Below are positions 1 through 64,000 of a DNA stretch of 64,000 nucleotides, piece by piece. Every line of letters starts with the position of its first letter. The stretch's first letter is position 1. Both the position numbers and the translations under genes were made by a program. The stretch is from Woeseiaceae bacterium. GTDB lineage: Bacteria; Pseudomonadota; Gammaproteobacteria; Steroidobacterales; Woeseiaceae. The notes beneath the pieces were generated by a model. It worked only from the letters and a program-made list of their open reading frames with translations, made no database searches and was not told the origin of the DNA. The DNA lies in assembly GCA_024640345.1 (NCBI GenBank), contig JAHEFD010000001.1:18288-82287 (forward strand), written 5' to 3'.

Positions 1-481
1 TGACGACTGTCGATCCACTCATGATGTGGTCGCCGGTAAACAACCACCGGCTCTCCTCGTGTCGATAGCAGAGATGATTCGATGCGTGCCCGGGTGTGTG
101 CACGGCGCGAAGCAGAAATTCCCCGGTTTCGAGCACGTCGCCATCGTGAAGAATACGATCAGGCTTGAAGGTTTTGTCCTGAACCCGTCCGGGTGGTGGC
201 GGCTGTCCCAGGAGTTCTGCGCCGGTGGCCGCTGCAAGTTTGCTCGCGCCGGGCGAGTGGTCCGGGTGTGTATGTGTGACCAGTATCCACCGGATCGGAC
301 CGGTCGCGCACTGCTGAATCGCATCAATATGTTTGCCGCTGGCCGGGCCCGGGTCCAGTACGGCGATTTCCGCGGTCCCGATCAAATACGTGTTCGTTCC
401 TGGCCCGGTCATCATGCCGGCATTCGGTGCGAGCAGTCGCACTATCCCGGCACCGATCTGTTCCGCAGCGCCCGTAATCAT
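1..481 (-). CDS. MBL-fold metallo-hydrolase, N-terminal part only (3' end runs off the window start)
   Basis: Manual reverse translation from ATG at 481 gives MITGAAEQIGAGIVRLLAPNAGMMTGPGTNTYLIGT...WILVTHTHPDHSPGAS...HTPGHASNH. It has the HxHxDH zinc motif. It is absent from the ORF track because it is open at the window edge. ATGA overlap with the upstream Nudix stop. Confidence 0.75.
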   Translation of the reverse strand, partial: MITGAAEQIGAGIVRLLAPNAGMMTGPGTNTYLIGTAEIAVLDPGPASGKHIDAIQQCATGPIRWILVTHTHPDHSPGASKLAAATGAELLGQPPPPGRVQDKTFKPDRILHDGDVLETGEFLLRAVHTPGHASNHLCYRHEESRWLFTGDHIMSGSTVV

Positions 482-1245
482 ATCGACAGGCCCCGCCGGG
501 TTAATCCGTCCAGCGAATCGAGACGATTCAGTCCAATTCCCGCTTCCTGCTCTTTCAGGGCCCAGGCGAACAGGTCGGGTATTGAGTCGAACCGTCGCAG
601 TCGCTCGAGTGTCTTTATTGTCGGGTAGGGCATTTCGATGTGACCGGCATTCACCTGCTCAAGCGCTTCTGCTGCGCTCAACCAGCGACTGTCGGTGGTT
701 TCGAAGCCGTCGTGGCAGGCGCTCTGGCCCTCCGGCAATTCAGCCGCAAAAAATCGCGTAGACCAGCGCTTTGGCAATTCGTGCGGCGTCTCCCAATGGG
801 CGAAGTAATGAAGCACGTCAAAAGACATACGCAATCCCTGGGTCTTCAGGAATTCGGACCACGGCAAGAGACCTTTATCGACTTTGTATCGAAGTGCTTC
901 GTACTCTGGTTTATCGCACGCCCATTCGCCAGTCTCGTTGCGCGCGAGAAGTACGCCGGTCTCTTCGAATAACTCCCGGATACCGGCGCTGAAATACTCG
1001 AGTGCACCGTGTGTGATTCCAAGCGCCCTGTTCGCCTGGTCGGACGTGGTTCCGATCGCATACTGGCGAGCAGCGACCTCGTCGGCGTCGACGACTCCTC
1101 CCGGGAAGGCATAGGTTTCCCCGAAAGCATCTCCGGCGCGTCGCTTGACCAGCAACATTTCAGGCTGCGGAACCGCGTTTCTCAATACGACAATCGTTGA
1201 CGAGGGCCTGGCGGGCGCTGCGCGTGACTTCCCGAGATTACTCAT
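478..1245 (-). CDS. NUDIX hydrolase
   Basis: Nudix-box-like GGVVDADE...IRELFEETGV. 4-nt ATGA overlaps with both the upstream (1242) and downstream (481) genes. Confidence 0.75.
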   Translation of the reverse strand: MSNLGKSRAAPARPSSTIVVLRNAVPQPEMLLVKRRAGDAFGETYAFPGGVVDADEVAARQYAIGTTSDQANRALGITHGALEYFSAGIRELFEETGVLLARNETGEWACDKPEYEALRYKVDKGLLPWSEFLKTQGLRMSFDVLHYFAHWETPHELPKRWSTRFFAAELPEGQSACHDGFETTDSRWLSAAEALEQVNAGHIEMPYPTIKTLERLRRFDSIPDLFAWALKEQEAGIGLNRLDSLDGLTRRGLSI

Positions 1246-3413
1246 CTGGGCAGCTCTTCATCTTTGAGCGGCGGCGTTGGCACGTAGTGTGCCGGCCTCG
1301 GGCCGCCGGATGCCACCCGGGCCTTTGCTTGGTCCGGGGTCTCGAGAAGTTCGGCCGCGGCGATCGCTTCCTTGCGATTCGGAAAGACCGGTATTCCGTA
1401 ACTGTTGGGTGGCGGCATTACGTTTGCGTTGTAGTAGGCAATTTTTTGCGTTGCGGGATCTATTTTTCGATCAAGGTCGAGATCGCGTTCGTTGACGCCT
1501 TTCCGCGGTGTCACGCAAATGCCATCGACGATTTCGAGATCCAGCCACCACTTTTTGGCGGGATTGCGCACGCCATGGCCCAACAGGTCGTCGAGCCGGG
1601 TCGCGACAGGGATCAGTAATGGCTTAAGCCACCGGGCATTGATGCCGAGCCAGCTTGCGACCTGTGTAGCGATCGGACCATCCCACGTGACGACCTTGTT
1701 CAACGGGCAGGTCTTCATGCAGCGGCCACAGGCCAGGCCGCGCTGATTGGTTATTCGGTAGCGCGCGCATCGCTCCGCGTCGAGCTTCCACATTTCATAA
1801 CCATTGAACATCACCTTGTCGCCCCAGGTGATCGCATCGCAGGGACACTCACGAGCGCACTTCAGGCAGCCCGAGCAAAACTCCTGCAGGCCGAAGTCAA
1901 TCGGCTTGTCGGGAACGAGGGGCATATCCGTTGTCAGCACAACCGATTTAAATCTCGGGCCGACGAAAGGGTTGAGGACGAGCTCTCCGATGCGGCTCAG
2001 TTCGCCAAGTCCCGCGAGCAGGATCAATGGCAATTGCAGAACCTCGGAATCGGCGTTCGTCTGTGGCCTGGAGTCAAATCCGAGAGCGCGAAGGTGTTCT
2101 GCCATAATGCCTGCGATTATGGCACCGCGCATGTAGGCTCGCATCGATTGCGCTCCCGATATGAAATCATCTCCCGACGCACCCTCCATCGTGTCGTATT
2201 CCTGGTCAATGAGCATGACGACGGCGTATTTGTGATGGCACTCGACGGGCCGGCCATTATCTACATGCGAATACCAGGCATAGTCCGGAATCTCGCAGAC
2301 GCCAGTGAGTTCCGCGCCGAGGAGATACGAAAGCGACTTCAGTGCTCGCGTGTTTTCCGCTGCATCAGAGCAGCTGGCGGAGCGATTTTCCGCGACAGGT
2401 CCATCCTGGTGCGGAACCATGGCGCCAATCTGGTTGGTCATTGCCTTTGCCAGCGGATGCTTGAATGAAAAGCGGGTTCGTTCGCGCTGTGCTTTGGGTC
2501 CGAGGTCTCCGTGAATCGGCCGCTCGAAAAAGGATGCTCGCTTCGGGACCCTCGGAACCTCGTCATCTATTATCAACGTAGTCGGTCGATCCACGCGTTC
2601 GACGGACTCCATGGCAAACTTGCTCATGTGTGTCGGGCGCTTTGACTGCCGCCAGCGCTCGAGGCCCGACGTTGCGCCGCCAACGCCCAGCCAGTAAGCC
2701 AGGTTCCTCGCGCCTGCCTCCACACCTCGCGCCAACGGCGTGTCGGTTTCGATGCCGTAATCGGTCGTCACAATCGCGAATTCGTAATGTTCCCCCAGGT
2801 AGGGATTCACTATCCTGTCGCCTTTCCGGACGCAGAGTCCGGACATGACAGAAAGACGATCTGCATCGACGTCACCGTGCAGCTCGTCATGTGCTACCGC
2901 TGAAAACCCCATCAGTTGAATATGATTCGCGACACTGATCGCTATTTCGTAAGCGCGAAAGGAAGCTGCCTGCGGTATACAGTCCTCGACCCACGAGTTG
3001 GCCAGTGAACCGTTTTCGGGTGAGCGGCCGTGTTCAACCAGGACAACGATAGCGTGACTATGCTGAAGTGGCGTGGTGTCGACGTACCAACACGATTCCC
3101 CGAGTGAGCATATACCTACCTGGCTTGCATTGAGAAAATAGGCGGAGCCCTTGATGTCGACCATGCGACGATGGAGGTCATCCGGAACGGGCGCTTTGAC
3201 CGCAACCGGCTCGTCATCGCGCAATGCATGAAAGATCCGGTGGTACTTATCGAGCGCGGCGGAAAATCCACTGGATGCAGGCGTAATTCGATTCGGTCGC
3301 GCACTGCGAGGCAATGCAGTTTCGCGCTCCAGCAGAGCGGCATCCCTGGCAAGCCTTTCCAGTGGGTAGGGGCCCAGGTAATAGGGTCGTGACTTGTTCG
3401 AAAAGAAGATCAT
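1242..3413 (-). CDS. Reductive dehalogenase-like protein (long soluble RdhA type) with two [4Fe-4S] motifs
   Basis: 723 aa with no Tat or signal peptide. C-terminal CSGCLKCARECPC (CxxCxxCxxxCP) plus CARY..x..CGRCMKTCP, the two-cluster pattern typical of RdhA. Size and architecture resemble the aerobic self-contained RdhA class. Confidence 0.55.
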   Translation of the reverse strand: MIFFSNKSRPYYLGPYPLERLARDAALLERETALPRSARPNRITPASSGFSAALDKYHRIFHALRDDEPVAVKAPVPDDLHRRMVDIKGSAYFLNASQVGICSLGESCWYVDTTPLQHSHAIVVLVEHGRSPENGSLANSWVEDCIPQAASFRAYEIAISVANHIQLMGFSAVAHDELHGDVDADRLSVMSGLCVRKGDRIVNPYLGEHYEFAIVTTDYGIETDTPLARGVEAGARNLAYWLGVGGATSGLERWRQSKRPTHMSKFAMESVERVDRPTTLIIDDEVPRVPKRASFFERPIHGDLGPKAQRERTRFSFKHPLAKAMTNQIGAMVPHQDGPVAENRSASCSDAAENTRALKSLSYLLGAELTGVCEIPDYAWYSHVDNGRPVECHHKYAVVMLIDQEYDTMEGASGDDFISGAQSMRAYMRGAIIAGIMAEHLRALGFDSRPQTNADSEVLQLPLILLAGLGELSRIGELVLNPFVGPRFKSVVLTTDMPLVPDKPIDFGLQEFCSGCLKCARECPCDAITWGDKVMFNGYEMWKLDAERCARYRITNQRGLACGRCMKTCPLNKVVTWDGPIATQVASWLGINARWLKPLLIPVATRLDDLLGHGVRNPAKKWWLDLEIVDGICVTPRKGVNERDLDLDRKIDPATQKIAYYNANVMPPPNSYGIPVFPNRKEAIAAAELLETPDQAKARVASGGPRPAHYVPTPPLKDEELPR

Positions 3414-3560
3414 GCAGGGTTTCCGGATTGTAGGGTCAGATCGTTACTCTACCGGAGCGATTGCTCGAGGCAATGTAATGTTTCGCTCGCTGTGCAAGGC
3501 TTCCGGCCCTGATGGATGGCAAAAATGGACTCGAGATCGCGGCATTCGGTTCCGCTCGCG

Positions 3561-4451
3561 TTATGGAGAGCGGCCCTGTTGTCCCCGGATAAACACAGCG
3601 ATGCTGCTGCCGGTCGTCATCCAGACGCCCTCGTGGCCTTTCATCCAGCCGATGAATTCGTCGAGCATTCGTAGCCTGGCCGGGCGCCCGATAATCTGCG
3701 GATGCATCGTCAGGTTCAGGTAGCCATTATTGTCGTAGGCCGCGCTAAATTCTTCCTGCCAGATGGCTTCGACCGATGCCGCCGAGTGAATCGTCTTGTT
3801 CCAGGAATCTTCGTCGAACCAGAAATAGGGTGCGTCGTCGAGTACCCAGGAAACCGGCAATTCGATAAGTCCCGGCGGATTGTCATGAACGTAGGGCTCG
3901 TCCGCATCCATTAGATTGCTTGAATAGAGAAAGCCTGACCTGGCGGCGAGCTTCAGTGTCTCATTGCTGAATGCCCAGGACGGGGCGCGGTATCCGACCG
4001 GCCGTTTGCCGCTGATTTGGCCCAGCACGCGTACGCTTTCTGCGAATGTCGCCGCTTCCTGTTCGCGGGTCAACTGCAGCGGTGAGATGTGTTTTACGCC
4101 ATGCGCACCGATTTCGTGGCCGGCACCGGCTATTTGGCGGACGGCACCCGGGTATTGTTCTGCGACCCAGGACGGAATGAAAAACGTCGCCCTGACATTG
4201 TGTTTTTCCAAAACGGCAAGGATTTTGGGCACTGCCACATTAGGCCCGTAACGTCCGTGTGAAATCGAACTCGGATTGCCGGTCATCGCATCGACATCGT
4301 TCCACCAGACGGTTTCGGCGTCCAGGTCAAACGTTAATGTCACCGCGATTTTCGCCCCGTCCGGCCACTCGGCGGTATTTGCGGCCAGCGGAAACAATCC
4401 GGCAAGCATAAAGAGCAGCCGCACAGGCCATTGGTGTATCCGGGCAGTCAT
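3561..4451 (-). CDS. Polysaccharide deacetylase (NodB/CE4 family), secreted
   Basis: Signal peptide MTARIHQWPVRLLFMLAGLFPLAANTA. TFDLD and HEIGAHGVKH motifs of the NodB domain. Confidence 0.8.
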   Translation of the reverse strand: MTARIHQWPVRLLFMLAGLFPLAANTAEWPDGAKIAVTLTFDLDAETVWWNDVDAMTGNPSSISHGRYGPNVAVPKILAVLEKHNVRATFFIPSWVAEQYPGAVRQIAGAGHEIGAHGVKHISPLQLTREQEAATFAESVRVLGQISGKRPVGYRAPSWAFSNETLKLAARSGFLYSSNLMDADEPYVHDNPPGLIELPVSWVLDDAPYFWFDEDSWNKTIHSAASVEAIWQEEFSAAYDNNGYLNLTMHPQIIGRPARLRMLDEFIGWMKGHEGVWMTTGSSIAVFIRGQQGRSP

Positions 4452-4580
4452 GATCGTTACGCCGCAGTTGACGGAGCTCCCAGTATATTCGCTCCGGTGG
4501 CAAACCGCATGCTTCGACGGACTGGCGCCAGACCTGGCGATCGACAGTGACGATTCTGCCGGGTCAAAAAACGGATAGGA

Positions 4581-4682
4581 TCAGACGGTTGCCCACGCCA
4601 CAAAAATGGCCACGCCCAGCGATGCGACAAATAACGCACCGCAGAATATTTCCAGTAAGTAGTCCTGATTATGGTCTTTCAT
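4581..4682 (-). CDS. Possible 33-aa single-TM membrane peptide
   Basis: Internal ATG of ORF 4581..4820 gives MKDHNQDYLLEIFCGALFVASLGVAIFVAWATV. Purine-rich AAGGGGG lies about 10 nt upstream. The longer 79-aa version is Arg/Gly-rich and looks non-coding. Confidence 0.3.
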   Translation of the reverse strand: MKDHNQDYLLEIFCGALFVASLGVAIFVAWATV

Positions 4683-5161
4683 GAACTTGAACCCCCTTCT
4701 TATTATTGTCAAACCGTGTTTCGCCGTTCGTTTGATACCGGTCGAGGTGACAGCTTGTTTTCTTATTGGCGCACCGCGTCGATAGCCACTTTGGTATGAC
4801 CCGCGCGTGGGGGCAACCATCGATCCGGGACAAAATGCGCCTCTATGTCTACTGACACGTTATTCCCCGCCCAATGGTTCCACTGCAGTCGCGGTCTTTG
4901 CCGGTAAATGACTGGTCAATCGAAGATGACCAGCGCAGGTTCGATCGTTCCGGGGATGTCGTCGGCCGGATTCGCAGCTGGCATCCGAAAAAAACGGATA
5001 CTTGTCCGAAGTATCGGCGCATCCTTCAGTTCATCAGAACAATATCGGTCAATTATCAGTTATTTCGCTCGCGCGGCTTGCAGAATCCGGTTTCGTAGAG
5101 AGCGCCGGCAGCTGTGACGGACATTTGCCAGGTTATCGGATTGACTGTAGGAGACGCGTAT

Positions 5162-5728
5162 ATGAAGAAGCTTACTCAATGGGCCCTGTTGGTCCCCCTG
5201 TTTTTCGGGCAGGCGTTTGCGGATGAGACGACCGAAAAGTCCGATCACTGGGCTATTACTTTTCAGTACCTGCCGAACAGCGACTATGAAACCGTTATCG
5301 GAATGGGCGTGTACACCTTCAAAAGGTTCTCGCCGGGCTTTTATTTCAGCGGGCAGGTAACCACGGCCACGACGTCCGAAAGAGGTGACTTTTACCAGAA
5401 TCTTTCGCCGGCAAGTTTTGGCCACGCCATCACGGACAAAATTTCAGACTTCGCAACCGTCAATGCAGGCGGGACGTACTTCCTTGGCGATCGCCTGGGC
5501 CTGTATCTCGGTATAGGTTATGCCTCGATTACCGGTTATGCCGAATTGTTTGACCCCCAGCGTATCCTGGACGGTGACGGTGACTACCTTGTACCTGATT
5601 CCGTTGTTGATGATGACGGCGTAAACCTGAACAGTGGACTGCTGATGTCATTTGGCAACCTGTCTGTCGAACTCGGGTATCACTCTTTCATCCAGCAAGG
5701 GTATGTCGGCATCGGCGTCAGTTTTTAG
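5162..5728 (+). CDS. Small outer-membrane beta-barrel-like protein (hypothetical)
   Basis: ATG at 5162 preceded by GGAG. Signal peptide MKKLTQWALLVPLFFGQAFA. Alternating Gly/aromatic strands and a C-terminal ...GYVGIGVSF ending in Phe, as in OMP barrels. Confidence 0.5.
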   Translation: MKKLTQWALLVPLFFGQAFADETTEKSDHWAITFQYLPNSDYETVIGMGVYTFKRFSPGFYFSGQVTTATTSERGDFYQNLSPASFGHAITDKISDFATVNAGGTYFLGDRLGLYLGIGYASITGYAELFDPQRILDGDGDYLVPDSVVDDDGVNLNSGLLMSFGNLSVELGYHSFIQQGYVGIGVSF

Positions 5729-5746
5729 CGGCTCCCGAAAAGAGTG

Positions 5747-5766
5747 GATCAGGGCCGGCCCTGATC
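5747..5766. terminator. Perfect 20-nt palindrome between convergent genes (putative bidirectional terminator or attenuating hairpin)
   Basis: GATCAGGGCCGGCCCTGATC lies between the stop at 5728 (+) and the stop at 5785 (-). There are no clear U-tracts. Confidence 0.35.
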
Positions 5767-5784
5767 TAGAAGCCTTTCCGCCCT

Positions 5785-8109
5785 CTAGTTGCGCAGCGGG
5801 GCGCCGAACGAGAGCATATGTTCGATGCGCGCTCTGGTTTGTGGTGTCCGGGCAAGCGTGGTAAATGCCAGGCGTTCGAGATCGAACAAATCCTGTTCGC
5901 TCATTTCGGTGCCGGCATCGACGTCTCCGCCGGTAACGATCATGGCGATCTGGCTACCCGTCGTCACGTCGTGCGGTGTCAGGTATCCCTTCGCATGAGC
6001 CCTCTCCAGCCACTCGATCATCTCCTTCCACACGGCTCTGCCTGCCATCTTCAGTGAGCCGCGCCTGGCCGAAGCGTACGCAGGCACCATCGCAAGCGCA
6101 GCATCAACTGCGGTTTGAAGGAGCCGGTCACGGTTCATGATGTACTCGTCGACGCCCTTACGGAACATACCCATCGGTTCAGCCTCGAGCGGAGATTTCG
6201 CGGTCTTGCCGTAGCCGATATTCATGAATGCCTCCCATGCTCCCCTGGTCGTGTCGCCATTAAGGTCAGACGCGCGGTACAGCATTTCCTTGACGCCACC
6301 ACCGCCAGGCACGACCCCGACCAGGGTTTCCACCAGGCCGGTAACCGAATTGGCATGAAAAATTACCTTGTCGGAATGCAGCACAACTTCGAAACCGCCG
6401 CCGAGCGAAAGGCCGGATGGCGCGGCGACAACCGGAATCGGTGCGTGTTTCAGGGATAAAACTGTCTGTTGAAAATGTGCGAGAAACTGGTCGACTCCAT
6501 CCATATCATCGCGAACAATAAACTCAAGCACGCTTTCAAGATTAACGCCGCAGGAAAAGTGCTGCGCGTCGTTGTGAATGATCAGCGCTTTGCAGTTATC
6601 GCTTGCGTGGATGACAGCTTCGGCGATCAGGTGCATCGATTCGCCATCCAGTGTGTTCGCCTTCGAATGAAATTCGACCAGGCCGACGTTGCTTTCCAGT
6701 ACGAAGTAGCTGGCAACGTCGTTTTCCAGCGTGGGCTTTAGCTTACGTCGTTCTTCGCTGAATCGAATGACGCCGGGCGCGCGCTTTAACTCTCGATAGC
6801 TTCCGTCAGGCTGTAAAAACTCAAGTCGGCCGTTGTCCACACGATAGAAAGTGACTCCCCTGGCTGTTTCGAGAAATACCGGTACTGTCCTGCCTTCACT
6901 TTCCAGGCGGGCAATAAACCGATCCACACCGATTGAATCGAGCATCTCGAAGGGGCCCTGGATCCAGTTGTAGCCAAGCTTCATCGCGTCATCAATGGCA
7001 ACAAGGGACTCATTGACCTCTGGAACCAGCCCTGCTGCATAACAAAGCGTGTTGGATACGATTTCCCAGGCGTACTGCCCCAGCTTCCCGCCGTCTTCCA
7101 GCAGTACGGTGAAATCTGCGGCAGCTTCGGCCCTGGCTGCAATTGCCGGCTTGTCGGAACTGTAATCCCTGTAGTCAAAACCGGAGAAATTGAGTGTCTG
7201 TCGGCTGGTGCTGTCTCCCGGGTCTTTCAGGCGGTAGAAACCGCCTTTCCTGCTCTTGTTGCCGGTGTAGCCTTCGTCGATCATTCGCGTCATCAGGGGG
7301 ATATCGGCAGAGACCCGGTGAAACGCATCGTTCTCCGGAAGTATGGAAACCAGGCTTCTCGCAACATCGCTCATCAGGTCGATGCCGATCAGGTCATAAA
7401 GGCCGAAAACGCCGGTCTTCGGAATTCCCATCGGCCTGCCGAAAACAGCATCGGCCTCCTCTGGCTTGAGTTCCAGTCGAAAGGCTGCGTGTAGTGCGGT
7501 TTGAATTGCGAATACGCCGACACGATTGCCGAGAAATCCCGGAGTATCGTTACAGAGCACGATGCCCTTGCCCATGCGCTCGTCATTAAACTTTTCAAGA
7601 CAGTCGATGACGTCCTGGCGAGTGTCCGTTCCCCGCACGATTTCCAGTAAACGCATGAAGCGGACCGGATTGAAGAAATGCGTTATCGCAAACTCGGCGC
7701 GAAAACTCGCGGGCATTTCTTCAACGAGCAGGGAAATAGGGATCGTCGATGTATTTGACGATACGATCGACCCACCTTTGCGCACGGCGTCGATTTTTTT
7801 GTACAACGCTTTCTTTATATCGAGTCGTTCTACAACAGCCTCGGCGATCCAGTCGGCACCGGCAAGTTTGTCCAGATCATCCTCGATGTTGCCGATCGTT
7901 ATGCGCTTCAAATAATCTTCATGAAGCAAGCCAGGCTGGTTGGGGTCAAGCAACCTTTCTATCGCTCGCTCACAGACCGCATTGCGGTTCTCGCCGTCCG
8001 ACGGCAGGTCAAGCAGGAGGACATCAACGCCGGCATTTGCAAGCTGGCCTGCGATGCCAAGCCCCATGGTGCCCGCGCCTATAACGGCGGCTTTATTAAT
8101 CTCGTACAT
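5785..8109 (-). CDS. 3-hydroxyacyl-CoA dehydrogenase / enoyl-CoA hydratase fusion (FadN-like domain order)
   Basis: N-terminal Rossmann motif VIGAGTMGLGIAGQLANAG plus HADH core. C-terminal crotonase-like region (APSGLSLGGGFEV). 774 aa. Confidence 0.85.
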   Translation of the reverse strand: MYEINKAAVIGAGTMGLGIAGQLANAGVDVLLLDLPSDGENRNAVCERAIERLLDPNQPGLLHEDYLKRITIGNIEDDLDKLAGADWIAEAVVERLDIKKALYKKIDAVRKGGSIVSSNTSTIPISLLVEEMPASFRAEFAITHFFNPVRFMRLLEIVRGTDTRQDVIDCLEKFNDERMGKGIVLCNDTPGFLGNRVGVFAIQTALHAAFRLELKPEEADAVFGRPMGIPKTGVFGLYDLIGIDLMSDVARSLVSILPENDAFHRVSADIPLMTRMIDEGYTGNKSRKGGFYRLKDPGDSTSRQTLNFSGFDYRDYSSDKPAIAARAEAAADFTVLLEDGGKLGQYAWEIVSNTLCYAAGLVPEVNESLVAIDDAMKLGYNWIQGPFEMLDSIGVDRFIARLESEGRTVPVFLETARGVTFYRVDNGRLEFLQPDGSYRELKRAPGVIRFSEERRKLKPTLENDVASYFVLESNVGLVEFHSKANTLDGESMHLIAEAVIHASDNCKALIIHNDAQHFSCGVNLESVLEFIVRDDMDGVDQFLAHFQQTVLSLKHAPIPVVAAPSGLSLGGGFEVVLHSDKVIFHANSVTGLVETLVGVVPGGGGVKEMLYRASDLNGDTTRGAWEAFMNIGYGKTAKSPLEAEPMGMFRKGVDEYIMNRDRLLQTAVDAALAMVPAYASARRGSLKMAGRAVWKEMIEWLERAHAKGYLTPHDVTTGSQIAMIVTGGDVDAGTEMSEQDLFDLERLAFTTLARTPQTRARIEHMLSFGAPLRN

Positions 8110-8113
8110 CAGG

Positions 8114-8923
8114 TCAGCCCGACGGGTTGTTACTGAAAATGAAATTCCTGAGCAGGAGGCGACTCTCGTCCGGTGCTTCCTGCGGGATCATGTGGCCGCT
8201 TTCCTGAATTATGTGCAGCTCCGGATTGTGCAGGTGCTCAACCAGTTCCATGCCTGCCTTGCGCGGAGCCATTCGATCCTTGCCGGCGAGAATGACCTGC
8301 ACCGGGCAGTCAATGGCGGCCGCCGCTGTTTTCCCGTTACTGTAGGCATTGCATGCCTTGAGGTCCGCGGCGAGCGCACCCGGCACATTGGAACGCATGA
8401 TCTTGCGCCCGGCGGCAACCATCGAGTTGCCTGGTACCGGACCCTGGTGCAGATGACCAGCGGAGCCGAAACCCCAACCGACCATCATTGCTATTGCCGC
8501 TTCAGGATTATTCTCTGCGGCATCAATCAGGGCGGAGTTGACCGGTGTTGCCAGGCCGCTGGCGACGAAGGAAACGCTTTTCACCCTGTCTTTGAAACGT
8601 GACGCGAACTCCAGCGCGACAAGGCATCCCTGCGAGTGTGCGACAATCGAAATGTCCCTGGCGCAAAGCGATTCAACTGCATCGTTCAACCAGTCGGCCA
8701 TCGATTCGATCGATGTCAGCGGGGGACCCTCCGAGTGGGTATGACCCGGAAAGTCCGGTACCAGCACGCTGTATTTTCTGAAAGCAAAAAACCGCGAATG
8801 CAGGCCCCAAAACGTGTGGTCCAGCCCGCTGCCGTGCAGGAAGATAACGGTCGGTAGTGAGTTATCGAACTTCTTACCGCCGGTCGTTGCGAAGATGCGC
8901 TTTCCGTTAACGTCGAAATACAT
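8114..8923 (-). CDS. Alpha/beta-fold hydrolase
   Basis: FLHGSGLDH oxyanion region and nucleophile elbow AHSQGC. 2-nt gap to metY upstream and 4-nt gap to the downstream gene. Confidence 0.75.
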   Translation of the reverse strand: MYFDVNGKRIFATTGGKKFDNSLPTVIFLHGSGLDHTFWGLHSRFFAFRKYSVLVPDFPGHTHSEGPPLTSIESMADWLNDAVESLCARDISIVAHSQGCLVALEFASRFKDRVKSVSFVASGLATPVNSALIDAAENNPEAAIAMMVGWGFGSAGHLHQGPVPGNSMVAAGRKIMRSNVPGALAADLKACNAYSNGKTAAAAIDCPVQVILAGKDRMAPRKAGMELVEHLHNPELHIIQESGHMIPQEAPDESRLLLRNFIFSNNPSG

Positions 8924-8925
8924 GA

Positions 8926-10224
8926 TTACTCGCCGGCAAATTTCCGGGCAGCACGGAAACCAGCCTCGAATCCGGACTGCAAATCCTTGATGTCCTCGAG
9001 CCCGACAGATAGTCGAATCATGTCCTCGGTGATCCCTGCCGCGACCAGCGCCTGCGCGTCGATGCGGGAGTGCGTCGTTGTTGCCGGGTGAATGATGAGC
9101 GTCTTGGCATCGCCGACGTTGGCAAGATGCGAAGCGAGCTCGACATTTTCGATAAATGCCTTACCGGCATCGCGGCCTCCTTTAACGCCAAAACTGACGA
9201 TGGAACCGGCGCCCTTTGGCAGGTACTTCTTCGCAAGTGCATGGCTCGAGTGCGATGGCAGGCTGGGGTGGCTGACCCAGGACACTTGTTTGTGATTCTG
9301 AAGGAAATCCAGCATTTTCATGGTGTTGGATAAATGCTTGTCCATTCTGAGAGACAGCGTTTCAATACCCTGCAGAAGCAGGAAGGCGTTCATGGGGCTC
9401 ATCGACGGACCAAAATCACGCATGGCCTCGGCCCGAATCCGGGTAGCAAATGCAGCAGGTCCAAATTCTTCCCACAGGTTGATACCCTGGAATGGCGCGT
9501 ACGGCTCGGAAATAGTCGGGTACTTGTCGGTTGCTCCCCAGTCGAAGTTGCCGCCGTCCACCACAACGCCACCGATCGCAGCGCCATGACCGCCCATCCA
9601 CTTGGTCACCGAATGCATCGTAATGTTGGCGCCGAAATCGAACGGTCTGCACAGATAGGGCGTGTTGAACGTTGCGTCCACCATAAAAGGTATGTGGTGT
9701 TGCGAGCCGATTTTCGCGATCGCCTCGAGATCAAGAATGTCGAGACCGGGATTGCCAATGAGTTCGCCGTAAATAAGTTTCGTATTGTCCTTGATAGCCT
9801 TGCCAAAGCCATCGATGTCAGTTGGGTCAACGAAGGTCGCGGTGATGCCGAAACGCGGCAGGGTGTTCTTCATCAGGCTGATGTTGCCGCCATACATCTG
9901 CGATGAAGCGACGATGTGGTCCCCCTGGCTGAGAATCGCCGTGATCGCGCAAAAAGTAGCGGCCATGCCGGATGCGGTGCAAACGGCTGCAGAACCGCCT
10001 TCAAGTGACGCGATTCTCTGTTCGAGCACACCGACAGTCGGATTGCTTATGCGTGAGTAGGCATGTCCGCCGCGTTCGAGATTGAAAATCGACGACGCCG
10101 TATCCGTGTCCGGGAAGACATACGACGTCGTCTGATATATTGGAGTCGCACGAGCGCCGAATTCTTTGTCGACGGTTTGCCCGGCGTGCAGGCTTAAAGT
10201 GTCAAATTCGTAAAAGTCCGACAT
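8926..10224 (-). CDS. metY: O-acetylhomoserine sulfhydrylase / aminocarboxypropyltransferase
   Basis: N-terminus FDTLSLHAGQ...TPIYQTTSYVF and PLP-lysine motif HSVTKWMGGHG. 432 aa, typical of MetY/MetZ-type enzymes. Confidence 0.85.
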   Translation of the reverse strand: MSDFYEFDTLSLHAGQTVDKEFGARATPIYQTTSYVFPDTDTASSIFNLERGGHAYSRISNPTVGVLEQRIASLEGGSAAVCTASGMAATFCAITAILSQGDHIVASSQMYGGNISLMKNTLPRFGITATFVDPTDIDGFGKAIKDNTKLIYGELIGNPGLDILDLEAIAKIGSQHHIPFMVDATFNTPYLCRPFDFGANITMHSVTKWMGGHGAAIGGVVVDGGNFDWGATDKYPTISEPYAPFQGINLWEEFGPAAFATRIRAEAMRDFGPSMSPMNAFLLLQGIETLSLRMDKHLSNTMKMLDFLQNHKQVSWVSHPSLPSHSSHALAKKYLPKGAGSIVSFGVKGGRDAGKAFIENVELASHLANVGDAKTLIIHPATTTHSRIDAQALVAAGITEDMIRLSVGLEDIKDLQSGFEAGFRAARKFAGE

Positions 10225-10242
10225 CGGCGACTCCTGTCTTGC

Positions 10243-11394
10243 TCAGACCTGTTTGAGTGCATTCTCCAGGGCGCCAATCAGGTCTTCCTTGTCTTCAAGA
10301 CCCACGGACAAACGAACCAATCCGTCGATGATGCCGACCCGTGCACGTTCTTTCGCCTCAACATCGGCATGTGTCATCGTAACCGGATGAGTGATCAGCG
10401 ACTCCACGGAGCCAAGGTTCTCTGCAAGGCTCCAGAGTTTAACGCTGTCCATCAGCTTCTTGCCCGCAGCCAGGCCGCCCTTGACCTCAAACCACAACAT
10501 GGCGCCGTAACCTGTCGCCTGCTGGCTGGACAGTTCGTGTTGAGCGAAAGACTTGAGGCCCGGGTAGCACACTTGTTCAACTTTCGGATGCGCTTCGAGG
10601 AACTCCGCGATGGCCATTGCGTTCGCCGATTGCTGCTCCATTCGCACTGACAAGGTCTTGCAGCCCTGTAACGTCAGCCACGCCACCATCGGCGACATGA
10701 TGCTGCCGGTACTGTTCTGGATAAACTTGACCTTTTCAGCCAGCTCCGCCGTCTTGCTGATAACGGCGCCGCCTACGGTTGCATTGTGACCGTCCATATA
10801 TTTTGTCGTGCTGTGGATCGAAAGGTCGGCTCCAAGTTCGAATGGGCGCTGGAAGTAGGGGGTCAGAAACGTGTTGTCTACCGCGTGAACGGCGCCCGCT
10901 TTTTTCGCGATCTTCGAAATCGCCGCGATGTCCGTGCACTTCATCGTGGGATTCGCCGGTGTCTCTGTCAGGATCAGTTTCGTGTTGTCCCGAACGGACG
11001 AGGCGACGTCATTTGGATCGGCCCCGTTGGCGAAAGTAAACTCGATGCCGAAACGGGTAAGCACCTTTGTGCAAAGACGGTAGGTGCCACCATATGCGAC
11101 ATCAGAAATGATCGCATGGTCGCCGGCGCTCAGGAACGCCAGCATGGTCGCTGTTACCGCACTCATGCCGGTGCCAAATGCTGCGCAGTCAGCACCGCCT
11201 TCGAGTTCCGCAAGCTTGTTTTCGAGTGCACGTACCGTCGGGTTGCCGGATCGTGAATACGAAAAGCCCTTGCTCAGGTATTCGTCGACCGAGGGCTGAA
11301 CATAAGTTGTCGTCTGATAAATCGGCGTCAAAATGGCGCCGGTGGTCGGGTCCGGCTTTACGCCTGCGTGTATCTGTTTGGTACTGAAGCCCAT
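10243..11394 (-). CDS. Cys/Met-metabolism PLP enzyme (cystathionine gamma-synthase / beta-lyase / gamma-lyase family)
   Basis: TKQIHAG...TPIYQTTTY and HSTTKYMDGH PLP-lysine motif. 383 aa. The exact reaction cannot be resolved by eye. Confidence 0.8.
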   Translation of the reverse strand: MGFSTKQIHAGVKPDPTTGAILTPIYQTTTYVQPSVDEYLSKGFSYSRSGNPTVRALENKLAELEGGADCAAFGTGMSAVTATMLAFLSAGDHAIISDVAYGGTYRLCTKVLTRFGIEFTFANGADPNDVASSVRDNTKLILTETPANPTMKCTDIAAISKIAKKAGAVHAVDNTFLTPYFQRPFELGADLSIHSTTKYMDGHNATVGGAVISKTAELAEKVKFIQNSTGSIMSPMVAWLTLQGCKTLSVRMEQQSANAMAIAEFLEAHPKVEQVCYPGLKSFAQHELSSQQATGYGAMLWFEVKGGLAAGKKLMDSVKLWSLAENLGSVESLITHPVTMTHADVEAKERARVGIIDGLVRLSVGLEDKEDLIGALENALKQV

Positions 11395-11495
11395 GAAATT
11401 ATTCCTTGAGAGCGTTGGTCACTACGTCGAAATTTGGGCTAGATCATACACGGAACGCGGTTGATCAGGGAACCGGATACCGGTCGAAAGACGTG

Positions 11496-12566
11496 TTACT
11501 GCCGAAGGCCAAGCGGATCGTCGGGGTTAACTCCCGGCATGAATTGTTGCCTGCGATCAAGGTTGGTGAGCTGGTAAACGAGGCCCAGCCAGTTGTTGAC
11601 GATGGCCCTGCCTGTATCGCCCCAGGTGTTGTCAACCAGCACAGTCAAAGCATCTTCCGGAAAATCGGGCAGTTCATCGCCACTCTGGATTGCATTTCGT
11701 GCCGCGGAAAAAAACCGCTTCATGATGTCTTCGGCTTCGGGAGGCAGGTAATTTTCCGGGTAGCGGGGGCCGGTTTCTCGCTCGCCGCAAAAATATCGCA
11801 GTACTTCGCGTTTGTATTCCTTCAGAATGCTCACGGCGTCGTATTCGGGATGCCCCTGGAAGTAAACCGTGCGAAACAGGTCAGGGCTTACGGCAAGGTG
11901 TACGCCGGCAGCATCACTCGCGGCAAGGACGGTGAGTCCCGCTCCCTCAAGTTGTTCCCTGGTTATATCGTTGTATCGGGAGTGCGGGACGTCGAAGCGA
12001 GTATTGATGTCCCGAAGTAACGGGTGCCCGGACGGGTTGATTCTGTGGCTGTAGATGCCCCATTGTTTCCTCGGTAATGGCTGCCTGTCGATCCCGTAGT
12101 GATGTTTTAGCAAAGCATGCGTCGCGAGGCAGGAGCAAAGAATGGATGCCACGTTCTTATCTGCCCAGCTGACTACTTCCATAAGCGGGCCCCAGAAAGC
12201 CTCCTGATCAAGAAAAGGATTCGCCACGTTTGCGCCGGTAATGATCAGTGCATCAAGCCCCTGCTCTTTCAGCTGCTCGAATCGAAAATAATGATTCGCA
12301 ATATGCGCCTCAGCTTCGGTGCCGCGATTTAGCGCCGGCAGTGAGAAAGGGTAGATGTAAAACTGGGCGATCGGGTTGGCGCTGCCGACCATGCGGATGA
12401 ACTGCTGCTCCGTAGCGGCAAGTGCCGCATCCGGCATCATATTCAGGAAGCCGATATGCAGCTCACGTATGTCCTGGTGCATTGCCCGATCAAGCGACAG
12501 TACTTCATGGCCACTTTCCTTAAGGCGCTGGAAGGTTGGCAAGCTGTTGTGTGCTACGAGAGGCAT
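11496..12566 (-). CDS. metA: Homoserine O-acyltransferase, MetA family
   Basis: MPLVAHNSLPTFQRLKESGHEVL...LHIGFLNMMPD matches the N-terminus and the LNLMP motif of MetA. The ATG at 12566 aligns with MetA N-termini and has AAGGAG upstream. An alternative GTG lies at 12602. Confidence 0.8.
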   Translation of the reverse strand: MPLVAHNSLPTFQRLKESGHEVLSLDRAMHQDIRELHIGFLNMMPDAALAATEQQFIRMVGSANPIAQFYIYPFSLPALNRGTEAEAHIANHYFRFEQLKEQGLDALIITGANVANPFLDQEAFWGPLMEVVSWADKNVASILCSCLATHALLKHHYGIDRQPLPRKQWGIYSHRINPSGHPLLRDINTRFDVPHSRYNDITREQLEGAGLTVLAASDAAGVHLAVSPDLFRTVYFQGHPEYDAVSILKEYKREVLRYFCGERETGPRYPENYLPPEAEDIMKRFFSAARNAIQSGDELPDFPEDALTVLVDNTWGDTGRAIVNNWLGLVYQLTNLDRRQQFMPGVNPDDPLGLRQ

Positions 12567-12658
12567 CGCAGTCGGTATCTCCTTTGATCTAACAATGGTC
12601 ACTCAATCCTGCAGCAGGCACAATAGTATTTCGTTCCAATACTTCACAGGACGTCGAC

Positions 12659-14434
12659 ATGTTCTGCACGAGAATAGGTGACAGCAAAGTGAGGCGCATT
12701 GCAGCGGCGGGCATTGTTTCGCTGTTGGTCTCGTGCGGTGGGGAGAGGTCGCAGGCACTCGTCCCGGACAAGATTCTGACCAACGCTAGAGTGGTAACAA
12801 TGGATCCGAATGAATCGATTGTCGGGGCGGTCGCGATTCAGGGCAATCGCATTGCGGCACTCGGCACGACGGCTGAAATCCTTGCACTTGCAGGACCTGG
12901 CACCGAAGTCTTCGATCTCGACGGAAAGACAGTTACACCGGGTCTGATTGACACGCACAATCACTTTGCATGGGGCGCGCTGGGTGAGATTTCTTCCCTG
13001 GACATCGAGTACCCGGCGGTGAACAGCATCGACGATATTCGCGAAAAAATCGCAGCGGCTGGCGCGGACCTGGAACCAGGCGACTGGATCGTGGGTTCGA
13101 ACTGGGATGCAGGCAAGTTATCCGATCAGCGCGATATCGTGGCAGCAGACCTGGACGACATTACACCGGAAAACCCGGTATGGCTTTTGCACACGTCCGC
13201 ACATTACGGGGTTGCCAATTCGCTGGCATTGAAACTTGCCGGAATCGACGTTAACACGCCGGATCCGGAGGGTGGCGTTATCGTCCGCGACTACGCCGGT
13301 AATCCGACAGGGATACTGGCTGACCAGGCGATGAGTCTCGTAGATTCGATTACACCCGCGATCACGGCAGAGGACTTCGTCGAGGCGATTACCGAGCGGG
13401 TAAGCGGGCTTGGTGCCGAGGGTATTACGACGATCAAGGATCCGGAGATCGATCAGCGCCAATGGGATGCCTACCAGGCAGTGAAACTGAATGGCGACCT
13501 CAGTGTTCGCGTGTTTACGCTGTGGCGGGTGCCCGACACGATGAGCGAGGCTCGGGAGTTGCTATTGCGCATCAAGTCATTTACCCATCCCGGCACCGAG
13601 GCGGCCGGCGCTGACCTTATTTCGGGTGGAGTTAAAATCTATGTCGATGGCAGTGGTACGGCACGGACTGCCTGGATGTACGACGACTGGAACGAGGATT
13701 TCAGAGGCATTGACGAGGGCAATACCGGGCTGACCTATCTTGCACCCGACCTGCTTCTCGACCAGATTCGTTTATTCCACGATGCTGGCATTCATATCGG
13801 CACGCATGCGATCGGGGACAGGGCCATCGACTTTACGCTGGATTCCTACGCAGAGGTCATTGCTGACAATCCGCTTGGCGGACTTCGCCACAGTATCATT
13901 CACTGCAACGTCCCAACCGAGCATGCGATGGACCTGATGGTGCATCTGCAAGGTGAATACGATGCCGGCTACCCGGAGATTCAGCCTGCATTCCTGTGGT
14001 GGATTGGCGATGCATACGCTGCCAACTTCGGGCCGGAAAGGAGCCCGCGTGTTCTCCCGCTGCGAACCTTCCGGGAGAAAGGCATTCGATGGGCCGGCAG
14101 CTCGGACTTCGATGTCTCCCCCTATGCGCCACGTTACGCAATCTGGGCCGCGGTTACCCGGGAAGCAATGCTCGGCACGCACGGATCGCATCCCTGGGGA
14201 ACGGACGAAACGATTTCGGCGCACGATGTTTTGAAGGCATACACCAATGTTTCTGCACGACAGGTTTTCATGGAAGACCGGATTGGTTCGATCGAGGTTG
14301 GAAAGCTCGCCGATATCGTTGCCTGGGATAGCGATCCTTACTCGATTCCGGCAGAGGAGCTTAAAGATATGAGGCCGGTAATGACGTTGATGAATGGAGA
14401 GGTGGTTTATCGTGCGACCAGTTACAGCGAATAA
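12659..14434 (+). CDS. Amidohydrolase-family (amidohydrolase-3 type) metallohydrolase, lipoprotein-like signal
   Basis: LLVSCGG lipobox-like. PGLIDTHNHF metal motif. Paralogous to 42390..44111. Confidence 0.75.
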   Translation: MFCTRIGDSKVRRIAAAGIVSLLVSCGGERSQALVPDKILTNARVVTMDPNESIVGAVAIQGNRIAALGTTAEILALAGPGTEVFDLDGKTVTPGLIDTHNHFAWGALGEISSLDIEYPAVNSIDDIREKIAAAGADLEPGDWIVGSNWDAGKLSDQRDIVAADLDDITPENPVWLLHTSAHYGVANSLALKLAGIDVNTPDPEGGVIVRDYAGNPTGILADQAMSLVDSITPAITAEDFVEAITERVSGLGAEGITTIKDPEIDQRQWDAYQAVKLNGDLSVRVFTLWRVPDTMSEARELLLRIKSFTHPGTEAAGADLISGGVKIYVDGSGTARTAWMYDDWNEDFRGIDEGNTGLTYLAPDLLLDQIRLFHDAGIHIGTHAIGDRAIDFTLDSYAEVIADNPLGGLRHSIIHCNVPTEHAMDLMVHLQGEYDAGYPEIQPAFLWWIGDAYAANFGPERSPRVLPLRTFREKGIRWAGSSDFDVSPYAPRYAIWAAVTREAMLGTHGSHPWGTDETISAHDVLKAYTNVSARQVFMEDRIGSIEVGKLADIVAWDSDPYSIPAEELKDMRPVMTLMNGEVVYRATSYSE

Positions 14435-14444
14435 ACTAATCGCA

Positions 14445-16511
14445 ATGCTGTTTTTCTCGTGCTGCGCCAGCTCTGCACACGAGTTCACCGGTCCGCACGG
14501 AACGGTAACACTGGACTGGGATGTGCCCAACGTCAGCAGGGTATTGTCTTCCGGCTATGGAGATTCATTCGGAATCGAGGCTGCCGTGAACCTCGGGTTT
14601 CCGGAGCCGGAGACGGTGGACGACAGAAGCTGCATCAATGGCAGTTATTTTATTTTCGATGTTGACGATGAGTTCGCTTTTGATATTGATGAGACCGTCA
14701 GCGTGGAAATCACCTTCGATGCCAGTCGTTCCACCGGTTTCTGGATCTCCTACGACCGAAACGCAATGTCGGAACCGTTGCAGGAGATAGAGCTTGAGCC
14801 GAGTGGCGAACGCTGGGTTACGCGCAAAATAGAACTGGAGCGTGCACGCTTTGCCAACCGTGGTGAATCGGGCACGGATATTGCGATTGCTGCTCCGAGT
14901 GCAATGTGGCCCGGAACGCCGGATGAGAATCACAGGATCGTGATCTGTGATCTTAAAATCGATCGTTCTTACAAAACGCCGTCGCGGACAGTATCCGGGC
15001 AACTTGACCTGGTTGTCAGAAACGAGACAGGACAGGCCACGCCAGCGCGCGTTGGCATCTACGATGCTTCCGGCCGCATGCCGTTACCAGCTGAATCCGC
15101 AGTAACCATCAGGAATTATGACGATCTCACAAAGCAGGTTTTTCTTCGTTCGACACATAGCGCGATCAGTCCCTGGCCTCACGACAATCGGCATTTCTTT
15201 TACGTTGACGGCGAATATGCAGCAACGTTGCCGGTAGGCAGCTATTCCCTGGTGATCAGCAAGGGACCCGAGTATGAACTCGTCACGACGGATTTCGAGA
15301 TTCTTAGCGACGCAAGCACCGATGTGAACGTCGACTTGAAGCGATGGACGAATATGCCCGGGAAGGGATGGTACTCGGGCGACGATCATGTGCACATGAT
15401 TCGCAGCGAAAAGGACAACGAATCAACAGGCGCCATCATGCAGGCAGAAGACGTTCACGTGACCAATGTCCTGCAAATGGGTAACCCGTTTGACACCCAC
15501 TTCTCACAATATGCATTCGGCATGCCAGGCAGGTACGTGGAAGGACGCTATGCGCTCGTGCCCGGGGTGGAGGATCCGCGAACGGCTGTGCGCGGACACA
15601 CGATTAGCCTCAATATCAGTGAAGTATATCGTCCCGCCAGCCAGTATCTTAATTATGACCGGATCTTTACAGCCTACCGGGAGCAGGGAGGCATGTCAGG
15701 TTATGCGCACGTTGCCGGTGAGCTATTCAATGTGCGCCGGGGGCTGGCGCTGGACGTACCGCTCGGCGCCGTCGACTTCGTCGAGGTTCTGCAGGACGGA
15801 ATACTGGCGACTGACCTGTGGTATGACTTTCTCAACCTGGGGTTCGCGCTGACGCCAACGGCGGGTTCCGATTTTCCTTACCTGAGTGCACCAGGCGGGG
15901 AGCGAAATTATGTTTTTGTCGGCGAGAATTTCAGCACCGATCAATGGTATGAGCAGCTAAAAGCCAACCAGACATTTGTTACCAATGGCCCCATGCTGGA
16001 GTTCACTGTCAATGGGAAGGGAATGGGTTCGAAAATCGAGTTATCGCCCGGTGATGCAATCAAAATCGTAGCTGCCGCATCGATGAAGCCTGACATAGAA
16101 GCATTGGACCGGCTTGAGTTGATTGCCCATGGTGAAATTATCGCTGTCGCAACGGAGGTGACGGAGGACAATTCATTGTCACTGAGCCACGAATTAACGG
16201 CGTCGGACGGCGTGTGGCTTGCCATCCGGGCTTATGGCCGAGAGCAGGCCCTTGCCCACTCGGCGCCTGTCTTCATAAGCGTTGGAGACGGTTTCGAAAA
16301 AACAGATGCTGTCGCCGGCATCGCCAGGAAGATGCTCGGCTATCTTGAGGAATTCGATACCGTGCAGGTTGACCCCGTCAGCGAACTGGAGGGGTGGTCC
16401 GTTGGCGGGTCACTTAAGACGATGCTCATCGAGCAGCGTCTTCAAATCATTGAGCGTGCCGATGCGGCAAGAAAAGTCTATGCGTCGATGCTGGATCGGC
16501 CTTTGCCCTGA
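14445..16511 (+). CDS. Secreted PHP/CehA-McbA-like metallohydrolase with N-terminal accessory domain
   Basis: GWYSGDDHVHMIRS motif (PHP-like His cluster). N-terminal hydrophobic MLFFSCCASSA. The start is uncertain (ORF opens at 14394, overlapping the upstream gene). Confidence 0.5.
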   Translation: MLFFSCCASSAHEFTGPHGTVTLDWDVPNVSRVLSSGYGDSFGIEAAVNLGFPEPETVDDRSCINGSYFIFDVDDEFAFDIDETVSVEITFDASRSTGFWISYDRNAMSEPLQEIELEPSGERWVTRKIELERARFANRGESGTDIAIAAPSAMWPGTPDENHRIVICDLKIDRSYKTPSRTVSGQLDLVVRNETGQATPARVGIYDASGRMPLPAESAVTIRNYDDLTKQVFLRSTHSAISPWPHDNRHFFYVDGEYAATLPVGSYSLVISKGPEYELVTTDFEILSDASTDVNVDLKRWTNMPGKGWYSGDDHVHMIRSEKDNESTGAIMQAEDVHVTNVLQMGNPFDTHFSQYAFGMPGRYVEGRYALVPGVEDPRTAVRGHTISLNISEVYRPASQYLNYDRIFTAYREQGGMSGYAHVAGELFNVRRGLALDVPLGAVDFVEVLQDGILATDLWYDFLNLGFALTPTAGSDFPYLSAPGGERNYVFVGENFSTDQWYEQLKANQTFVTNGPMLEFTVNGKGMGSKIELSPGDAIKIVAAASMKPDIEALDRLELIAHGEIIAVATEVTEDNSLSLSHELTASDGVWLAIRAYGREQALAHSAPVFISVGDGFEKTDAVAGIARKMLGYLEEFDTVQVDPVSELEGWSVGGSLKTMLIEQRLQIIERADAARKVYASMLDRPLP

Positions 16512-16540
16512 CGACAGGCTAATCTGCCGCTAACCGTCAA

Positions 16541-17125
16541 TCAGCCAGGCGATCGAACCAGCCACGCCGGCGTCTCATAGATGGTCACGACAACCTCGTC
16601 ACCGGCATTGATTACGCCGGCCGCTTCAACGACGCCAACAATCCCTCTTGTGAGCTTTGCGGCCTTCGAAAAGGAAGTCGCTGCCAGTGCCTTGCCGGAT
16701 CTGGTCGTATGCAGGTTTGCCATTATTTCGCCCATGTCTTTACACGGCGGGTTGTACTCCTCGACTGCCAGGGTACAGCCGGAAGGGAATGTCAGGCAGC
16801 TTCCCTTCGGTAGCCGGGAAAGCTGTCCTATGCCGCTGATGCAAAGGTTTGCGCCGAGACTGGCAGCGCTAACGGGATTCGCGAGGTCAAGTTCCTTTTG
16901 AAGATCGGCGAGTTCCTCAACGGATACGGCTGACCATTGCCGCTCGTTCCTCCTGACGGTTCCTTCCGGTTGTTTGTCCCCGGACCATGTCTTTCGTGTA
17001 TAGGATCGATGCCGGTCGCCGACGATTCCGTCAAGTTCGACCCGTATCGATGGATGTTCGTCCTTGCTGAGGTCTGAATTCGACCCGGAGTGGACGGAGA
17101 TTACCCTGCCGGTCAAGTCGGTCAT
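16541..17125 (-). CDS. MOSC domain protein
   Basis: GIVGDRH...GANLCISG...NPPCKDMG pattern typical of MOSC domains. 194 aa. Confidence 0.6.
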   Translation of the reverse strand: MTDLTGRVISVHSGSNSDLSKDEHPSIRVELDGIVGDRHRSYTRKTWSGDKQPEGTVRRNERQWSAVSVEELADLQKELDLANPVSAASLGANLCISGIGQLSRLPKGSCLTFPSGCTLAVEEYNPPCKDMGEIMANLHTTRSGKALAATSFSKAAKLTRGIVGVVEAAGVINAGDEVVVTIYETPAWLVRSPG

Positions 17126-17201
17126 CGTTGCAGCTTGTTGTATTGTGGATCTGCCAATCTAGCTGTATCTCTGCACCTCAATCAAGTCCTGCAGTCGAGA
17201 G

Positions 17202-18545
17202 TCAGTCGGTTGAGTTCGGAATGGTGACCACCATTCGCGTGCCACCGGTGTAATTCTCGTCAAGTGTGAGGCTGCCGCCATGTGCTTCCGCAACGAGCCT
17301 CGCCAGGTAAAGCCCGAGGCCGGTGCCGCCTGTGTTCCGTGTTCGCGACGGATCACCCCTGAAAAAAGGCTCTCCGATCCGTGATACTAATTCAGGCGGG
17401 AATCCCGGGCCTTCATCCTCGACCACGACTACCAGCTTCCCATCGGTCATTTTGACTTTTATTCGAACCTGTCCTTCGGTCTCTCTCGAGTAACGTAAGC
17501 CATTTCCGACAAGATTTTTTATCAAAAGAAGCAGTCGCGCATCGTCAACATTCGCCTCGACGCAGTCACCGACAACATCGAGAGAGATTCGATGTTTGTC
17601 GCGCTCAAAGTAAGTGTCGATGAGTTGTTCCACGAGTTCATCAACCTGTACGCTCGTGCGGTTCAGTGTTGAGTGCCGCGAGTTAAGTCGCTCGGCCTCC
17701 AGGAGCGTCGCGATGATTTGTTCCATCTCCGCTATTTCGATTCGAAGATCGGCCTTCTGTTCGCCGTCCGAGATAAATTCGAGTGCGAGTCGCAATCGTG
17801 AGAGCGGAGATCTGAGTTCGTGACTGATGCCCAGTAACAGCTGCCGTTTCGCATCGAGCATATCCCTGACATCGCCCGCCAGTTTGTTGATGTCCAGGGC
17901 CAGGTCGCCGAGCTGGTCCTGACGGAATTCCGTGATCCGGTAGTCGAGATCTCCCTTGCCAATTCGCGCAGCGCCTTTACGAATTCCGATAATCGGTCGA
18001 AACAACCAGCGGACGCAAAGGTAGGCTATAAAAAGCCAGATCAGGCCGATCGCGAGAATGATGGGCAGCAGGTCCGGCCCTCCCGCGCTGTCCGCGATTC
18101 TTGGCGACGAGACAATAATGCTGAAATCATCCTGGATTAATTTCAGAAACCGGTGCCCGTCGAAGACCGCGAACTCGACGTCATGCAGTTCCTTGAGCAG
18201 GGATCCGGGATCTTCGCTGAAGATATCGCTGGCACCGAAATCGAGCTCGTCGACAGACGGAAAATCCGGATCTGATGCCCAATCGATACTACTTCCGGAG
18301 ATCCGGATGTCTACCGGCACCTGCCTGGTTATTGCCAGCGCCCGATCGATTCTTGGTGGGTCGCCGATGTCGCGACGCACATAGTCAATGTGTAGTGAGA
18401 GGTGACCGCTTATCAAGTCCCGGAGGTCATCTTCGCTGTATACCCAACGAATGCCAACGGTCGCAAAATAGACAAAGGCGGCAGCGAGTATCAGGAATAT
18501 TGCAAGAAGCCGGAACGAAAGGGATCGTGTCAGTTTCTCAATCAT
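17202..18545 (-). CDS. Sensor histidine kinase (two TM segments, HAMP, HisKA, HATPase)
   Basis: H-box ISHELRSPLSRL and G-box GTGLGLYLARLVAEAHGG. 8-nt overlap with the response regulator gene. Confidence 0.85.
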   Translation of the reverse strand: MIEKLTRSLSFRLLAIFLILAAAFVYFATVGIRWVYSEDDLRDLISGHLSLHIDYVRRDIGDPPRIDRALAITRQVPVDIRISGSSIDWASDPDFPSVDELDFGASDIFSEDPGSLLKELHDVEFAVFDGHRFLKLIQDDFSIIVSSPRIADSAGGPDLLPIILAIGLIWLFIAYLCVRWLFRPIIGIRKGAARIGKGDLDYRITEFRQDQLGDLALDINKLAGDVRDMLDAKRQLLLGISHELRSPLSRLRLALEFISDGEQKADLRIEIAEMEQIIATLLEAERLNSRHSTLNRTSVQVDELVEQLIDTYFERDKHRISLDVVGDCVEANVDDARLLLLIKNLVGNGLRYSRETEGQVRIKVKMTDGKLVVVVEDEGPGFPPELVSRIGEPFFRGDPSRTRNTGGTGLGLYLARLVAEAHGGSLTLDENYTGGTRMVVTIPNSTD

Positions 18546-19233
18546 TCGGCAGTCGTCGTGCTACAAATGCATACCCGGTGCCCCAGATCGTCTGAATGAA
18601 GCGCGGCGGCTTAACCGAATCGCCGAGCTTCTGGCGTAGCCTGCTGACCATGATGTCAACTGCGCGCGTCAAGATGGCCGCGTCAATACCGCGCAGGTCA
18701 TTCAGAATCTCATCGCGTGAGACTTTCTTTCCGGCTCGTTTGGCCAGTATTGTCAACAGTCCGAATTCCATCGACGTAAGCTCGATGCGCTCCCCGTCAA
18801 CAAATACCTCCTTCGCTTCTTCGTCGATTTCGATCCCCTCGAACCGCATAACGGGATCCCGGCTCTCTGTTGCGGCCGATCTCCTGAGAATGGTCTGGAT
18901 TCTCGCAACCAGCTCTCGCGGCTCAAAGGGCTTGCCGATGTAATCGTCGGCGCCGATCTCGAGACCGGATACCCGGTCGACGACATCGCCTCTTGCAGTC
19001 AGCATGATGATCGGTATCTGGCTGTTGCGGCGAACTTCGCGGCAAATCTCAAAGCCGTCTTTACCGGGGAGCATGACATCCAGTAAAAGCAAATCCGGGT
19101 CCGTTCGCGACAGTTTGCGAAACCCTTCGCTCGCGTCTCCGGCGCAGTCAAGCGAAATACCGAATTGTTTCATGTAGTTACGCAGCAACTCGGAGTGCTT
19201 TTTATCGTCGTCAATGAGCAGGATCTTGATCAT
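18538..19233 (-). CDS. OmpR/PhoB-family response regulator
   Basis: KILLIDDD...DLLLLDVMLPGKDG receiver domain. C-terminal winged helix ...IQTIWGTGYAFV. Confidence 0.9.
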   Translation of the reverse strand: MIKILLIDDDKKHSELLRNYMKQFGISLDCAGDASEGFRKLSRTDPDLLLLDVMLPGKDGFEICREVRRNSQIPIIMLTARGDVVDRVSGLEIGADDYIGKPFEPRELVARIQTILRRSAATESRDPVMRFEGIEIDEEAKEVFVDGERIELTSMEFGLLTILAKRAGKKVSRDEILNDLRGIDAAILTRAVDIMVSRLRQKLGDSVKPPRFIQTIWGTGYAFVARRLPND

Positions 19234-19377
19234 GGATGAATCATAGCAGTCAAATCATGAGGCCAGCGAAGTCGCCAGGCGCGACGTTACAAACAGATAC
19301 AAATTGAGACTAATTTGAAACCATTTTCTTCCGTACCCCGGCCAGAATCAATCCTCGCAAACTCGGAGGACAACCGA

Positions 19378-20745
19378 ATGTACAAATTTCCCAAAATATT
19401 CTCGCTGGCTGCGATGCTCGCCCTCGCTGCTTGTAGCAGCGACGATGGCGTGGCCACGTCGCCACCAGTTCCGGCACCGGCACCGGAAAAGTTCAATATC
19501 CAGGTGTTGCATGCTTCTCCCGATGCGCCCGCTGTCAACGTTCTGGTTAACGGATCAACTGCGGTGCCCGGGCTCGAGTACAAGCAAGGTTCTGCGGCTA
19601 TTTCGCTTGCCGTTGGCAGTTACGACATCCAGGTCGACGGGAATACCCCGGGCGGCATGGTGACCGTAATCCCTTCAACAAACCTGACCTTTGTTGCAGA
19701 CACGCTTTACAGCGTTGTGGCTGTTGGTGACGTAGCAAACATTGAACCGGTCATACTTGAACAGCCCGATGGGGCGGTTACGGCCGGCAATGCACAAGTC
19801 AGGATTCTTCATGCTGCGCCGCTGGCGCCGCAAGTTACCGTTTACGCGACGGCGCCCGGGGCCGATCTGACGACAGAACCCGCGGTTGGCACTTTTTCGT
19901 TTAAGGAAGATCTGGGGCCGATCCAGGTCCCCGCTGGTGACTACCAGATCCGAGTTACCTTAGCGAATCAACCGGGCTCCGTCGTTTTTGATTCCGGCCC
20001 AATTACCCTGGGAGATGGCAACGACTTGCTGGTTGCAGCTGTTGAGAACACAACGGCTGGATCCTCAGCACCCATCAGCCTGGCCGTCCTGGATACGACC
20101 GGTTCTTCAGAGATTCTGGACATCGAAACCCTTGCAGATCTTCGTGTCGTGCACGCTTCACCAGACGCGCCTGCGGTTGATATCGTGGTCAACGATGATC
20201 TGGCCAATCCCCTGGTGCCCGGCATCGAGTTTCCGGATTTCACCGGGTTCGTCAGTGTCCCGGCCGATGACTACAATGTAAAAGTAGTTGAGCCTGTTTC
20301 CGGGCTAACGCCGATTGACGTGAACCTTAGCCTTGAGGCCGGCGTTACCTACACCGTTGTCGCGCTGGATACGCTGGCGGGCGGAAACATCACCGCGCTT
20401 GTCGCCGACGACGATCCGAGGCGAGTAGCCACGGAGGCGAAGGTTCGCCTGATTCATGCATCGCCGACGGCCGGCAATGTCGATATCTGGGTGACGGCTG
20501 AAGGCGCCGATATCACCGCAGTGCCGCCACTGCTTACTGATGTGCCGTTGGGCGCCAATACTGGATTTCTGTCGCTAGCGGAAGGAATCTATGATGTGAA
20601 TATTGCTCCGACAGGTACGACAGTCGCGGCAATAACGGCGACGATCAATATCGTTGGCGGGGGCATCTATACGGCTATCGCGCGTGATGCAGAAGGTGGT
20701 TTCGGCGGACTTCCGCTTGGACTGATTCTGATGGACGATTTTTGA
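19378..20745 (+). CDS. DUF4397-type repeat lipoprotein
   Basis: ATG at 19378 after GGAGGA. Lipobox LALAACSS. Four internal repeats start VLHASPDAPAVNV / ILHAAPLAPQVTV / VVHASPDAPAVDI / LIHASPTAGNVDI. Confidence 0.7.
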   Translation: MYKFPKIFSLAAMLALAACSSDDGVATSPPVPAPAPEKFNIQVLHASPDAPAVNVLVNGSTAVPGLEYKQGSAAISLAVGSYDIQVDGNTPGGMVTVIPSTNLTFVADTLYSVVAVGDVANIEPVILEQPDGAVTAGNAQVRILHAAPLAPQVTVYATAPGADLTTEPAVGTFSFKEDLGPIQVPAGDYQIRVTLANQPGSVVFDSGPITLGDGNDLLVAAVENTTAGSSAPISLAVLDTTGSSEILDIETLADLRVVHASPDAPAVDIVVNDDLANPLVPGIEFPDFTGFVSVPADDYNVKVVEPVSGLTPIDVNLSLEAGVTYTVVALDTLAGGNITALVADDDPRRVATEAKVRLIHASPTAGNVDIWVTAEGADITAVPPLLTDVPLGANTGFLSLAEGIYDVNIAPTGTTVAAITATINIVGGGIYTAIARDAEGGFGGLPLGLILMDDF

Positions 20746-20759
20746 TTTACCCTGTGACA

Positions 20760-21821
20760 ATGACTAACTTAGCCCAATTAGCAAATGAACTGGCCGAGTC
20801 CGGATATATTCCGGACTCGGTCATTCGTCGCGGTATTCGCCACCTGGTGGACCAAAGGAAATCCCAGGTCCGGTACATGAATGGCAAGGACCTTGATGCT
20901 TTCGTCGCTATGATGAAACACTCAGAGATCGCCCTGGTTCCGGACCTCGCCAATGAGCAGCATTACGAGGTACCAGCAGAATTCTTTTCTGCAACACTGG
21001 GCGAACACAGGAAGTACAGTTGCTGTTACTGGGGCGCTGGTGAATCCACCTTGGACCAGGCGGAAGCGGCAGCGCTTGAAATCACTTGCGCGCGCGCAGG
21101 TCTCACTGACGGACAGGACATCCTGGAGCTCGGATGTGGCTGGGGATCCCTGTCGCTGTGGATGGCCAGTAACTATCCTGCATCAAAAATCACCTCCGTT
21201 TCGAATTCCGCGTCGCAGAAAGAATATATCGATGCCCGGGCGGCTGAACGCGGATTGAAAAATATCCGTGTCATTACAGCAGACATGAACGACTTTGATA
21301 TCGGCCAAAAATTCGATCGGGTTGTATCCGTTGAAATGTTTGAGCACATGCGCAACTACGAAGTTCTGTTCAGGCGCATTGCCGGCTGGTTGAGAGACGA
21401 CGGCCTGTTCTTTATGCATATTTTCTGCCATCGCAGTGCCGCGTACGAATATATAGACCAGGGGCCGCAGGACTGGATGAGTCGGCACTTTTTTTCCGGC
21501 GGCATTATGCCAAGCGGAGATCTTCCTCTGCGGTTCCAGGAGCATCTCAAACTGGAAGAGCAGTGGCGCTGGAGTGGCAAGCAATATCAGCAGACCGCCG
21601 AGGCGTGGTTGCAAAACATGGATGCCAGAAAATCGGTTGCCTTTCCGGTGATCGAGAGAACCTACGGCGCCGAGGATGCCCGCCGCTGGTGGATGCGCTG
21701 GCGCATATTTTTTCTGGCCGTTAGCGAGATGTTTGGAACGGATGGCGGAAGGGAGTGGGGTGTTGGTCACTACCTTTTCAGATCCAGAGTGGGACAGAGT
21801 GCCCCGGGGAAAGAGCAATGA
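20760..21821 (+). CDS. CFA-synthase-like SAM-dependent methyltransferase
   Basis: SAM motif ILELGCGWGSLSLW and mycolic/cyclopropane synthase-like core (YSCCYW...). The start could also be GTG 20754 or TTG 20742. Confidence 0.8.
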   Translation: MTNLAQLANELAESGYIPDSVIRRGIRHLVDQRKSQVRYMNGKDLDAFVAMMKHSEIALVPDLANEQHYEVPAEFFSATLGEHRKYSCCYWGAGESTLDQAEAAALEITCARAGLTDGQDILELGCGWGSLSLWMASNYPASKITSVSNSASQKEYIDARAAERGLKNIRVITADMNDFDIGQKFDRVVSVEMFEHMRNYEVLFRRIAGWLRDDGLFFMHIFCHRSAAYEYIDQGPQDWMSRHFFSGGIMPSGDLPLRFQEHLKLEEQWRWSGKQYQQTAEAWLQNMDARKSVAFPVIERTYGAEDARRWWMRWRIFFLAVSEMFGTDGGREWGVGHYLFRSRVGQSAPGKEQ

Positions 21822-22354
21822 ACCTGTTAATTAACGTCGTCGCCTTCAAAATAGGCTGGGTTTCAGCGGTATTTGGTGGTGCCAACGAGATGGCGCTTGT
21901 TGGCACGGCTATCGTGCTCGTAGCGATCGGAATCCACCTTTTTGTGGTTGCCGAACCGTCCCGTGAATTCATGCTGATCGCGCTGGTTGGCCTGATTGGG
22001 CTTTCTGTGGACAGTATCCTGGTCGCCGCCGGCTGGCTCACCTATTCGAGCGGTACGATAGTTTCCGGACTGGCGCCATACTGGATCGTTGCCATTTGGA
22101 TGTTGTTCGCAACGACGCTCAATGTGGCATTTCGCTGGCTCCAGACCAGGCTGGTTCTTGCGGCGGCGATAGGGGCCATCTCGGGACCTGCTTCTTATTA
22201 TGCTGGTTCGAGAATCGGGGCAGTTGAATTCACCGAGTTTACCCCGGCAATTGTCGCGCTGGGTTTGTCCTGGATGATCCTTTTCCCCGCTTTCCTGATG
22301 CTGGCGAAATCGCTTGATGGCACCCAGGCTCCCGTTCTGCAAAGCAGGGTTTGA
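21818..22354 (+). CDS. DUF2878-like integral membrane protein
   Basis: MNLLINVVAFKIGWVSAVFGG..., about 5 TM segments. ATGA overlap with the upstream stop. Confidence 0.55.
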   Translation: MNLLINVVAFKIGWVSAVFGGANEMALVGTAIVLVAIGIHLFVVAEPSREFMLIALVGLIGLSVDSILVAAGWLTYSSGTIVSGLAPYWIVAIWMLFATTLNVAFRWLQTRLVLAAAIGAISGPASYYAGSRIGAVEFTEFTPAIVALGLSWMILFPAFLMLAKSLDGTQAPVLQSRV

Positions 22355-22356
22355 CC

Positions 22357-23154
22357 ATGGAACTCAATGCATTTGATATTCATAGCTGGCTAACTGCACT
22401 TTATGCACTGACCCTTTTTGCTCTGGCCGGGTGGCTTTACAGTATTTATCGTAAAGACGTAAGCATCGTCGACAGTATGTGGTCGTTAATGTTTCTCATC
22501 GCAACGGCGATATACGCGCTTAGCGCAGATTTGCCTGGCTCTCGATCATTGCTGGTAACGGTATTGGTCGCGGTCTGGGCTCTTCGCCTGGCAATTTATA
22601 TAACGTGGCGCAACTGGGGTGAGGCAGAGGACTACCGGTATCAGAAAATTCGCGAGAATAACTCTCCGAATTTCGAGTTCAAGAGCCTGTATATCGTTTT
22701 CGGGCTACAGGCTGTCCTCGCATGGTTCATCTCGATGCCATTGCTGATAGCTGTAAGTGGAGATATGCCGCTGGGGTATCTGGACGCTGCCGGTACCATA
22801 ATCTGGCTGACCGGTTTCATATTCGAGACCGTTGGCGACCTGCAACTTGCGAAGTTCAAATCTGATCCCCGCAACAAGGGGCGCGTCCTTGATTCCGGGC
22901 TTTGGCGTTTCACGCGACATCCTAACTACTTCGGCGAGTTTTGTATCTGGTGGGGCTTCTACCTGATCGCAGTCCCGGTTGGTGGCTGGTGGTCGATCGT
23001 GTCGCCTCTGTTGATGTCCTTCCTGTTGTTGCGCGTGTCCGGTGTGGCAATGCTTGAGAAAGACATCGGCAACAGGCGCCCGAAGTACGCCGAGTACATC
23101 GAAAGAACAAATACGTTCTTTCCGGGTCCCGCAAAGGGCAGGGCTTCGTCGTGA
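22357..23154 (+). CDS. DUF1295 / steroid-5-alpha-reductase-like membrane protein
   Basis: RFTRHPNYFGEFCIWWGFY signature, multi-TM. ATG lies 3 nt after the upstream stop. Confidence 0.7.
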   Translation: MELNAFDIHSWLTALYALTLFALAGWLYSIYRKDVSIVDSMWSLMFLIATAIYALSADLPGSRSLLVTVLVAVWALRLAIYITWRNWGEAEDYRYQKIRENNSPNFEFKSLYIVFGLQAVLAWFISMPLLIAVSGDMPLGYLDAAGTIIWLTGFIFETVGDLQLAKFKSDPRNKGRVLDSGLWRFTRHPNYFGEFCIWWGFYLIAVPVGGWWSIVSPLLMSFLLLRVSGVAMLEKDIGNRRPKYAEYIERTNTFFPGPAKGRASS

Positions 23155-23816
23155 AGAAAATTTCAAACCTGGCTTTTGGAGTAAGTGCAGTAGTCGTCAT
23201 GTTCGTCGCAACGGCTTCCGCGTGGGCGACTATTGATGCACCTGTAAACGAGCGAGAGTGGAAGTTCAACGTTTACCTCGATGATTCCAGAATTGGTCAT
23301 CATCATTTTTATCTTGCGAAGCATGACGATTCCTGGCTGATAACAACGGAGGCTGATTTCAAGGTAAATTTCCTTGTCTTCACGGCCTACCGTTATCAGC
23401 ATTCAAATCGGGAGGTCTGGCGGAATAACTGCCTGCAGCAGATTGATTCCACTACGAACGCGAACGGAACGCCGTTTTCCGTCAGTGGGTCAAGCAACGA
23501 CGAGGGTTTCACCGTAGAGACGAACCAGTTTCGTGACGATCTGGGCGAATGCGTGAAGACTTTTGCTTACTGGAATCCGGAGATCCTCCGCGAGTCCCGC
23601 TTGCTCAACTCTCAAACCGGAGAACTGTTGCCAGTCGCCGTAACCCGGGAAACCGAAGAAGCCCTGGTGGTTAAGGGAGAGAAAGTCCCGGCAATACGCT
23701 ATCACCTCGAGGCCAAGGATATGAAACTGGATATCTGGTATTCCACCGATCAGCGTTGGCTGGCACTCGAATCAACCGTCAAGGGCGGTCGCAAGCTTCG
23801 CTACGAACTGACCTAG
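23151..23816 (+). CDS. Secreted hypothetical protein of the lipid operon
   Basis: GTG start with GTGA overlap. Signal peptide MKKISNLAFGVSAVVVMFVATASAWA. Beta-rich sequence with no motif I can name confidently. Confidence 0.5.
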   Translation: MKKISNLAFGVSAVVVMFVATASAWATIDAPVNEREWKFNVYLDDSRIGHHHFYLAKHDDSWLITTEADFKVNFLVFTAYRYQHSNREVWRNNCLQQIDSTTNANGTPFSVSGSSNDEGFTVETNQFRDDLGECVKTFAYWNPEILRESRLLNSQTGELLPVAVTRETEEALVVKGEKVPAIRYHLEAKDMKLDIWYSTDQRWLALESTVKGGRKLRYELT

Positions 23817-23826
23817 GAGCATCACA

Positions 23827-24366
23827 TTGTCGAATCTAAAGAAAGTCTGTCGTTCGCTGCTGCCGTTAGTCGCAATTATCGGGGCGGGTGGCTGCGCGAA
23901 TAGCCAGCCGCCACTGGCAACGGTCGATTATGTCGACCTCGAGCGTTTCATGGGGGATTGGTATGTCATAGCCAATATTCCGACCTTTGTAGAAAAGGGC
24001 GCGCACAACGCCGTTGAGACGTATGCAATGAACGACGACGGAAGTATTGCGACAACTTTTGTATTCCGAAAAGATGGCTTTGATGGAAAAAGAAAAGAGC
24101 ACAATCCAAGGGGCTTTGTAACTGATACAGAGTCCAACGCTGTTTGGGGTATGCGTTTCATCTGGCCGATCAAGGCCGATTATCGAATCGTCTATCTCAC
24201 CGAAGACTACTCCAAAACTGTGATCGCAAGAAACAAGCGAGACTATGTCTGGATCATGGCCAGGGAGCCTGAGATCGACGCTGAGGAATATGCAGCGCTC
24301 GTGCGAATGATTGGCGACATGGGCTACGACGTCACGAAGATCAAAAAGGTCCCACAGCAATGGTAG
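23827..24366 (+). CDS. blc: Bacterial lipocalin (Blc-like outer-membrane lipoprotein)
   Basis: TTG start 8 nt after AGGAG. Lipobox IGAGGCAN. Lipocalin motif FMGDWYVIANIP. Confidence 0.8.
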   Translation: MSNLKKVCRSLLPLVAIIGAGGCANSQPPLATVDYVDLERFMGDWYVIANIPTFVEKGAHNAVETYAMNDDGSIATTFVFRKDGFDGKRKEHNPRGFVTDTESNAVWGMRFIWPIKADYRIVYLTEDYSKTVIARNKRDYVWIMAREPEIDAEEYAALVRMIGDMGYDVTKIKKVPQQW

Positions 24367-25649
24367 GGCGTCCGAAGATCGCAATTGTCGGAACCGGTAT
24401 TGCCGGAAACGTAGTCGCGAATAGACTAAACAAAGACAACGACATTACCGTCTACGAGTCGAGCGACTACATCGGCGGCCATACGAACACGGTTGAAGTG
24501 CCGGACGGTGGCAATGTGCTGGCGCTGGATACCGGCTTTATCGTGTTTAACGATCGGACCTATCCGAATTTCATCCGGTTACTCGATGAGCTTGGCGTTG
24601 ATTCCCAGGAAAGTGCAATGAGCTTCAGCGTACAGGCGGAGGAAGCCGCGCTCGAGTACAGCGGATCGACCCTGAATACCCTGTTCGCACAACGCCGTAA
24701 TATTTTCCGACCGTCGTTTCACCGCATGGTCAGGGATATCCTCCGGTTTAATCGCGAAGCCCGCGGCACGTTGCCGAACGGCGATCTGAATATGTCGCTG
24801 GCCGAGTTCCTCGCCCGCGGCCACTACTCCCGCGAATTTATTCAGCATTACCTCATACCGATGGGCGCAGCGATCTGGTCTGCCGAGCCCGAGATGATGG
24901 AGCGAATGCCTGCCAATTTCTTTATTCGGTTTTTCGAAAATCACGGTTTGCTGGATATTAAGAACCGGCCGGTCTGGCGGGTGATCAAAGGCGGCTCCAA
25001 ACAGTATGTCGATGAACTGGTCAAGGACCATCGGCAGCACATCAGGCTAAATTGCCCTGTCGAGCGGGTGGAGCGAAATCCGGATAACGTCATAGTCCAC
25101 GCAGCGGGGCGCAAATCAGAAACGTTCGATTACCTGTTCTTCGCTTGTCACAGCGACCAGGCTTTGAAGTTACTCGAAAGGCCCGACCGGGTGGAGCGCG
25201 ATATCCTCGGGGCAATTCCATACCAGCACAACGAAGCGATTCTGCATACCGATGAAAGCCTCATGCCAAAACGCCGACTGGCGTGGGCCGCGTGGAATTA
25301 TCACCTGCCATCGAATCTCAATGAGAGAGTAACGCTGACCTATCACCTGAATACGCTTCAGGGGCTGCAGACCCAAAGGCAATATTTCGTGACGCTGAAC
25401 AGTCGCGATTTGATCGATCCGAAAAAGATAATCAGGTCAATTGATTACGATCATCCGGTTTTCACGCTGCCCGGCGTCGCAGCGCAGCAGCGCCATGCAG
25501 AAATCGATGGGTTGAACCGGAGCTATTACTGCGGTGCTTACTGGCGTTACGGATTCCATGAGGATGGCGTGGTCAGCGCGCTGAATGCACTGAAACACTT
25601 CGATGCGAGGGACGAGGATGCACAGCAGTATTTTCAGCGGGCAGGTTAG
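24360..25649 (+). CDS. FAD-dependent oxidoreductase (amine-oxidase / desaturase-like)
   Basis: KIAIVGTGIAGNVVA dinucleotide motif. 429 aa. 7-nt overlap with the lipocalin gene. Confidence 0.8.
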   Translation: MVGRPKIAIVGTGIAGNVVANRLNKDNDITVYESSDYIGGHTNTVEVPDGGNVLALDTGFIVFNDRTYPNFIRLLDELGVDSQESAMSFSVQAEEAALEYSGSTLNTLFAQRRNIFRPSFHRMVRDILRFNREARGTLPNGDLNMSLAEFLARGHYSREFIQHYLIPMGAAIWSAEPEMMERMPANFFIRFFENHGLLDIKNRPVWRVIKGGSKQYVDELVKDHRQHIRLNCPVERVERNPDNVIVHAAGRKSETFDYLFFACHSDQALKLLERPDRVERDILGAIPYQHNEAILHTDESLMPKRRLAWAAWNYHLPSNLNERVTLTYHLNTLQGLQTQRQYFVTLNSRDLIDPKKIIRSIDYDHPVFTLPGVAAQQRHAEIDGLNRSYYCGAYWRYGFHEDGVVSALNALKHFDARDEDAQQYFQRAG

Positions 25650-26388
25650 TCATTGGCGAAAGTCGCCGGTCGGCCACTCGTTCAGATATCGTGTATTCAT
25701 GATGTACCTGGATCTTGATGAACTCGACCAGGTGTTCGCTGGCCGCTGGTTGTGGTCAACGCGCAGGCCGGCACTCGCACGGTTTCGTCGCGAAAAATAT
25801 TTTGGCAACCCGGCGGTTTCGTTGAAGGCATCCATCGCTGACCTGGTATATGAGCGCACAGGCGCTCGACCACCAGGTCCGATTCGGCTTCTTACTAATT
25901 TGAGTTACTTCGGCTATTGCTTCAACCCGTTGAGCATCTACTACTGCTTTGATGAAAACGATGAACGCGTAGAGGCAATTGTTGCCGAAGTCAGCAACAC
26001 CCCCTGGGGCGAGCGGTGCTGTTACGTTTTGTCTGGAGACATGGATACAGGTGACGGCGATACGCATCGATATAGATCCGATAAAGAAATGCACGTTTCC
26101 CCTTTCATGAGTATGGATATCACTTATGACTGGCTGCTGACGGAGCCGGGCAGGGGTCTGGTGGTAAGAATTGATAACTGGTCAGATGAAAATCGCTTGT
26201 TCGGCGCCTCCCTGAACCTCAGAAGAAATGAAATCACAGGGTTTTCGCTTGCGCGAGTTCTGACACGATTCCCGTTTATGACGCTGAAGATCATTGTCGG
26301 GATTCACTGGCAAGCACTTCGGCTGTGGCTGAAAGGTTGTCCCTTGGTTACTCACCCCGACAAAAAAGCACCGTTAGGAGCAAATTAA
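25618..26388 (+). CDS. DUF1365 protein
   Basis: HSFRYRVFMMYLDLDEL signature. The start overlaps the upstream gene by 32 nt. Confidence 0.75.
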   Translation: MHSSIFSGQVSHWRKSPVGHSFRYRVFMMYLDLDELDQVFAGRWLWSTRRPALARFRREKYFGNPAVSLKASIADLVYERTGARPPGPIRLLTNLSYFGYCFNPLSIYYCFDENDERVEAIVAEVSNTPWGERCCYVLSGDMDTGDGDTHRYRSDKEMHVSPFMSMDITYDWLLTEPGRGLVVRIDNWSDENRLFGASLNLRRNEITGFSLARVLTRFPFMTLKIIVGIHWQALRLWLKGCPLVTHPDKKAPLGAN

Positions 26389-27662
26389 TGAGTCACGTAT
26401 CAACGACAGGCACCCGCCGGGAAATTGGTCGGGCCAATTCGAAACCCGGGTTTCTCGACAACCTGTCTCGAAAGATGGTTCTTGCCCGATTGGATGGTTT
26501 GGAGATTGGGCGGCTGAAGATTACAGACGAAGGCGAGACCAGAACTTACGGTGTGGCTGGTGAGCTGACCGCAACCATTACCGTTTCGGATTCACGATTT
26601 TACAGTTCGCTGGCAACGGGTGGTGCACTGGGGGCGGCCGAGGCCTACATGCTTGGCTACTGGAACTGCGATGATTTGACTACCGTCGTGAGGATTCTCG
26701 TCCGGAACAGGCAGGTCCTTGAAAGCATAGAAAGCGGGTTGGCTCGCATTTCGGCGCCATTGGCAAAGTTCGCACACTGGTTCAATCGGAATTCCAGGAG
26801 AGGTAGTCGGCGCAATATCGCCGCCCATTACGACCTGGGTAACGATTTCTTCAAACTGTGGCTTGACGAGTCAATGATGTACTCGGCTGCCGTATTTGAG
26901 AAAGAGGGTATGACGCTGGAGGAGGCTTCGATCGCGAAGCTCGACAGGATTTGCAAGAAATTACAGTTATCTCCGGAGGATCATGTCCTGGAGATTGGTA
27001 CCGGATGGGGCGGCTTTGCCGTCTACGCTGCCGAGAATTATGGTTGCCGGGTAACGACGACGACCATTTCATCGGAGCAGTACGCCTATGCCAAAGAGAG
27101 AGTCAGGGCGGCAGGTCTTGAAGACAGAATCAGATTGCTACTCGAAGACTATCGTGATCTGGATGGCGCCTACGACAAGATAGTGTCTATTGAGATGGTA
27201 GAAGCGGTCGGCCAGGAGTTTCTCAATGACTACTTTGCACAGTGCAGCAAACTGCTCAAGTCAGATGGCATGATGCTCCTGCAGTCGATCACAATCGCCG
27301 ACCAGAGGTATCAGGCGGCACTCAGGTCCGTCGACTTCATCCAGCGATATATTTTTCCGGGCGGGTTCCTGCCGTCGGTGACGGCGATCACCGCCTCCCT
27401 GACTGCAGCGACTGACATGCGTGTCTATCATCTCGAAGACATAGGCGCCCACTACGCTGATACGCTCCGTCACTGGAGAGATCGTTTCTTTTCCAAATTC
27501 GACAAGATCTGGTCTATGGAGTACGGAGAAGAATTTCTGAGAATGTGGCAGTACTATTTTTGTTATTGCGAAGGCGCATTCATTGAGCGCGCCATCGGGA
27601 ACGTACAGGTATTGCTCGTGAAGCCGGACTGTCGGCGGAACCCGATCGTTCCGCCTCTTTAG
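26388..27662 (+). CDS. Cyclopropane-fatty-acyl-phospholipid-synthase family protein
   Basis: TAATG overlap start. SAM motif VLEIGTGWGGFAVYAA. C-terminal ...WQYYFCYCEGAF typical of the CFA synthase family. Confidence 0.85.
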   Translation: MSHVSTTGTRREIGRANSKPGFLDNLSRKMVLARLDGLEIGRLKITDEGETRTYGVAGELTATITVSDSRFYSSLATGGALGAAEAYMLGYWNCDDLTTVVRILVRNRQVLESIESGLARISAPLAKFAHWFNRNSRRGSRRNIAAHYDLGNDFFKLWLDESMMYSAAVFEKEGMTLEEASIAKLDRICKKLQLSPEDHVLEIGTGWGGFAVYAAENYGCRVTTTTISSEQYAYAKERVRAAGLEDRIRLLLEDYRDLDGAYDKIVSIEMVEAVGQEFLNDYFAQCSKLLKSDGMMLLQSITIADQRYQAALRSVDFIQRYIFPGGFLPSVTAITASLTAATDMRVYHLEDIGAHYADTLRHWRDRFFSKFDKIWSMEYGEEFLRMWQYYFCYCEGAFIERAIGNVQVLLVKPDCRRNPIVPPL

Positions 27663-27707
27663 CAGGCTCCAACCTGGCTGGCTAGCCAAAAAACGCCACG
27701 ATCGGCG

Positions 27708-28724
27708 TTACTTCCTGGCTGCCTCGTAACCGGCCTCCAGGTAAAGCTGGGCTGCTTCCATTGTGCAGGGTGCCTGGATGATTTCGCGATCGGCCAGTTT
27801 GCGCCAGTGGTGCGAGAACGTAACCGGTTCGGCAAGGTACACGGGATCCGTTACCGTAATTTCGGCCGCGAGATGCAGGCCACCATCCGACATCGTGAAT
27901 CTTTCCACCAGGTGCTTCTGCTCGCTTGAGCTGATGCCGGTGTGGATACCCCACTCATCTGCGATGAAATTGGTGGTCTCGACGACCAGCGTGTCACCCT
28001 CAAACCACCCGACAGAATGGCCCATCTTGGATGGTGCTCCGACTTCGTGATCGCGATCGAAGTGCACAACCCGAAGTTCTTCCATTAACTCGCGTTCCAT
28101 CACGAGCGTGTTGGCATCGGGCCTGGTAAAAACGACCGGGTAGGGAATGAGCATCGATTTCGGTGGGCCGGGATTACCGCAAGTCACCATCGGATTCTGG
28201 TCTTCGCTGAAGTTGTCGACCTGCGCCTGTCCAAGTTTTGACAAGGGCCAGCCAACCGGCGGCTTGTAGTGTGGCTTGAAACCGCCGGGATCGTCGCGCT
28301 TCCAAAGACCCGTGAAATCTGTAGAGGGCGTTATCTCTGCTGCGACATCCGTGGACGCACCAACGCGCGTGCCGTCGCCGGTTTCAGCCCATTGAAGGCC
28401 CGTGTAGTGTCGGTCCGAATCTTTATCGTGGGCGCCGTACCAGATAATTCTGTCGCCCGGTTTCCAGCTTGTCTTGCTCCAGCCCTTGGCAGCCATCGCC
28501 GGTGGATGTTCCATCTCGATCGTGTATTCGACTATCCGTCCCTTGTCGTCCGGCCCTTTAACCTTCAGGTAAACATGGGGCATGGTCCAGCCGTACTTGA
28601 CCACGACACCTTTGTAGGTGCGGACGTCGTCCATATTGAGCGAGGCATGAGAGTGATGAGCAAACCCGGCAACAGGAACAGCAAGCCAGGCGAACAGAGC
28701 GAGCAGATGTATACGCTTGATCAT
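27708..28724 (-). CDS. Secreted two-domain protein: N-terminal HHS (DUF6152-like) domain plus C-terminal WxGDTLVVET domain
   Basis: ATG at 28724. Signal peptide MIKRIHLLALFAWLAVPVAGFA is followed by HHSHAS, then WTMPH. The C-terminal half is similar to ORF 61773..62591. Confidence 0.7.
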   Translation of the reverse strand: MIKRIHLLALFAWLAVPVAGFAHHSHASLNMDDVRTYKGVVVKYGWTMPHVYLKVKGPDDKGRIVEYTIEMEHPPAMAAKGWSKTSWKPGDRIIWYGAHDKDSDRHYTGLQWAETGDGTRVGASTDVAAEITPSTDFTGLWKRDDPGGFKPHYKPPVGWPLSKLGQAQVDNFSEDQNPMVTCGNPGPPKSMLIPYPVVFTRPDANTLVMERELMEELRVVHFDRDHEVGAPSKMGHSVGWFEGDTLVVETTNFIADEWGIHTGISSSEQKHLVERFTMSDGGLHLAAEITVTDPVYLAEPVTFSHHWRKLADREIIQAPCTMEAAQLYLEAGYEAARK

Positions 28725-28728
28725 AGTC

Positions 28729-29952
28729 TTAGTTCCCCATACCAGGCAGTGCCCGATTATCCTCGGCGAGGCAATTCGCCTCCCTGACGTCGCCATGCAG
28801 CATGCGATCGCGGAACTTCGTGTGCCGCCATTCCCCGATCCAGTGCTCGGGGTCAGTCATGATGAAATCCATCTTCAACGTGTTGCCGTCATTGATCATC
28901 GAAATACGTTCAGTAATCTTGAGCTGGTTGCCCGTAAAGATGCCCTGCTGGATCAGGTGGTTCTCGTCTGTAAAACCCTCCGTTTCAACCACCAGTGTGT
29001 CGCCTTCCCAGTGGCCCAGTGACTCACCGTTCCAGTTGGGATCGCGCAGATTCGCCGGTTGACGCTCACGGCCATCGAGAAAAATCACGCGATACTCGTT
29101 GTTGAGCCTGGAGACCATGAAGATTGCTGTCGGGTACTGCAGCATCATCATGGATCCGAATCGTGTCATAAGTCTCGGCATGCCGGCCGGATAACAGAAA
29201 GCCGTTGGCTCGGCGTAGCGCTCTCCTTTGGTCGCATAACTGAGGTATTCGTCGTAGATCCGCTTTCCTTTCTCCGTGAATTCCGGGTGAGGTTTGAATT
29301 CGTAGCGACCATAATGCGGCTGCTCCGAGTCTTCACCCCGAAACGCCCAGGTGCCGGTAAGATCAAACGGTGGTTTTGGCCTGGGCTTGGCCAGGTTCTC
29401 GGCATCAAGGGCGCCGAGTACCGGATTCGCAGCCTTCGAGGGAATCGGCAGCTGCGGCGGCCGTGTTCGCGCTTCGCGCTTTTGCCATGTGTCACCAGCC
29501 GGTGGTGGAACATAGGGCGTCAGCGACGGGATTTGTTGCGGTACCTCTTCCGCTACGGTCGGGGTTTCCGCATATTCCATGCCGAACGTTTTGCCATTTG
29601 CGAGTGTCATTCCCTGCAATAGCCCGCCGGGTTTTCCCGACTTCAGTGGATTAATCAGAACCGTGATCTTGTCGCCTACGGACAGGGAATCGCGCGTAAA
29701 TCCATTCGTGACCATTTCTGTCGGGCTGCCACCCTCAATCAGCCACGGCTCCGACTTGCCATCTTTCTCGACGTCAATGGTGATGCTCAGGTGAGGGTTT
29801 CTCCAGACAAACTTCGCGACTGTACCGGATACAGTCGTCGTTTCGCTTCTGTCGAAAGCAACCGCAGAGTGGTGAGCCGGGGCGATCCGCGGCCAACTGA
29901 GGACCGACATCACGAGGATTGTTAGGAGCTTATTTTGGGCTGACAGGTGCAT
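28729..29952 (-). CDS. Secreted two-domain protein, paralog of 27708..28724
   Basis: ATG at 29952 (GTG alternative at 29982). Signal ...VLSWPRIAPA is followed by HHSAVAF, then WRNPH. C-terminal HWEGDTLVVETEGF. Confidence 0.7.
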   Translation of the reverse strand: MHLSAQNKLLTILVMSVLSWPRIAPAHHSAVAFDRSETTTVSGTVAKFVWRNPHLSITIDVEKDGKSEPWLIEGGSPTEMVTNGFTRDSLSVGDKITVLINPLKSGKPGGLLQGMTLANGKTFGMEYAETPTVAEEVPQQIPSLTPYVPPPAGDTWQKREARTRPPQLPIPSKAANPVLGALDAENLAKPRPKPPFDLTGTWAFRGEDSEQPHYGRYEFKPHPEFTEKGKRIYDEYLSYATKGERYAEPTAFCYPAGMPRLMTRFGSMMMLQYPTAIFMVSRLNNEYRVIFLDGRERQPANLRDPNWNGESLGHWEGDTLVVETEGFTDENHLIQQGIFTGNQLKITERISMINDGNTLKMDFIMTDPEHWIGEWRHTKFRDRMLHGDVREANCLAEDNRALPGMGN

Positions 29953-30163
29953 TTTCTCTTTCCCGCAAGGTTTTTGATACACGACAATGGATCGAGTATG
30001 TCACACAGATGCGCGACTTTCCGACGGTCCGTGCGTCGCTGTTGCACATTACAAAACACGCCGTTTTGACCGCATGCCCGGTATTTCGGTTCCTGCCCGT
30101 ATTGACGTGGATTGGCCAAAATAGGCTATCCTCGGCTCATCGATACCTAACCTGGTCATTTCA

Positions 30164-31393
30164 GTGAAAACCAATCGAAGACGTTTCCTTGCCGGATTAA
30201 GTGCGGTGGCACCGCTTGGCAGCATTATGTCGCAGAGCAGTATGGCAGCCGATGCGAGGGCAGCTGTAACACCCGACTATTTTGCCGACCTGGGGGTAAA
30301 GCCGTTTATCAATGCCATCGGCCCCTATTCATCGCTGGGCGGTAACGAAATGTGGCCGGAAGTCATCGAAGCGATGGATTACGCTATTCGAAACAAGGCA
30401 AAGATGACCGATCTTCATGATGCGGTCGGACTGCGTATCGCCGAACTGACCGGCGCGGATGCCGCTATGGTTTCCTCGGGCGCAACCGGCGCGATCATCC
30501 TGGGCACGGCAGCCTGTATGACAAAGGGCGACGAGGAAAAGATCGAACGCATTCCGGACACGTCGGGCATGCCCAACGAAGTGCTTATCCTGAAAAGTCA
30601 GCGTTACATGTACGACCGCTCGATAAAGGCACCCGGCGCGCTGCTCGTGGAAGTCGAAACTGAGGATGATATCCGCGATGCCATCAGCGACAAAACAGCA
30701 ATGATGTTCTACCTGCTGAATCGACCGGACGACCTCAAAATCGATGTCGACGATTACATCGCGCTGGGGAAGGAGTATGACATCCCGATCTTCTGCGATG
30801 CAGCGACCACGGTGCCGCCGGTCAGCGGCATCAGGTCGACCGTAGAAAAAGGTTTCGACCTCGTCTGCTATTCAGGCGGCAAAGGATTGCGAGGGCCATA
30901 CAGTGCGGGACTGTTACTCGGCAGGAAGGATCTTGTGCGATTCGCGCGCATGAATGGCTCACCGAATCATCGTGCCTATGGCAGGAGTATGAAAGTCGCA
31001 CCTGAGGAATACCTTGGCATGATGGTCGCTGTCGAAACGAGCCTGAAATTCGATGAAGAGGTCGAGTACGACCGCCAGTTGAAATCAGTCAATGCGATGG
31101 GCCGGGAACTCGTAAGACTACCCGGCGTTACCGTAGAGACCGCGGTGCCAAATGCTGAGGCACGTGAACCCTATATTGAAGTGCAATGGGATAAGCGTAT
31201 CTACGATGTCAGTGTTGCCGACCTGAAGCAGGCGCTGCGGGATGGTGAACCATCAATCGAGGTCAGGGCGCTGTTCCTGTCAAACAATCAACTGCACCTG
31301 ACAGCTGTTGCCTTAAAGAGTGGCGAGGCCGAAATCGTAACCAGGCGGGTCACGGAAATACTGAATTCCCGCCGTACCGGGGTGGAGGCGTAA
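30164..31393 (+). CDS. Tat-signal SelA-like (fold-type I) PLP-dependent enzyme
   Basis: GTG start. Twin-arginine motif NRRRFLAGLSAVAPLG...AADA. PLP-lysine region CYSGGKGLRGPYSAGLLLG resembles SGDKLLGGPQAG of the SelA/DgaE family. Confidence 0.7.
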   Translation: MKTNRRRFLAGLSAVAPLGSIMSQSSMAADARAAVTPDYFADLGVKPFINAIGPYSSLGGNEMWPEVIEAMDYAIRNKAKMTDLHDAVGLRIAELTGADAAMVSSGATGAIILGTAACMTKGDEEKIERIPDTSGMPNEVLILKSQRYMYDRSIKAPGALLVEVETEDDIRDAISDKTAMMFYLLNRPDDLKIDVDDYIALGKEYDIPIFCDAATTVPPVSGIRSTVEKGFDLVCYSGGKGLRGPYSAGLLLGRKDLVRFARMNGSPNHRAYGRSMKVAPEEYLGMMVAVETSLKFDEEVEYDRQLKSVNAMGRELVRLPGVTVETAVPNAEAREPYIEVQWDKRIYDVSVADLKQALRDGEPSIEVRALFLSNNQLHLTAVALKSGEAEIVTRRVTEILNSRRTGVEA

Positions 31394-32599
31394 ATGGCCA
31401 GGAGACGCACGGTTTTAAAATCCATTGCCGGGGCATTCTCGTTGCCCATGCTGGGTACAGCCGGTGCTGCGGCGACAATGAAGCCGGCGGCACGTGACTA
31501 TTTTCGTGAGCTTGGACTGACGCGCTTCATCAACGCGGCCGGCGCCTATTCTGCCTACGGAGGCGCAAGAATGCGCCCCGAAGTGGTCGAGGCCATGCGC
31601 TACGCCGCAAACAACAAAGTGAAGATGAAAGAGCTCCATGATGCAGTCGGTGAGCGCATTGCCGAACTTGTCGGGGCAGACGCGGCCATGGTGACGTCCG
31701 GAGCAACGGCATCGATCGTGCTCGGAACCGCGGCATGCATGACACTTGGAGACGAAGACCAGATGCGGCAGTTGCCTGACACGACGGGCATGAAGAATGA
31801 AATTATCATTCAGAAGAAGCACAGGTACACCTATGACCGGTCGCTGACGGTTGCCGGAGCGAAGCTTGTCGAAGTCGAGAATGAAAGCGATGTTCGTCGA
31901 AAGGTTTCTGACAGGACGGCGATGATGTTTTTCCTTCAACCGACGCAGGATGGCGATAACATTCCTGCGGCCAGTTACATCGAGCTCGCGCAGGAACTCG
32001 GCGTGCCTTCGTTTTGCGATGCTGCAACAACGACTCCGCCGGCCCGGAATGTCGTTGATGGTGTTAGCACCGGGTTCGACCTGATCTGTTATTCGGGCGG
32101 CAAGGGATTGCGCGGTCCGTACAGTGCCGGTTTGCTCCTTGGCAGGAAAGACCTGATCGGGTACGCACGTCGTCACTCCGCGCCGAACGATATATCGATC
32201 GGTCGTGGCATGAAGGTGTCCGCAGAGGAGTATCTCGGCATGCTTGTCGCCCTGGAGGCGGGACTGCGTGTTTCCGAGGCTGATGATTTTGCTTACAAGA
32301 ACGAACGCTTCCGCAGGATCATCGCAGAACTGGATGACGTGCCAGGAGTCCGCACGAAAGTGTTTGTATCAGAGGGGCACGCGAAGGAGCTCTATCTCGA
32401 TATCGATTGGGATACCGACATCATCGCCATGAGTCCACAGGATCTCGTCGAGGAATTACGTAACCACGATCCCTCTGTCGAAGTTCGGCTTTTTATTTTC
32501 TCCGGTGGCAGGATTCAGCTTTCAGCGACGGTCATGGATGAAGGCGAGGATGAACTCGTCGGACAGATTATTCGCGGGATATTGTTGTCGCATGCCTGA
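31394..32599 (+). CDS. Tat-signal SelA-like PLP-dependent enzyme, tandem paralog
   Basis: ATG directly after the upstream TAA. MARRRTVLKSIAG... twin-Arg motif. Same CYSGGKGLRGPYSAGLLLGRKDL motif and collinear similarity to 30164..31393. Confidence 0.7.
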   Translation: MARRRTVLKSIAGAFSLPMLGTAGAAATMKPAARDYFRELGLTRFINAAGAYSAYGGARMRPEVVEAMRYAANNKVKMKELHDAVGERIAELVGADAAMVTSGATASIVLGTAACMTLGDEDQMRQLPDTTGMKNEIIIQKKHRYTYDRSLTVAGAKLVEVENESDVRRKVSDRTAMMFFLQPTQDGDNIPAASYIELAQELGVPSFCDAATTTPPARNVVDGVSTGFDLICYSGGKGLRGPYSAGLLLGRKDLIGYARRHSAPNDISIGRGMKVSAEEYLGMLVALEAGLRVSEADDFAYKNERFRRIIAELDDVPGVRTKVFVSEGHAKELYLDIDWDTDIIAMSPQDLVEELRNHDPSVEVRLFIFSGGRIQLSATVMDEGEDELVGQIIRGILLSHA

Positions 32600-33680
32600 A
32601 GTGGAAGGCAAGGCAGCAACAAACGGCGACAGGATGCTGGCAGAGATCGTACTGCCGGGACGACCGCTAAAGGAGACGCTGGCGTTCTTTACGGAAGAAC
32701 TCGGCTTCCGGGTTGATTCAATCTATCCCGCAGACTCGCCCCGGGTGGCCGTGGTCTCAGCGCACGGCGTTCGTCTTCGCCTCGACACCGATGCCCAAAC
32801 CGACCCCGGCGTAGTCCGAATGGCTCGTGGCGATATGGTTGGCGGGGAGTATGTGGTTGCCCCGAATGGTACGAAAATAGACTTTTTTCCGGCAGAGCAA
32901 CCGCTCACGATACCGATTCCCCGCCCGTCCCTCGCTATTCTGAATCCGGGCGCTGGTGCCGGCTTCGGAGAGGGCCGCGCCGGGATGCAGTACCGCGACC
33001 TTATTCACGATCGTTTCGGCGGCAGTTTCATTGCATCGCACATACGTATAAAGGACGGTGGGCCGGTCGCCGATTATGTGCACCATCATCACATCCGTTT
33101 CCAGATGATATTCTGCGTGCGCGGCTGGGTGAGCGTGGTGTACGAAGACCAGGGACCACCGATCCTGCTTGAAGCGGGTGATTGCTTCCTCCAGCCGCCA
33201 CACATTCGACATCGCGTACTGGAGTCGTCAGACAACATGGAGGTTGTCGAGATTGCCTGCCCGGCTGAACATGAAACCTGCGTCGATCATGAAATGGAAC
33301 TGCCGACAGGCTCGGTGAATCCTGATCGCGATTTCGGTGGGCAGAAATTTGTATTTCACGATGCGAGTGAATCACCCTGGCTCTCATGGCACGTCCCCGG
33401 ATTCGAATACCAGGACACGGGTATCGATGAGGCGACAAACGGTATCGCTTCCGCAATTGTCATCAGGGCGAGCGGTGAGATAGCAACGTTACCGTTAGGT
33501 CATGATGCGGAGCTTCGATTTCTGTTTGTCCTTCAGGGCAAAGCGTCTTTCGTGCATAAGAAGCATGTTGACGCTCTCGGGCAGAACAGCTCATGTGCGA
33601 TCCCTGGCGATCTTGCCTGCGAGCTCACCGACATCTCGGCGGACTTCAGAATGCTTGAAGTATTTGTTTCCAGCCGATAA
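32592..33680 (+). CDS. Cupin-domain protein (VOC-like N-terminus plus two cupin-like modules)
   Basis: ATG at 32592 overlaps the upstream gene by 8 nt. HHHHIRFQMIFCVRGW...PPHIRHRV cupin-like His pattern. No signal peptide. Confidence 0.6.
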   Translation: MPEVEGKAATNGDRMLAEIVLPGRPLKETLAFFTEELGFRVDSIYPADSPRVAVVSAHGVRLRLDTDAQTDPGVVRMARGDMVGGEYVVAPNGTKIDFFPAEQPLTIPIPRPSLAILNPGAGAGFGEGRAGMQYRDLIHDRFGGSFIASHIRIKDGGPVADYVHHHHIRFQMIFCVRGWVSVVYEDQGPPILLEAGDCFLQPPHIRHRVLESSDNMEVVEIACPAEHETCVDHEMELPTGSVNPDRDFGGQKFVFHDASESPWLSWHVPGFEYQDTGIDEATNGIASAIVIRASGEIATLPLGHDAELRFLFVLQGKASFVHKKHVDALGQNSSCAIPGDLACELTDISADFRMLEVFVSSR

Positions 33681-35040
33681 CCAGGTCTATCAATACAATG
33701 ATAAGGGCCGTCGGTGCGAGATAGCGGTTCGTGATGCGCCAGTACGTCTTCCACCCGGCCGTGTCACCGCTGAATTCCTCGTCGATGACAATCTTGCGCA
33801 CAACCCAGCCCGCGAACAGTGCGATCAGGAGCGCATTGACCGGTGCCAGAACGTTGGCCACCGTGAAGTCGGCAATTCCAAAAAAGTTCTTGTCAACTCC
33901 GATGAAGGCGAGGGGTCGAAAATCTGCCAGGAAGCTGAATGAGAATACCGAGCCAAGCCCGAATACCCAGACAGCAGCGCCTGCGACCATCGCCATCTGC
34001 CGGCGTTTGCCGGGCCTTCGCTCTTCGAGCCAGGCGACAACCGGTTCGAGCATGCCAAGCGCCGACGTGTAGGCGGCGAACAGCAGCAAGATGAAGAAAA
34101 GGGTGCCAATGATATGCCCGCCGGGCATATTGCCGAAGGCAATCGGCAGCGTGACAAAAATCAGTCCGGGCCCTTCCGCGGGATCGAGCCCGCTCGCAAA
34201 TACGATCGGAAAGATGGCGAAGCCCGCGAGTATTGCGGCCAGCGTATCGCCGATGCAGACCACGGTTACCGATGTTCGAAGCGAGTAATCCCTTGGCATG
34301 TAGGACGCATAGGTAATCATCAGTCCGACGCCGATACCCAGCGAGAAAAGCGCCTGGCCCAATGCGACCAGGAAGGATTCGCCGGTGAGGGCGCTGAAAT
34401 CCGTGCTGAACAGGAATCTCGCGGCGGCGCCGAAGTCTGCACTGATCAGCCCATAAATGACGATCACGATAATCACGCCGAACAGTGCCGGCATCAGGAT
34501 CTTTGAAGCCTGCTCGATTCCCTTGTTGATTCCACGCGCAACAACCCACACGGTTGCCGCGACAAACAAGCCATGCAGCATCGCCTGGTAGGCTGGCCGG
34601 TCTATGCGGGTACCGAATGTACTCTGCGAGCTTGCCGCATCAAAGCCGCTGAACCCATTGCTTGCAGCGAGTCCCAGGTAGTCTATTGCCCAGGCAGCGA
34701 CTACGGCGTAATAACTGAGACCAATGAACGGTACGAGAAGGCTAAGCCATCCGATCGAGCGCCAGAACCCGTTGGCGTTCTCAGAACGAACGAGCGCAGC
34801 AATCGCGTTGACAGGACTGCGGTGTCCGCGGCGGCCGAGCATCATTTCACCGGCCATCAGCGGTACGCCGAGCAAAAATACAAATCCCAGGTAGATGATC
34901 ACGAAACCACCGCCGCCGTATTCGCCGGCGATATAAGGAAAACGCCAGAGATTTCCCAGCCCGACAGCGCCTCCGATGGCTGCTAACAGGAATGCCGGGC
35001 GACTCGACCAGGAATTGGTAGTTTCGTTCGCTATTGCCAT
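33646..35040 (-). CDS. Sodium-dependent transporter, NSS/SNF family
   Basis: GLGNLWRFPYIAGEYGGG signature, about 12 TM segments. Confidence 0.9.
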   Translation of the reverse strand: MAIANETTNSWSSRPAFLLAAIGGAVGLGNLWRFPYIAGEYGGGGFVIIYLGFVFLLGVPLMAGEMMLGRRGHRSPVNAIAALVRSENANGFWRSIGWLSLLVPFIGLSYYAVVAAWAIDYLGLAASNGFSGFDAASSQSTFGTRIDRPAYQAMLHGLFVAATVWVVARGINKGIEQASKILMPALFGVIIVIVIYGLISADFGAAARFLFSTDFSALTGESFLVALGQALFSLGIGVGLMITYASYMPRDYSLRTSVTVVCIGDTLAAILAGFAIFPIVFASGLDPAEGPGLIFVTLPIAFGNMPGGHIIGTLFFILLLFAAYTSALGMLEPVVAWLEERRPGKRRQMAMVAGAAVWVFGLGSVFSFSFLADFRPLAFIGVDKNFFGIADFTVANVLAPVNALLIALFAGWVVRKIVIDEEFSGDTAGWKTYWRITNRYLAPTALIIVLIDLVIGWKQILQAF

Positions 35041-35231
35041 CGGTCACTCCTCTGCTGCTGTATCGAATTTCAGTTTCGTCGTGACCGCACGGGTCGCAAA
35101 TGCCGGTACGCCAGGCGAATCCATGGCGATACCTTTCGTCAGGTTCATATAGTCTGGTCTTGCTCCGGACAAGTGTAGCCCCAGCAGATAGAATTAGTCA
35201 CTCTCTTAAAGTCGTGCCGTATGAGGAAGCA

Positions 35232-36833
35232 ATGAAAAGCAGGATAGTTACGCCAGGCATCGTGGTGCTTCTTATGCAGCTTACCGCCTGTGCGCCTCCA
35301 GCGGGCGAAACAGCTTCCGTGACGGTCGATACGCTTATTACCGGCGGCCTTGTCTACGATGGTTCGGGAGAATCACCTGGTTTGCTCGATATTGGTATCA
35401 GCGAAGGAAGGATTTCGTTCATCGGCGACGCAGTGGCGGCGGACATATCGTCGCCGGACGTTATCGATGCGAAGGGACTTTGGGTAACGCCGGGGTTCAT
35501 CGATGCACACAGTCATGCCGAGCTGGATGAGGACTACGGCAAGGATGCCCTGCCGTATCTCTACCAGGGAATCACGACCGTTGTGCTCGGCCTGGATGGT
35601 GATGGCACGAGTGACATTGGTGATCGACTGGCGTCCTGGGAAAAGAACGGCATTGGCGTAAATGGAATCGCCTTCGTCGGCCACGGCTTCATGCGCAGCG
35701 CGGTGATTGGTAGAGAAGATCGTGACGCTACGCCCGATGAACTTGAAGAAATGCGCGGGCACGTCAGGAAGGCGATGGAAGAGGGTGCGTTCGGGCTATC
35801 AACGGGTCTCTTTTATGTACCCGGGACCTATGCATCAACCGACGAAGTCATTGCACTGGCACAGGAAGCTGCCAAATTTTCAAATGCGATCTACGACACC
35901 CATGACAGGGACCTTGGAGCGGTCTACGAGGGAGTCGGCTACGACGCCTCGGTCGAGGAAGGGATCAGGATAACCGAGGAGTCCGGACTGCGCGGAATTT
36001 TCAGCCACTACAATCTCCAGGGTGCGCACAACTACGGGCGTGCCGATGTCGGTGCACGACTCCTGAATGATGCCCGCGATCGCGGAGTGGATATCTGGGC
36101 GGCACAACATCCGTATACTGCGACTCAAAGCAATCTGCGTTCTTACACAATTCCGGATTGGGCCTCAGCAGGCAGCCGCGAGGAAATGATCGCTCGATTC
36201 GACAATCCGGAAACGGCTGCGGAAATCATCGCTGCGACCAATGCAATGCTCGAGATACGTGGTGGAGCCGACAAGATTCTGTTCGCAGATCCTCGCCCGG
36301 ATCTGAACGGAAAGACGCTGGCGGATGTTGCAGCCGAGAGAGAGCTTTCGCCGGCCGAAACTGCGCAATGGATTCTTCGCGACAGCAACGCCGTCGTAAT
36401 GAACCTCGAGCTCTACGATCATAACAATACGCGGCTCCTGGCAAAGGAACCGTGGATGATGACCTGCACCGATGGCCGTACCCCGCGGCCAGATCAACCG
36501 ATAACACACCCTCGAACGTTTGGTGCATTTCCGAAAAAGATGCGTCATTTCGTTTTCGAAGAAAAGCTCCTGGCGCCTGAATTCGTGATTCGAAGTTTTT
36601 CCGGACTCGCTGCCGATTTTTACCGGCTTCCGGATCGTGGCTATCTTCGCGAAGGCTATGCGGCCGATATCGTGGTGCTGGACCCGGAAACGTACCGGGA
36701 CAAAGCGACGTTCGGAGAGCCGCAACAATATGCCACCGGCATCGAACAGTTATTCGTCAACGGGCAATCAGCTATCCGCGACGGAAAGTCGACAGGCGCG
36801 CTGGCCGGCGTGCCGATCAGGAGGCCGCGGTAA
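35232..36833 (+). CDS. N-acyl-D-amino-acid deacylase (D-aminoacylase) family amidohydrolase, lipoprotein-like
   Basis: ATG after AGGAAG. LMQLTACAPP. GGLVYDGSG...IDAKGLWVTPGFIDAHSHAE pattern. Confidence 0.75.
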   Translation: MKSRIVTPGIVVLLMQLTACAPPAGETASVTVDTLITGGLVYDGSGESPGLLDIGISEGRISFIGDAVAADISSPDVIDAKGLWVTPGFIDAHSHAELDEDYGKDALPYLYQGITTVVLGLDGDGTSDIGDRLASWEKNGIGVNGIAFVGHGFMRSAVIGREDRDATPDELEEMRGHVRKAMEEGAFGLSTGLFYVPGTYASTDEVIALAQEAAKFSNAIYDTHDRDLGAVYEGVGYDASVEEGIRITEESGLRGIFSHYNLQGAHNYGRADVGARLLNDARDRGVDIWAAQHPYTATQSNLRSYTIPDWASAGSREEMIARFDNPETAAEIIAATNAMLEIRGGADKILFADPRPDLNGKTLADVAAERELSPAETAQWILRDSNAVVMNLELYDHNNTRLLAKEPWMMTCTDGRTPRPDQPITHPRTFGAFPKKMRHFVFEEKLLAPEFVIRSFSGLAADFYRLPDRGYLREGYAADIVVLDPETYRDKATFGEPQQYATGIEQLFVNGQSAIRDGKSTGALAGVPIRRPR

Positions 36834-36847
36834 CAGTAATGGGCGTC

Positions 36848-37930
36848 TCAGTCAGTTCTTAGTACTTCGCTCTGTTGCTGCAGCAGCTGCGCGGGCGCTA
36901 TGACATGGTGCTCGAGAAGATCATAGAGATTTCGGATATGCGCTCGACGCCCGTCGCCCGGCAGGCTGCTGGATGTCGTTACAACCACGAGTGACAGCTC
37001 CGGCACAAGCAGGATGAACTGGCCGCCATAGCCCCACGCGAAACTTGTACGCAAGCCGGCCATCTCGCGTACCCACCAGCCGTAACCATAGAAACGGCCC
37101 TTTTCGCGAGCCGACTCGGCCAGCGGCTGAAGCGACGTTTGTATCCAGGATTCCGGGATGATCTGTCGTCCGTTGACCTGGCCGTTGTTGATATAGAGTT
37201 CGCCAAACGCAAGCATCTGGCGTGGCGTCAATTCCATGTTGTTGCCGCCGAAGTAGACACCCTTCGGGTCCTGCGGCCACGCAGCCAGGTGAAATCCCAT
37301 CGGGCGACCAAGAACCTCGCGGGCAAATGTCAGCGTGGACTTGCCCGTCGCCTCGGTCAGAATTGCCGACAGCAGGTGTGTGTTGCCGGTGCTGTATTGC
37401 AGTTTCGTTCCAGGCGTCGATAGAAGAGGCTGCTCGAGTGCGTAGCCGATCCAGTCGTTACTTAAGACCCATGCGCCGTAATTATAAAAGCTCGTCGTTT
37501 CCAGTCCCGCCTGCATCGATAGCAGGTTACCGATCGTGATGTTGTTTTTCCGGGTATCAGTACGGGTTGGCAATAACTCGCCGTAAAAATCGGAAATGGG
37601 CTGGTCAAGTCCGGCCACATAGCCTTTGTCGATCGCAATTCCCACGAGGGCTGACATGATCGACTTCGAAACTGACTTTACGTTGGTAGTTCGGTCTGCG
37701 GTGGAGCCGTTGAAATATTTTTCGACAGTCAGCTCGCCCTTGTAGCTAATGAGCAAGCTCCGCAAGCGAGGCATTTGCTCCGCGGTTCGCAGCGCTTCGG
37801 TGAATAACTGATCGTCAATCGATACGCGGTCGTCAGCAGAAGTGTTTTCCGCTGCCAGCGTAGCCGCAAGTAAAAACCATATCACGCTGAAAGTGCGTGA
37901 ACGACTTGCCGTCGAGAGGGGGTTTTTCAT
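36848..37930 (-). CDS. Beta-lactamase-fold serine hydrolase (class C / D-aminopeptidase-like), secreted
   Basis: Signal peptide. SxxK motif VKSVSKS and downstream YSTGN. Confidence 0.8.
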   Translation of the reverse strand: MKNPLSTASRSRTFSVIWFLLAATLAAENTSADDRVSIDDQLFTEALRTAEQMPRLRSLLISYKGELTVEKYFNGSTADRTTNVKSVSKSIMSALVGIAIDKGYVAGLDQPISDFYGELLPTRTDTRKNNITIGNLLSMQAGLETTSFYNYGAWVLSNDWIGYALEQPLLSTPGTKLQYSTGNTHLLSAILTEATGKSTLTFAREVLGRPMGFHLAAWPQDPKGVYFGGNNMELTPRQMLAFGELYINNGQVNGRQIIPESWIQTSLQPLAESAREKGRFYGYGWWVREMAGLRTSFAWGYGGQFILLVPELSLVVVTTSSSLPGDGRRAHIRNLYDLLEHHVIAPAQLLQQQSEVLRTD

Positions 37931-37970
37931 TGTTATGCCCCGGTGTCAGTTAGCAGGAGTTGGCAGCAGC

Positions 37971-38201
37971 TTAATTCGACTTCGGTTCCAGGATTTCTCT
38001 GAGATCGTCCATAGTCCCGCAGATGCAGCTTAGCTTCCTTCCCATGTATTCGGTACAGGTGGGCGCCGTGTTTGGCGGGCAAACTGATCGCTGAGCTGTG
38101 GGATCCGCGTACGCACCGCCTGGTGATGTGCAACCGCCCAGAAAGAGCGCCGCAAAAATCACGGACAATCCTTCTTGCTGAATCTTGCCGGGCATGATCA
38201 A
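37971..38201 (-). CDS. Mini Cys-rich lipoprotein A
   Basis: Lipobox FLGGCTS. Mature part of about 50 aa with C-x7-C-x9-C-x-C (VCPPNTAPTC...SCIC). Confidence 0.5.
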   Translation of the reverse strand: MIMPGKIQQEGLSVIFAALFLGGCTSPGGAYADPTAQRSVCPPNTAPTCTEYMGRKLSCICGTMDDLREILEPKSN

Positions 38202-38250
38202 ACCGCGCCTGTTTTGGGTGAAACAATCGCAAAGCCTTTGATTCGCACGC

Positions 38251-38490
38251 TCAGTTTCTGTGCCACTCCCGTCCCAACCAGAGAAATGCTCTCACATCTT
38301 CCCTGGAGCTACAGGAGCACCGTGACTTTTGACCTGGAGATTCCTCGCAGGTCAGCTTCAGGTGTGCCGGACAAACCGCCCCGGATGCCATTGCATCCTC
38401 GTTGACCTCGCCTGACGACGCACAACCGACCATCAGCAGAATCGCCGCGAGAGATGTGGCTAACCTCATTTGCTGCGGGAATTTGGACAT
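38251..38490 (-). CDS. Mini Cys-rich lipoprotein B (tandem paralog)
   Basis: Lipobox LMVGCAS. Same C-x7-C-x9-C-x-C spacing (VCPAHLKLTC...RCSC) and the shared D(L/V)R motif. Confidence 0.5.
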   Translation of the reverse strand: MSKFPQQMRLATSLAAILLMVGCASSGEVNEDAMASGAVCPAHLKLTCEESPGQKSRCSCSSREDVRAFLWLGREWHRN

Positions 38491-38523
38491 AGCTGCTTAG
38501 AGTCAGCCCGGCCTGAAAAATTC

Positions 38524-38554
38524 AAAAAAAACGCCTCACGACGATCGCAAGGCG
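38524..38554 (-). terminator. Rho-independent terminator after 38583..39167
   Basis: On the minus strand: CGCCUUGCG-AUCGU-CGUGAGGCG (9 bp including 2 G-U) followed by U8. On the plus strand the wobbles become mismatches, so it is oriented for the minus strand. Confidence 0.55.
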
Positions 38555-38582
38555 CCTTTTGGAGCGGGGTAAAAAAACGCGG

Positions 38583-39167
38583 CTATCTGAGGATTTCGAC
38601 CTTTTTCACCGTCATATGCCTGCCGCCGTCGCTGCCGTCTATGAAGATCACCTCTTCGTCATTTCCGGCGGAAATAAGAACCGAGCGAATACTCTCCTTG
38701 ACCGAATCATCCAGCGGCTTGCCCGAGATGATGGTTACGCCATCGGCATGGTGGGGCGCGCCCATTATCCGGACGTCAATATCCACAGGGTCTCCGGGTG
38801 CCAGGGGTTCGCCAGGCTCCATGGGATCACCGGGCGCACCGTGGAATGCCATATGAGGACCGTGTGGGCCCATGACGGGCATCGTGATCGTTTTGCCGTC
38901 GACATTGAAGCTGAACCCGTCTTCCTCGCGAGTGACAGTGACGGTCTTTCCGGACTCATTGTCGAGCGTTCGTGACTCGCCGACCGCCAGGTCTTCCATA
39001 TCGAAGCCAGTGTCGTCGCTGACCCAGTGCACCGAGGTGGCATCATCTCCACCATCGCCCGAGGTCATGATCCTGATTTCCACTTTTTTCTCGACAGCTA
39101 CGTCTTGTGCGGCGGCGGCGCCGAAGGTCATTAGTGCGGCCAGGGCCACCAGTTTAAGATTGTTCAT
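38583..39167 (-). CDS. Secreted hypothetical protein with Met/His/Pro-rich centre
   Basis: ATG at 39167. Signal MNNLKLVALAALMTFGAAAA. Central MPVMGPHGPHMAFHGAPGDPMEPGEPLAPGDP...GAPHHADG. Confidence 0.55.
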   Translation of the reverse strand: MNNLKLVALAALMTFGAAAAQDVAVEKKVEIRIMTSGDGGDDATSVHWVSDDTGFDMEDLAVGESRTLDNESGKTVTVTREEDGFSFNVDGKTITMPVMGPHGPHMAFHGAPGDPMEPGEPLAPGDPVDIDVRIMGAPHHADGVTIISGKPLDDSVKESIRSVLISAGNDEEVIFIDGSDGGRHMTVKKVEILR

Positions 39168-39246
39168 GAAAGCGCTTCCCCAAAATCGTGCCAATTGTTC
39201 CTGTAATGATGCGGCACAGCCTGAATTCGTCGCGACGAAATCTGCC

Positions 39247-40812
39247 TTATGGATTGCACGACGGGTGTTGGCGATCAATCACTTCGCCGGATAACGTACC
39301 GGTCAGTTTTCCGTCAGAAATCGCCGGCATACCGTTAACGATGAGGTAGGAAACGCCTGTTGCGAGCCTTGTCGGATTTTCGAAATCGGCGACCGGCTGG
39401 TACGTATCCAGGTCGATAATGGCAATGTCAGCCTTGCGACCCTCGGCCAGGTAGCCGCGGTCGCAAAGGTAAAAAGAATCTGCAACCAGGCCCGAGCTGC
39501 GATGGACGAATTTTTCCATCGACATGAGTGTGCTCTCGGCAACGAAGTCCCGATAGGCTTTCGGATAAGAGGCATACTTTCGCGGATGCCCCGTTGAGCC
39601 GTCCGAGCCGGTCATTACCCAGTCCTGGATCGCAATGGCATTAATGTCGGGCGGATCCATGTTGAACGAGGCAATAGAGGGGTCGCCTGCCCGAACGACC
39701 TCGACTGCTGCATCGACCGGCTCCATGTCCAGGTGTTCGGCAATTTCTCCGAGCGTCATGCCGCGCCACTCGCTTTCCCCCGTGACCAGCAAGGAGTCTT
39801 TTCCGCCCCGGCGAAAAAGATTGTCTTCCATTTCCTTCTGAATCTGGTCTTTGAGGTCAGGATTGTCCAGGCGCCCGAACATCGCTTCCTCGGAATCGGC
39901 CCTGACCCATCCGGGTATAAGCGCGCTGGCGAACCGCGTGCCCGAGGCCTGCCAGGGATACTGGTCTGCCGTGACCTCGACGCCCCTTTCCCGCGCCATT
40001 TCGACTAACGCGATGATGTCACCGCTTTGTCCCCAGACGTCGCGGCCAAGGGCTTTCAGATGCGCGGCGTGCACGGGAATTTCCGCTTCTTCGCCGATCT
40101 GTATGAGTTCCTTGATGGAGCCCAGTACCCCAATGTTGTAGGAGCTTTCGTCGCGCAGGTGAGAGTCATAGACGCCGCCGAACCGGGCGGCGACTTTCGC
40201 CAGCGCAACGACCTCTGCGGTGCTGGCAAAACTGCCCGGTGTATAAAAAAGTCCTGTCGACAAACCGAGCGCCCCGGCCCGCATTTCGTCCTCGACAAGT
40301 GCCTGCATCTGGCGCATTTCCTCATCGGACGGAGCCCGATTTTCCTCTCCCATCACTGATCTACGAACCTGGTTGTGGCCCGCGAAAAAACCGGCATTGG
40401 TTCCGATTCCCTGCTCGTACATTTTCCGGACATTGGCCGGGCGATCAGGAATTCCATCCCCGTCATTGCCGATAAATACGGTGGTAACACCCTGCGCCAG
40501 GTAGTTGGCATTCTCGTTATGGTCGGGGTCCAGCAGATCCTCGCGAGCGTGTGTATGCGGGTCGATAAACCCGGGCACGACGACGAGACCACGGGCCTGG
40601 ATAACCAGGTCGGCTTGCGCGTCCTCGGCAGCATTCATCGATACGATGCGGTCCCCCGTAACGCCGATATTGACCTGGCGCGCGGGAGATCCGGAGCCGT
40701 CGTACACCGTGCCGTTGACGATCAGAATATCAAATCGAGTTTCCTCATCAGCGGCTCCGCAGGCGGCGAGAAAGGAAGCCGCCAAAAACATGGGTACCAT
40801 TGTCCGGATCAT
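39247..40812 (-). CDS. N-acyl-D-amino-acid deacylase family amidohydrolase, lipoprotein-like
   Basis: FLAACGA. NGTVYDGSG...VVPGFIDPHTHA. Paralog of 35232..36833. Confidence 0.75.
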   Translation of the reverse strand: MIRTMVPMFLAASFLAACGAADEETRFDILIVNGTVYDGSGSPARQVNIGVTGDRIVSMNAAEDAQADLVIQARGLVVVPGFIDPHTHAREDLLDPDHNENANYLAQGVTTVFIGNDGDGIPDRPANVRKMYEQGIGTNAGFFAGHNQVRRSVMGEENRAPSDEEMRQMQALVEDEMRAGALGLSTGLFYTPGSFASTAEVVALAKVAARFGGVYDSHLRDESSYNIGVLGSIKELIQIGEEAEIPVHAAHLKALGRDVWGQSGDIIALVEMARERGVEVTADQYPWQASGTRFASALIPGWVRADSEEAMFGRLDNPDLKDQIQKEMEDNLFRRGGKDSLLVTGESEWRGMTLGEIAEHLDMEPVDAAVEVVRAGDPSIASFNMDPPDINAIAIQDWVMTGSDGSTGHPRKYASYPKAYRDFVAESTLMSMEKFVHRSSGLVADSFYLCDRGYLAEGRKADIAIIDLDTYQPVADFENPTRLATGVSYLIVNGMPAISDGKLTGTLSGEVIDRQHPSCNP

Positions 40813-40822
40813 GAATCTCTCC

Positions 40823-42205
40823 TCATATAGCCGCCAGGGCTCGTCGCGCGTCGGCGAGGCGCACAGTAAATCGCCAGTACATCAGGATATTGGAAAAAAG
40901 GACGCCTGCAATCAATCCCCACCATAACCCATCGGCACCGTAGCCTGCCGGAAAACACAGCCAGACGCCCGATCCCAGCCCTACGAACCAGTACCCGGCC
41001 ATCGAGATCCAGAGAGGTGAAGTCGTATCGCGCAGCCCGCGAATTGCATTGGCGACGACGATCAGGACGCCATCGAGCAGAATGAACAGGCCGGCATAGG
41101 TCGAGAGCCCGATTGAAATGCGCAGGACGAGTTCATTGTCGGGATTTTCTGTGTCCAGGAATATCCCCACCAGGCTGTCGGGAAATATCCATAGCACGAG
41201 TGCTGCGAAAGAAGTGGTTAGCCCGGCAAGCAGGAAAGAGATATTTGCCGACTGCCTGGACGCGTCGACAGCCCTTTGTCCGATGCCATAGGCAACGCGG
41301 ACCCTGACTGATTCACCGAGCGCCGCAGCCGCGCTTAGCGCCAGGTAGATCACGCTGTAAGCAATCTGCTGAGCGGCGAGCGTCGCGGCGCCGATTATTC
41401 CGACGACAACTGCTGCCACAGTAAACATTGCGCCGTTCAGGAACTGGGTAATCGAAATCGGTATTCCGAGTTTGAATATTTCCCGAAGCAGCTCGCTATC
41501 GAGTTTGCGTGGAATAATTCTTGGGCGATGAATGGCAAACTGTTTCGAATGGAAGACGTGAATGATGAGCGCGCCGGTCATTCCCCAGTTGACCAGCGTT
41601 GTGCCGATACCGGCCCCGACAACACCCATTGCCGGAAACCCGAATTTTCCGTAAACGAAGGTGTAGTTAAGAACGATATTGAGACCCAGCGCTGCAACCG
41701 TTATCCAGCCGATAGCTGCCGACTTGGACAGCGCTGTAACGTAATTGCGTAAGGTCACGAACCATAGTGCCGGCAACACGGCTCCGGTCAGCATTCGTGA
41801 GTAGCCCGTAATCAGTTGAACGATTTCCGGGTCCTGTTTTGCCAGGCCAAGCGCCGGGCCAAGATACCAGACGCCAAGCATGACCGGGATGCTGGTAATG
41901 GTGGCGGCGATGATCCCCTGTTCGCCGGCATCGATGACGCCTTGTCGATTACCTGCTCCGAGATTTTGCGCCGCGATAACACCAACGATAGAAATGACGC
42001 CCATGCCGATGAGCAGCAACACCCAGAACCAGTCGCCCGCCAGGCCAACGGCGGCGAGCTCATTGCTTCCCAGGCGACCGACGATGATCATGTCGGTAAT
42101 AACCATGCCCATTTCCGCGACAAAAGCGGCGGTCAATGGCAGGCTTATCCCGACAATCGTCCGGGTTTCCTGTCGCCAGCTTGGCTTGGATTTGTTTTCC
42201 CGCAA
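40823..42205 (-). CDS. MATE-family efflux transporter
   Basis: 12-TM profile. N-terminal ...LPLTAAFVAEMGMVITDMIIVGRLGSNELAAVGLA typical of MatE repeats. Confidence 0.85.
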   Translation of the reverse strand: MRENKSKPSWRQETRTIVGISLPLTAAFVAEMGMVITDMIIVGRLGSNELAAVGLAGDWFWVLLLIGMGVISIVGVIAAQNLGAGNRQGVIDAGEQGIIAATITSIPVMLGVWYLGPALGLAKQDPEIVQLITGYSRMLTGAVLPALWFVTLRNYVTALSKSAAIGWITVAALGLNIVLNYTFVYGKFGFPAMGVVGAGIGTTLVNWGMTGALIIHVFHSKQFAIHRPRIIPRKLDSELLREIFKLGIPISITQFLNGAMFTVAAVVVGIIGAATLAAQQIAYSVIYLALSAAAALGESVRVRVAYGIGQRAVDASRQSANISFLLAGLTTSFAALVLWIFPDSLVGIFLDTENPDNELVLRISIGLSTYAGLFILLDGVLIVVANAIRGLRDTTSPLWISMAGYWFVGLGSGVWLCFPAGYGADGLWWGLIAGVLFSNILMYWRFTVRLADARRALAAI

Positions 42206-42389
42206 AGAATGCGACCCCTTAATTTGTCACGCCCGGTCGCGAAGAATCCGTATTGTCGCGTTTCCCGAATGGTCATCCATCCTGATGTGCTGAACATCGC
42301 GACGAAATCCTGCATCAGGACCCCTGTTGCCAGGTGGCGGCAGTTTTTAAGCCCGTTGTGACCCGCCCCGGCAACAGCCGGATCGCAAT

Positions 42390-44111
42390 TTACAGTGCGG
42401 ACATCTCGCCGTAGACCGGTTCGCCGCCAAATAAAGTCAGGAGAACCTTCGTTTCTGAAATATCTTCCGGTTCCATCTCGAAGAGATTCTTGTCAATCAC
42501 GATAAGGTCCGCCAGCTTGCCGGTTTCGATCGATCCCGTTTCATCTTCGTGTTTGTTGACAAAAGCCGCGTTTATCGTAAAGGCGACGATTGCCGTTTCG
42601 AGGTCAATTCGCTCCTCGGGAATGAATACCGGGTAAGAATCGTCAATGGCACTTTTGCGCGTAATTGCCGTTTCCATCTGTGGGAACGGATTCGCGGTTG
42701 ATACCGACCAGTCGCTGCCAAAGGCAATGGTTGCACCTGTGTCCTGCACCGTCTTGATAGGGTACATCCAGCGAGCACGTTCCTCGCCGATGAAAGGGAT
42801 GGTCAGTTCCGTGACGTATTCGTCTGCATAGGCCCAGAGTGGCTGAAAATTGGCAACGACACCGAGTTCCGCAAAGCGAGGAATATCGGCGGGGTCCCAC
42901 ATCTGGATATGGGATATGTGGTGGCGGTTTCCGAGTTGGCCATTCTGGATCAGGGCTTCCTCAATTGCATCGAGTGCGTACCTGATCGCCGCATCGCCGA
43001 TGGAATGAAAGTGCACCTGGAAACCCGCCTTGTCGAGAATCGGAACCACCTGTTTCAGCACTTCCGGGGCAACCATCGGTATGCCGCGCGAACCGCTCGG
43101 TATCAGGTAGGGCTCGAGCATCGCGGCCGTGTAGTTCTCCATCACGCCGTCTTCCATGATCTTGACTGTGGTTGGCCGCAGGAGTCCGCCCTTGTTGAAT
43201 TCCTCTCTCAGCAAGAGAATGTCTTCGATTTGTTCCGGCCCGCGCTCCCGATCCCACCAGATCGATCCGACAACGCGTAAAGTGAGCTGCCCGGAGCGCT
43301 CCAGAGCGGCATAGGTTTCGAGCGCATCGCGATCAACAATCGCGTCCTGGATGGACGTGATGCCATAGCTGTGCAGCAAATTCTGAGCATAGATAAGGCC
43401 TTGCTGGCGAGTTTCCGCCGTGTCGCCTGGAACGAACTTGCTGACGAGACGGGCAGCTCCTTCCTGCAGGCTGCCTATGGGTTCACCGGTCTCCGGGTCA
43501 CGATCAATTCGCCCGTCGACCGGGTCCGGCGTGTCCTTGTTGATTCCGGCTATTTCAAGGGCGCGACTGTTTGCCCAGGCCGTGTGACCGTCCTGCGAGG
43601 TGAGGAATACCGGTCGATCCGGCACCAGTTCGTCAATTATCGTGCGGCTCGGCGCGCCCCCGGGTCCAAAGACGGACATGGACCACCCGCCGCCGGTGAT
43701 CCACTCGAGGTCAGGATTTGCCGCCGCATATTCACCGATGGTGGAACGATAGGCTGCGAGGTTATTGAGCCCGTTCAAATCGCAGGCTGATGCCTCGATG
43801 CCTGCGCCAATCGGGTGAATGTGACTGTCCTGGAATGCGGGCAGCATCATTCGGCCTTTCAGGTCGACGACGGTGGTGTTTGTGCCGACATAGCCGGCGG
43901 CACCGGTGCCGGAGCCAACAAATACGATCCGGCCGTCGGTCACTGCGACTGCTTCCGCCCAGGACCTGTCCGGATCAACTGTATAAACGCGACCGTTGGT
44001 GAATACCAGGTCGGCACCCGTCGTTTCCGCAGGGGTGTCGGTCTGGCCACAGGCACTGATTCCTACCGCTATCAGGGCCGCGAGAATCGGGGCGTTCAGT
44101 TGCTTGATCAT
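42390..44111 (-). CDS. Amidohydrolase-3-type metallohydrolase, lipoprotein-like
   Basis: GISACGQ. TNGRVYTVD...LPAFQDSHIHP. Paralog of 12659..14434. Confidence 0.75.
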   Translation of the reverse strand: MIKQLNAPILAALIAVGISACGQTDTPAETTGADLVFTNGRVYTVDPDRSWAEAVAVTDGRIVFVGSGTGAAGYVGTNTTVVDLKGRMMLPAFQDSHIHPIGAGIEASACDLNGLNNLAAYRSTIGEYAAANPDLEWITGGGWSMSVFGPGGAPSRTIIDELVPDRPVFLTSQDGHTAWANSRALEIAGINKDTPDPVDGRIDRDPETGEPIGSLQEGAARLVSKFVPGDTAETRQQGLIYAQNLLHSYGITSIQDAIVDRDALETYAALERSGQLTLRVVGSIWWDRERGPEQIEDILLLREEFNKGGLLRPTTVKIMEDGVMENYTAAMLEPYLIPSGSRGIPMVAPEVLKQVVPILDKAGFQVHFHSIGDAAIRYALDAIEEALIQNGQLGNRHHISHIQMWDPADIPRFAELGVVANFQPLWAYADEYVTELTIPFIGEERARWMYPIKTVQDTGATIAFGSDWSVSTANPFPQMETAITRKSAIDDSYPVFIPEERIDLETAIVAFTINAAFVNKHEDETGSIETGKLADLIVIDKNLFEMEPEDISETKVLLTLFGGEPVYGEMSAL

Positions 44112-44245
44112 ATTGTGAAATTCCGCTTACGGTTTTTGAAGTGACATTCGATTATGACCCGCCGCACCCTGCGGCAAAAGCGTTATTACCACATCCTGAG
44201 ATTGGCTCATCGAAACCGGCGACTGTGTTTTTCAAGGAACCCGGA

Positions 44246-45565
44246 ATGATTCATACTCCTGCCACAAGCCAGCCAGACAAAGAAATCATGCATTTCGCAG
44301 AAGAACACACCAGCTCATATTACGCAGCCACCGCAAACCGGCATTCCAGTTTTCCCCGGCTAAAGGGAGATATTCGCACGGACGTTTGTGTCATTGGCGC
44401 AGGGTTTACCGGGATTGCGACGGCGCTGACGCTTGCCGAGCGCAGTTTTAACGTCTGCGTGCTCGAGGCGAACCGTGTCGGCTGGGGGGCGTCCGGTCGT
44501 AACGGCGGGCAAATGATTGGCGGCATCAGCGGCGAACAAAAACTTCTCGATGCCAATCCGGCACAGGCCGATCTCATCTGGGATATGCATTGGCACGGGC
44601 ACGACATTATTCGCAGCCGGGTTGAGCGCTATGAGATCGATTGTGATCTCAAGCATGGTTATGTCGATGTTGCGATCAAGCCGCGCCACGTGAGGGATCT
44701 GGAAGCCGCAGAGCGGCTGCTGACGAGTCGAAATTTCCCGTTCGAGCACAAGCTGCTTGGCAGGGATGAAACGCGGGATATTCTTGGTACGGATGCGTAC
44801 ATTGGCGCGTTGCAGAATATGGGTAATGGCCACCTGCACCCATTGAACCTGTGTGTCGGCGAAGCCCAGGCGGCGGCCGAGCAGGGTGTGCAGATTTTCG
44901 AACAGTCGGCAGCATTGCGAGTTGATCACGGTGAAGCGGTTCGGATCTCAACCGCGGAAGGATCGGTCACGGCGGATTTCGTCGTCATGGCCGGCAATGC
45001 GTATCAGGTGCTGAACAAGTCAATTCGCGGCCGCTTCTTCCCGGTGAGAAGCTACATCATTGCGACAGAGCCGCTGTCAGAAGAGCAACTCGATACGGTC
45101 AATCCGCACGATTTCGCGATTTGCGACCCGAACTTCGTTCTGCAGTATTTTAGATTGAGTGCTGACAAGAGATTGTTGTTCGGTGGCCGCTGCAATTATT
45201 TCGGCGATGATCAGGAAGTAATCAAATCGAACCTGAGGCCGAGGATGCAAAAGATTTATCCACAACTGCAGGATGTCGGCATCGACTATGCCTGGGGTGG
45301 CACAATAGCAGTGCCAATGAACAGGGTGCCGCAGCTAGGGCGGATTGCTCCCAATGTTTTCTTTTCGAATGCCTATTCCGGGCATGGCGTTAATGTAACG
45401 CACGTCGCGGGTGAGATTATGGCGGATATCATCGGCGGTACCGCCGAGCGCTTCGACCTGTTTTCCAAATTACGTTCAACGAGAATTCCCGGCGTAAACC
45501 GGTTTGGCAATGCGATGGTCTCGCTTGGAATTGTTTACTACGGACTGAAGGACAAACTGTTGTGA
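44246..45565 (+). CDS. FAD-dependent oxidoreductase, gamma-glutamylputrescine oxidase (PuuB)-like
   Basis: EHTSSYYAATAN...DVCVIGAGFTGIATAL...GWGASGRNGGQ is closely collinear with my recollection of E. coli PuuB. Start is uncertain (ATG 44246 after AGGAA, or ATG 44288). Confidence 0.8.
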   Translation: MIHTPATSQPDKEIMHFAEEHTSSYYAATANRHSSFPRLKGDIRTDVCVIGAGFTGIATALTLAERSFNVCVLEANRVGWGASGRNGGQMIGGISGEQKLLDANPAQADLIWDMHWHGHDIIRSRVERYEIDCDLKHGYVDVAIKPRHVRDLEAAERLLTSRNFPFEHKLLGRDETRDILGTDAYIGALQNMGNGHLHPLNLCVGEAQAAAEQGVQIFEQSAALRVDHGEAVRISTAEGSVTADFVVMAGNAYQVLNKSIRGRFFPVRSYIIATEPLSEEQLDTVNPHDFAICDPNFVLQYFRLSADKRLLFGGRCNYFGDDQEVIKSNLRPRMQKIYPQLQDVGIDYAWGGTIAVPMNRVPQLGRIAPNVFFSNAYSGHGVNVTHVAGEIMADIIGGTAERFDLFSKLRSTRIPGVNRFGNAMVSLGIVYYGLKDKLL

Positions 45566-46494
45566 GTATCAAGTTGCCAACACTGATTGCGACGTCGGTT
45601 GTAAGGGGCAGCCAGCAGGGTGAGAGCCACGGTGGTGTCTACACGGTCGATTTCGAAAATCAGGATGGCCAGCAGCGCGTTGACTGGAATACCGGCGACA
45701 TCGACTGGGAGGGGCGAGGCGCTGACCGCGGTTTGCGGGGAATCGCCTTCGATGGTGACGAGATTTACATTGCGGCCAGCGATGAATTGTTCGTTTACGA
45801 TCGTGGTTTCAACAAGCTTCGGTCGTATAAAAGTCGTTATTTGAAGCACTGCCATGAAATATGCAGGGTGGATCGACGCCTGTTCCTGACCTCTACAGGC
45901 TTCGACAGCCTGCTGTCATTCAACCTTGATACCAGGCAGTTTGATTGGGGGTTCCATCTGCAGAAGGAATACGACAAGTGGGCTGGATACAGTTTTGAGC
46001 CGGGCTCTGAATATGGCCCAAGACCGGTTAATGACTTTCATATCAATATGGTTCACGTCGATACGGCGGGGATCTTCTTCTGCGGGTTGAAGCTCGATGC
46101 GCTTTTGCACCTGAACGACAGGATGGAAGTGACCCCGGTTTGTAACCTGCCGACGGGTACACACAATGCAAGGCCGTGGAACAACGGGGTGATTTTTAAC
46201 GATACGGCAAAAGACTGTGTTCGTTATGTGGGCAGGGATGGTACTGAAAAGGCATTCAAAATCGTTTCGTATGACGAATCGCTGATTGAGTTTGCCGGGA
46301 TCGACGATTCAAAGATTGCGCGCCAGGCATTTGCCCGTGGGCTTTGCCCGGTCGGCGACCGTTTCGTAGCCGTTGGTTCCTCTCCTTCAACCATCACGCT
46401 CTATGATGTGCAAACGAACCAGAGAGTGGGTTCCGTCAATCTGTCGATGGATATTCGGAATGCGATTCATGGGCTGGAGATCTGGCCGTATTAG
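45562..46494 (+). CDS. Hypothetical protein (possibly beta-propeller-like), translationally coupled to the oxidase
   Basis: GTG start in a GTGA overlap with the upstream stop. 310 aa with coding-like composition and no motif I can name. Confidence 0.5.
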   Translation: MSIKLPTLIATSVVRGSQQGESHGGVYTVDFENQDGQQRVDWNTGDIDWEGRGADRGLRGIAFDGDEIYIAASDELFVYDRGFNKLRSYKSRYLKHCHEICRVDRRLFLTSTGFDSLLSFNLDTRQFDWGFHLQKEYDKWAGYSFEPGSEYGPRPVNDFHINMVHVDTAGIFFCGLKLDALLHLNDRMEVTPVCNLPTGTHNARPWNNGVIFNDTAKDCVRYVGRDGTEKAFKIVSYDESLIEFAGIDDSKIARQAFARGLCPVGDRFVAVGSSPSTITLYDVQTNQRVGSVNLSMDIRNAIHGLEIWPY

Positions 46495-46498
46495 AAAA

Positions 46499-46574
46499 GG
46501 GGCCATATCCAGCTTCCACGAAAGTAAGCGTTATCTTTCGTGAGGCTAAGGAAACCGGATCGGACCCCTTTTTT
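46499..46574 (+). terminator. Long structured terminator after 45562..46494
   Basis: Outer stem GGGGCC...GGACCCC followed by T6. Inner perfect 8-bp stem CACGAAAG-N10-CTTTCGTG. Confidence 0.45.
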
Positions 46575-46580
46575 CAGACC

Positions 46581-46611
46581 AAAAAAAACCGGGCGTAAGC
46601 CCGGTTTTTTT
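46581..46611. terminator. Bidirectional rho-independent terminator (serves TBDR 46630..49269)
   Basis: AAAAAAAACCGGGC-GTAA-GCCCGGTTTTTTT. Confidence 0.7.
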
Positions 46612-46629
46612 GTGAGTTGCAATTAAGGC

Positions 46630-49269
46630 CTAGTCACCCCAACGCTTCATGTAGCGAATGCCGAATTCTCTCGGCCTGGCTGTATATTGCGTCTGGTGGT
46701 GATCGCGACCTTCTGCCTGCTGCGAGGCGGCCCATTCGAACAAGCCGGTCTGCAGTGTGTAAATTGCACGCTCATCGGTAACGTTGTTGACGAAGACATC
46801 CACTTCCCAGTCATCACCCACGAGTCCCATCCGAAGATCGCCGATCGTGTACGAAGCGCTCTTGGCCTGGGGATTGGGATCAGTCAGCGGCAGCGGCTCA
46901 AGGATGTTGAGGCTATCACCTGTGTAAGACCACTGTGTTCGAATGAAGAAGTCCTCACTGCCGAACAGGTTCGAGGGCATACGATACTCGACCCAGGCGG
47001 ATGCCTTGGAGCTTGGTACGAGCGGCAGTCGAAGACCTGCAACCAAATCCGGGATACCGTCGGTGTTCAGATCCTGCTCGGTGTCCGTCTCCGCTTCCAT
47101 CACTTCGTAGTTCATGCCCAGCAGCCAGTTGTCGCCTGCAGAGTAATCGACTTCGACGTTTACGCCATTGATGTGTGCATCGCCGGCATTCGCGATAAGT
47201 GCCTGCCAGGGCTGGCCACAAACGCCCGGAATTTCGAGGTCGAGGTCGATGTTTCCGGCACCGTCCGTGCAGTTCACACTAGATGGGTCAACGAGCTGAA
47301 GCTGGTAGTCGCTCCACTTCATGTTGTAGGCGGTGACGTTGAACCGGCCCCTGCCATCACCGAACGACGACTTGTAGCCCATCTCGTAGTTATCCATGAT
47401 GTCCGAATCGTAGCTATTCGGGAAGAACGGCTGGCCGCGGCTGCGGTTGACGCCGCCCTGGCGGAGTCCGCGAGTGTACAAGCCATAGATCATTTTGCTG
47501 TCATCGATGACATAACTCAGGCTGATCTTCGGGATGACCTGGTCTTCACTACCCTTGCGGCCCGGCGGACGGCCCTGATTGGCCAGGCGATAGGCGCGGT
47601 CGCCGGATGACGTATCCGGTTCGCCGGCGAAATTATCGCCGCCCGGGTGGTTGACGAAATAATATCCGGTGTTCGAGCGGTCGAAATATCGGCCGCCGAG
47701 GGTCAGCTCGAGCTCGTCACTGATGTGCCAGCTGACTTCACCGAAAATGGCAGACTGTTCCCAGTCAGTGTGGCTTTCCGAGCGCCAGTGTTCTGTCGCA
47801 TTCGGATAGGTTGTTGGCGTTCCATAGTAGTTCGAGAAGTACCACTCATGAAAATTCAGTGACATCGAGTCCTGATAAGTAGACGTTCTACCATCTCCAC
47901 CCGTCGTGGGTGACGCAAATGGGGACCTCCACGCGTCCTTACTTTCCTCGCGGTACAAGCCCAGGATCCAGTCGAACGTATCGCCCTCATGTGACAAGCG
48001 AACTTCTGCCGTCAGCTTGTCATCTCGGGAGGTTCCGAAATAGCTGTTAAAGAAATCGGCATCGACCTGAGGTCCGTGGCAGTAAACCGGCCACCAGACC
48101 ACGTAACCGGTGTCCGGGTTGGTCCAGTAATACGGAGCACCTGCAACGCCGCCGGGAGGGTTCGCCGCAGAATAATATGAGTCGTGACAATACTGCGCCG
48201 ACCAGTAATGGGCATAAGTCGTCAGGTCATCCAGCGAGCTGATGTTTCTCTCGTAATACGAAACTGCCGCGACCATCTGTGCGAAGCCAAGGTCGCCATC
48301 GACTTTGATGGAACCCATGTCGAAGGTTTCTTCGCGCCACTCGTTGTGAAAGCGCACAACTTCCAGATCGCCAACGTAGGGATCGAAGTAATTGCCTGCG
48401 CCGGAATTCGTTGTCTGGTGGTGATAGGAAACAGTGGTCGACCAACTGTCGTTCATCTCCCATAGCAGGTGAATGCGGCCGCCGTAGACATCGGCGTCAT
48501 TCCAGTTCTTCTCAACGGAAGCCGCGTTGTCGAGCGTGCCCCACTGCGCGGGTGCTTTGTTAACGCCGTCAAGCCCGTAAGTATCTGCAGTGTGACCATA
48601 GACGTTATCGACGAAACCACCGTCATGGTCGTTATAGGCTGCCACCCGCAGGGCCAGCTTGTCTTCAACCAGTGGCACATTGAATACCAGCGAACCGCGA
48701 TAGCTGGCATCACTCTCGCCACCGGCACGAACTTCACCGTCAAAAATGGCCTCGAAATTGTTCATCACCGGTTGATTGGTCAGGATGCGCATCGTGCCTG
48801 CCTGCGCATCGGAGCCATACAGCGTGCCCTGTGGGCCGGAAAGGGCCTCGACCCGGGCAATATCCACCGGCCGGATGTTGGGCTGGGAACCGGTTTGCGT
48901 CACCGAAATTTCGTCGAGGTAAACAGACGAGGTTGATTGGCCGATGTATCCTGCACCGGTGATCGCGCCGCGGAATACGACCGTGCTGGAGCCGGGACCG
49001 TAGGTCACAACGTTGATCGAGGGTACAAAGCGGGCGTAATCCTCCATTCCCTTCGCACCCATCGCGGCAAGGGATTCCTGGGAAATGGCCTGGATGGTTG
49101 CCGGAATATCCTGCAGCGACTCCGTACGCTTGCGGGCTGTTACAACAACTTCCTCAAGTGCGCGGCTGGCCGGCGCATCGTCCTGGGCGAGCGCTGCTGC
49201 CCCCGGATAGAGCGCCGCTGTGACTGCGGCGGTGACTGGCGTGATCGAAAACTTGGACGGTGCTTGCAT
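46630..49269 (-). CDS. TonB-dependent receptor (copy 1)
   Basis: Signal peptide. Plug region LEEVVVTARKRTESLQDIPATIQAISQESL. 879 aa with beta-barrel-like composition. Confidence 0.9.
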   Translation of the reverse strand: MQAPSKFSITPVTAAVTAALYPGAAALAQDDAPASRALEEVVVTARKRTESLQDIPATIQAISQESLAAMGAKGMEDYARFVPSINVVTYGPGSSTVVFRGAITGAGYIGQSTSSVYLDEISVTQTGSQPNIRPVDIARVEALSGPQGTLYGSDAQAGTMRILTNQPVMNNFEAIFDGEVRAGGESDASYRGSLVFNVPLVEDKLALRVAAYNDHDGGFVDNVYGHTADTYGLDGVNKAPAQWGTLDNAASVEKNWNDADVYGGRIHLLWEMNDSWSTTVSYHHQTTNSGAGNYFDPYVGDLEVVRFHNEWREETFDMGSIKVDGDLGFAQMVAAVSYYERNISSLDDLTTYAHYWSAQYCHDSYYSAANPPGGVAGAPYYWTNPDTGYVVWWPVYCHGPQVDADFFNSYFGTSRDDKLTAEVRLSHEGDTFDWILGLYREESKDAWRSPFASPTTGGDGRTSTYQDSMSLNFHEWYFSNYYGTPTTYPNATEHWRSESHTDWEQSAIFGEVSWHISDELELTLGGRYFDRSNTGYYFVNHPGGDNFAGEPDTSSGDRAYRLANQGRPPGRKGSEDQVIPKISLSYVIDDSKMIYGLYTRGLRQGGVNRSRGQPFFPNSYDSDIMDNYEMGYKSSFGDGRGRFNVTAYNMKWSDYQLQLVDPSSVNCTDGAGNIDLDLEIPGVCGQPWQALIANAGDAHINGVNVEVDYSAGDNWLLGMNYEVMEAETDTEQDLNTDGIPDLVAGLRLPLVPSSKASAWVEYRMPSNLFGSEDFFIRTQWSYTGDSLNILEPLPLTDPNPQAKSASYTIGDLRMGLVGDDWEVDVFVNNVTDERAIYTLQTGLFEWAASQQAEGRDHHQTQYTARPREFGIRYMKRWGD

Positions 49270-49336
49270 ATTTTATTCCCCCCGACGGAATTTCGCTTGA
49301 AGTAATCCGTATGATTACCTACTTCGCTATCTCCCG

Positions 49337-49365
49337 AATTTATTGCAGTTCGACAAATACTACAA
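49337..49365 (-). promoter_or_regulatory. Putative sigma70 promoter with embedded 7-9-7 near-palindrome upstream of TBDR copy 1
   Basis: Minus strand reads TTGTAG-17nt-TAAATT. TTGTAGT-N9-ACTGCAA is an inverted repeat with 1 mismatch. The same element lies at the same distance upstream of copy 2. Confidence 0.4.
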
Positions 49366-49587
49366 GCGAATGCTCCATATCATGGGTCATGCCGCCTGTT
49401 TGTGGCCTTTTCACCACAGGACCAGGCGATCGACCGGGAGCAGAGGCGAAATCGCCGGATTTGCCAGTCCGCCTTAAATCCTGGCGATCTTCAGGAACAA
49501 GGACGAATCCGACCACGGTGCGGGGGCCCGCGCCGGGTGTTTTCCGGGGCTGGATCTCGGTGGAGTGACAATCGGGCAGCACATTCC

Positions 49588-49620
49588 AAAAAAAAAACCG
49601 GGCATTTGCCCGGTTTTTTT
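49588..49620 (-). terminator. Rho-independent (bidirectional-looking) terminator after TBDR copy 2
   Basis: A10-CCGGGC-ATTT-GCCCGG-T7. Near-duplicate of 46581..46611. Confidence 0.7.
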
Positions 49621-49641
49621 GCTTTCTGCCTTGTTTAACGC

Positions 49642-52332
49642 CTAGTCACCCCAGCGTTTCATAAAGCGAATACCGACTTCTCTCGGCCGCGACACATATT
49701 GTGTCTTGTGATGCGGTCGCCCGTCCTGGGTCTGCGCAGCGGCCCACTCCATATTCTGGGTCAGCACGGTGTACACCGCTCGCTCGTCGGTTACGTTGTT
49801 AACAAATACGTCAACCTGCCAGTCTGCACCCACGATGCCCATTCGAACGTCGCCTATTGTGTAACTCGCGCTCTTGGTCTGCGGGTTTGGCGTATCGTCG
49901 CCGTAGGGTTCCAGCCGGTTGAGGCTGTCGCCTGTGTATGACCACTGTGTGCGGATGAAGAACTCGTCACTGCCGAACAAGGTGGCTGGCTGGCGATATT
50001 CGGCCCAGCCGGACGCTTTCGCAGTCGGAACCAGCGGCAATCGCAAGCCGGCAACCAGGTCCAGGTCACCATCTCCGTCCAGGTCAAGCGACGTATCGGT
50101 CTCGGCTTCCATCACCTCGTAGTTGCCACCGAACAGCCAGTTGTCACCAGCCGCATACTCGAGCTCGACGTTGAAACCGTTGATGTGTGCATCGCCGGCA
50201 TTGGTAATCAGCACCTGGTAGGGCTGACCGCATACGCCGGGAATCTTCAGGTCGAGGTCAATGACACCGTTGCTGTCAACGCAAGGCGGGTCGGTCGGAT
50301 CGACCAGCTCAAGCTGGTAATCGCTCCAGTCCATTTTGTAGGCGGTGATATTGAATTTGCCGCGACCTTCGCCGAACGTCGATTTATAACCGAGCTCGTA
50401 GTTGTCCATGATGTCGGAGTCGTAACTGTTCGGGAAGAACGGATCGCCGCGACTCCTGTTGACGCCGCCCTGCCTCAGGCCACGAGTGTACAGGCCATAA
50501 AGCATCTTGCCGTCGTCCAGCGCGTAGCTGAGAGAGATCTTCGGAATGATCTGGTCTTCCTTACCGCTTCGACCCTCCGGCCTGCCACCGTTCGCAAGAC
50601 GGTAGTCGCGGTCACCCGAGGTCGTATCCGGTTCGCCGTCCGTCAGATTGGGACCGCCGGGATGGTTAACGAAGTAGTAACCGGTATTCTGTCTTTCGAA
50701 ATAACGACCGCCAATCGTCAGGTCCATTTCGTCGTTGATGTGCCAGGTCGCCTCACCAAAAATGGCAGTCTGTTCCCAGTCGGTATGGCTCTCGGAATGC
50801 CAATGCTCCTCGGCTGTCGGGTAGGTAACCGGGGTACCGTAATAGTTGGAGAAGTACCACTCGTGGAAATTCAGTGACATCGAGTTCTGGTAGGTAAGGG
50901 TGGATGCATCACCACCCGTGGTCGGCGAGCCAAAAGGCGACTTCCAGGAATCTGAACTTTCTTCGCGATAAAGGCCGACAATCCAGTCAAACGTGTCACC
51001 GGAGCTCGACAGGCGAAGCTCCGCCGTCAACTTATCGTCCCGCGATGATCCGCGGTAGCTGTTGAAGAAGTCAGAGTCGACCTGTGGGCCATGGCAATAA
51101 ACCGGCCACCAGACGATGTAACCGGTATCCGGGTTGGTCCAGTAGTAAGGCGCGCCGGCATTCGTGTAGTAGGCGCCCGGATCGCCCTGCAGCGGAGGAT
51201 TGGCCCTGGTGTAATAGGAGTCATGACAATACTGCGCCGACCAGTAATGCGCGTAGGTCGTGATGTCCAGGAGCTCATTAATCTCGCGCTCGTAGAAGGA
51301 GACCGCGCCGACCAGCTGGGCGAATCCGAGGTCGCCCTCGATCTTCAACGAACCCATGTTGAAATCTTCTTTTCGCCACTCATCGTGGAAACGAACGACC
51401 TGGAGGTCGCCGACATAGGGGTCGAAGTAATCGCCGGCGCCCGAATCGGTGGTCTGGTTATGATAGGAAAGCGTCGCGTTCCAGCTGTCATTCATTTCCC
51501 AGAGCAGGTGTATGCGCCCGCCGTAGACGTCGGCGTCATTCCAGTTCTTTTCCACGGACGCGGTGTTGTCGAGCGTGCCCCACTGCGCCGGTGCCTTGTT
51601 GGATTGAATGACTCCTTCACCATCGGGGAATCCGTCGCCGTATGAATCGGCGGTGTGGCCAAAGACGTTGTCAACAAAGCCACCGTCGCGATCGTTGTAA
51701 GCGGCGACACGCAGCGCCAGTTTGTCCTCGATCAGGGGCACGTTGAAGACGAGAGAGCCGCGATAACTCGCGTCACTTTCTCCACCGCCGCGAACTTCGC
51801 CGTCAAATACCGCTTCGAATGAATTCATGACCGGCTGGTTCGTGAGAATACGCATCGTGCCAGCCTGGGCGTCCGAGCCATAAAGCGTGCCCTGCGGCCC
51901 GGAAAGCGCTTCAACGCGCGCGATGTCCACCGGCCGTATGTTCGGCTGCGACCCTGTCTGCGTAACCGAAATTTCATCGAGGTACACTGACGACGTCGAC
52001 TGACCGAGGTAGCCGGCGCCCGTGATGGCTCCGCGGAATACGACGGTACTCGAACCCGGGCCATAGGTAACGACATTGACCGATGGAACGAACCGGGCAT
52101 AGTCTTCCATGCCTTTGGCGCCCATTGCTGCGAGTGATTCCTGCGAGATCGCCTGGATCGTGGCCGGAATATCCTGGACCGATTCAGAGCGCTTGCGTGC
52201 GGTTACAACGATTTCCTCGAGACCCCGTTGCTCGGCAGCAGGTTCTTGCGCCATGGTTGCGGCGCCCGGATAAAGTGCCGCTGTGACGGCGGCAGCTACT
52301 GGTGTGATTGAATATTTGGACGGTGCTTGCAT
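49642..52332 (-). CDS. TonB-dependent receptor (copy 2)
   Basis: 896 aa, collinear with copy 1. The N-terminal ~200 aa are nearly identical (MQAPSKYSITPVAAAVTAALYPGAA...). Confidence 0.9.
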   Translation of the reverse strand: MQAPSKYSITPVAAAVTAALYPGAATMAQEPAAEQRGLEEIVVTARKRSESVQDIPATIQAISQESLAAMGAKGMEDYARFVPSVNVVTYGPGSSTVVFRGAITGAGYLGQSTSSVYLDEISVTQTGSQPNIRPVDIARVEALSGPQGTLYGSDAQAGTMRILTNQPVMNSFEAVFDGEVRGGGESDASYRGSLVFNVPLIEDKLALRVAAYNDRDGGFVDNVFGHTADSYGDGFPDGEGVIQSNKAPAQWGTLDNTASVEKNWNDADVYGGRIHLLWEMNDSWNATLSYHNQTTDSGAGDYFDPYVGDLQVVRFHDEWRKEDFNMGSLKIEGDLGFAQLVGAVSFYEREINELLDITTYAHYWSAQYCHDSYYTRANPPLQGDPGAYYTNAGAPYYWTNPDTGYIVWWPVYCHGPQVDSDFFNSYRGSSRDDKLTAELRLSSSGDTFDWIVGLYREESSDSWKSPFGSPTTGGDASTLTYQNSMSLNFHEWYFSNYYGTPVTYPTAEEHWHSESHTDWEQTAIFGEATWHINDEMDLTIGGRYFERQNTGYYFVNHPGGPNLTDGEPDTTSGDRDYRLANGGRPEGRSGKEDQIIPKISLSYALDDGKMLYGLYTRGLRQGGVNRSRGDPFFPNSYDSDIMDNYELGYKSTFGEGRGKFNITAYKMDWSDYQLELVDPTDPPCVDSNGVIDLDLKIPGVCGQPYQVLITNAGDAHINGFNVELEYAAGDNWLFGGNYEVMEAETDTSLDLDGDGDLDLVAGLRLPLVPTAKASGWAEYRQPATLFGSDEFFIRTQWSYTGDSLNRLEPYGDDTPNPQTKSASYTIGDVRMGIVGADWQVDVFVNNVTDERAVYTVLTQNMEWAAAQTQDGRPHHKTQYVSRPREVGIRFMKRWGD

Positions 52333-52396
52333 TTCTTATTCCCCCGACGGAATTTGGATGGCGTCATCGGTACAAATACGCGTTACAGAACCTATC

Positions 52397-52425
52397 AATT
52401 TATTGTAGTTCACTACTCACTACAA
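52397..52425 (-). promoter_or_regulatory. Putative sigma70 promoter with perfect 7-9-7 palindrome upstream of TBDR copy 2
   Basis: Minus strand reads TTGTAG-17nt-TAAATT. TTGTAGT-N9-ACTACAA is a perfect inverted repeat. Confidence 0.4.
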
Positions 52426-52571
52426 GGCGTCTGAACAGTTAATTGGTTGGGCGGTTCCTCTGTATCGGAAAGGCCACAGATTACGCGGAGCCCGATGCCG
52501 GGATGCGTACTGGATATCTTAGACCGTGTTGTGCAGTTGCCCGATTACCGAATAAATTCAATGAGTTGAAA

Positions 52572-54584
52572 TTATGTCGAATGCTTGCCCGCCATGCTCG
52601 CCGGCAAGTCGGCATCGGGAAGTTGCCTGAGAACTGGTTCCAGAATATGAACCAGCTCGTCGAGATGCGCTTCGTAGTTGCGCCAAAGGTTGACTGAGCT
52701 CGAGTAAATCGGTCGCCGTACCTGTTCGGAACTGGCCGTCTTGACCGCTCGCTCGGTTTCATGGAAACGGAGACACTGCTCCTCGAAGGGCAGCCCGCAG
52801 TAGTCGAGAATACGCTGCACTGCCGAATCGAGATCGGCGACAACCGCTTCGTACTGGACATCCAGGATGAATCCCGGCATCACTTCGTGCCAGTGATCCA
52901 ACAGGTGGACATATTGCAGGTAATACTCGCCGAGCTCCGTCATATCGTAAGTAAACGGCTGGCCGCTGGCGAATAACTGCTTGAATGAGCCGAAACAACT
53001 GTCCAGCGGATGCCGCCTGGCGTTGATGATTTTGCAGTTTGGCAGCGCGAGCTTTAAAACACCGGCGTAAATGAAGTTGTTGGGATTCTTGTCGACAAAG
53101 TAAGGTGCCCCACTGCGAAAGATTTCCGTACGTCGCAGGTACTCCTCGCCGATACTTCGCCATTCATCGTTATTGAGGTTGGTCAGAGCCTCAGGGAATC
53201 GCGAGTGCTTTCGCGAGCGCCGGCGTACGGACTGAACCGCGCGGGACAGATCCCCCAGCTCATGCGTGCCGTCTACCTGGCTGTGGCTTGCCAGGATTTG
53301 TTCGATCAGTGTAGATCCTGATCGCGGCAGGCCCACGACAAAAATTGGCGTGACTGGCGACGGGGCGACACCTGCGTTTCGATTGATAAATTCAGCGTTA
53401 AATAAATCGATGATTCGATTCTGGGTGCTCTCGGTTTCCACCGGATCGTACGACTCCAGTTTTCGCCGCACCTGGTTACAGCTGTCAAAATTCTCAAATG
53501 CCTGTGCGTAGTCCTTGCGGCCTTCATATTCGAGGCCCAGGGCGTTATGGACCTGGCTCCTCGCCTCATCCGAAAGATCGTCCGATTTTAGCAACTCATG
53601 CATCGCGTCGACCTCGGCATCCGTGAAACGAAAGGTCTTGAGGTTGGCCAGGCTCCAGTACGCCTCCGCGTGATCGGGTTTGAATGCGATCGCCTGGCGG
53701 TAGCTGTTGATGGCTTCGTCCTGTTGCCCGATGGTTTTCTGGTGGTGCGCCATTCCGCAAAACACGCCAGCCCGCTGGGGAGCGTACTCAAGCGCGCGCT
53801 GGTAGGCGGCGATGGCGCCTTCATGATCGCCCGCCATACCGATTGCGCTGGCATAAACCATATGCGATTCAGGACTTTCGGGCGCGAGCTGCAGCACTCG
53901 TGATGCGCTTTCAATCGCTTCATTGAATTTGTCGAGTTCGCGTTGGACATTGGTGAGATCAACCCAGGCGCGCGTGTAATCAGGCGCCAGTTCAACGACC
54001 CGCAACAGGAAGATTTCCGCCTCGCGAAATCTCTTGTGTGTTGCAGCGATACTGGCAAGCAGGCGTGCCGCCTCGACATGCCTGGGATCTTTTTTAAGGA
54101 TATCCCGGTAAATCATTTCGGCCGTCTGGGGGTCGCCGCTGCGCTCATGTTCAAGGGCCCGGGCAATCTCGGCGTCGAAGGGCATTTTCGGTCGATCTGA
54201 ACGATCCGGTCCGGATCCCTCGGCCGCTGGTGCCGCTTTGGCTCGTTCGATCTTGTCGTGAATAACGGGGCGCGTCGGATCAAGCCGCATCGCGTGCTCG
54301 TATGCCCTGAGACCCGCGGCGGACTGCCCCTGGATCATCATCAGGTCGCCGTAGGTCTCGTGTGCCAGCGCAAATTCCGGGTACAGGCGAATAGCCTCGT
54401 CCACGCGCTGCCTGGCGATCGCAAAATTTTTCATGGCGAGGTTTGCCATCGCCGCGAGGCACAGAAAATTGGCGTCTCCCGGGTGGGTTTTCAGTATCCG
54501 GTCACATATTTCGGCCGCCATCCTGGTGTTGCCGGCCCGAAGGTGCGCCTGTGCGTTTGCAAATTGTTCTTCACGTTTCACCAT
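52572..54584 (-). CDS. TPR-repeat sulfotransferase-family protein
   Basis: N-terminal TPR-like repeats. C-terminal PAPS 5'-PSB motif GLPRSGSTLIEQILASH and RRHPLDSCFG region. Confidence 0.8.
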   Translation of the reverse strand: MVKREEQFANAQAHLRAGNTRMAAEICDRILKTHPGDANFLCLAAMANLAMKNFAIARQRVDEAIRLYPEFALAHETYGDLMMIQGQSAAGLRAYEHAMRLDPTRPVIHDKIERAKAAPAAEGSGPDRSDRPKMPFDAEIARALEHERSGDPQTAEMIYRDILKKDPRHVEAARLLASIAATHKRFREAEIFLLRVVELAPDYTRAWVDLTNVQRELDKFNEAIESASRVLQLAPESPESHMVYASAIGMAGDHEGAIAAYQRALEYAPQRAGVFCGMAHHQKTIGQQDEAINSYRQAIAFKPDHAEAYWSLANLKTFRFTDAEVDAMHELLKSDDLSDEARSQVHNALGLEYEGRKDYAQAFENFDSCNQVRRKLESYDPVETESTQNRIIDLFNAEFINRNAGVAPSPVTPIFVVGLPRSGSTLIEQILASHSQVDGTHELGDLSRAVQSVRRRSRKHSRFPEALTNLNNDEWRSIGEEYLRRTEIFRSGAPYFVDKNPNNFIYAGVLKLALPNCKIINARRHPLDSCFGSFKQLFASGQPFTYDMTELGEYYLQYVHLLDHWHEVMPGFILDVQYEAVVADLDSAVQRILDYCGLPFEEQCLRFHETERAVKTASSEQVRRPIYSSSVNLWRNYEAHLDELVHILEPVLRQLPDADLPASMAGKHST

Positions 54585-54689
54585 GCAAGTTCACCACAGC
54601 CATACGGTCAGCGCCAGACTATCCTTGTGCGAGATTTGTGAACCCATTACCTTTGCTTACCTGATTTAATCCTGGTTGCCGGAAATTCG

Positions 54690-55568
54690 TTGAAAACGTT
54701 CAGAGACGCCGTTCGAAACAGCGATTTCGCTGTGTCAGCAGAGATATATCTTCGCGCAGAAACAGATGCGGACTCGATTCGCGAGCAGGCTGGGGTTCTG
54801 AAAGATCATGTTGATGGCATTTTGCTTACGGACAATCAGTACGGACAGCTGCACATATCGACAATTGCGGCTGCGAGCATATTGCTTGATTGCGGGGTTG
54901 ATCCGATTGTCCAGTTGACCAGCCGCAACCGTAACCGGATTGCGCTGGTAAGCGACTTGCTCGGTGCCGGCGCGCTGGGGATTACCAGCCTGCTGCTCGT
55001 TGCCGGTGAGCGCGCGCCAAAGGAATTCAAGCCCAGGCCAAAACCGGTACTCGACCTCAGCGCGACAGAACTTATCAGGACAGCTACGACAATCAAAATG
55101 GACGAAAAATTGCGGACAAACCCCGATTTTTTCATCGGAGGCGTGGTGACGCCTGTGGCACCTGGCCCCCACTGGAGACCCAGGAAATTACTGGAAAAAA
55201 TAGAAGCGGGCGCGCAGTTCATACAGACTCATACGTGCATGGATATCGATCTGCTGCGTCGTTACCTGAAGCACCTGGTGCGGGAAAAACTGATCCAGCG
55301 AACAAGCGTAATTGTCTCGCTTGCCGTGCTTTCCTCGGCAGAAGATGCCCAGTGGCTCAGAGATAACCGGCCCAACGTCATGCTTCCTGACGCCGTCGTA
55401 ACGCGACTTGAGATGGCGGATGATCCGGAACAGGAGGGTATTCGTATCTGTGCCGAGATTATAGAGGCATTGAAGAAAATCCCCGGAGTCGATGGTGTCA
55501 GTATCATGGCGACTCGTGACCTGGCGGTTATCCCGAAAGTGATTAGCGCCGCCGGTCTGTCTTCCTGA
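54690..55568 (+). CDS. Methylenetetrahydrofolate reductase (MetF/PF02219)-like protein
   Basis: TTG start. ...VQLTSRNRNRIALVSDLLGAGALGITSLLLVAGE resembles the TCRDRNR...LGI.N.L.L.GD core of MTHFR-like proteins. Confidence 0.6.
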   Translation: MKTFRDAVRNSDFAVSAEIYLRAETDADSIREQAGVLKDHVDGILLTDNQYGQLHISTIAAASILLDCGVDPIVQLTSRNRNRIALVSDLLGAGALGITSLLLVAGERAPKEFKPRPKPVLDLSATELIRTATTIKMDEKLRTNPDFFIGGVVTPVAPGPHWRPRKLLEKIEAGAQFIQTHTCMDIDLLRRYLKHLVREKLIQRTSVIVSLAVLSSAEDAQWLRDNRPNVMLPDAVVTRLEMADDPEQEGIRICAEIIEALKKIPGVDGVSIMATRDLAVIPKVISAAGLSS

Positions 55569-55582
55569 CGGGCGAGAAGAAG

Positions 55583-57562
55583 ATGACTGGCGATTCCCTG
55601 CAAGCGGTTGAAGAGGTAGTGCGGTGTATAGGCGAGGGCAATCTGGAGGCCGGATTGTCGATGTGCCGGTCGAAGTTGCAGGACAATCCGGATGACGTAA
55701 ATCTCACCGCGTTGCTCGGGGCGATCCTGTTGAAGGCAGGTCACGCTGATGATGCCCTGCAGTATTTACAGCGCGCTATTTTACTTGAGCCCGAATTTGC
55801 CAAGCCGTACGAGGATCTCGGTACCTTGTACCTTGAACGAGATAACGCGGAGCTCGCGGCAGGTTCGTTCAAAAAAGCCATCGAGCTGGGAGGACCGCAG
55901 CCCTCGGCCCTGAAGGGCCTGGTGGTCGCCCTTTATCGCTCCGGCCGTACCGAAGAGGCCGAGTCGCTCCGTTCACAATACTTCCCTGAATCGGCAGGCT
56001 CCCCGTTTTCTCCCGCGCTTGCCGAGGCTCATAAATTGCGCTCATCCGGCGACCTGCGTGGTGCAGAAAAGCTCTGTCGCGAGCTTCTTGAGAAAGAACC
56101 GGAGAATATTCCTGCGTTGCGATTGCGGGCATTCATCGCGACGGACGAAAAGAGTTATGGCAGCGCCGAGCAGCTGCTGCGCCGCGTACTGAGCATGACA
56201 CCGGACAGCGCCTCTGCCGTACTCGACCTGGCTCAGTTACTGGGAGATCGCGGCCGTTACCCGGAAGCGATGGAATTACTTGAACAGGTTTCGGACGGCG
56301 CGAGGGAATATCCCGACGCCCGGCGCTCACTTGGCGACATGCTGGCGATTGTCGGTCGATCGGCCGAGGCACAGCAGGCATACGAAGACTGCCTTCAGGT
56401 CCGGCCAAATGACCCGCACGCAATCCTGGGTCTCGCGCATATGCAGCGTATCGAGGGTCACAGCGAGGAGGCGGTCCGGTCGTATCGTCAATGTATCGCT
56501 GTCCGGCCGGATATGGGTGATGCCTGGTGGAATCTCGCGACTATGCGGGGATACGTTGCCACTGACGACGATGTGAACGCCATGCTGCAGCTGGTCGAGT
56601 CAGGCACTCTCGTGTCCGGTGCCGAAATCCCGTTTCGATTTGCCCTTGCGCGCGCATTTGAAGAGCGCAATGACTACGAACGCGCCTGGGAGCAGTATGT
56701 AGTCGCTAACTCGGCCAAGCGTGCGTTGGTTAAATACGATCCGGTAGAGATCGAATCCCAGAATCGCCTGATCAAGGAAGTATTTGACGCGACACAAGAC
56801 GCTGGAAAAAAGGCATCGATACCGAGCGATGTCACACCCATTTTCGTGTTGGGCGTTCCGCGTTCCGGTTCAACGCTTATCGAGCAGATACTGGCCAGTC
56901 ACAGTTCAGTTGCCGGGTGTGGAGAGCTGCCCTACGTAATCATGTTGTCGACTTCCGCAGCGGCTGGCAGCGCGGGCGGCCTGGTATACCCGAGGATCCT
57001 GAACGAGTTGACTGACGCGCAGTTGACCGGGCTTGGTCGAAGCTATCTGTACTACGCTTCATCACACAACGTGGATGGGAAGCCGTTCATTACAGACAAG
57101 ATGCCGGCCAATTTCTCGCATGTCGGTTTTATCAGTCGGATTCTGCCACACGCGAAAATCATCGATGCTCGCCGAAACCCGATGGCTACCTGCATTGCGA
57201 ATTACCGCCAGCTGTTCGCGCAGGGCAAGAATCAATCCTACGACCTTACAGAGCTCGGCGAGTATTATTTGCAGTATGTCGACATGATGAGTCACTGGGA
57301 CAAAATTCTGCCTGGCGCTGTTTTGCGCGTTCAATACGAAGACGTCGTCGCTGATATTGAAGGGCAGGTGCGGCGCCTGCTTGACTACTGTGAGCTTCCA
57401 TTCGAGGAAGGCTGCGTTGATTTTTACAAAAGTACGAGAGCCGTTAACACGGCAAGCTCAGAGCAGGTGCGGCAGCCGCTTTATAGTTCCGCTGTCGACT
57501 TCTGGAAAAACTATGAACCTTACCTGGATGAGCTGAGAGAAGTTCTCGCACCGATTCTGTAA
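55583..57562 (+). CDS. TPR-repeat sulfotransferase-family protein (paralog)
   Basis: TPR repeats. GVPRSGSTLIEQILASH and RRNPMATCIANYRQLF. 14 nt downstream of the MTHFR-like gene. Confidence 0.8.
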   Translation: MTGDSLQAVEEVVRCIGEGNLEAGLSMCRSKLQDNPDDVNLTALLGAILLKAGHADDALQYLQRAILLEPEFAKPYEDLGTLYLERDNAELAAGSFKKAIELGGPQPSALKGLVVALYRSGRTEEAESLRSQYFPESAGSPFSPALAEAHKLRSSGDLRGAEKLCRELLEKEPENIPALRLRAFIATDEKSYGSAEQLLRRVLSMTPDSASAVLDLAQLLGDRGRYPEAMELLEQVSDGAREYPDARRSLGDMLAIVGRSAEAQQAYEDCLQVRPNDPHAILGLAHMQRIEGHSEEAVRSYRQCIAVRPDMGDAWWNLATMRGYVATDDDVNAMLQLVESGTLVSGAEIPFRFALARAFEERNDYERAWEQYVVANSAKRALVKYDPVEIESQNRLIKEVFDATQDAGKKASIPSDVTPIFVLGVPRSGSTLIEQILASHSSVAGCGELPYVIMLSTSAAAGSAGGLVYPRILNELTDAQLTGLGRSYLYYASSHNVDGKPFITDKMPANFSHVGFISRILPHAKIIDARRNPMATCIANYRQLFAQGKNQSYDLTELGEYYLQYVDMMSHWDKILPGAVLRVQYEDVVADIEGQVRRLLDYCELPFEEGCVDFYKSTRAVNTASSEQVRQPLYSSAVDFWKNYEPYLDELREVLAPIL

Positions 57563-57651
57563 CGCAGCGCTATAGACCTGACAGGGGGTCGATACACGAG
57601 CGCACTCCTGAGTCTTTGCGATATGGGTCCGCCTCAGGGGGCGAGGGTGCG

Positions 57652-58221
57652 CTAGTTCGCGCCGAGTGCGGCAATCTGGTCGGCGGGCACGTAGTCGAAA
57701 ATGAAAGTGATGCGATCCTCTGTTCCCTTGTTCATTACAGAGTGGTTTTTCTGGTTGTTGATCTCGTACGCTTCACCGACTTTGAACTGGTATGGTCGAC
57801 CATCGATCATGAACCGCACTCGCGGATTTGTCGTGATCGGGACGTGAATCCGGTGGCCGACGTGAAACGACGGGTGCTTGTCGACGTGCGGATTGATGAT
57901 GCCCCCGGCAAGCAGCTTTGCCGCCATTGCCCTGATTACCGTTCCGCCCGGCGGATAATGTTTCGAAATAATCTCGTTCATCAGTGGCAGCGCAACGTCA
58001 GCCAGCCGGGGCCAGCCAGGCTCCTGGGTGACGGCAATCTCCGGCCAGCGATCGAGGTCCACGAACAGTACGACAATGGATTCGGTTGCATGGTGCACCT
58101 CGAATTCTTCCTGCCGGTACTTGTCTTCTTTCCAGGCGATGTCGTCCTGCGCAAGAATTGCGTCACTAAGTGCGCTTGAGTCTATGGGACCAAGGTCCCG
58201 AAGTGGCGTGTCTATGTTCAT
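57652..58221 (-). CDS. Aspartyl/asparaginyl beta-hydroxylase-family (2OG/Fe oxygenase-like) protein
   Basis: INPHVDKHP...RIHVPITTN...NNQKNHSVMNKGTEDRITFIFDY pattern of the Asp_Arg_Hydrox family. Confidence 0.6.
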   Translation of the reverse strand: MNIDTPLRDLGPIDSSALSDAILAQDDIAWKEDKYRQEEFEVHHATESIVVLFVDLDRWPEIAVTQEPGWPRLADVALPLMNEIISKHYPPGGTVIRAMAAKLLAGGIINPHVDKHPSFHVGHRIHVPITTNPRVRFMIDGRPYQFKVGEAYEINNQKNHSVMNKGTEDRITFIFDYVPADQIAALGAN

Positions 58222-58237
58222 GGGTTCGAATTATAGA

Positions 58238-60298
58238 TTACTGTTCTGCCCGAATCTCTTCGGAAAGTGAAAGTACAAAATTCCTGATCGCCTCGGCTTC
58301 CCGGACCTCGAGTTTGAATGGCGGCATTCCGTTTGATACGCGCGCCCCGCCAATCACAATGCCGTTCCAGGTTGCGTGGGTCGTTTCGTCGGCGTATCGA
58401 AGATCCGGCACGGAGCCGCCAAACCGGGCTTCGCCATCGACGCCGTGGCAACCTTTGCAGTAGCCTGCATACAACGCCTTGCCCATGCCTATCATCTCAG
58501 GCGTGGCATCGAGCGCGGGCTGATCCGGCAAAGGTGGATGGGTATCGCCCGAATCCGGTATAGCCGTGTTTGCGCCAAGCGAGAATGCCATCAACCGGGT
58601 TGGCCCTCTCGCATTGTCTGTCGCATGCATCTTCGGGTAGTAAAACTGCACACCTCCGCCCGCACCGACAGGAATCACGACGAATTGTTGCTCGCCGAGC
58701 AAATAACTGGCGGGCGCCGCGTTGATCGCCGAACCAGTGGTTACTGACCACAGTTCGTCGCCGGAATCGGCGGCGTAGGCGACAAACCGGCCTTCCGCAT
58801 TACCCTGGAAGACGAGGTTACCCGCCGTCGCCATGACGCCTCCGTTGTACGGCAAAGGATGATCGACTGTCCAGCGGACGCTCTGTGAAACCGGGTCGAA
58901 TGCGACCAGCTTGCCAGGGCTGAATTGCTTTCCATCGACTTCGGTGAACACGACCGTGTCGTCTTTGAATGTTCCGTCGCCGCGGGCTTCGAGAACGCTC
59001 GGCGCATCGACCACCGGGATATAGGACAGGCCCAGGCCCGGGTGGAAAGCCATCGGGTTCCAGCTGTGCGATCCCCACATGTTCGGCCAGACAACCGTCG
59101 TCTCGCCGCCCTTGATGTTCCAGTACTCGCCGGCCGGGTCGTAAACGGGCCGGCCGGTTTCCATGTTGATGTGGGTAGCCCAGTTTGCCTTGGCAAATTT
59201 GCCGGCTGTCAACAGTTCACCCGTATGCCGGTCCAGCGCATAGTGGAATCCGTTTTTTGGCGCGATCAGTACCGTTTCCCGATCTTCTCCATCGATATTC
59301 AGATCGGCCAGGATGATGTTCATCGTTGCATTGAAATCCCAGCTGTCCTGATCGACCGTCTGGTAGTGCCATGCATATTCGCCGGTTTCGGCGTTCACCG
59401 CGACAATGGATGACAGGAAGAGGTTGTCGCCGCCGCCGGGGCTTCTGTCCTTGTAAACGTATGGGTACGAACCGGATGTGCCGAAGAACAGCTGGTTGGA
59501 TTCCGGGTCGTAAGTCATTTCGTTCCAGCTGTGACCGCCGCCGCCATGCTTGGCCAGCGTGTCGCCTGACCATGTTTTTGCCGCCATTTTCATCGCCGGG
59601 GTGTCGTTCTCGTCGTCATTCGCGCTGGGAACGATGTAGAACCTCCAAAGCAATTCGCCGCTCTTGTGGTCGAAAGCGGAGACATAGCCGCGATCTCCGT
59701 CCGGTGATTCTGATCCCGCATTACCCACAAAGACCTTGTTGCCGCCGACATACGGAGAATCTGAAATCGAGTAGCCGGCACCGTTATCGCAGGTCTTTTT
59801 TGACCAGTTTACTTTGCCAGTCGCCGCGTCCAGGGAAATAAGCCGGCAATCGGCCGTGGTAGCAAAAACGCTCCCGTCCCACACGGCGACGCCGCGATTG
59901 ACTCGCGAGATCCACGACAGCCCGGGACTCTCGGCGAAGGATTTACGCACTTCCGGGTCGAACGACCAGAGGACCTCGCCATTGGAAGCATCGAGCGCGT
60001 AAACCACGGAATAAGCGCCGGACAGGTAGATGACGCCATCGACAACAATCGGGGTTGCCGAGATGCCGTCGGGAATCGGCAGGTTCGCCGACCATGCAAG
60101 GCCGAGCTCGTCGACATTTGCGTCGGTCACCTGTGATAAAGGAGAGTAGTGCGTGCCGCGAAAGTCACCGCCTTTCAGAAACCAGTTCGCGCCGCTCGCA
60201 GACTCGGCCAGCACCCGCTCGTTCGTTACCTTGCCTGCGCCTGGCACGGCAGTCGCCACAAACAGGAAACAGGTAAATGCAACAATTCGGTAATTCAT
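58238..60298 (-). CDS. PQQ-dependent dehydrogenase, quinohemoprotein (alcohol dehydrogenase type II-like)
   Basis: Signal peptide. VTNERVLAESASGANWF...HYSPLSQV propeller start. C-terminal cytochrome c motif CKGCHG. Confidence 0.85.
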   Translation of the reverse strand: MNYRIVAFTCFLFVATAVPGAGKVTNERVLAESASGANWFLKGGDFRGTHYSPLSQVTDANVDELGLAWSANLPIPDGISATPIVVDGVIYLSGAYSVVYALDASNGEVLWSFDPEVRKSFAESPGLSWISRVNRGVAVWDGSVFATTADCRLISLDAATGKVNWSKKTCDNGAGYSISDSPYVGGNKVFVGNAGSESPDGDRGYVSAFDHKSGELLWRFYIVPSANDDENDTPAMKMAAKTWSGDTLAKHGGGGHSWNEMTYDPESNQLFFGTSGSYPYVYKDRSPGGGDNLFLSSIVAVNAETGEYAWHYQTVDQDSWDFNATMNIILADLNIDGEDRETVLIAPKNGFHYALDRHTGELLTAGKFAKANWATHINMETGRPVYDPAGEYWNIKGGETTVVWPNMWGSHSWNPMAFHPGLGLSYIPVVDAPSVLEARGDGTFKDDTVVFTEVDGKQFSPGKLVAFDPVSQSVRWTVDHPLPYNGGVMATAGNLVFQGNAEGRFVAYAADSGDELWSVTTGSAINAAPASYLLGEQQFVVIPVGAGGGVQFYYPKMHATDNARGPTRLMAFSLGANTAIPDSGDTHPPLPDQPALDATPEMIGMGKALYAGYCKGCHGVDGEARFGGSVPDLRYADETTHATWNGIVIGGARVSNGMPPFKLEVREAEAIRNFVLSLSEEIRAEQ

Positions 60299-60457
60299 TG
60301 GCAGCTCCAGTCCAGGGTGCGGTTCTCAATATCGCTCCCGATCATAGGTGATCGCGCCCACGGGAAACAGCCCGGCACCACGTTGTGCCCCGTTCGAAAG
60401 GCGCCTGGACCCGATTTCCGGAGAAAATTACATTCTTATTCGATTGACGCTCCCCGT

Positions 60458-60487
60458 CGCGGCGCCTGGAGCCGCCGCGTCGTTTTT
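60458..60487. terminator. GC-rich hairpin immediately after the FAH-family stop codon (orientation ambiguous)
   Basis: CGCGGCG-N8-CGCCGCG then TCGTTTTT on the plus strand. On the minus (gene) strand there is no U-tract. Confidence 0.3.
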
Positions 60488-61622
60488 ACAGCGGGTCGCG
60501 ATAGGTGTCGACCGGTGGCAACTCCGCGCCCGACAGCCCGGCAGGTTTTTCTTCGCCAACGACCGGCAGTTTCAGCGTACCAATGCCCTCAATCGTCGCG
60601 GTGACCTCTTCGCCGGGCTGCAGGAACCTTTGTGCTCCTCGAACGGCCGTTCCCATTCCGGTGCCGCCGGATGTTCCGTTGTTGATGACGTCGCCGGGAT
60701 ATAGCGTGATGATCGAGGAGCCGTATTCGATCAGCTCCCACAATGAATGAATCATGTCGCCGGCAGTTGCTTCCTGCATCTGTTCATCGCCCACACTCAG
60801 TGACTGGCGCAGGATCTCCATGGGATTGCCATAGAACTCCTTGGGAACGATCCACGGTCCTTGTGGCGCAAACGTGTCATGACCCTTGCCAACAAACCAG
60901 TCGCTGGTGAAGCGAGCACCGCCGGGTGGTCGCCCGCCGCGATCGGAAATGTCCATCGTCACCATGTAGCCAAAGACATAGTCCTGGGCATCGTTGGCTG
61001 AAACGTATTTCGCGGTCTTTCCGATAACTGTACCCAACTCTACTTCCCAGTCGGTTCGGTTCCTGCCATAAGGAATAACGATCGGTGTCCGGTTACCGAC
61101 AACGGCCCCCCGGCTGGGTTTCAGGAACAGGTAGGGTACGCCGCGCTCTTCCCGTCGCAGGCGTGCGGCTTCACGACGTTCTTCTGGTGTACCTGACTCG
61201 TCGACGTGGCTGTAGAAATTGACGGCCGCATTCAGAATCTTGCCGGGATACATGATCGGTGGAAGCGTGCTGACGTCGTCAACATCGTGGATATACGCCG
61301 GCCTGGCAGCGCCGAGCATATTATTGGCGACGAGGTCATTGACGATTTCGTAGAGGCGGCGTTTAACGCCGTAGTCGTAACGTTCGATCAGCCCGATCAT
61401 GTCATCCGGGACAGGGAGGGCGGGGTAACCTGCATTTCTTTCGAGCGCTGCATTGGCCGCGTCGAGTTCAACGACCAGCTTGTCGCGGAGAACGATACCA
61501 ACCCATGGAGATCCGCCGGTATCGAATGTGCCGACTTTGAACGGTTCTGCAATTTCCTGCGCCGAACCGAACACTGGAATGAGCAGAAAAAGCGAAACAA
61601 CAGCAACAGAAACAGCGCGCAT
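60486..61622 (-). CDS. Fumarylacetoacetate hydrolase (FAH)-family protein with N-terminal signal peptide
   Basis: MRAVSVAVVSLFLLIPVFGSAQE. C-terminal FAH core ...YPGDVINNGTSGGTG...TATIEGIGTLKLPV. Confidence 0.75.
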   Translation of the reverse strand: MRAVSVAVVSLFLLIPVFGSAQEIAEPFKVGTFDTGGSPWVGIVLRDKLVVELDAANAALERNAGYPALPVPDDMIGLIERYDYGVKRRLYEIVNDLVANNMLGAARPAYIHDVDDVSTLPPIMYPGKILNAAVNFYSHVDESGTPEERREAARLRREERGVPYLFLKPSRGAVVGNRTPIVIPYGRNRTDWEVELGTVIGKTAKYVSANDAQDYVFGYMVTMDISDRGGRPPGGARFTSDWFVGKGHDTFAPQGPWIVPKEFYGNPMEILRQSLSVGDEQMQEATAGDMIHSLWELIEYGSSIITLYPGDVINNGTSGGTGMGTAVRGAQRFLQPGEEVTATIEGIGTLKLPVVGEEKPAGLSGAELPPVDTYRDPL

Positions 61623-61772
61623 GGTAATCCCCCGGAATCTCGTTGATCTTATGGAAAGCTATCCGGTTGTACTGCGGGTACCCGGTACTGTCAAGAAGCG
61701 ACGATTCCCAAATCGCGCATTGATCGAATTCCGGCACGGTTCTACTATCAACAGTCCTTCCATCGCCTGGCA

Positions 61773-62591
61773 ATGCAAATGCGACTCATACCGATTTACC
61801 TGTTGCTGGTTTTTCAGTGGGCCAGTTTCGCCAATGCGGCGGAATTGCCGGACTGGAGCGGAGTGTGGCAACGCTATGAAGGCAATGGCGGAATATTCGA
61901 TCCCTCGACCGTTGAGCCGCGAGACGGTCGCGCCGGGAGCCCCGGTGTCCGGCAATATCCGCCACTGACCAAAGCCTGGGAAGCCAGGTACGTGGCGACC
62001 CTTGCCCTGGTGGCAATGGATCGAGTTCCGGACCCGATATCGATCTGTGGCACGCCCGCAGGTTATCCGCGATTGCTGGCTTTGCCGGATGTTTACGAAT
62101 TTATAGTCCGGCCGGAAGCAACATGGATCATCACGGAGAACGGGCCGAACATCATGCGCATCTATACGGATGGCAGCGAACATCCGCCCGAGGACGAGCG
62201 CTGGCCGACCTTTACCGGCAATTCGGTCGGACGCTGGAACGACCAGGTTCTGGAGTTCACGACAGTAAGCATGATTGGTGAAAAGCACACCATTCTCGAT
62301 CGCAGTGGTTTGACGCTAAGTGACCAGGCCACGGTTGCGACTCGAATGTACCTGACCGATGAAGGGCTGCTGCGGGCCGAGCTGGTCATAGAGGATCCAC
62401 TCGCGCTGCGCGAACCCTGGCATGTTACCCGCCACTTTCGCCGGATGCCTGCCGGAACCCGCGCTTATGACTATGCCTGTGCCGAGAACAATCGAAATCC
62501 GATAACAGACTCCGGTCAGACACTCACGCTCGATACTGACGGCAACGTTATTGACAAGGTGATAGAGGGAGAGGTGATTGACAATGAATAA
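61773..62591 (+). CDS. Secreted protein homologous to the C-terminal domain of 27708..28724 and 28729..29952
   Basis: Signal MQMRLIPIYLLLVFQWASFANA. Shared landmarks are GVW.., C..PAGYPRL, GRWNDQVLEFTT (compare WEGDTLVVET), DP...EPW and CAENN. Confidence 0.65.
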   Translation: MQMRLIPIYLLLVFQWASFANAAELPDWSGVWQRYEGNGGIFDPSTVEPRDGRAGSPGVRQYPPLTKAWEARYVATLALVAMDRVPDPISICGTPAGYPRLLALPDVYEFIVRPEATWIITENGPNIMRIYTDGSEHPPEDERWPTFTGNSVGRWNDQVLEFTTVSMIGEKHTILDRSGLTLSDQATVATRMYLTDEGLLRAELVIEDPLALREPWHVTRHFRRMPAGTRAYDYACAENNRNPITDSGQTLTLDTDGNVIDKVIEGEVIDNE

Positions 62592-62952
62592 ACTCATGTC
62601 CGCTGTGGTCTTTGTACTTCTCTCCTCAACTCTGGCGATGGCGCATCACTCGAGTGCCATGTTCAACAAATCCGTGGTACGTGAGGAAACGGTTACGGTC
62701 AGGGAATTTCAATGGTCCAATCCGCATGTGTGGATTCAGATTGTCCTTACGAACGAAGAAGGCGAGGAGGTCGAATGGAGTATCGAAGGACTGGGACCCA
62801 ACAGCCTTTTCAGAAGTGGCTGGCGACCGAATTCATTCAAGCCTGGAGACGTCATAGAGATTCGATTCAACCCGATGCACGATGGTTCGAATGCCGGCGG
62901 GTTTATTGGTGCGAAATTTGCTGACGGGCACACACTGGGTACGTGGAAATAA
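62584..62952 (+). CDS. Stand-alone HHS (DUF6152-like) secreted protein
   Basis: ATG at 62584 after GAGGGAGAGG, with an 8-nt overlap with the upstream gene. Signal ...LLSSTLAMA is followed by HHSSAMF, then WSNPH and KPGDVIEIRFNP. Confidence 0.7.
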   Translation: MNKLMSAVVFVLLSSTLAMAHHSSAMFNKSVVREETVTVREFQWSNPHVWIQIVLTNEEGEEVEWSIEGLGPNSLFRSGWRPNSFKPGDVIEIRFNPMHDGSNAGGFIGAKFADGHTLGTWK

Positions 62953-62953
62953 C

Positions 62954-64000
62954 ATGATAAGAATCGCCCTGATCGTTTTGGCAGTTTTCTTGCCGGGCTT
63001 GCAGGCCGTCGCCCAGGATGGCGCGATTCTGCTACGTCCCGAACGGGTATTCGACGGTGAGCGAATGCACGAGAACTGGGTCGTTATCACGAGGGGCGAG
63101 CAGATCGTCTACGCCGGAGAAGCGGACGGCGCTGACGAATCAGGCATCGAGCGCAACATTGATTTGCGGGGAGCGACGCTGCTCCCGGGGCTGATCGAGG
63201 GTCACTCTCACATACTTCTGCACCCATACAATGAAACGAACTGGAACGACCAGGTGTTGAAGGAATCCCCGGCGGAACGGGTCGCACGGGCTGTAAACCA
63301 CGCGCGAAATTCCCTGATGGCAGGCGTTACGACGATGCGTGATCTTGGCTCGGAAGGCGCGGGTTACGCCGATGTCGGGATTCGCGATTCGATCAACAAG
63401 GGAATTATTCCCGGGCCGCGCTTATTGGTGGCCGGAAAGGCAATAGTCGCGACCGGAAGCTATGGTCCCAAAGGGTTTCACGAAGGTGTCGACGTGCCGT
63501 TGGGGGCGGAAACGGCTGACGGTTACGATGAACTCGTCAGGGTCGTTCGAAGCCAGATAGGGCAGAACGTCGATTTCATCAAGGTGTATGCGGATTACCG
63601 CTGGGGTCCAGACGGGACAGCCCAGCCCTCATTCACTCAGAACGAGCTGCAAACCATAGTTGAGGTTACCCGGAGCAGTGGTCGTCCTGTCGTCGTTCAC
63701 GCGGCAACGGCGGAAGGCATGAAGCGGGCAATTCTTGCGGGTGTTGAAACAATCGAACACGGAGACGGTGCAACGCGGGAAACCTACAAGCTCATGCGGG
63801 AACACAATGTTGCCTTGTGCCCGACGCTGGCGGCGGGTGATGCCATCGCGCAGTATGGTGGCTGGAGAAAAGGGGTCGATCCCGAGCCGCCCCGAATCGC
63901 CGCGAAGAGAAAAAGTTTCCGGGAAGCGCTCGATGCCGGTGTAAAGATCTGCTTCGGCGGAGATGTCGGCGTTTATCCGCATGGCGACAACGTTCGAGAG
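62954..64000 (+). CDS. Amidohydrolase-family protein, secreted (3' end beyond the window)
   Basis: Manual translation gives MIRIALIVLAVFLPGLQAVAQDG...LLPGLIEGHSHILLHPY...VVVHAATAEG...IEHGD. It starts 2 nt after the upstream stop and is open to the window end, so it is not in the ORF track. Confidence 0.75.
   Translation, partial: MIRIALIVLAVFLPGLQAVAQDGAILLRPERVFDGERMHENWVVITRGEQIVYAGEADGADESGIERNIDLRGATLLPGLIEGHSHILLHPYNETNWNDQVLKESPAERVARAVNHARNSLMAGVTTMRDLGSEGAGYADVGIRDSINKGIIPGPRLLVAGKAIVATGSYGPKGFHEGVDVPLGAETADGYDELVRVVRSQIGQNVDFIKVYADYRWGPDGTAQPSFTQNELQTIVEVTRSSGRPVVVHAATAEGMKRAILAGVETIEHGDGATRETYKLMREHNVALCPTLAAGDAIAQYGGWRKGVDPEPPRIAAKRKSFREALDAGVKICFGGDVGVYPHGDNVRE

Follow-up and report, generated by a model that had tools for sequence, protein, structure and literature searches.

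Split and fused forms of DUF6152 and a predicted FABP/calycin-like barrel protein: a Rosetta-stone pair of periplasmic modules and a candidate metal site

The 64 000-nucleotide stretch of Woeseiaceae DNA analysed here (the window) encodes the same two protein modules at three loci. One module is DUF6152 (Pfam PF19649); the other, here called the partner, is a predicted beta-barrel. On the plus strand the modules are separate, overlapping genes (the split locus, 61773–64000), and on the minus strand they are joined in two fused genes, fusB and fusA (27708–29982). Sec-type signal peptides are present on all modules examined. The features are as follows.

61773..62591, plus strand: partner gene, 272 aa; signal peptide ending in SFANA before AELPDWSGVW; member of an unnamed family of predicted FABP/calycin-like barrels
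62584..62591, plus strand: partner/DUF6152 overlap, 8 nt, ATGAATAA, read from the sequence
62584..62952, plus strand: stand-alone DUF6152 gene, 122 aa; signal peptide ending in TLAMA before HHSSAMF; PF19649, E 4e-26
62954..64000, plus strand: secreted amidohydrolase, third gene of the operon; Amidohydro_1, E 1.7e-20; extends past the window end
28729..29982, minus strand: fusB; probable start ATG 29952; signal peptide ending in RIAPA before HHSAVAF
about 29620–29898, minus strand: DUF6152 module of fusB; PF19649, E 1.7e-26
between the DUF6152 module and the barrel of fusB, minus strand: structured connector, 60–70 aa; pLDDT 84–96
about 28732–29388, minus strand: partner barrel of fusB, homologous to the 61773..62591 product
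27708..28796, minus strand: fusA; probable start ATG 28724; signal peptide ending in VAGFA before HHSHASL
about 28407–28682, minus strand: DUF6152 module of fusA; PF19649, E 1.1e-15; a short linker follows
about 27711–28343, minus strand: partner barrel of fusA, homologous to the 61773..62591 product

The four open reading frames for the modules (the two split genes and the two fusions) are present as a first-pass annotation of the window had described them. For the partner gene this holds for its existence; the start at 61773 is uncertain, a second ATG at 61779 being possible (homologues begin MRL...). An exact-sequence look-up of the partner protein gave no database record. The fusA start lies 4 nt past the fusB stop. 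The reported 8-nt overlap at the split locus is exact: the partner stop codon (62589–62591) overlaps the DUF6152 ATG at 62584, the shared letters being ATGAATAA, and a Shine–Dalgarno sequence, GGAGAGG, stands 5' of this ATG. The length of the overlap is identical in four relatives. Read from the sequence, the overlap indicates translational coupling of the two genes. A programmed frameshift at this site, giving a partner–DUF6152 fusion, was considered and rejected: the sequence has no slippery site, and in such a fusion the signal peptide of DUF6152 and His1, the first residue of the predicted mature protein, would end up internal. The mature 62584..62952 product is predicted to begin His-His-Ser. 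The amidohydrolase gene starts 1 nt beyond the DUF6152 stop, and in relatives it is followed by genes for the beta and alpha subunits of nitrile hydratase.

The first-pass annotation had also proposed that the C-terminal parts of both fused proteins are related to the split partner, and that an HHS domain is common to the three loci. Both proposals hold. The homologous C-terminal part comprises about 210 aa. The 61773..62591 product aligns colinearly with residues 147–334 of fusA (BLASTP 50.8 bits, E 7e-12, 26% identity over 214 columns) and with residues 230–410 of fusB (63.5 bits, E 7e-16, 26% over 184 columns), and the similarity to both fusions is also significant by phmmer and profile–profile comparison. 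In the latter, the split and fused partner families, represented by alignments that share no rows, match with a probability of 98.7% (E 3.8e-16, 169 columns). When each module was compared by phmmer with all 707 stop-to-stop open reading frames of the window, matches were found at these three loci only. Composition-corrected BLASTP and the profile comparison rule out chance or compositional similarity of the partners, as does the agreement in predicted fold between two independent models. The landmarks listed earlier correspond to conserved columns: G-x-W, C..P.G.P, G.S.G.W...L, DP and C.E. The HHS domains are all DUF6152, with PF19649 bit scores of 91.4 (62584..62952), 57.9 (fusA) and 92.6 (fusB) against a gathering threshold of 27 bits.

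The name 'DUF6152 family protein' is already given to stand-alone and fused proteins by NCBI/PGAP. The Pfam entry covers the module of about 98 aa only, and captures neither the C-terminal barrel of the fusions nor the link to the partner gene. None of the four window proteins has a match in NCBIfam, and a literature search for DUF6152 or PF19649 found no paper mentioning the family. In the genome loci described below, 85 of 85 DUF6152 domains have, as read from the sequence, a hydrophobic signal peptide ending in Ala, Gly or Ser directly followed by His-His and then Ser, Gly or Ala; cleavage before the His pair is judged at this level only. The corresponding residues of the fused proteins (H27, H28 and S29) are invariant in 122/122 sequences. 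The conserved columns of the module are H1, H2, W25, N27-P28-H29 and E49, of which H2, H29 (the NPH motif) and E49 are candidate further ligands for a site at His1. In the window, the HHS and W-x-N-P-H motifs read HHSSAMF...FQWSNPH (split), HHSAVAF...FVWRNPH (fusB) and HHSHASL...YGWTMPH (fusA), the last deviating by T-M-P-H in place of x-N-P-H.

Structure predictions were examined for fusB and for the split partner. The AF2 model of fusB (pLDDT 83.5) has a pTM of 0.77. The larger domain on its own could not reach this value, and thus a defined arrangement of the two domains is predicted. In its DUF6152 part, the order of DSSP elements is beta (39–50), beta (55–63), beta (66–73), helix (77–82), beta (95–103) and beta (109–116), and the sole Foldseek match is a weak one to the N-terminal OB domain of LysRS (E 1e-3). 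This match and the topology suggest that DUF6152 may be a small OB-like barrel of five strands. DUF6152 has no solved structure, and neither module matched a PDB entry below E 0.6 in sequence or profile searches.

At 50% identity the partner family falls into at least 10 322 clusters; RefSeq labels its members 'hypothetical protein'. There is no Pfam or NCBIfam match for the module at E ≤ 0.1 (Lipocalin, Lipocalin_7 and similar families included). The 61773..62591 product has 1208 homologues, the best 120 of which are all stand-alone proteins of 260–312 aa. Two independent models, those of fusB and of the split partner (pLDDT 75), have CRABP/FABP as best Foldseek matches (E 2–3e-4, probability 1.00, TM (target) 0.5–0.6), followed by weaker matches to avidin, nitrobindin and NanoLuc; the CRABP/FABP matches are modest, with an rmsd of 6–8 Å and 10–15% identity. 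The barrel of the fusB model consists of a strand (200–204), two helices (208–214 and 227–241) and then nine to ten strands. This strand–helix–helix–nine-strand order is the FABP topology, and the split model has the same pattern. G-x-W in the first strand is a structural signature of the calycins. The corresponding residues are invariant among the window partner modules (G30 and W32) and in the 122 fused sequences (G200 and W202), and at least 90% conserved in 84 diverse partner representatives (G40 and W42). The partner is thus predicted to be a ten-stranded FABP/calycin-like beta-barrel, the resemblance being one of fold only. It has a conserved Cys pair, which probably forms a disulfide; no conserved histidine is found in the alignments of the window modules or of the 84 representatives.

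The co-occurrence of the two families was analysed in two independent samples. The first consists of 80 genome loci chosen by a partner motif alone, with DUF6152 sought within 8 kb; the motif-restricted alignment biases it to partners of the WEGDTLVV type, whereas the split partner of the window reads WNDQVLEF. There is a DUF6152 gene within 8 kb in 60 of these 80 loci. They carry 152 partner domains, 73 with a directly adjacent DUF6152 gene on the same strand and three fused to DUF6152; conversely, 73 of the 85 DUF6152 domains adjoin or are fused with a partner. The second sample consists of 80 metagenome loci chosen by the DUF6152 motif alone and contains 92 DUF6152 genes. An adjacent partner is found on the same strand for 58 and on the opposite strand for eight, and elsewhere in the locus for another eight. 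Once 16 genes on contigs too short to be evaluated are excluded, a partner is present in the locus for 74 of the 76 evaluable genes, directly adjacent in 66; two lack one despite at least 1 kb on each flank. The families are therefore found together far beyond chance whichever of them is used to select the loci. Adjacency is near-obligate for both in Acidobacteriota and in Alpha-, Beta- and Gammaproteobacteria. Against a single two-part unit, some partners occur without DUF6152: 20/80 genome loci have none within 8 kb, and about 17 of 150 partner representatives are partner–partner tandem fusions that lack it. The fused members make up only a small part of the partner family, whose genes frequently stand without DUF6152.

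The paired modules co-diverge: the mirror-tree correlation of their distance matrices is r = 0.48, a value reached in 0 of 1000 permutations, and the nearest neighbours agree in 47 of 121 cases. Paralogues are frequent, with up to four DUF6152 genes in 16 kb and three pairs in the 64-kb window. Among separate genes, pooled over both samples, 64 pairs have DUF6152 first and 67 have the partner first. The order at the split locus is indeed the reverse of that in the fusions, as had been noted; this order is about as common elsewhere as its opposite. The modules thus occur both separate and fused, the separate genes co-occur beyond chance, and the two constitute a Rosetta-stone pair. The original proposal that the modules work together is strongly supported, as a functional link, by homology, co-occurrence and co-divergence.

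The order of the modules is fixed in the fusions. DUF6152 is N-terminal in the two window fusions, in 120 of 120 fusB homologues, in five of five fused representatives and in three of three genome-locus fusions; the reverse, partner–DUF6152, was seen in none of these sets. The 120 fusB homologues (60–92% identity) all have the architecture of about 400 aa with PF19649, and the tandem of a fusB-type and then a fusA-type gene is kept in relatives, in one of them with different flanking genes. On a neighbour-joining (NJ) tree with Fitch parsimony, nine fused modules fall into seven groups, which implies at least five state changes from an unfused root. Fusion therefore arose several times according to this tree, although the NJ tree is noisy and the independent events are few. 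The missing reverse-order fusions have a probability of about P = 0.03 for five events and P = 0.25 for two, which is only suggestive. We propose that DUF6152 comes first because signal peptidase frees His1 only when the module is N-terminal; the fused order is thus probably dictated by the requirement that His1 be free.

The pair lies in varied surroundings: a Pfam scan of 120 neighbours matched 132 families, and none of these contexts indicates a particular metal or substrate. An obligate third gene was looked for by neighbour clustering and Pfam scans and rejected, only minority associations being found. With about 10/120, TonB-dependent receptors and outer-membrane barrels belong to the most frequent types of neighbour, and MFS transporters recur. 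There are also metalloenzymes: amidohydrolases, proteins of the metallo-beta-lactamase fold, PQQ dehydrogenases and, in relatives, nitrile hydratase. CopD-like DUF6644 membrane proteins adjoin the pair in 9/80 loci. Their similarity to CopD is below the Pfam threshold (E 0.0023 and 0.1), and they are a weak lead to a metal. The same scan found no metal-responsive regulators, P-type ATPases, CopA/B or PCuAC among the neighbours.

Several copper proteins, namely YcnI (DUF1775), CopC, LPMOs, PmoF and pMMO, have an N-terminal histidine exposed by cleavage of the signal peptide (PMC8424229). In YcnI, Glu50 and Trp137 are further parts of the copper site, and copper binding was established by ICP-MS or EPR on protein with the native N-terminus (PMC8424229). 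Like YcnI/DUF1775, CopC, the LPMOs, the PCuAC domain of PmoF and the CuB site of pMMO, DUF6152 is secreted and has an invariant histidine that cleavage is predicted to expose at the N-terminus; it is likewise a small beta-domain with conserved His, Glu and Trp, sometimes with a CopD-like neighbour. It differs from them in having no sequence similarity, a predicted OB-like rather than cupredoxin or Ig-like fold and the motif His-His-small residue, and also in its near-obligate pairing with a predicted calycin-like barrel, which is absent from the YcnI, CopC, LPMO, PmoF and pMMO systems. The partner model resembles FABP, CRABP and CRBP in its ten antiparallel strands, in the helix–helix insert after strand A and in the G-x-W of strand A. 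In contrast to these proteins of about 135 aa, the partner is a secreted module of about 210–250 aa with long extensions at both ends and a conserved Cys pair, and it has DUF6152 as its companion.

Comparable arrangements exist among periplasmic metal-handling modules. ZinT assists ZnuA, and ZinT with ZnuA, together with the AdcA fusion, form such a Rosetta-stone pair in which one module is a calycin-like barrel. A fusion of DUF1775 with PCuAC is found in some proteobacteria (PMC8424229). DUF6152 and its partner resemble both cases as two secreted modules that are either encoded side by side or joined in one chain; they differ in that their families are unrelated to those of the other pairs and in the fixed fusion order, with the small module first.

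Very probably, DUF6152 and the barrel partner work as one two-part periplasmic protein, and we infer that they form a physical complex. The two modules would be halves of a single periplasmic unit, made either from two genes with coupled translation or as one chain. Signal peptidase would expose His1 of DUF6152, whose amino group and side chain, with the NPH histidine and the conserved Glu and Trp, would make a candidate metal site of the histidine-brace type. By analogy with the copper proteins above, Cu(II) would be the most likely metal of this putative site. The DUF6152 metal subunit would dock on the barrel, in which a small organic ligand or substrate would sit. To judge from the conserved residues, the pair is perhaps a metalloprotein, and we lean towards the explanation as a whole, that of one unit with a His1 metal site docked to a ligand barrel, with somewhat more confidence than doubt. 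The pair forms a module of its own that has multiplied strongly into paralogues and is found in many catabolic and uptake contexts; a substrate-diversified role in the binding or processing of small molecules is favoured over housekeeping metal homeostasis.

A functional pair without a metal would be a periplasmic carrier or escort of organic molecules that are small and probably hydrophobic. Cargo binding would fall to the barrel, as expected of a FABP/CRABP-like ligand-carrier fold without a conserved histidine, and DUF6152 would be a lid, an adaptor docking to TonB-dependent receptors or enzymes, or the source of a His-His peptide inserted in the barrel. Paralogue expansion suits a diversity of cargo, and TonB-dependent receptors, outer-membrane barrels and MFS transporters as neighbours also speak for a carrier; TonB-dependent receptors are, however, present in a minority of loci only. 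The invariant His-His after the cleavage site (85/85 and 122/122), the NPH histidine and the Glu are not readily explained by a carrier, a role that we regard as unlikely while granting it real weight.

Alternatively, DUF6152 could act in periplasmic acquisition of metal, presumably copper, or as a chaperone passing it to membrane importers or periplasmic metalloenzymes, with the barrel as an accessory subunit much as ZinT is to ZnuA. Up to four DUF6152 genes in 16 kb and three pairs in 64 kb are unusual for homeostasis, and metal regulators, P-type ATPases, CopA/B and PCuAC are missing from the neighbours. The resemblance of the N-terminal His motif to YcnI and CopC and the many metalloenzyme neighbours speak for this role, as do the CopD-like DUF6644 neighbours (9/80 loci), whose similarity to CopD is nevertheless sub-threshold; we consider it improbable. 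Least probable, and very unlikely, is a selfish or neutral two-gene cassette that is co-inherited, with accidental fusions and proteins acting independently. An appreciable minority of loci do have the partner alone or duplicated in tandem, and the mirror-tree correlation could stem in part from shared species history. A cassette does not account for an adjacency that persists across phyla amid very different neighbouring genes, whichever gene comes first and with stop and start codons that overlap, for repeated fusions maintained in large clades at 60–92% identity, or for the compact two-domain arrangement predicted by AF2.

The boldest form of the two-part metalloprotein reading is a very widespread class, not recognized before, of two-subunit or single-chain periplasmic proteins in which a His1 centre of the histidine-brace type, probably of copper and borne by an OB-like subunit, lies over the mouth of an FABP-like barrel, making a new kind of enzyme that oxidizes or processes small molecules. 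We hold this to be distinctly unlikely. If this is true, the many paralogues of soil and marine Acidobacteriota and Proteobacteria would reflect a diversification of the class. An OB-like domain that proved to carry a site of the histidine-brace type and to dock to a calycin barrel would be a new scaffold for the copper-site class of LPMOs and methane monooxygenase, enzymes through which this class draws current attention. The fixed fusion order would be a clean example of signal-peptide processing constraining domain architecture. If there is no metal, the result is a sound if ordinary improvement of the annotation of thousands of genes. The link between DUF6152 and its partner turns two separate uncharacterized families into one testable unit.

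The small secreted "HHS" (His-His-Ser) module DUF6152 and an unnamed secreted family with a predicted barrel fold, its partner, occur together in the window both as adjacent genes (the split pair) and within two genes that combine them (fusA and fusB).

Genes of the fused and split loci and other genes of the window.
19315-27662, + strand: lipid-modification-type gene run, directly beside the fused pair and convergent (DUF4397, CMAS-like methyltransferase, DUF1295, DUF6134, amine oxidase, DUF1365, cyclopropane-fatty-acid synthase)
27708..28796, - strand: fusA, probable start 28724, 4 nt past the fusB stop
28729..29982, - strand: fusB, probable start 29952
30164-31393, 31394-32599 and 32505-33680, + strand: two tandem paralogues (Tat-like signals RRRFLAG and RRRTVLKS; weak SelA/PLP-fold similarity), then a cupin protein
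52572-54584, - strand: TPR-repeat and sulfotransferase protein 1 (Sulfotransfer_3, E about 1e-47)
54690-55568: MTHFR-like gene, between the two TPR-sulfotransferase genes
55583-57562, + strand: TPR-repeat and sulfotransferase protein 2, paralogue of 1 (Sulfotransfer_3, E about 1e-47)
58238-60298: PQQ quinohaemoprotein dehydrogenase (PQQ and cytochrome c domains)
60486-61622, - strand: fumarylacetoacetate-hydrolase-family protein (FAA_hydrolase, E 1e-49), divergent from the split pair
61773..62591, + strand: partner ORF, 272 aa, secreted; signal peptide end ..FANA, predicted mature start AELPDWSGVW
62584..62952, + strand: DUF6152 ORF, 122 aa; signal peptide end ..LAMA, predicted mature start HHSSAMF
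from 62954, past the window end, + strand: secreted amidohydrolase, 1 nt after the DUF6152 stop

Pfam DUF6152 (PF19649) matches 62584..62952 (E 4e-26) and the N-terminal 95 or so residues of fusA (1.1e-15) and fusB (1.7e-26). The 272-aa ORF and the C-terminal halves of both fusions have no match in Pfam or NCBIfam. By BLASTP, this ORF is colinear with fusA (E 7e-12, 26% identity over 214 columns) and with fusB (E 7e-16, 26% over 184 columns). When each module is compared by phmmer with the 707 stop-to-stop ORFs of the window, these three loci alone are matched, and profile-profile comparison of 121 stand-alone with 122 fused homologues, the two profiles having no rows in common, gives a probability of 98.7% (E 3.8e-16). 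The homology of the C-terminal 200 or so residues of the fusions to 61773..62591, proposed in the first-pass annotation, is established; the shared landmarks listed there are invariant or near-invariant columns of the family (G-x-W, C..P.G.P, G.S.G.W...L, DP, and a second Cys followed by Glu). The three partner modules of the window are mutually distant, each ranking about 180-280 of about 300 in the match lists of the others.

The 8-nt overlap of the split pair can be read directly in the sequence, as had been claimed: the octamer ATGAATAA is common to the partner stop and the DUF6152 ATG, with a GGAGAGG Shine-Dalgarno sequence closely 5' of it. The overlap is kept in four relatives, in which the split pair is followed by the amidohydrolase and then by the nitrile hydratase beta and alpha subunits. 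The divergent place of the FAA_hydrolase gene beside the split pair is also conserved in relatives; its product has an apparent N-terminal signal peptide (MRAVSVAVVSLFLLIPVFGSAQE), and secretion of an enzyme of this family is unusual.

Close relatives conserve the tandem of a fusB-type and a fusA-type gene together with its flanks. A 64%-identical relative has the tandem too, with other flanks (TPP enzyme and cytochrome c upstream) and an additional split pair 4 kb from the fused pair. Since the tandem persists even where the flanks differ, the two paralogues may themselves work together. In locus L088 (contig of 5.8 Mb), a cytochrome c gene (4601-5020) runs into the start of the fusB-type gene, and a split pair (10309-11251; partner of 276 aa plus DUF6152) follows the fused pair 4 kb further downstream; fused and split versions thus share one neighbourhood, as in the window. 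The paralogue-paralogue-cupin trio is conserved, divergent beside the fused pair, in relatives L085-L087.

Co-occurrence was analysed in two samples, one biased toward a single partner motif and the other toward a single DUF6152 motif, with HMMs built ad hoc for both modules and crude gene calls. The first comprises 80 loci from GTDB species genomes (Acidobacteriota, Gamma-, Alpha- and Betaproteobacteria), selected solely by the partner motif WEGDTLVV. DUF6152 lies within 8 kb in 60 of them, and the partner can exist without it. Among the 152 partner domains of this sample, 41 have a same-strand DUF6152 directly downstream and 32 directly upstream; three are fused, with DUF6152 N-terminal, and none is fused in the reverse order. 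Conversely, 73 of the 85 DUF6152 domains adjoin or are fused to a partner. The second sample, 80 metagenome loci selected solely by the DUF6152 motif FQWTNPH, contains 92 DUF6152 domains. A same-strand partner is adjacent to 58 (32 downstream, 26 upstream), an opposite-strand partner to eight, and the partner is elsewhere in the locus for another eight; for a further 16, the contig ends less than 1 kb away on one side. Just two, both from one locus, lack a partner although their flanks are long enough. The split gene orders are about equally common in the two samples together (64 versus 67). The pairwise-distance matrices of the two modules are correlated (r = 0.48 for 121 adjacent pairs; reached in none of 1000 permutations), and nearest neighbours agree in 47 of these pairs. 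The two families therefore co-occur beyond chance, and the view that the modules are functionally linked, originally drawn from three loci, is supported by two independently seeded samples and by the distance-matrix correlation.

With each cluster at 50% identity counted once, the partner profile matches 10 322 representatives at E <= 1e-3, of which 4166 reach E <= 1e-10. Among the best 150, the majority are stand-alone secreted proteins, including 84 full-length proteins with a single module (235-320 aa) and many fragments. There are five DUF6152-first fusions and about 17 partner-partner tandem fusions (450-530 aa) without DUF6152; no other Pfam domain is found in any of the 150. Tandem examples are representatives P0249, P0252, P0256 and P0272 and loci L046, L062, L068 and L083. 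Where a genome locus carries such a tandem, DUF6152 is absent within 8 kb, which suggests that the barrel dimerizes and that a second copy can replace DUF6152. The fusB type is a large clade: its best 120 homologues (60-92% identity) are all about 400 aa long, with PF19649 and an invariant HHS. In a rough NJ tree, nine fused modules fall into seven groups with an unfused root and at least five changes between the fused and unfused states. From the tree and the cluster counts, fusion is a derived, recurrent and minority state (about 2-3% of clusters). P0257 (321 aa) is related to the fusB partner (323 bits) but stands alone, with its own signal peptide; it retains the W..E.RTRPAQLP connector motif of the fusions without DUF6152. 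It may have arisen by fission, or else the connector is part of the barrel module.

No solved structure was found for either module by sequence or profile search. The fusB model has a mean pLDDT of 83.5 and a pTM of 0.77, with a connector of 60-70 residues at pLDDT 84-96. As the larger module and connector make up only about two thirds of the chain, this pTM would imply a defined inter-domain arrangement. The DUF6152 part (beta1-3, helix, beta4-5) weakly matches the LysRS OB domain (E 1e-3). In the partner part, one strand and two helices precede nine to ten strands. For both this model and the independently made split-partner model (pLDDT 75), the best matches are CRABP/FABP/CRBP, at moderate similarity (E 2-3e-4, TM 0.5-0.6), followed by avidins, nitrobindin and NanoLuc. 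The invariant G-x-W of the first strand is the calycin structural signature.

Beyond the pair, the closest genes are of many kinds: 120 such neighbours carry 132 Pfam families, so the two-gene unit is the only constant of these neighbourhoods. The commonest are TonB-dependent/outer-membrane barrels, CarboxypepD_reg/beta-propeller proteins, DUF6644 membrane proteins, MFS transporters, metallo-beta-lactamase-fold proteins and amidohydrolases. In the RefSeq annotation of Croceibacterium atlanticum, the partner is a "hypothetical protein" beside two "DUF6152 family protein" genes and a TonB-dependent receptor.

In all 85 DUF6152 domains of the genome loci and all 122 fused sequences, a hydrophobic signal peptide runs directly into [A/G/S]|H-H-[S/G/A], and mature DUF6152 is for this reason predicted to start with His-His. 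W25, N27-P28-H29 and E49 are nearly invariant as well. Copper sites of the histidine-brace and monohistidine-brace types are characterized by an N-terminal His that becomes free when the signal peptide is cleaved off, as in LPMOs, CopC, PmoF-PCuAC, pMMO and YcnI, the last completed by Glu50 and Trp137 (PMC8424229). By analogy with these proteins, with which it shares an invariant His at the predicted mature N-terminus, we propose that DUF6152 may carry a metal site of the histidine-brace type and dock on the ligand barrel of the partner. A reverse-order fusion would place the cleavage site inside the chain and so never release His1; the need for a free His1 could explain why DUF6152 always comes first in fusions when the split orders are equally common, an argument of limited statistical weight given the few independent fusion events. 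Small 4-TM DUF6644 proteins with a conserved C-terminal GRWIGF motif (for example L031:7073-7573) adjoin the pair in nine of the 80 genome loci (L011, L015, L017, L023, L031, L034, L037, L061 and L082). Two of five resemble CopD over nearly their full length, though below threshold (E 0.0023 and 0.1), a weak lead in favour of the putative metal site.

The window contains three pairs, and elsewhere as many as four DUF6152 genes lie within 16 kb. This strong paralogue expansion and the varied catabolic and uptake neighbourhoods speak more for a binding or processing role diversified by substrate than for metal homeostasis. The linkage of a Pfam DUF with a very large unnamed family is real and previously undescribed; it is an interesting lead, not a demonstrated new mechanism, and brings a concrete, testable hypothesis.
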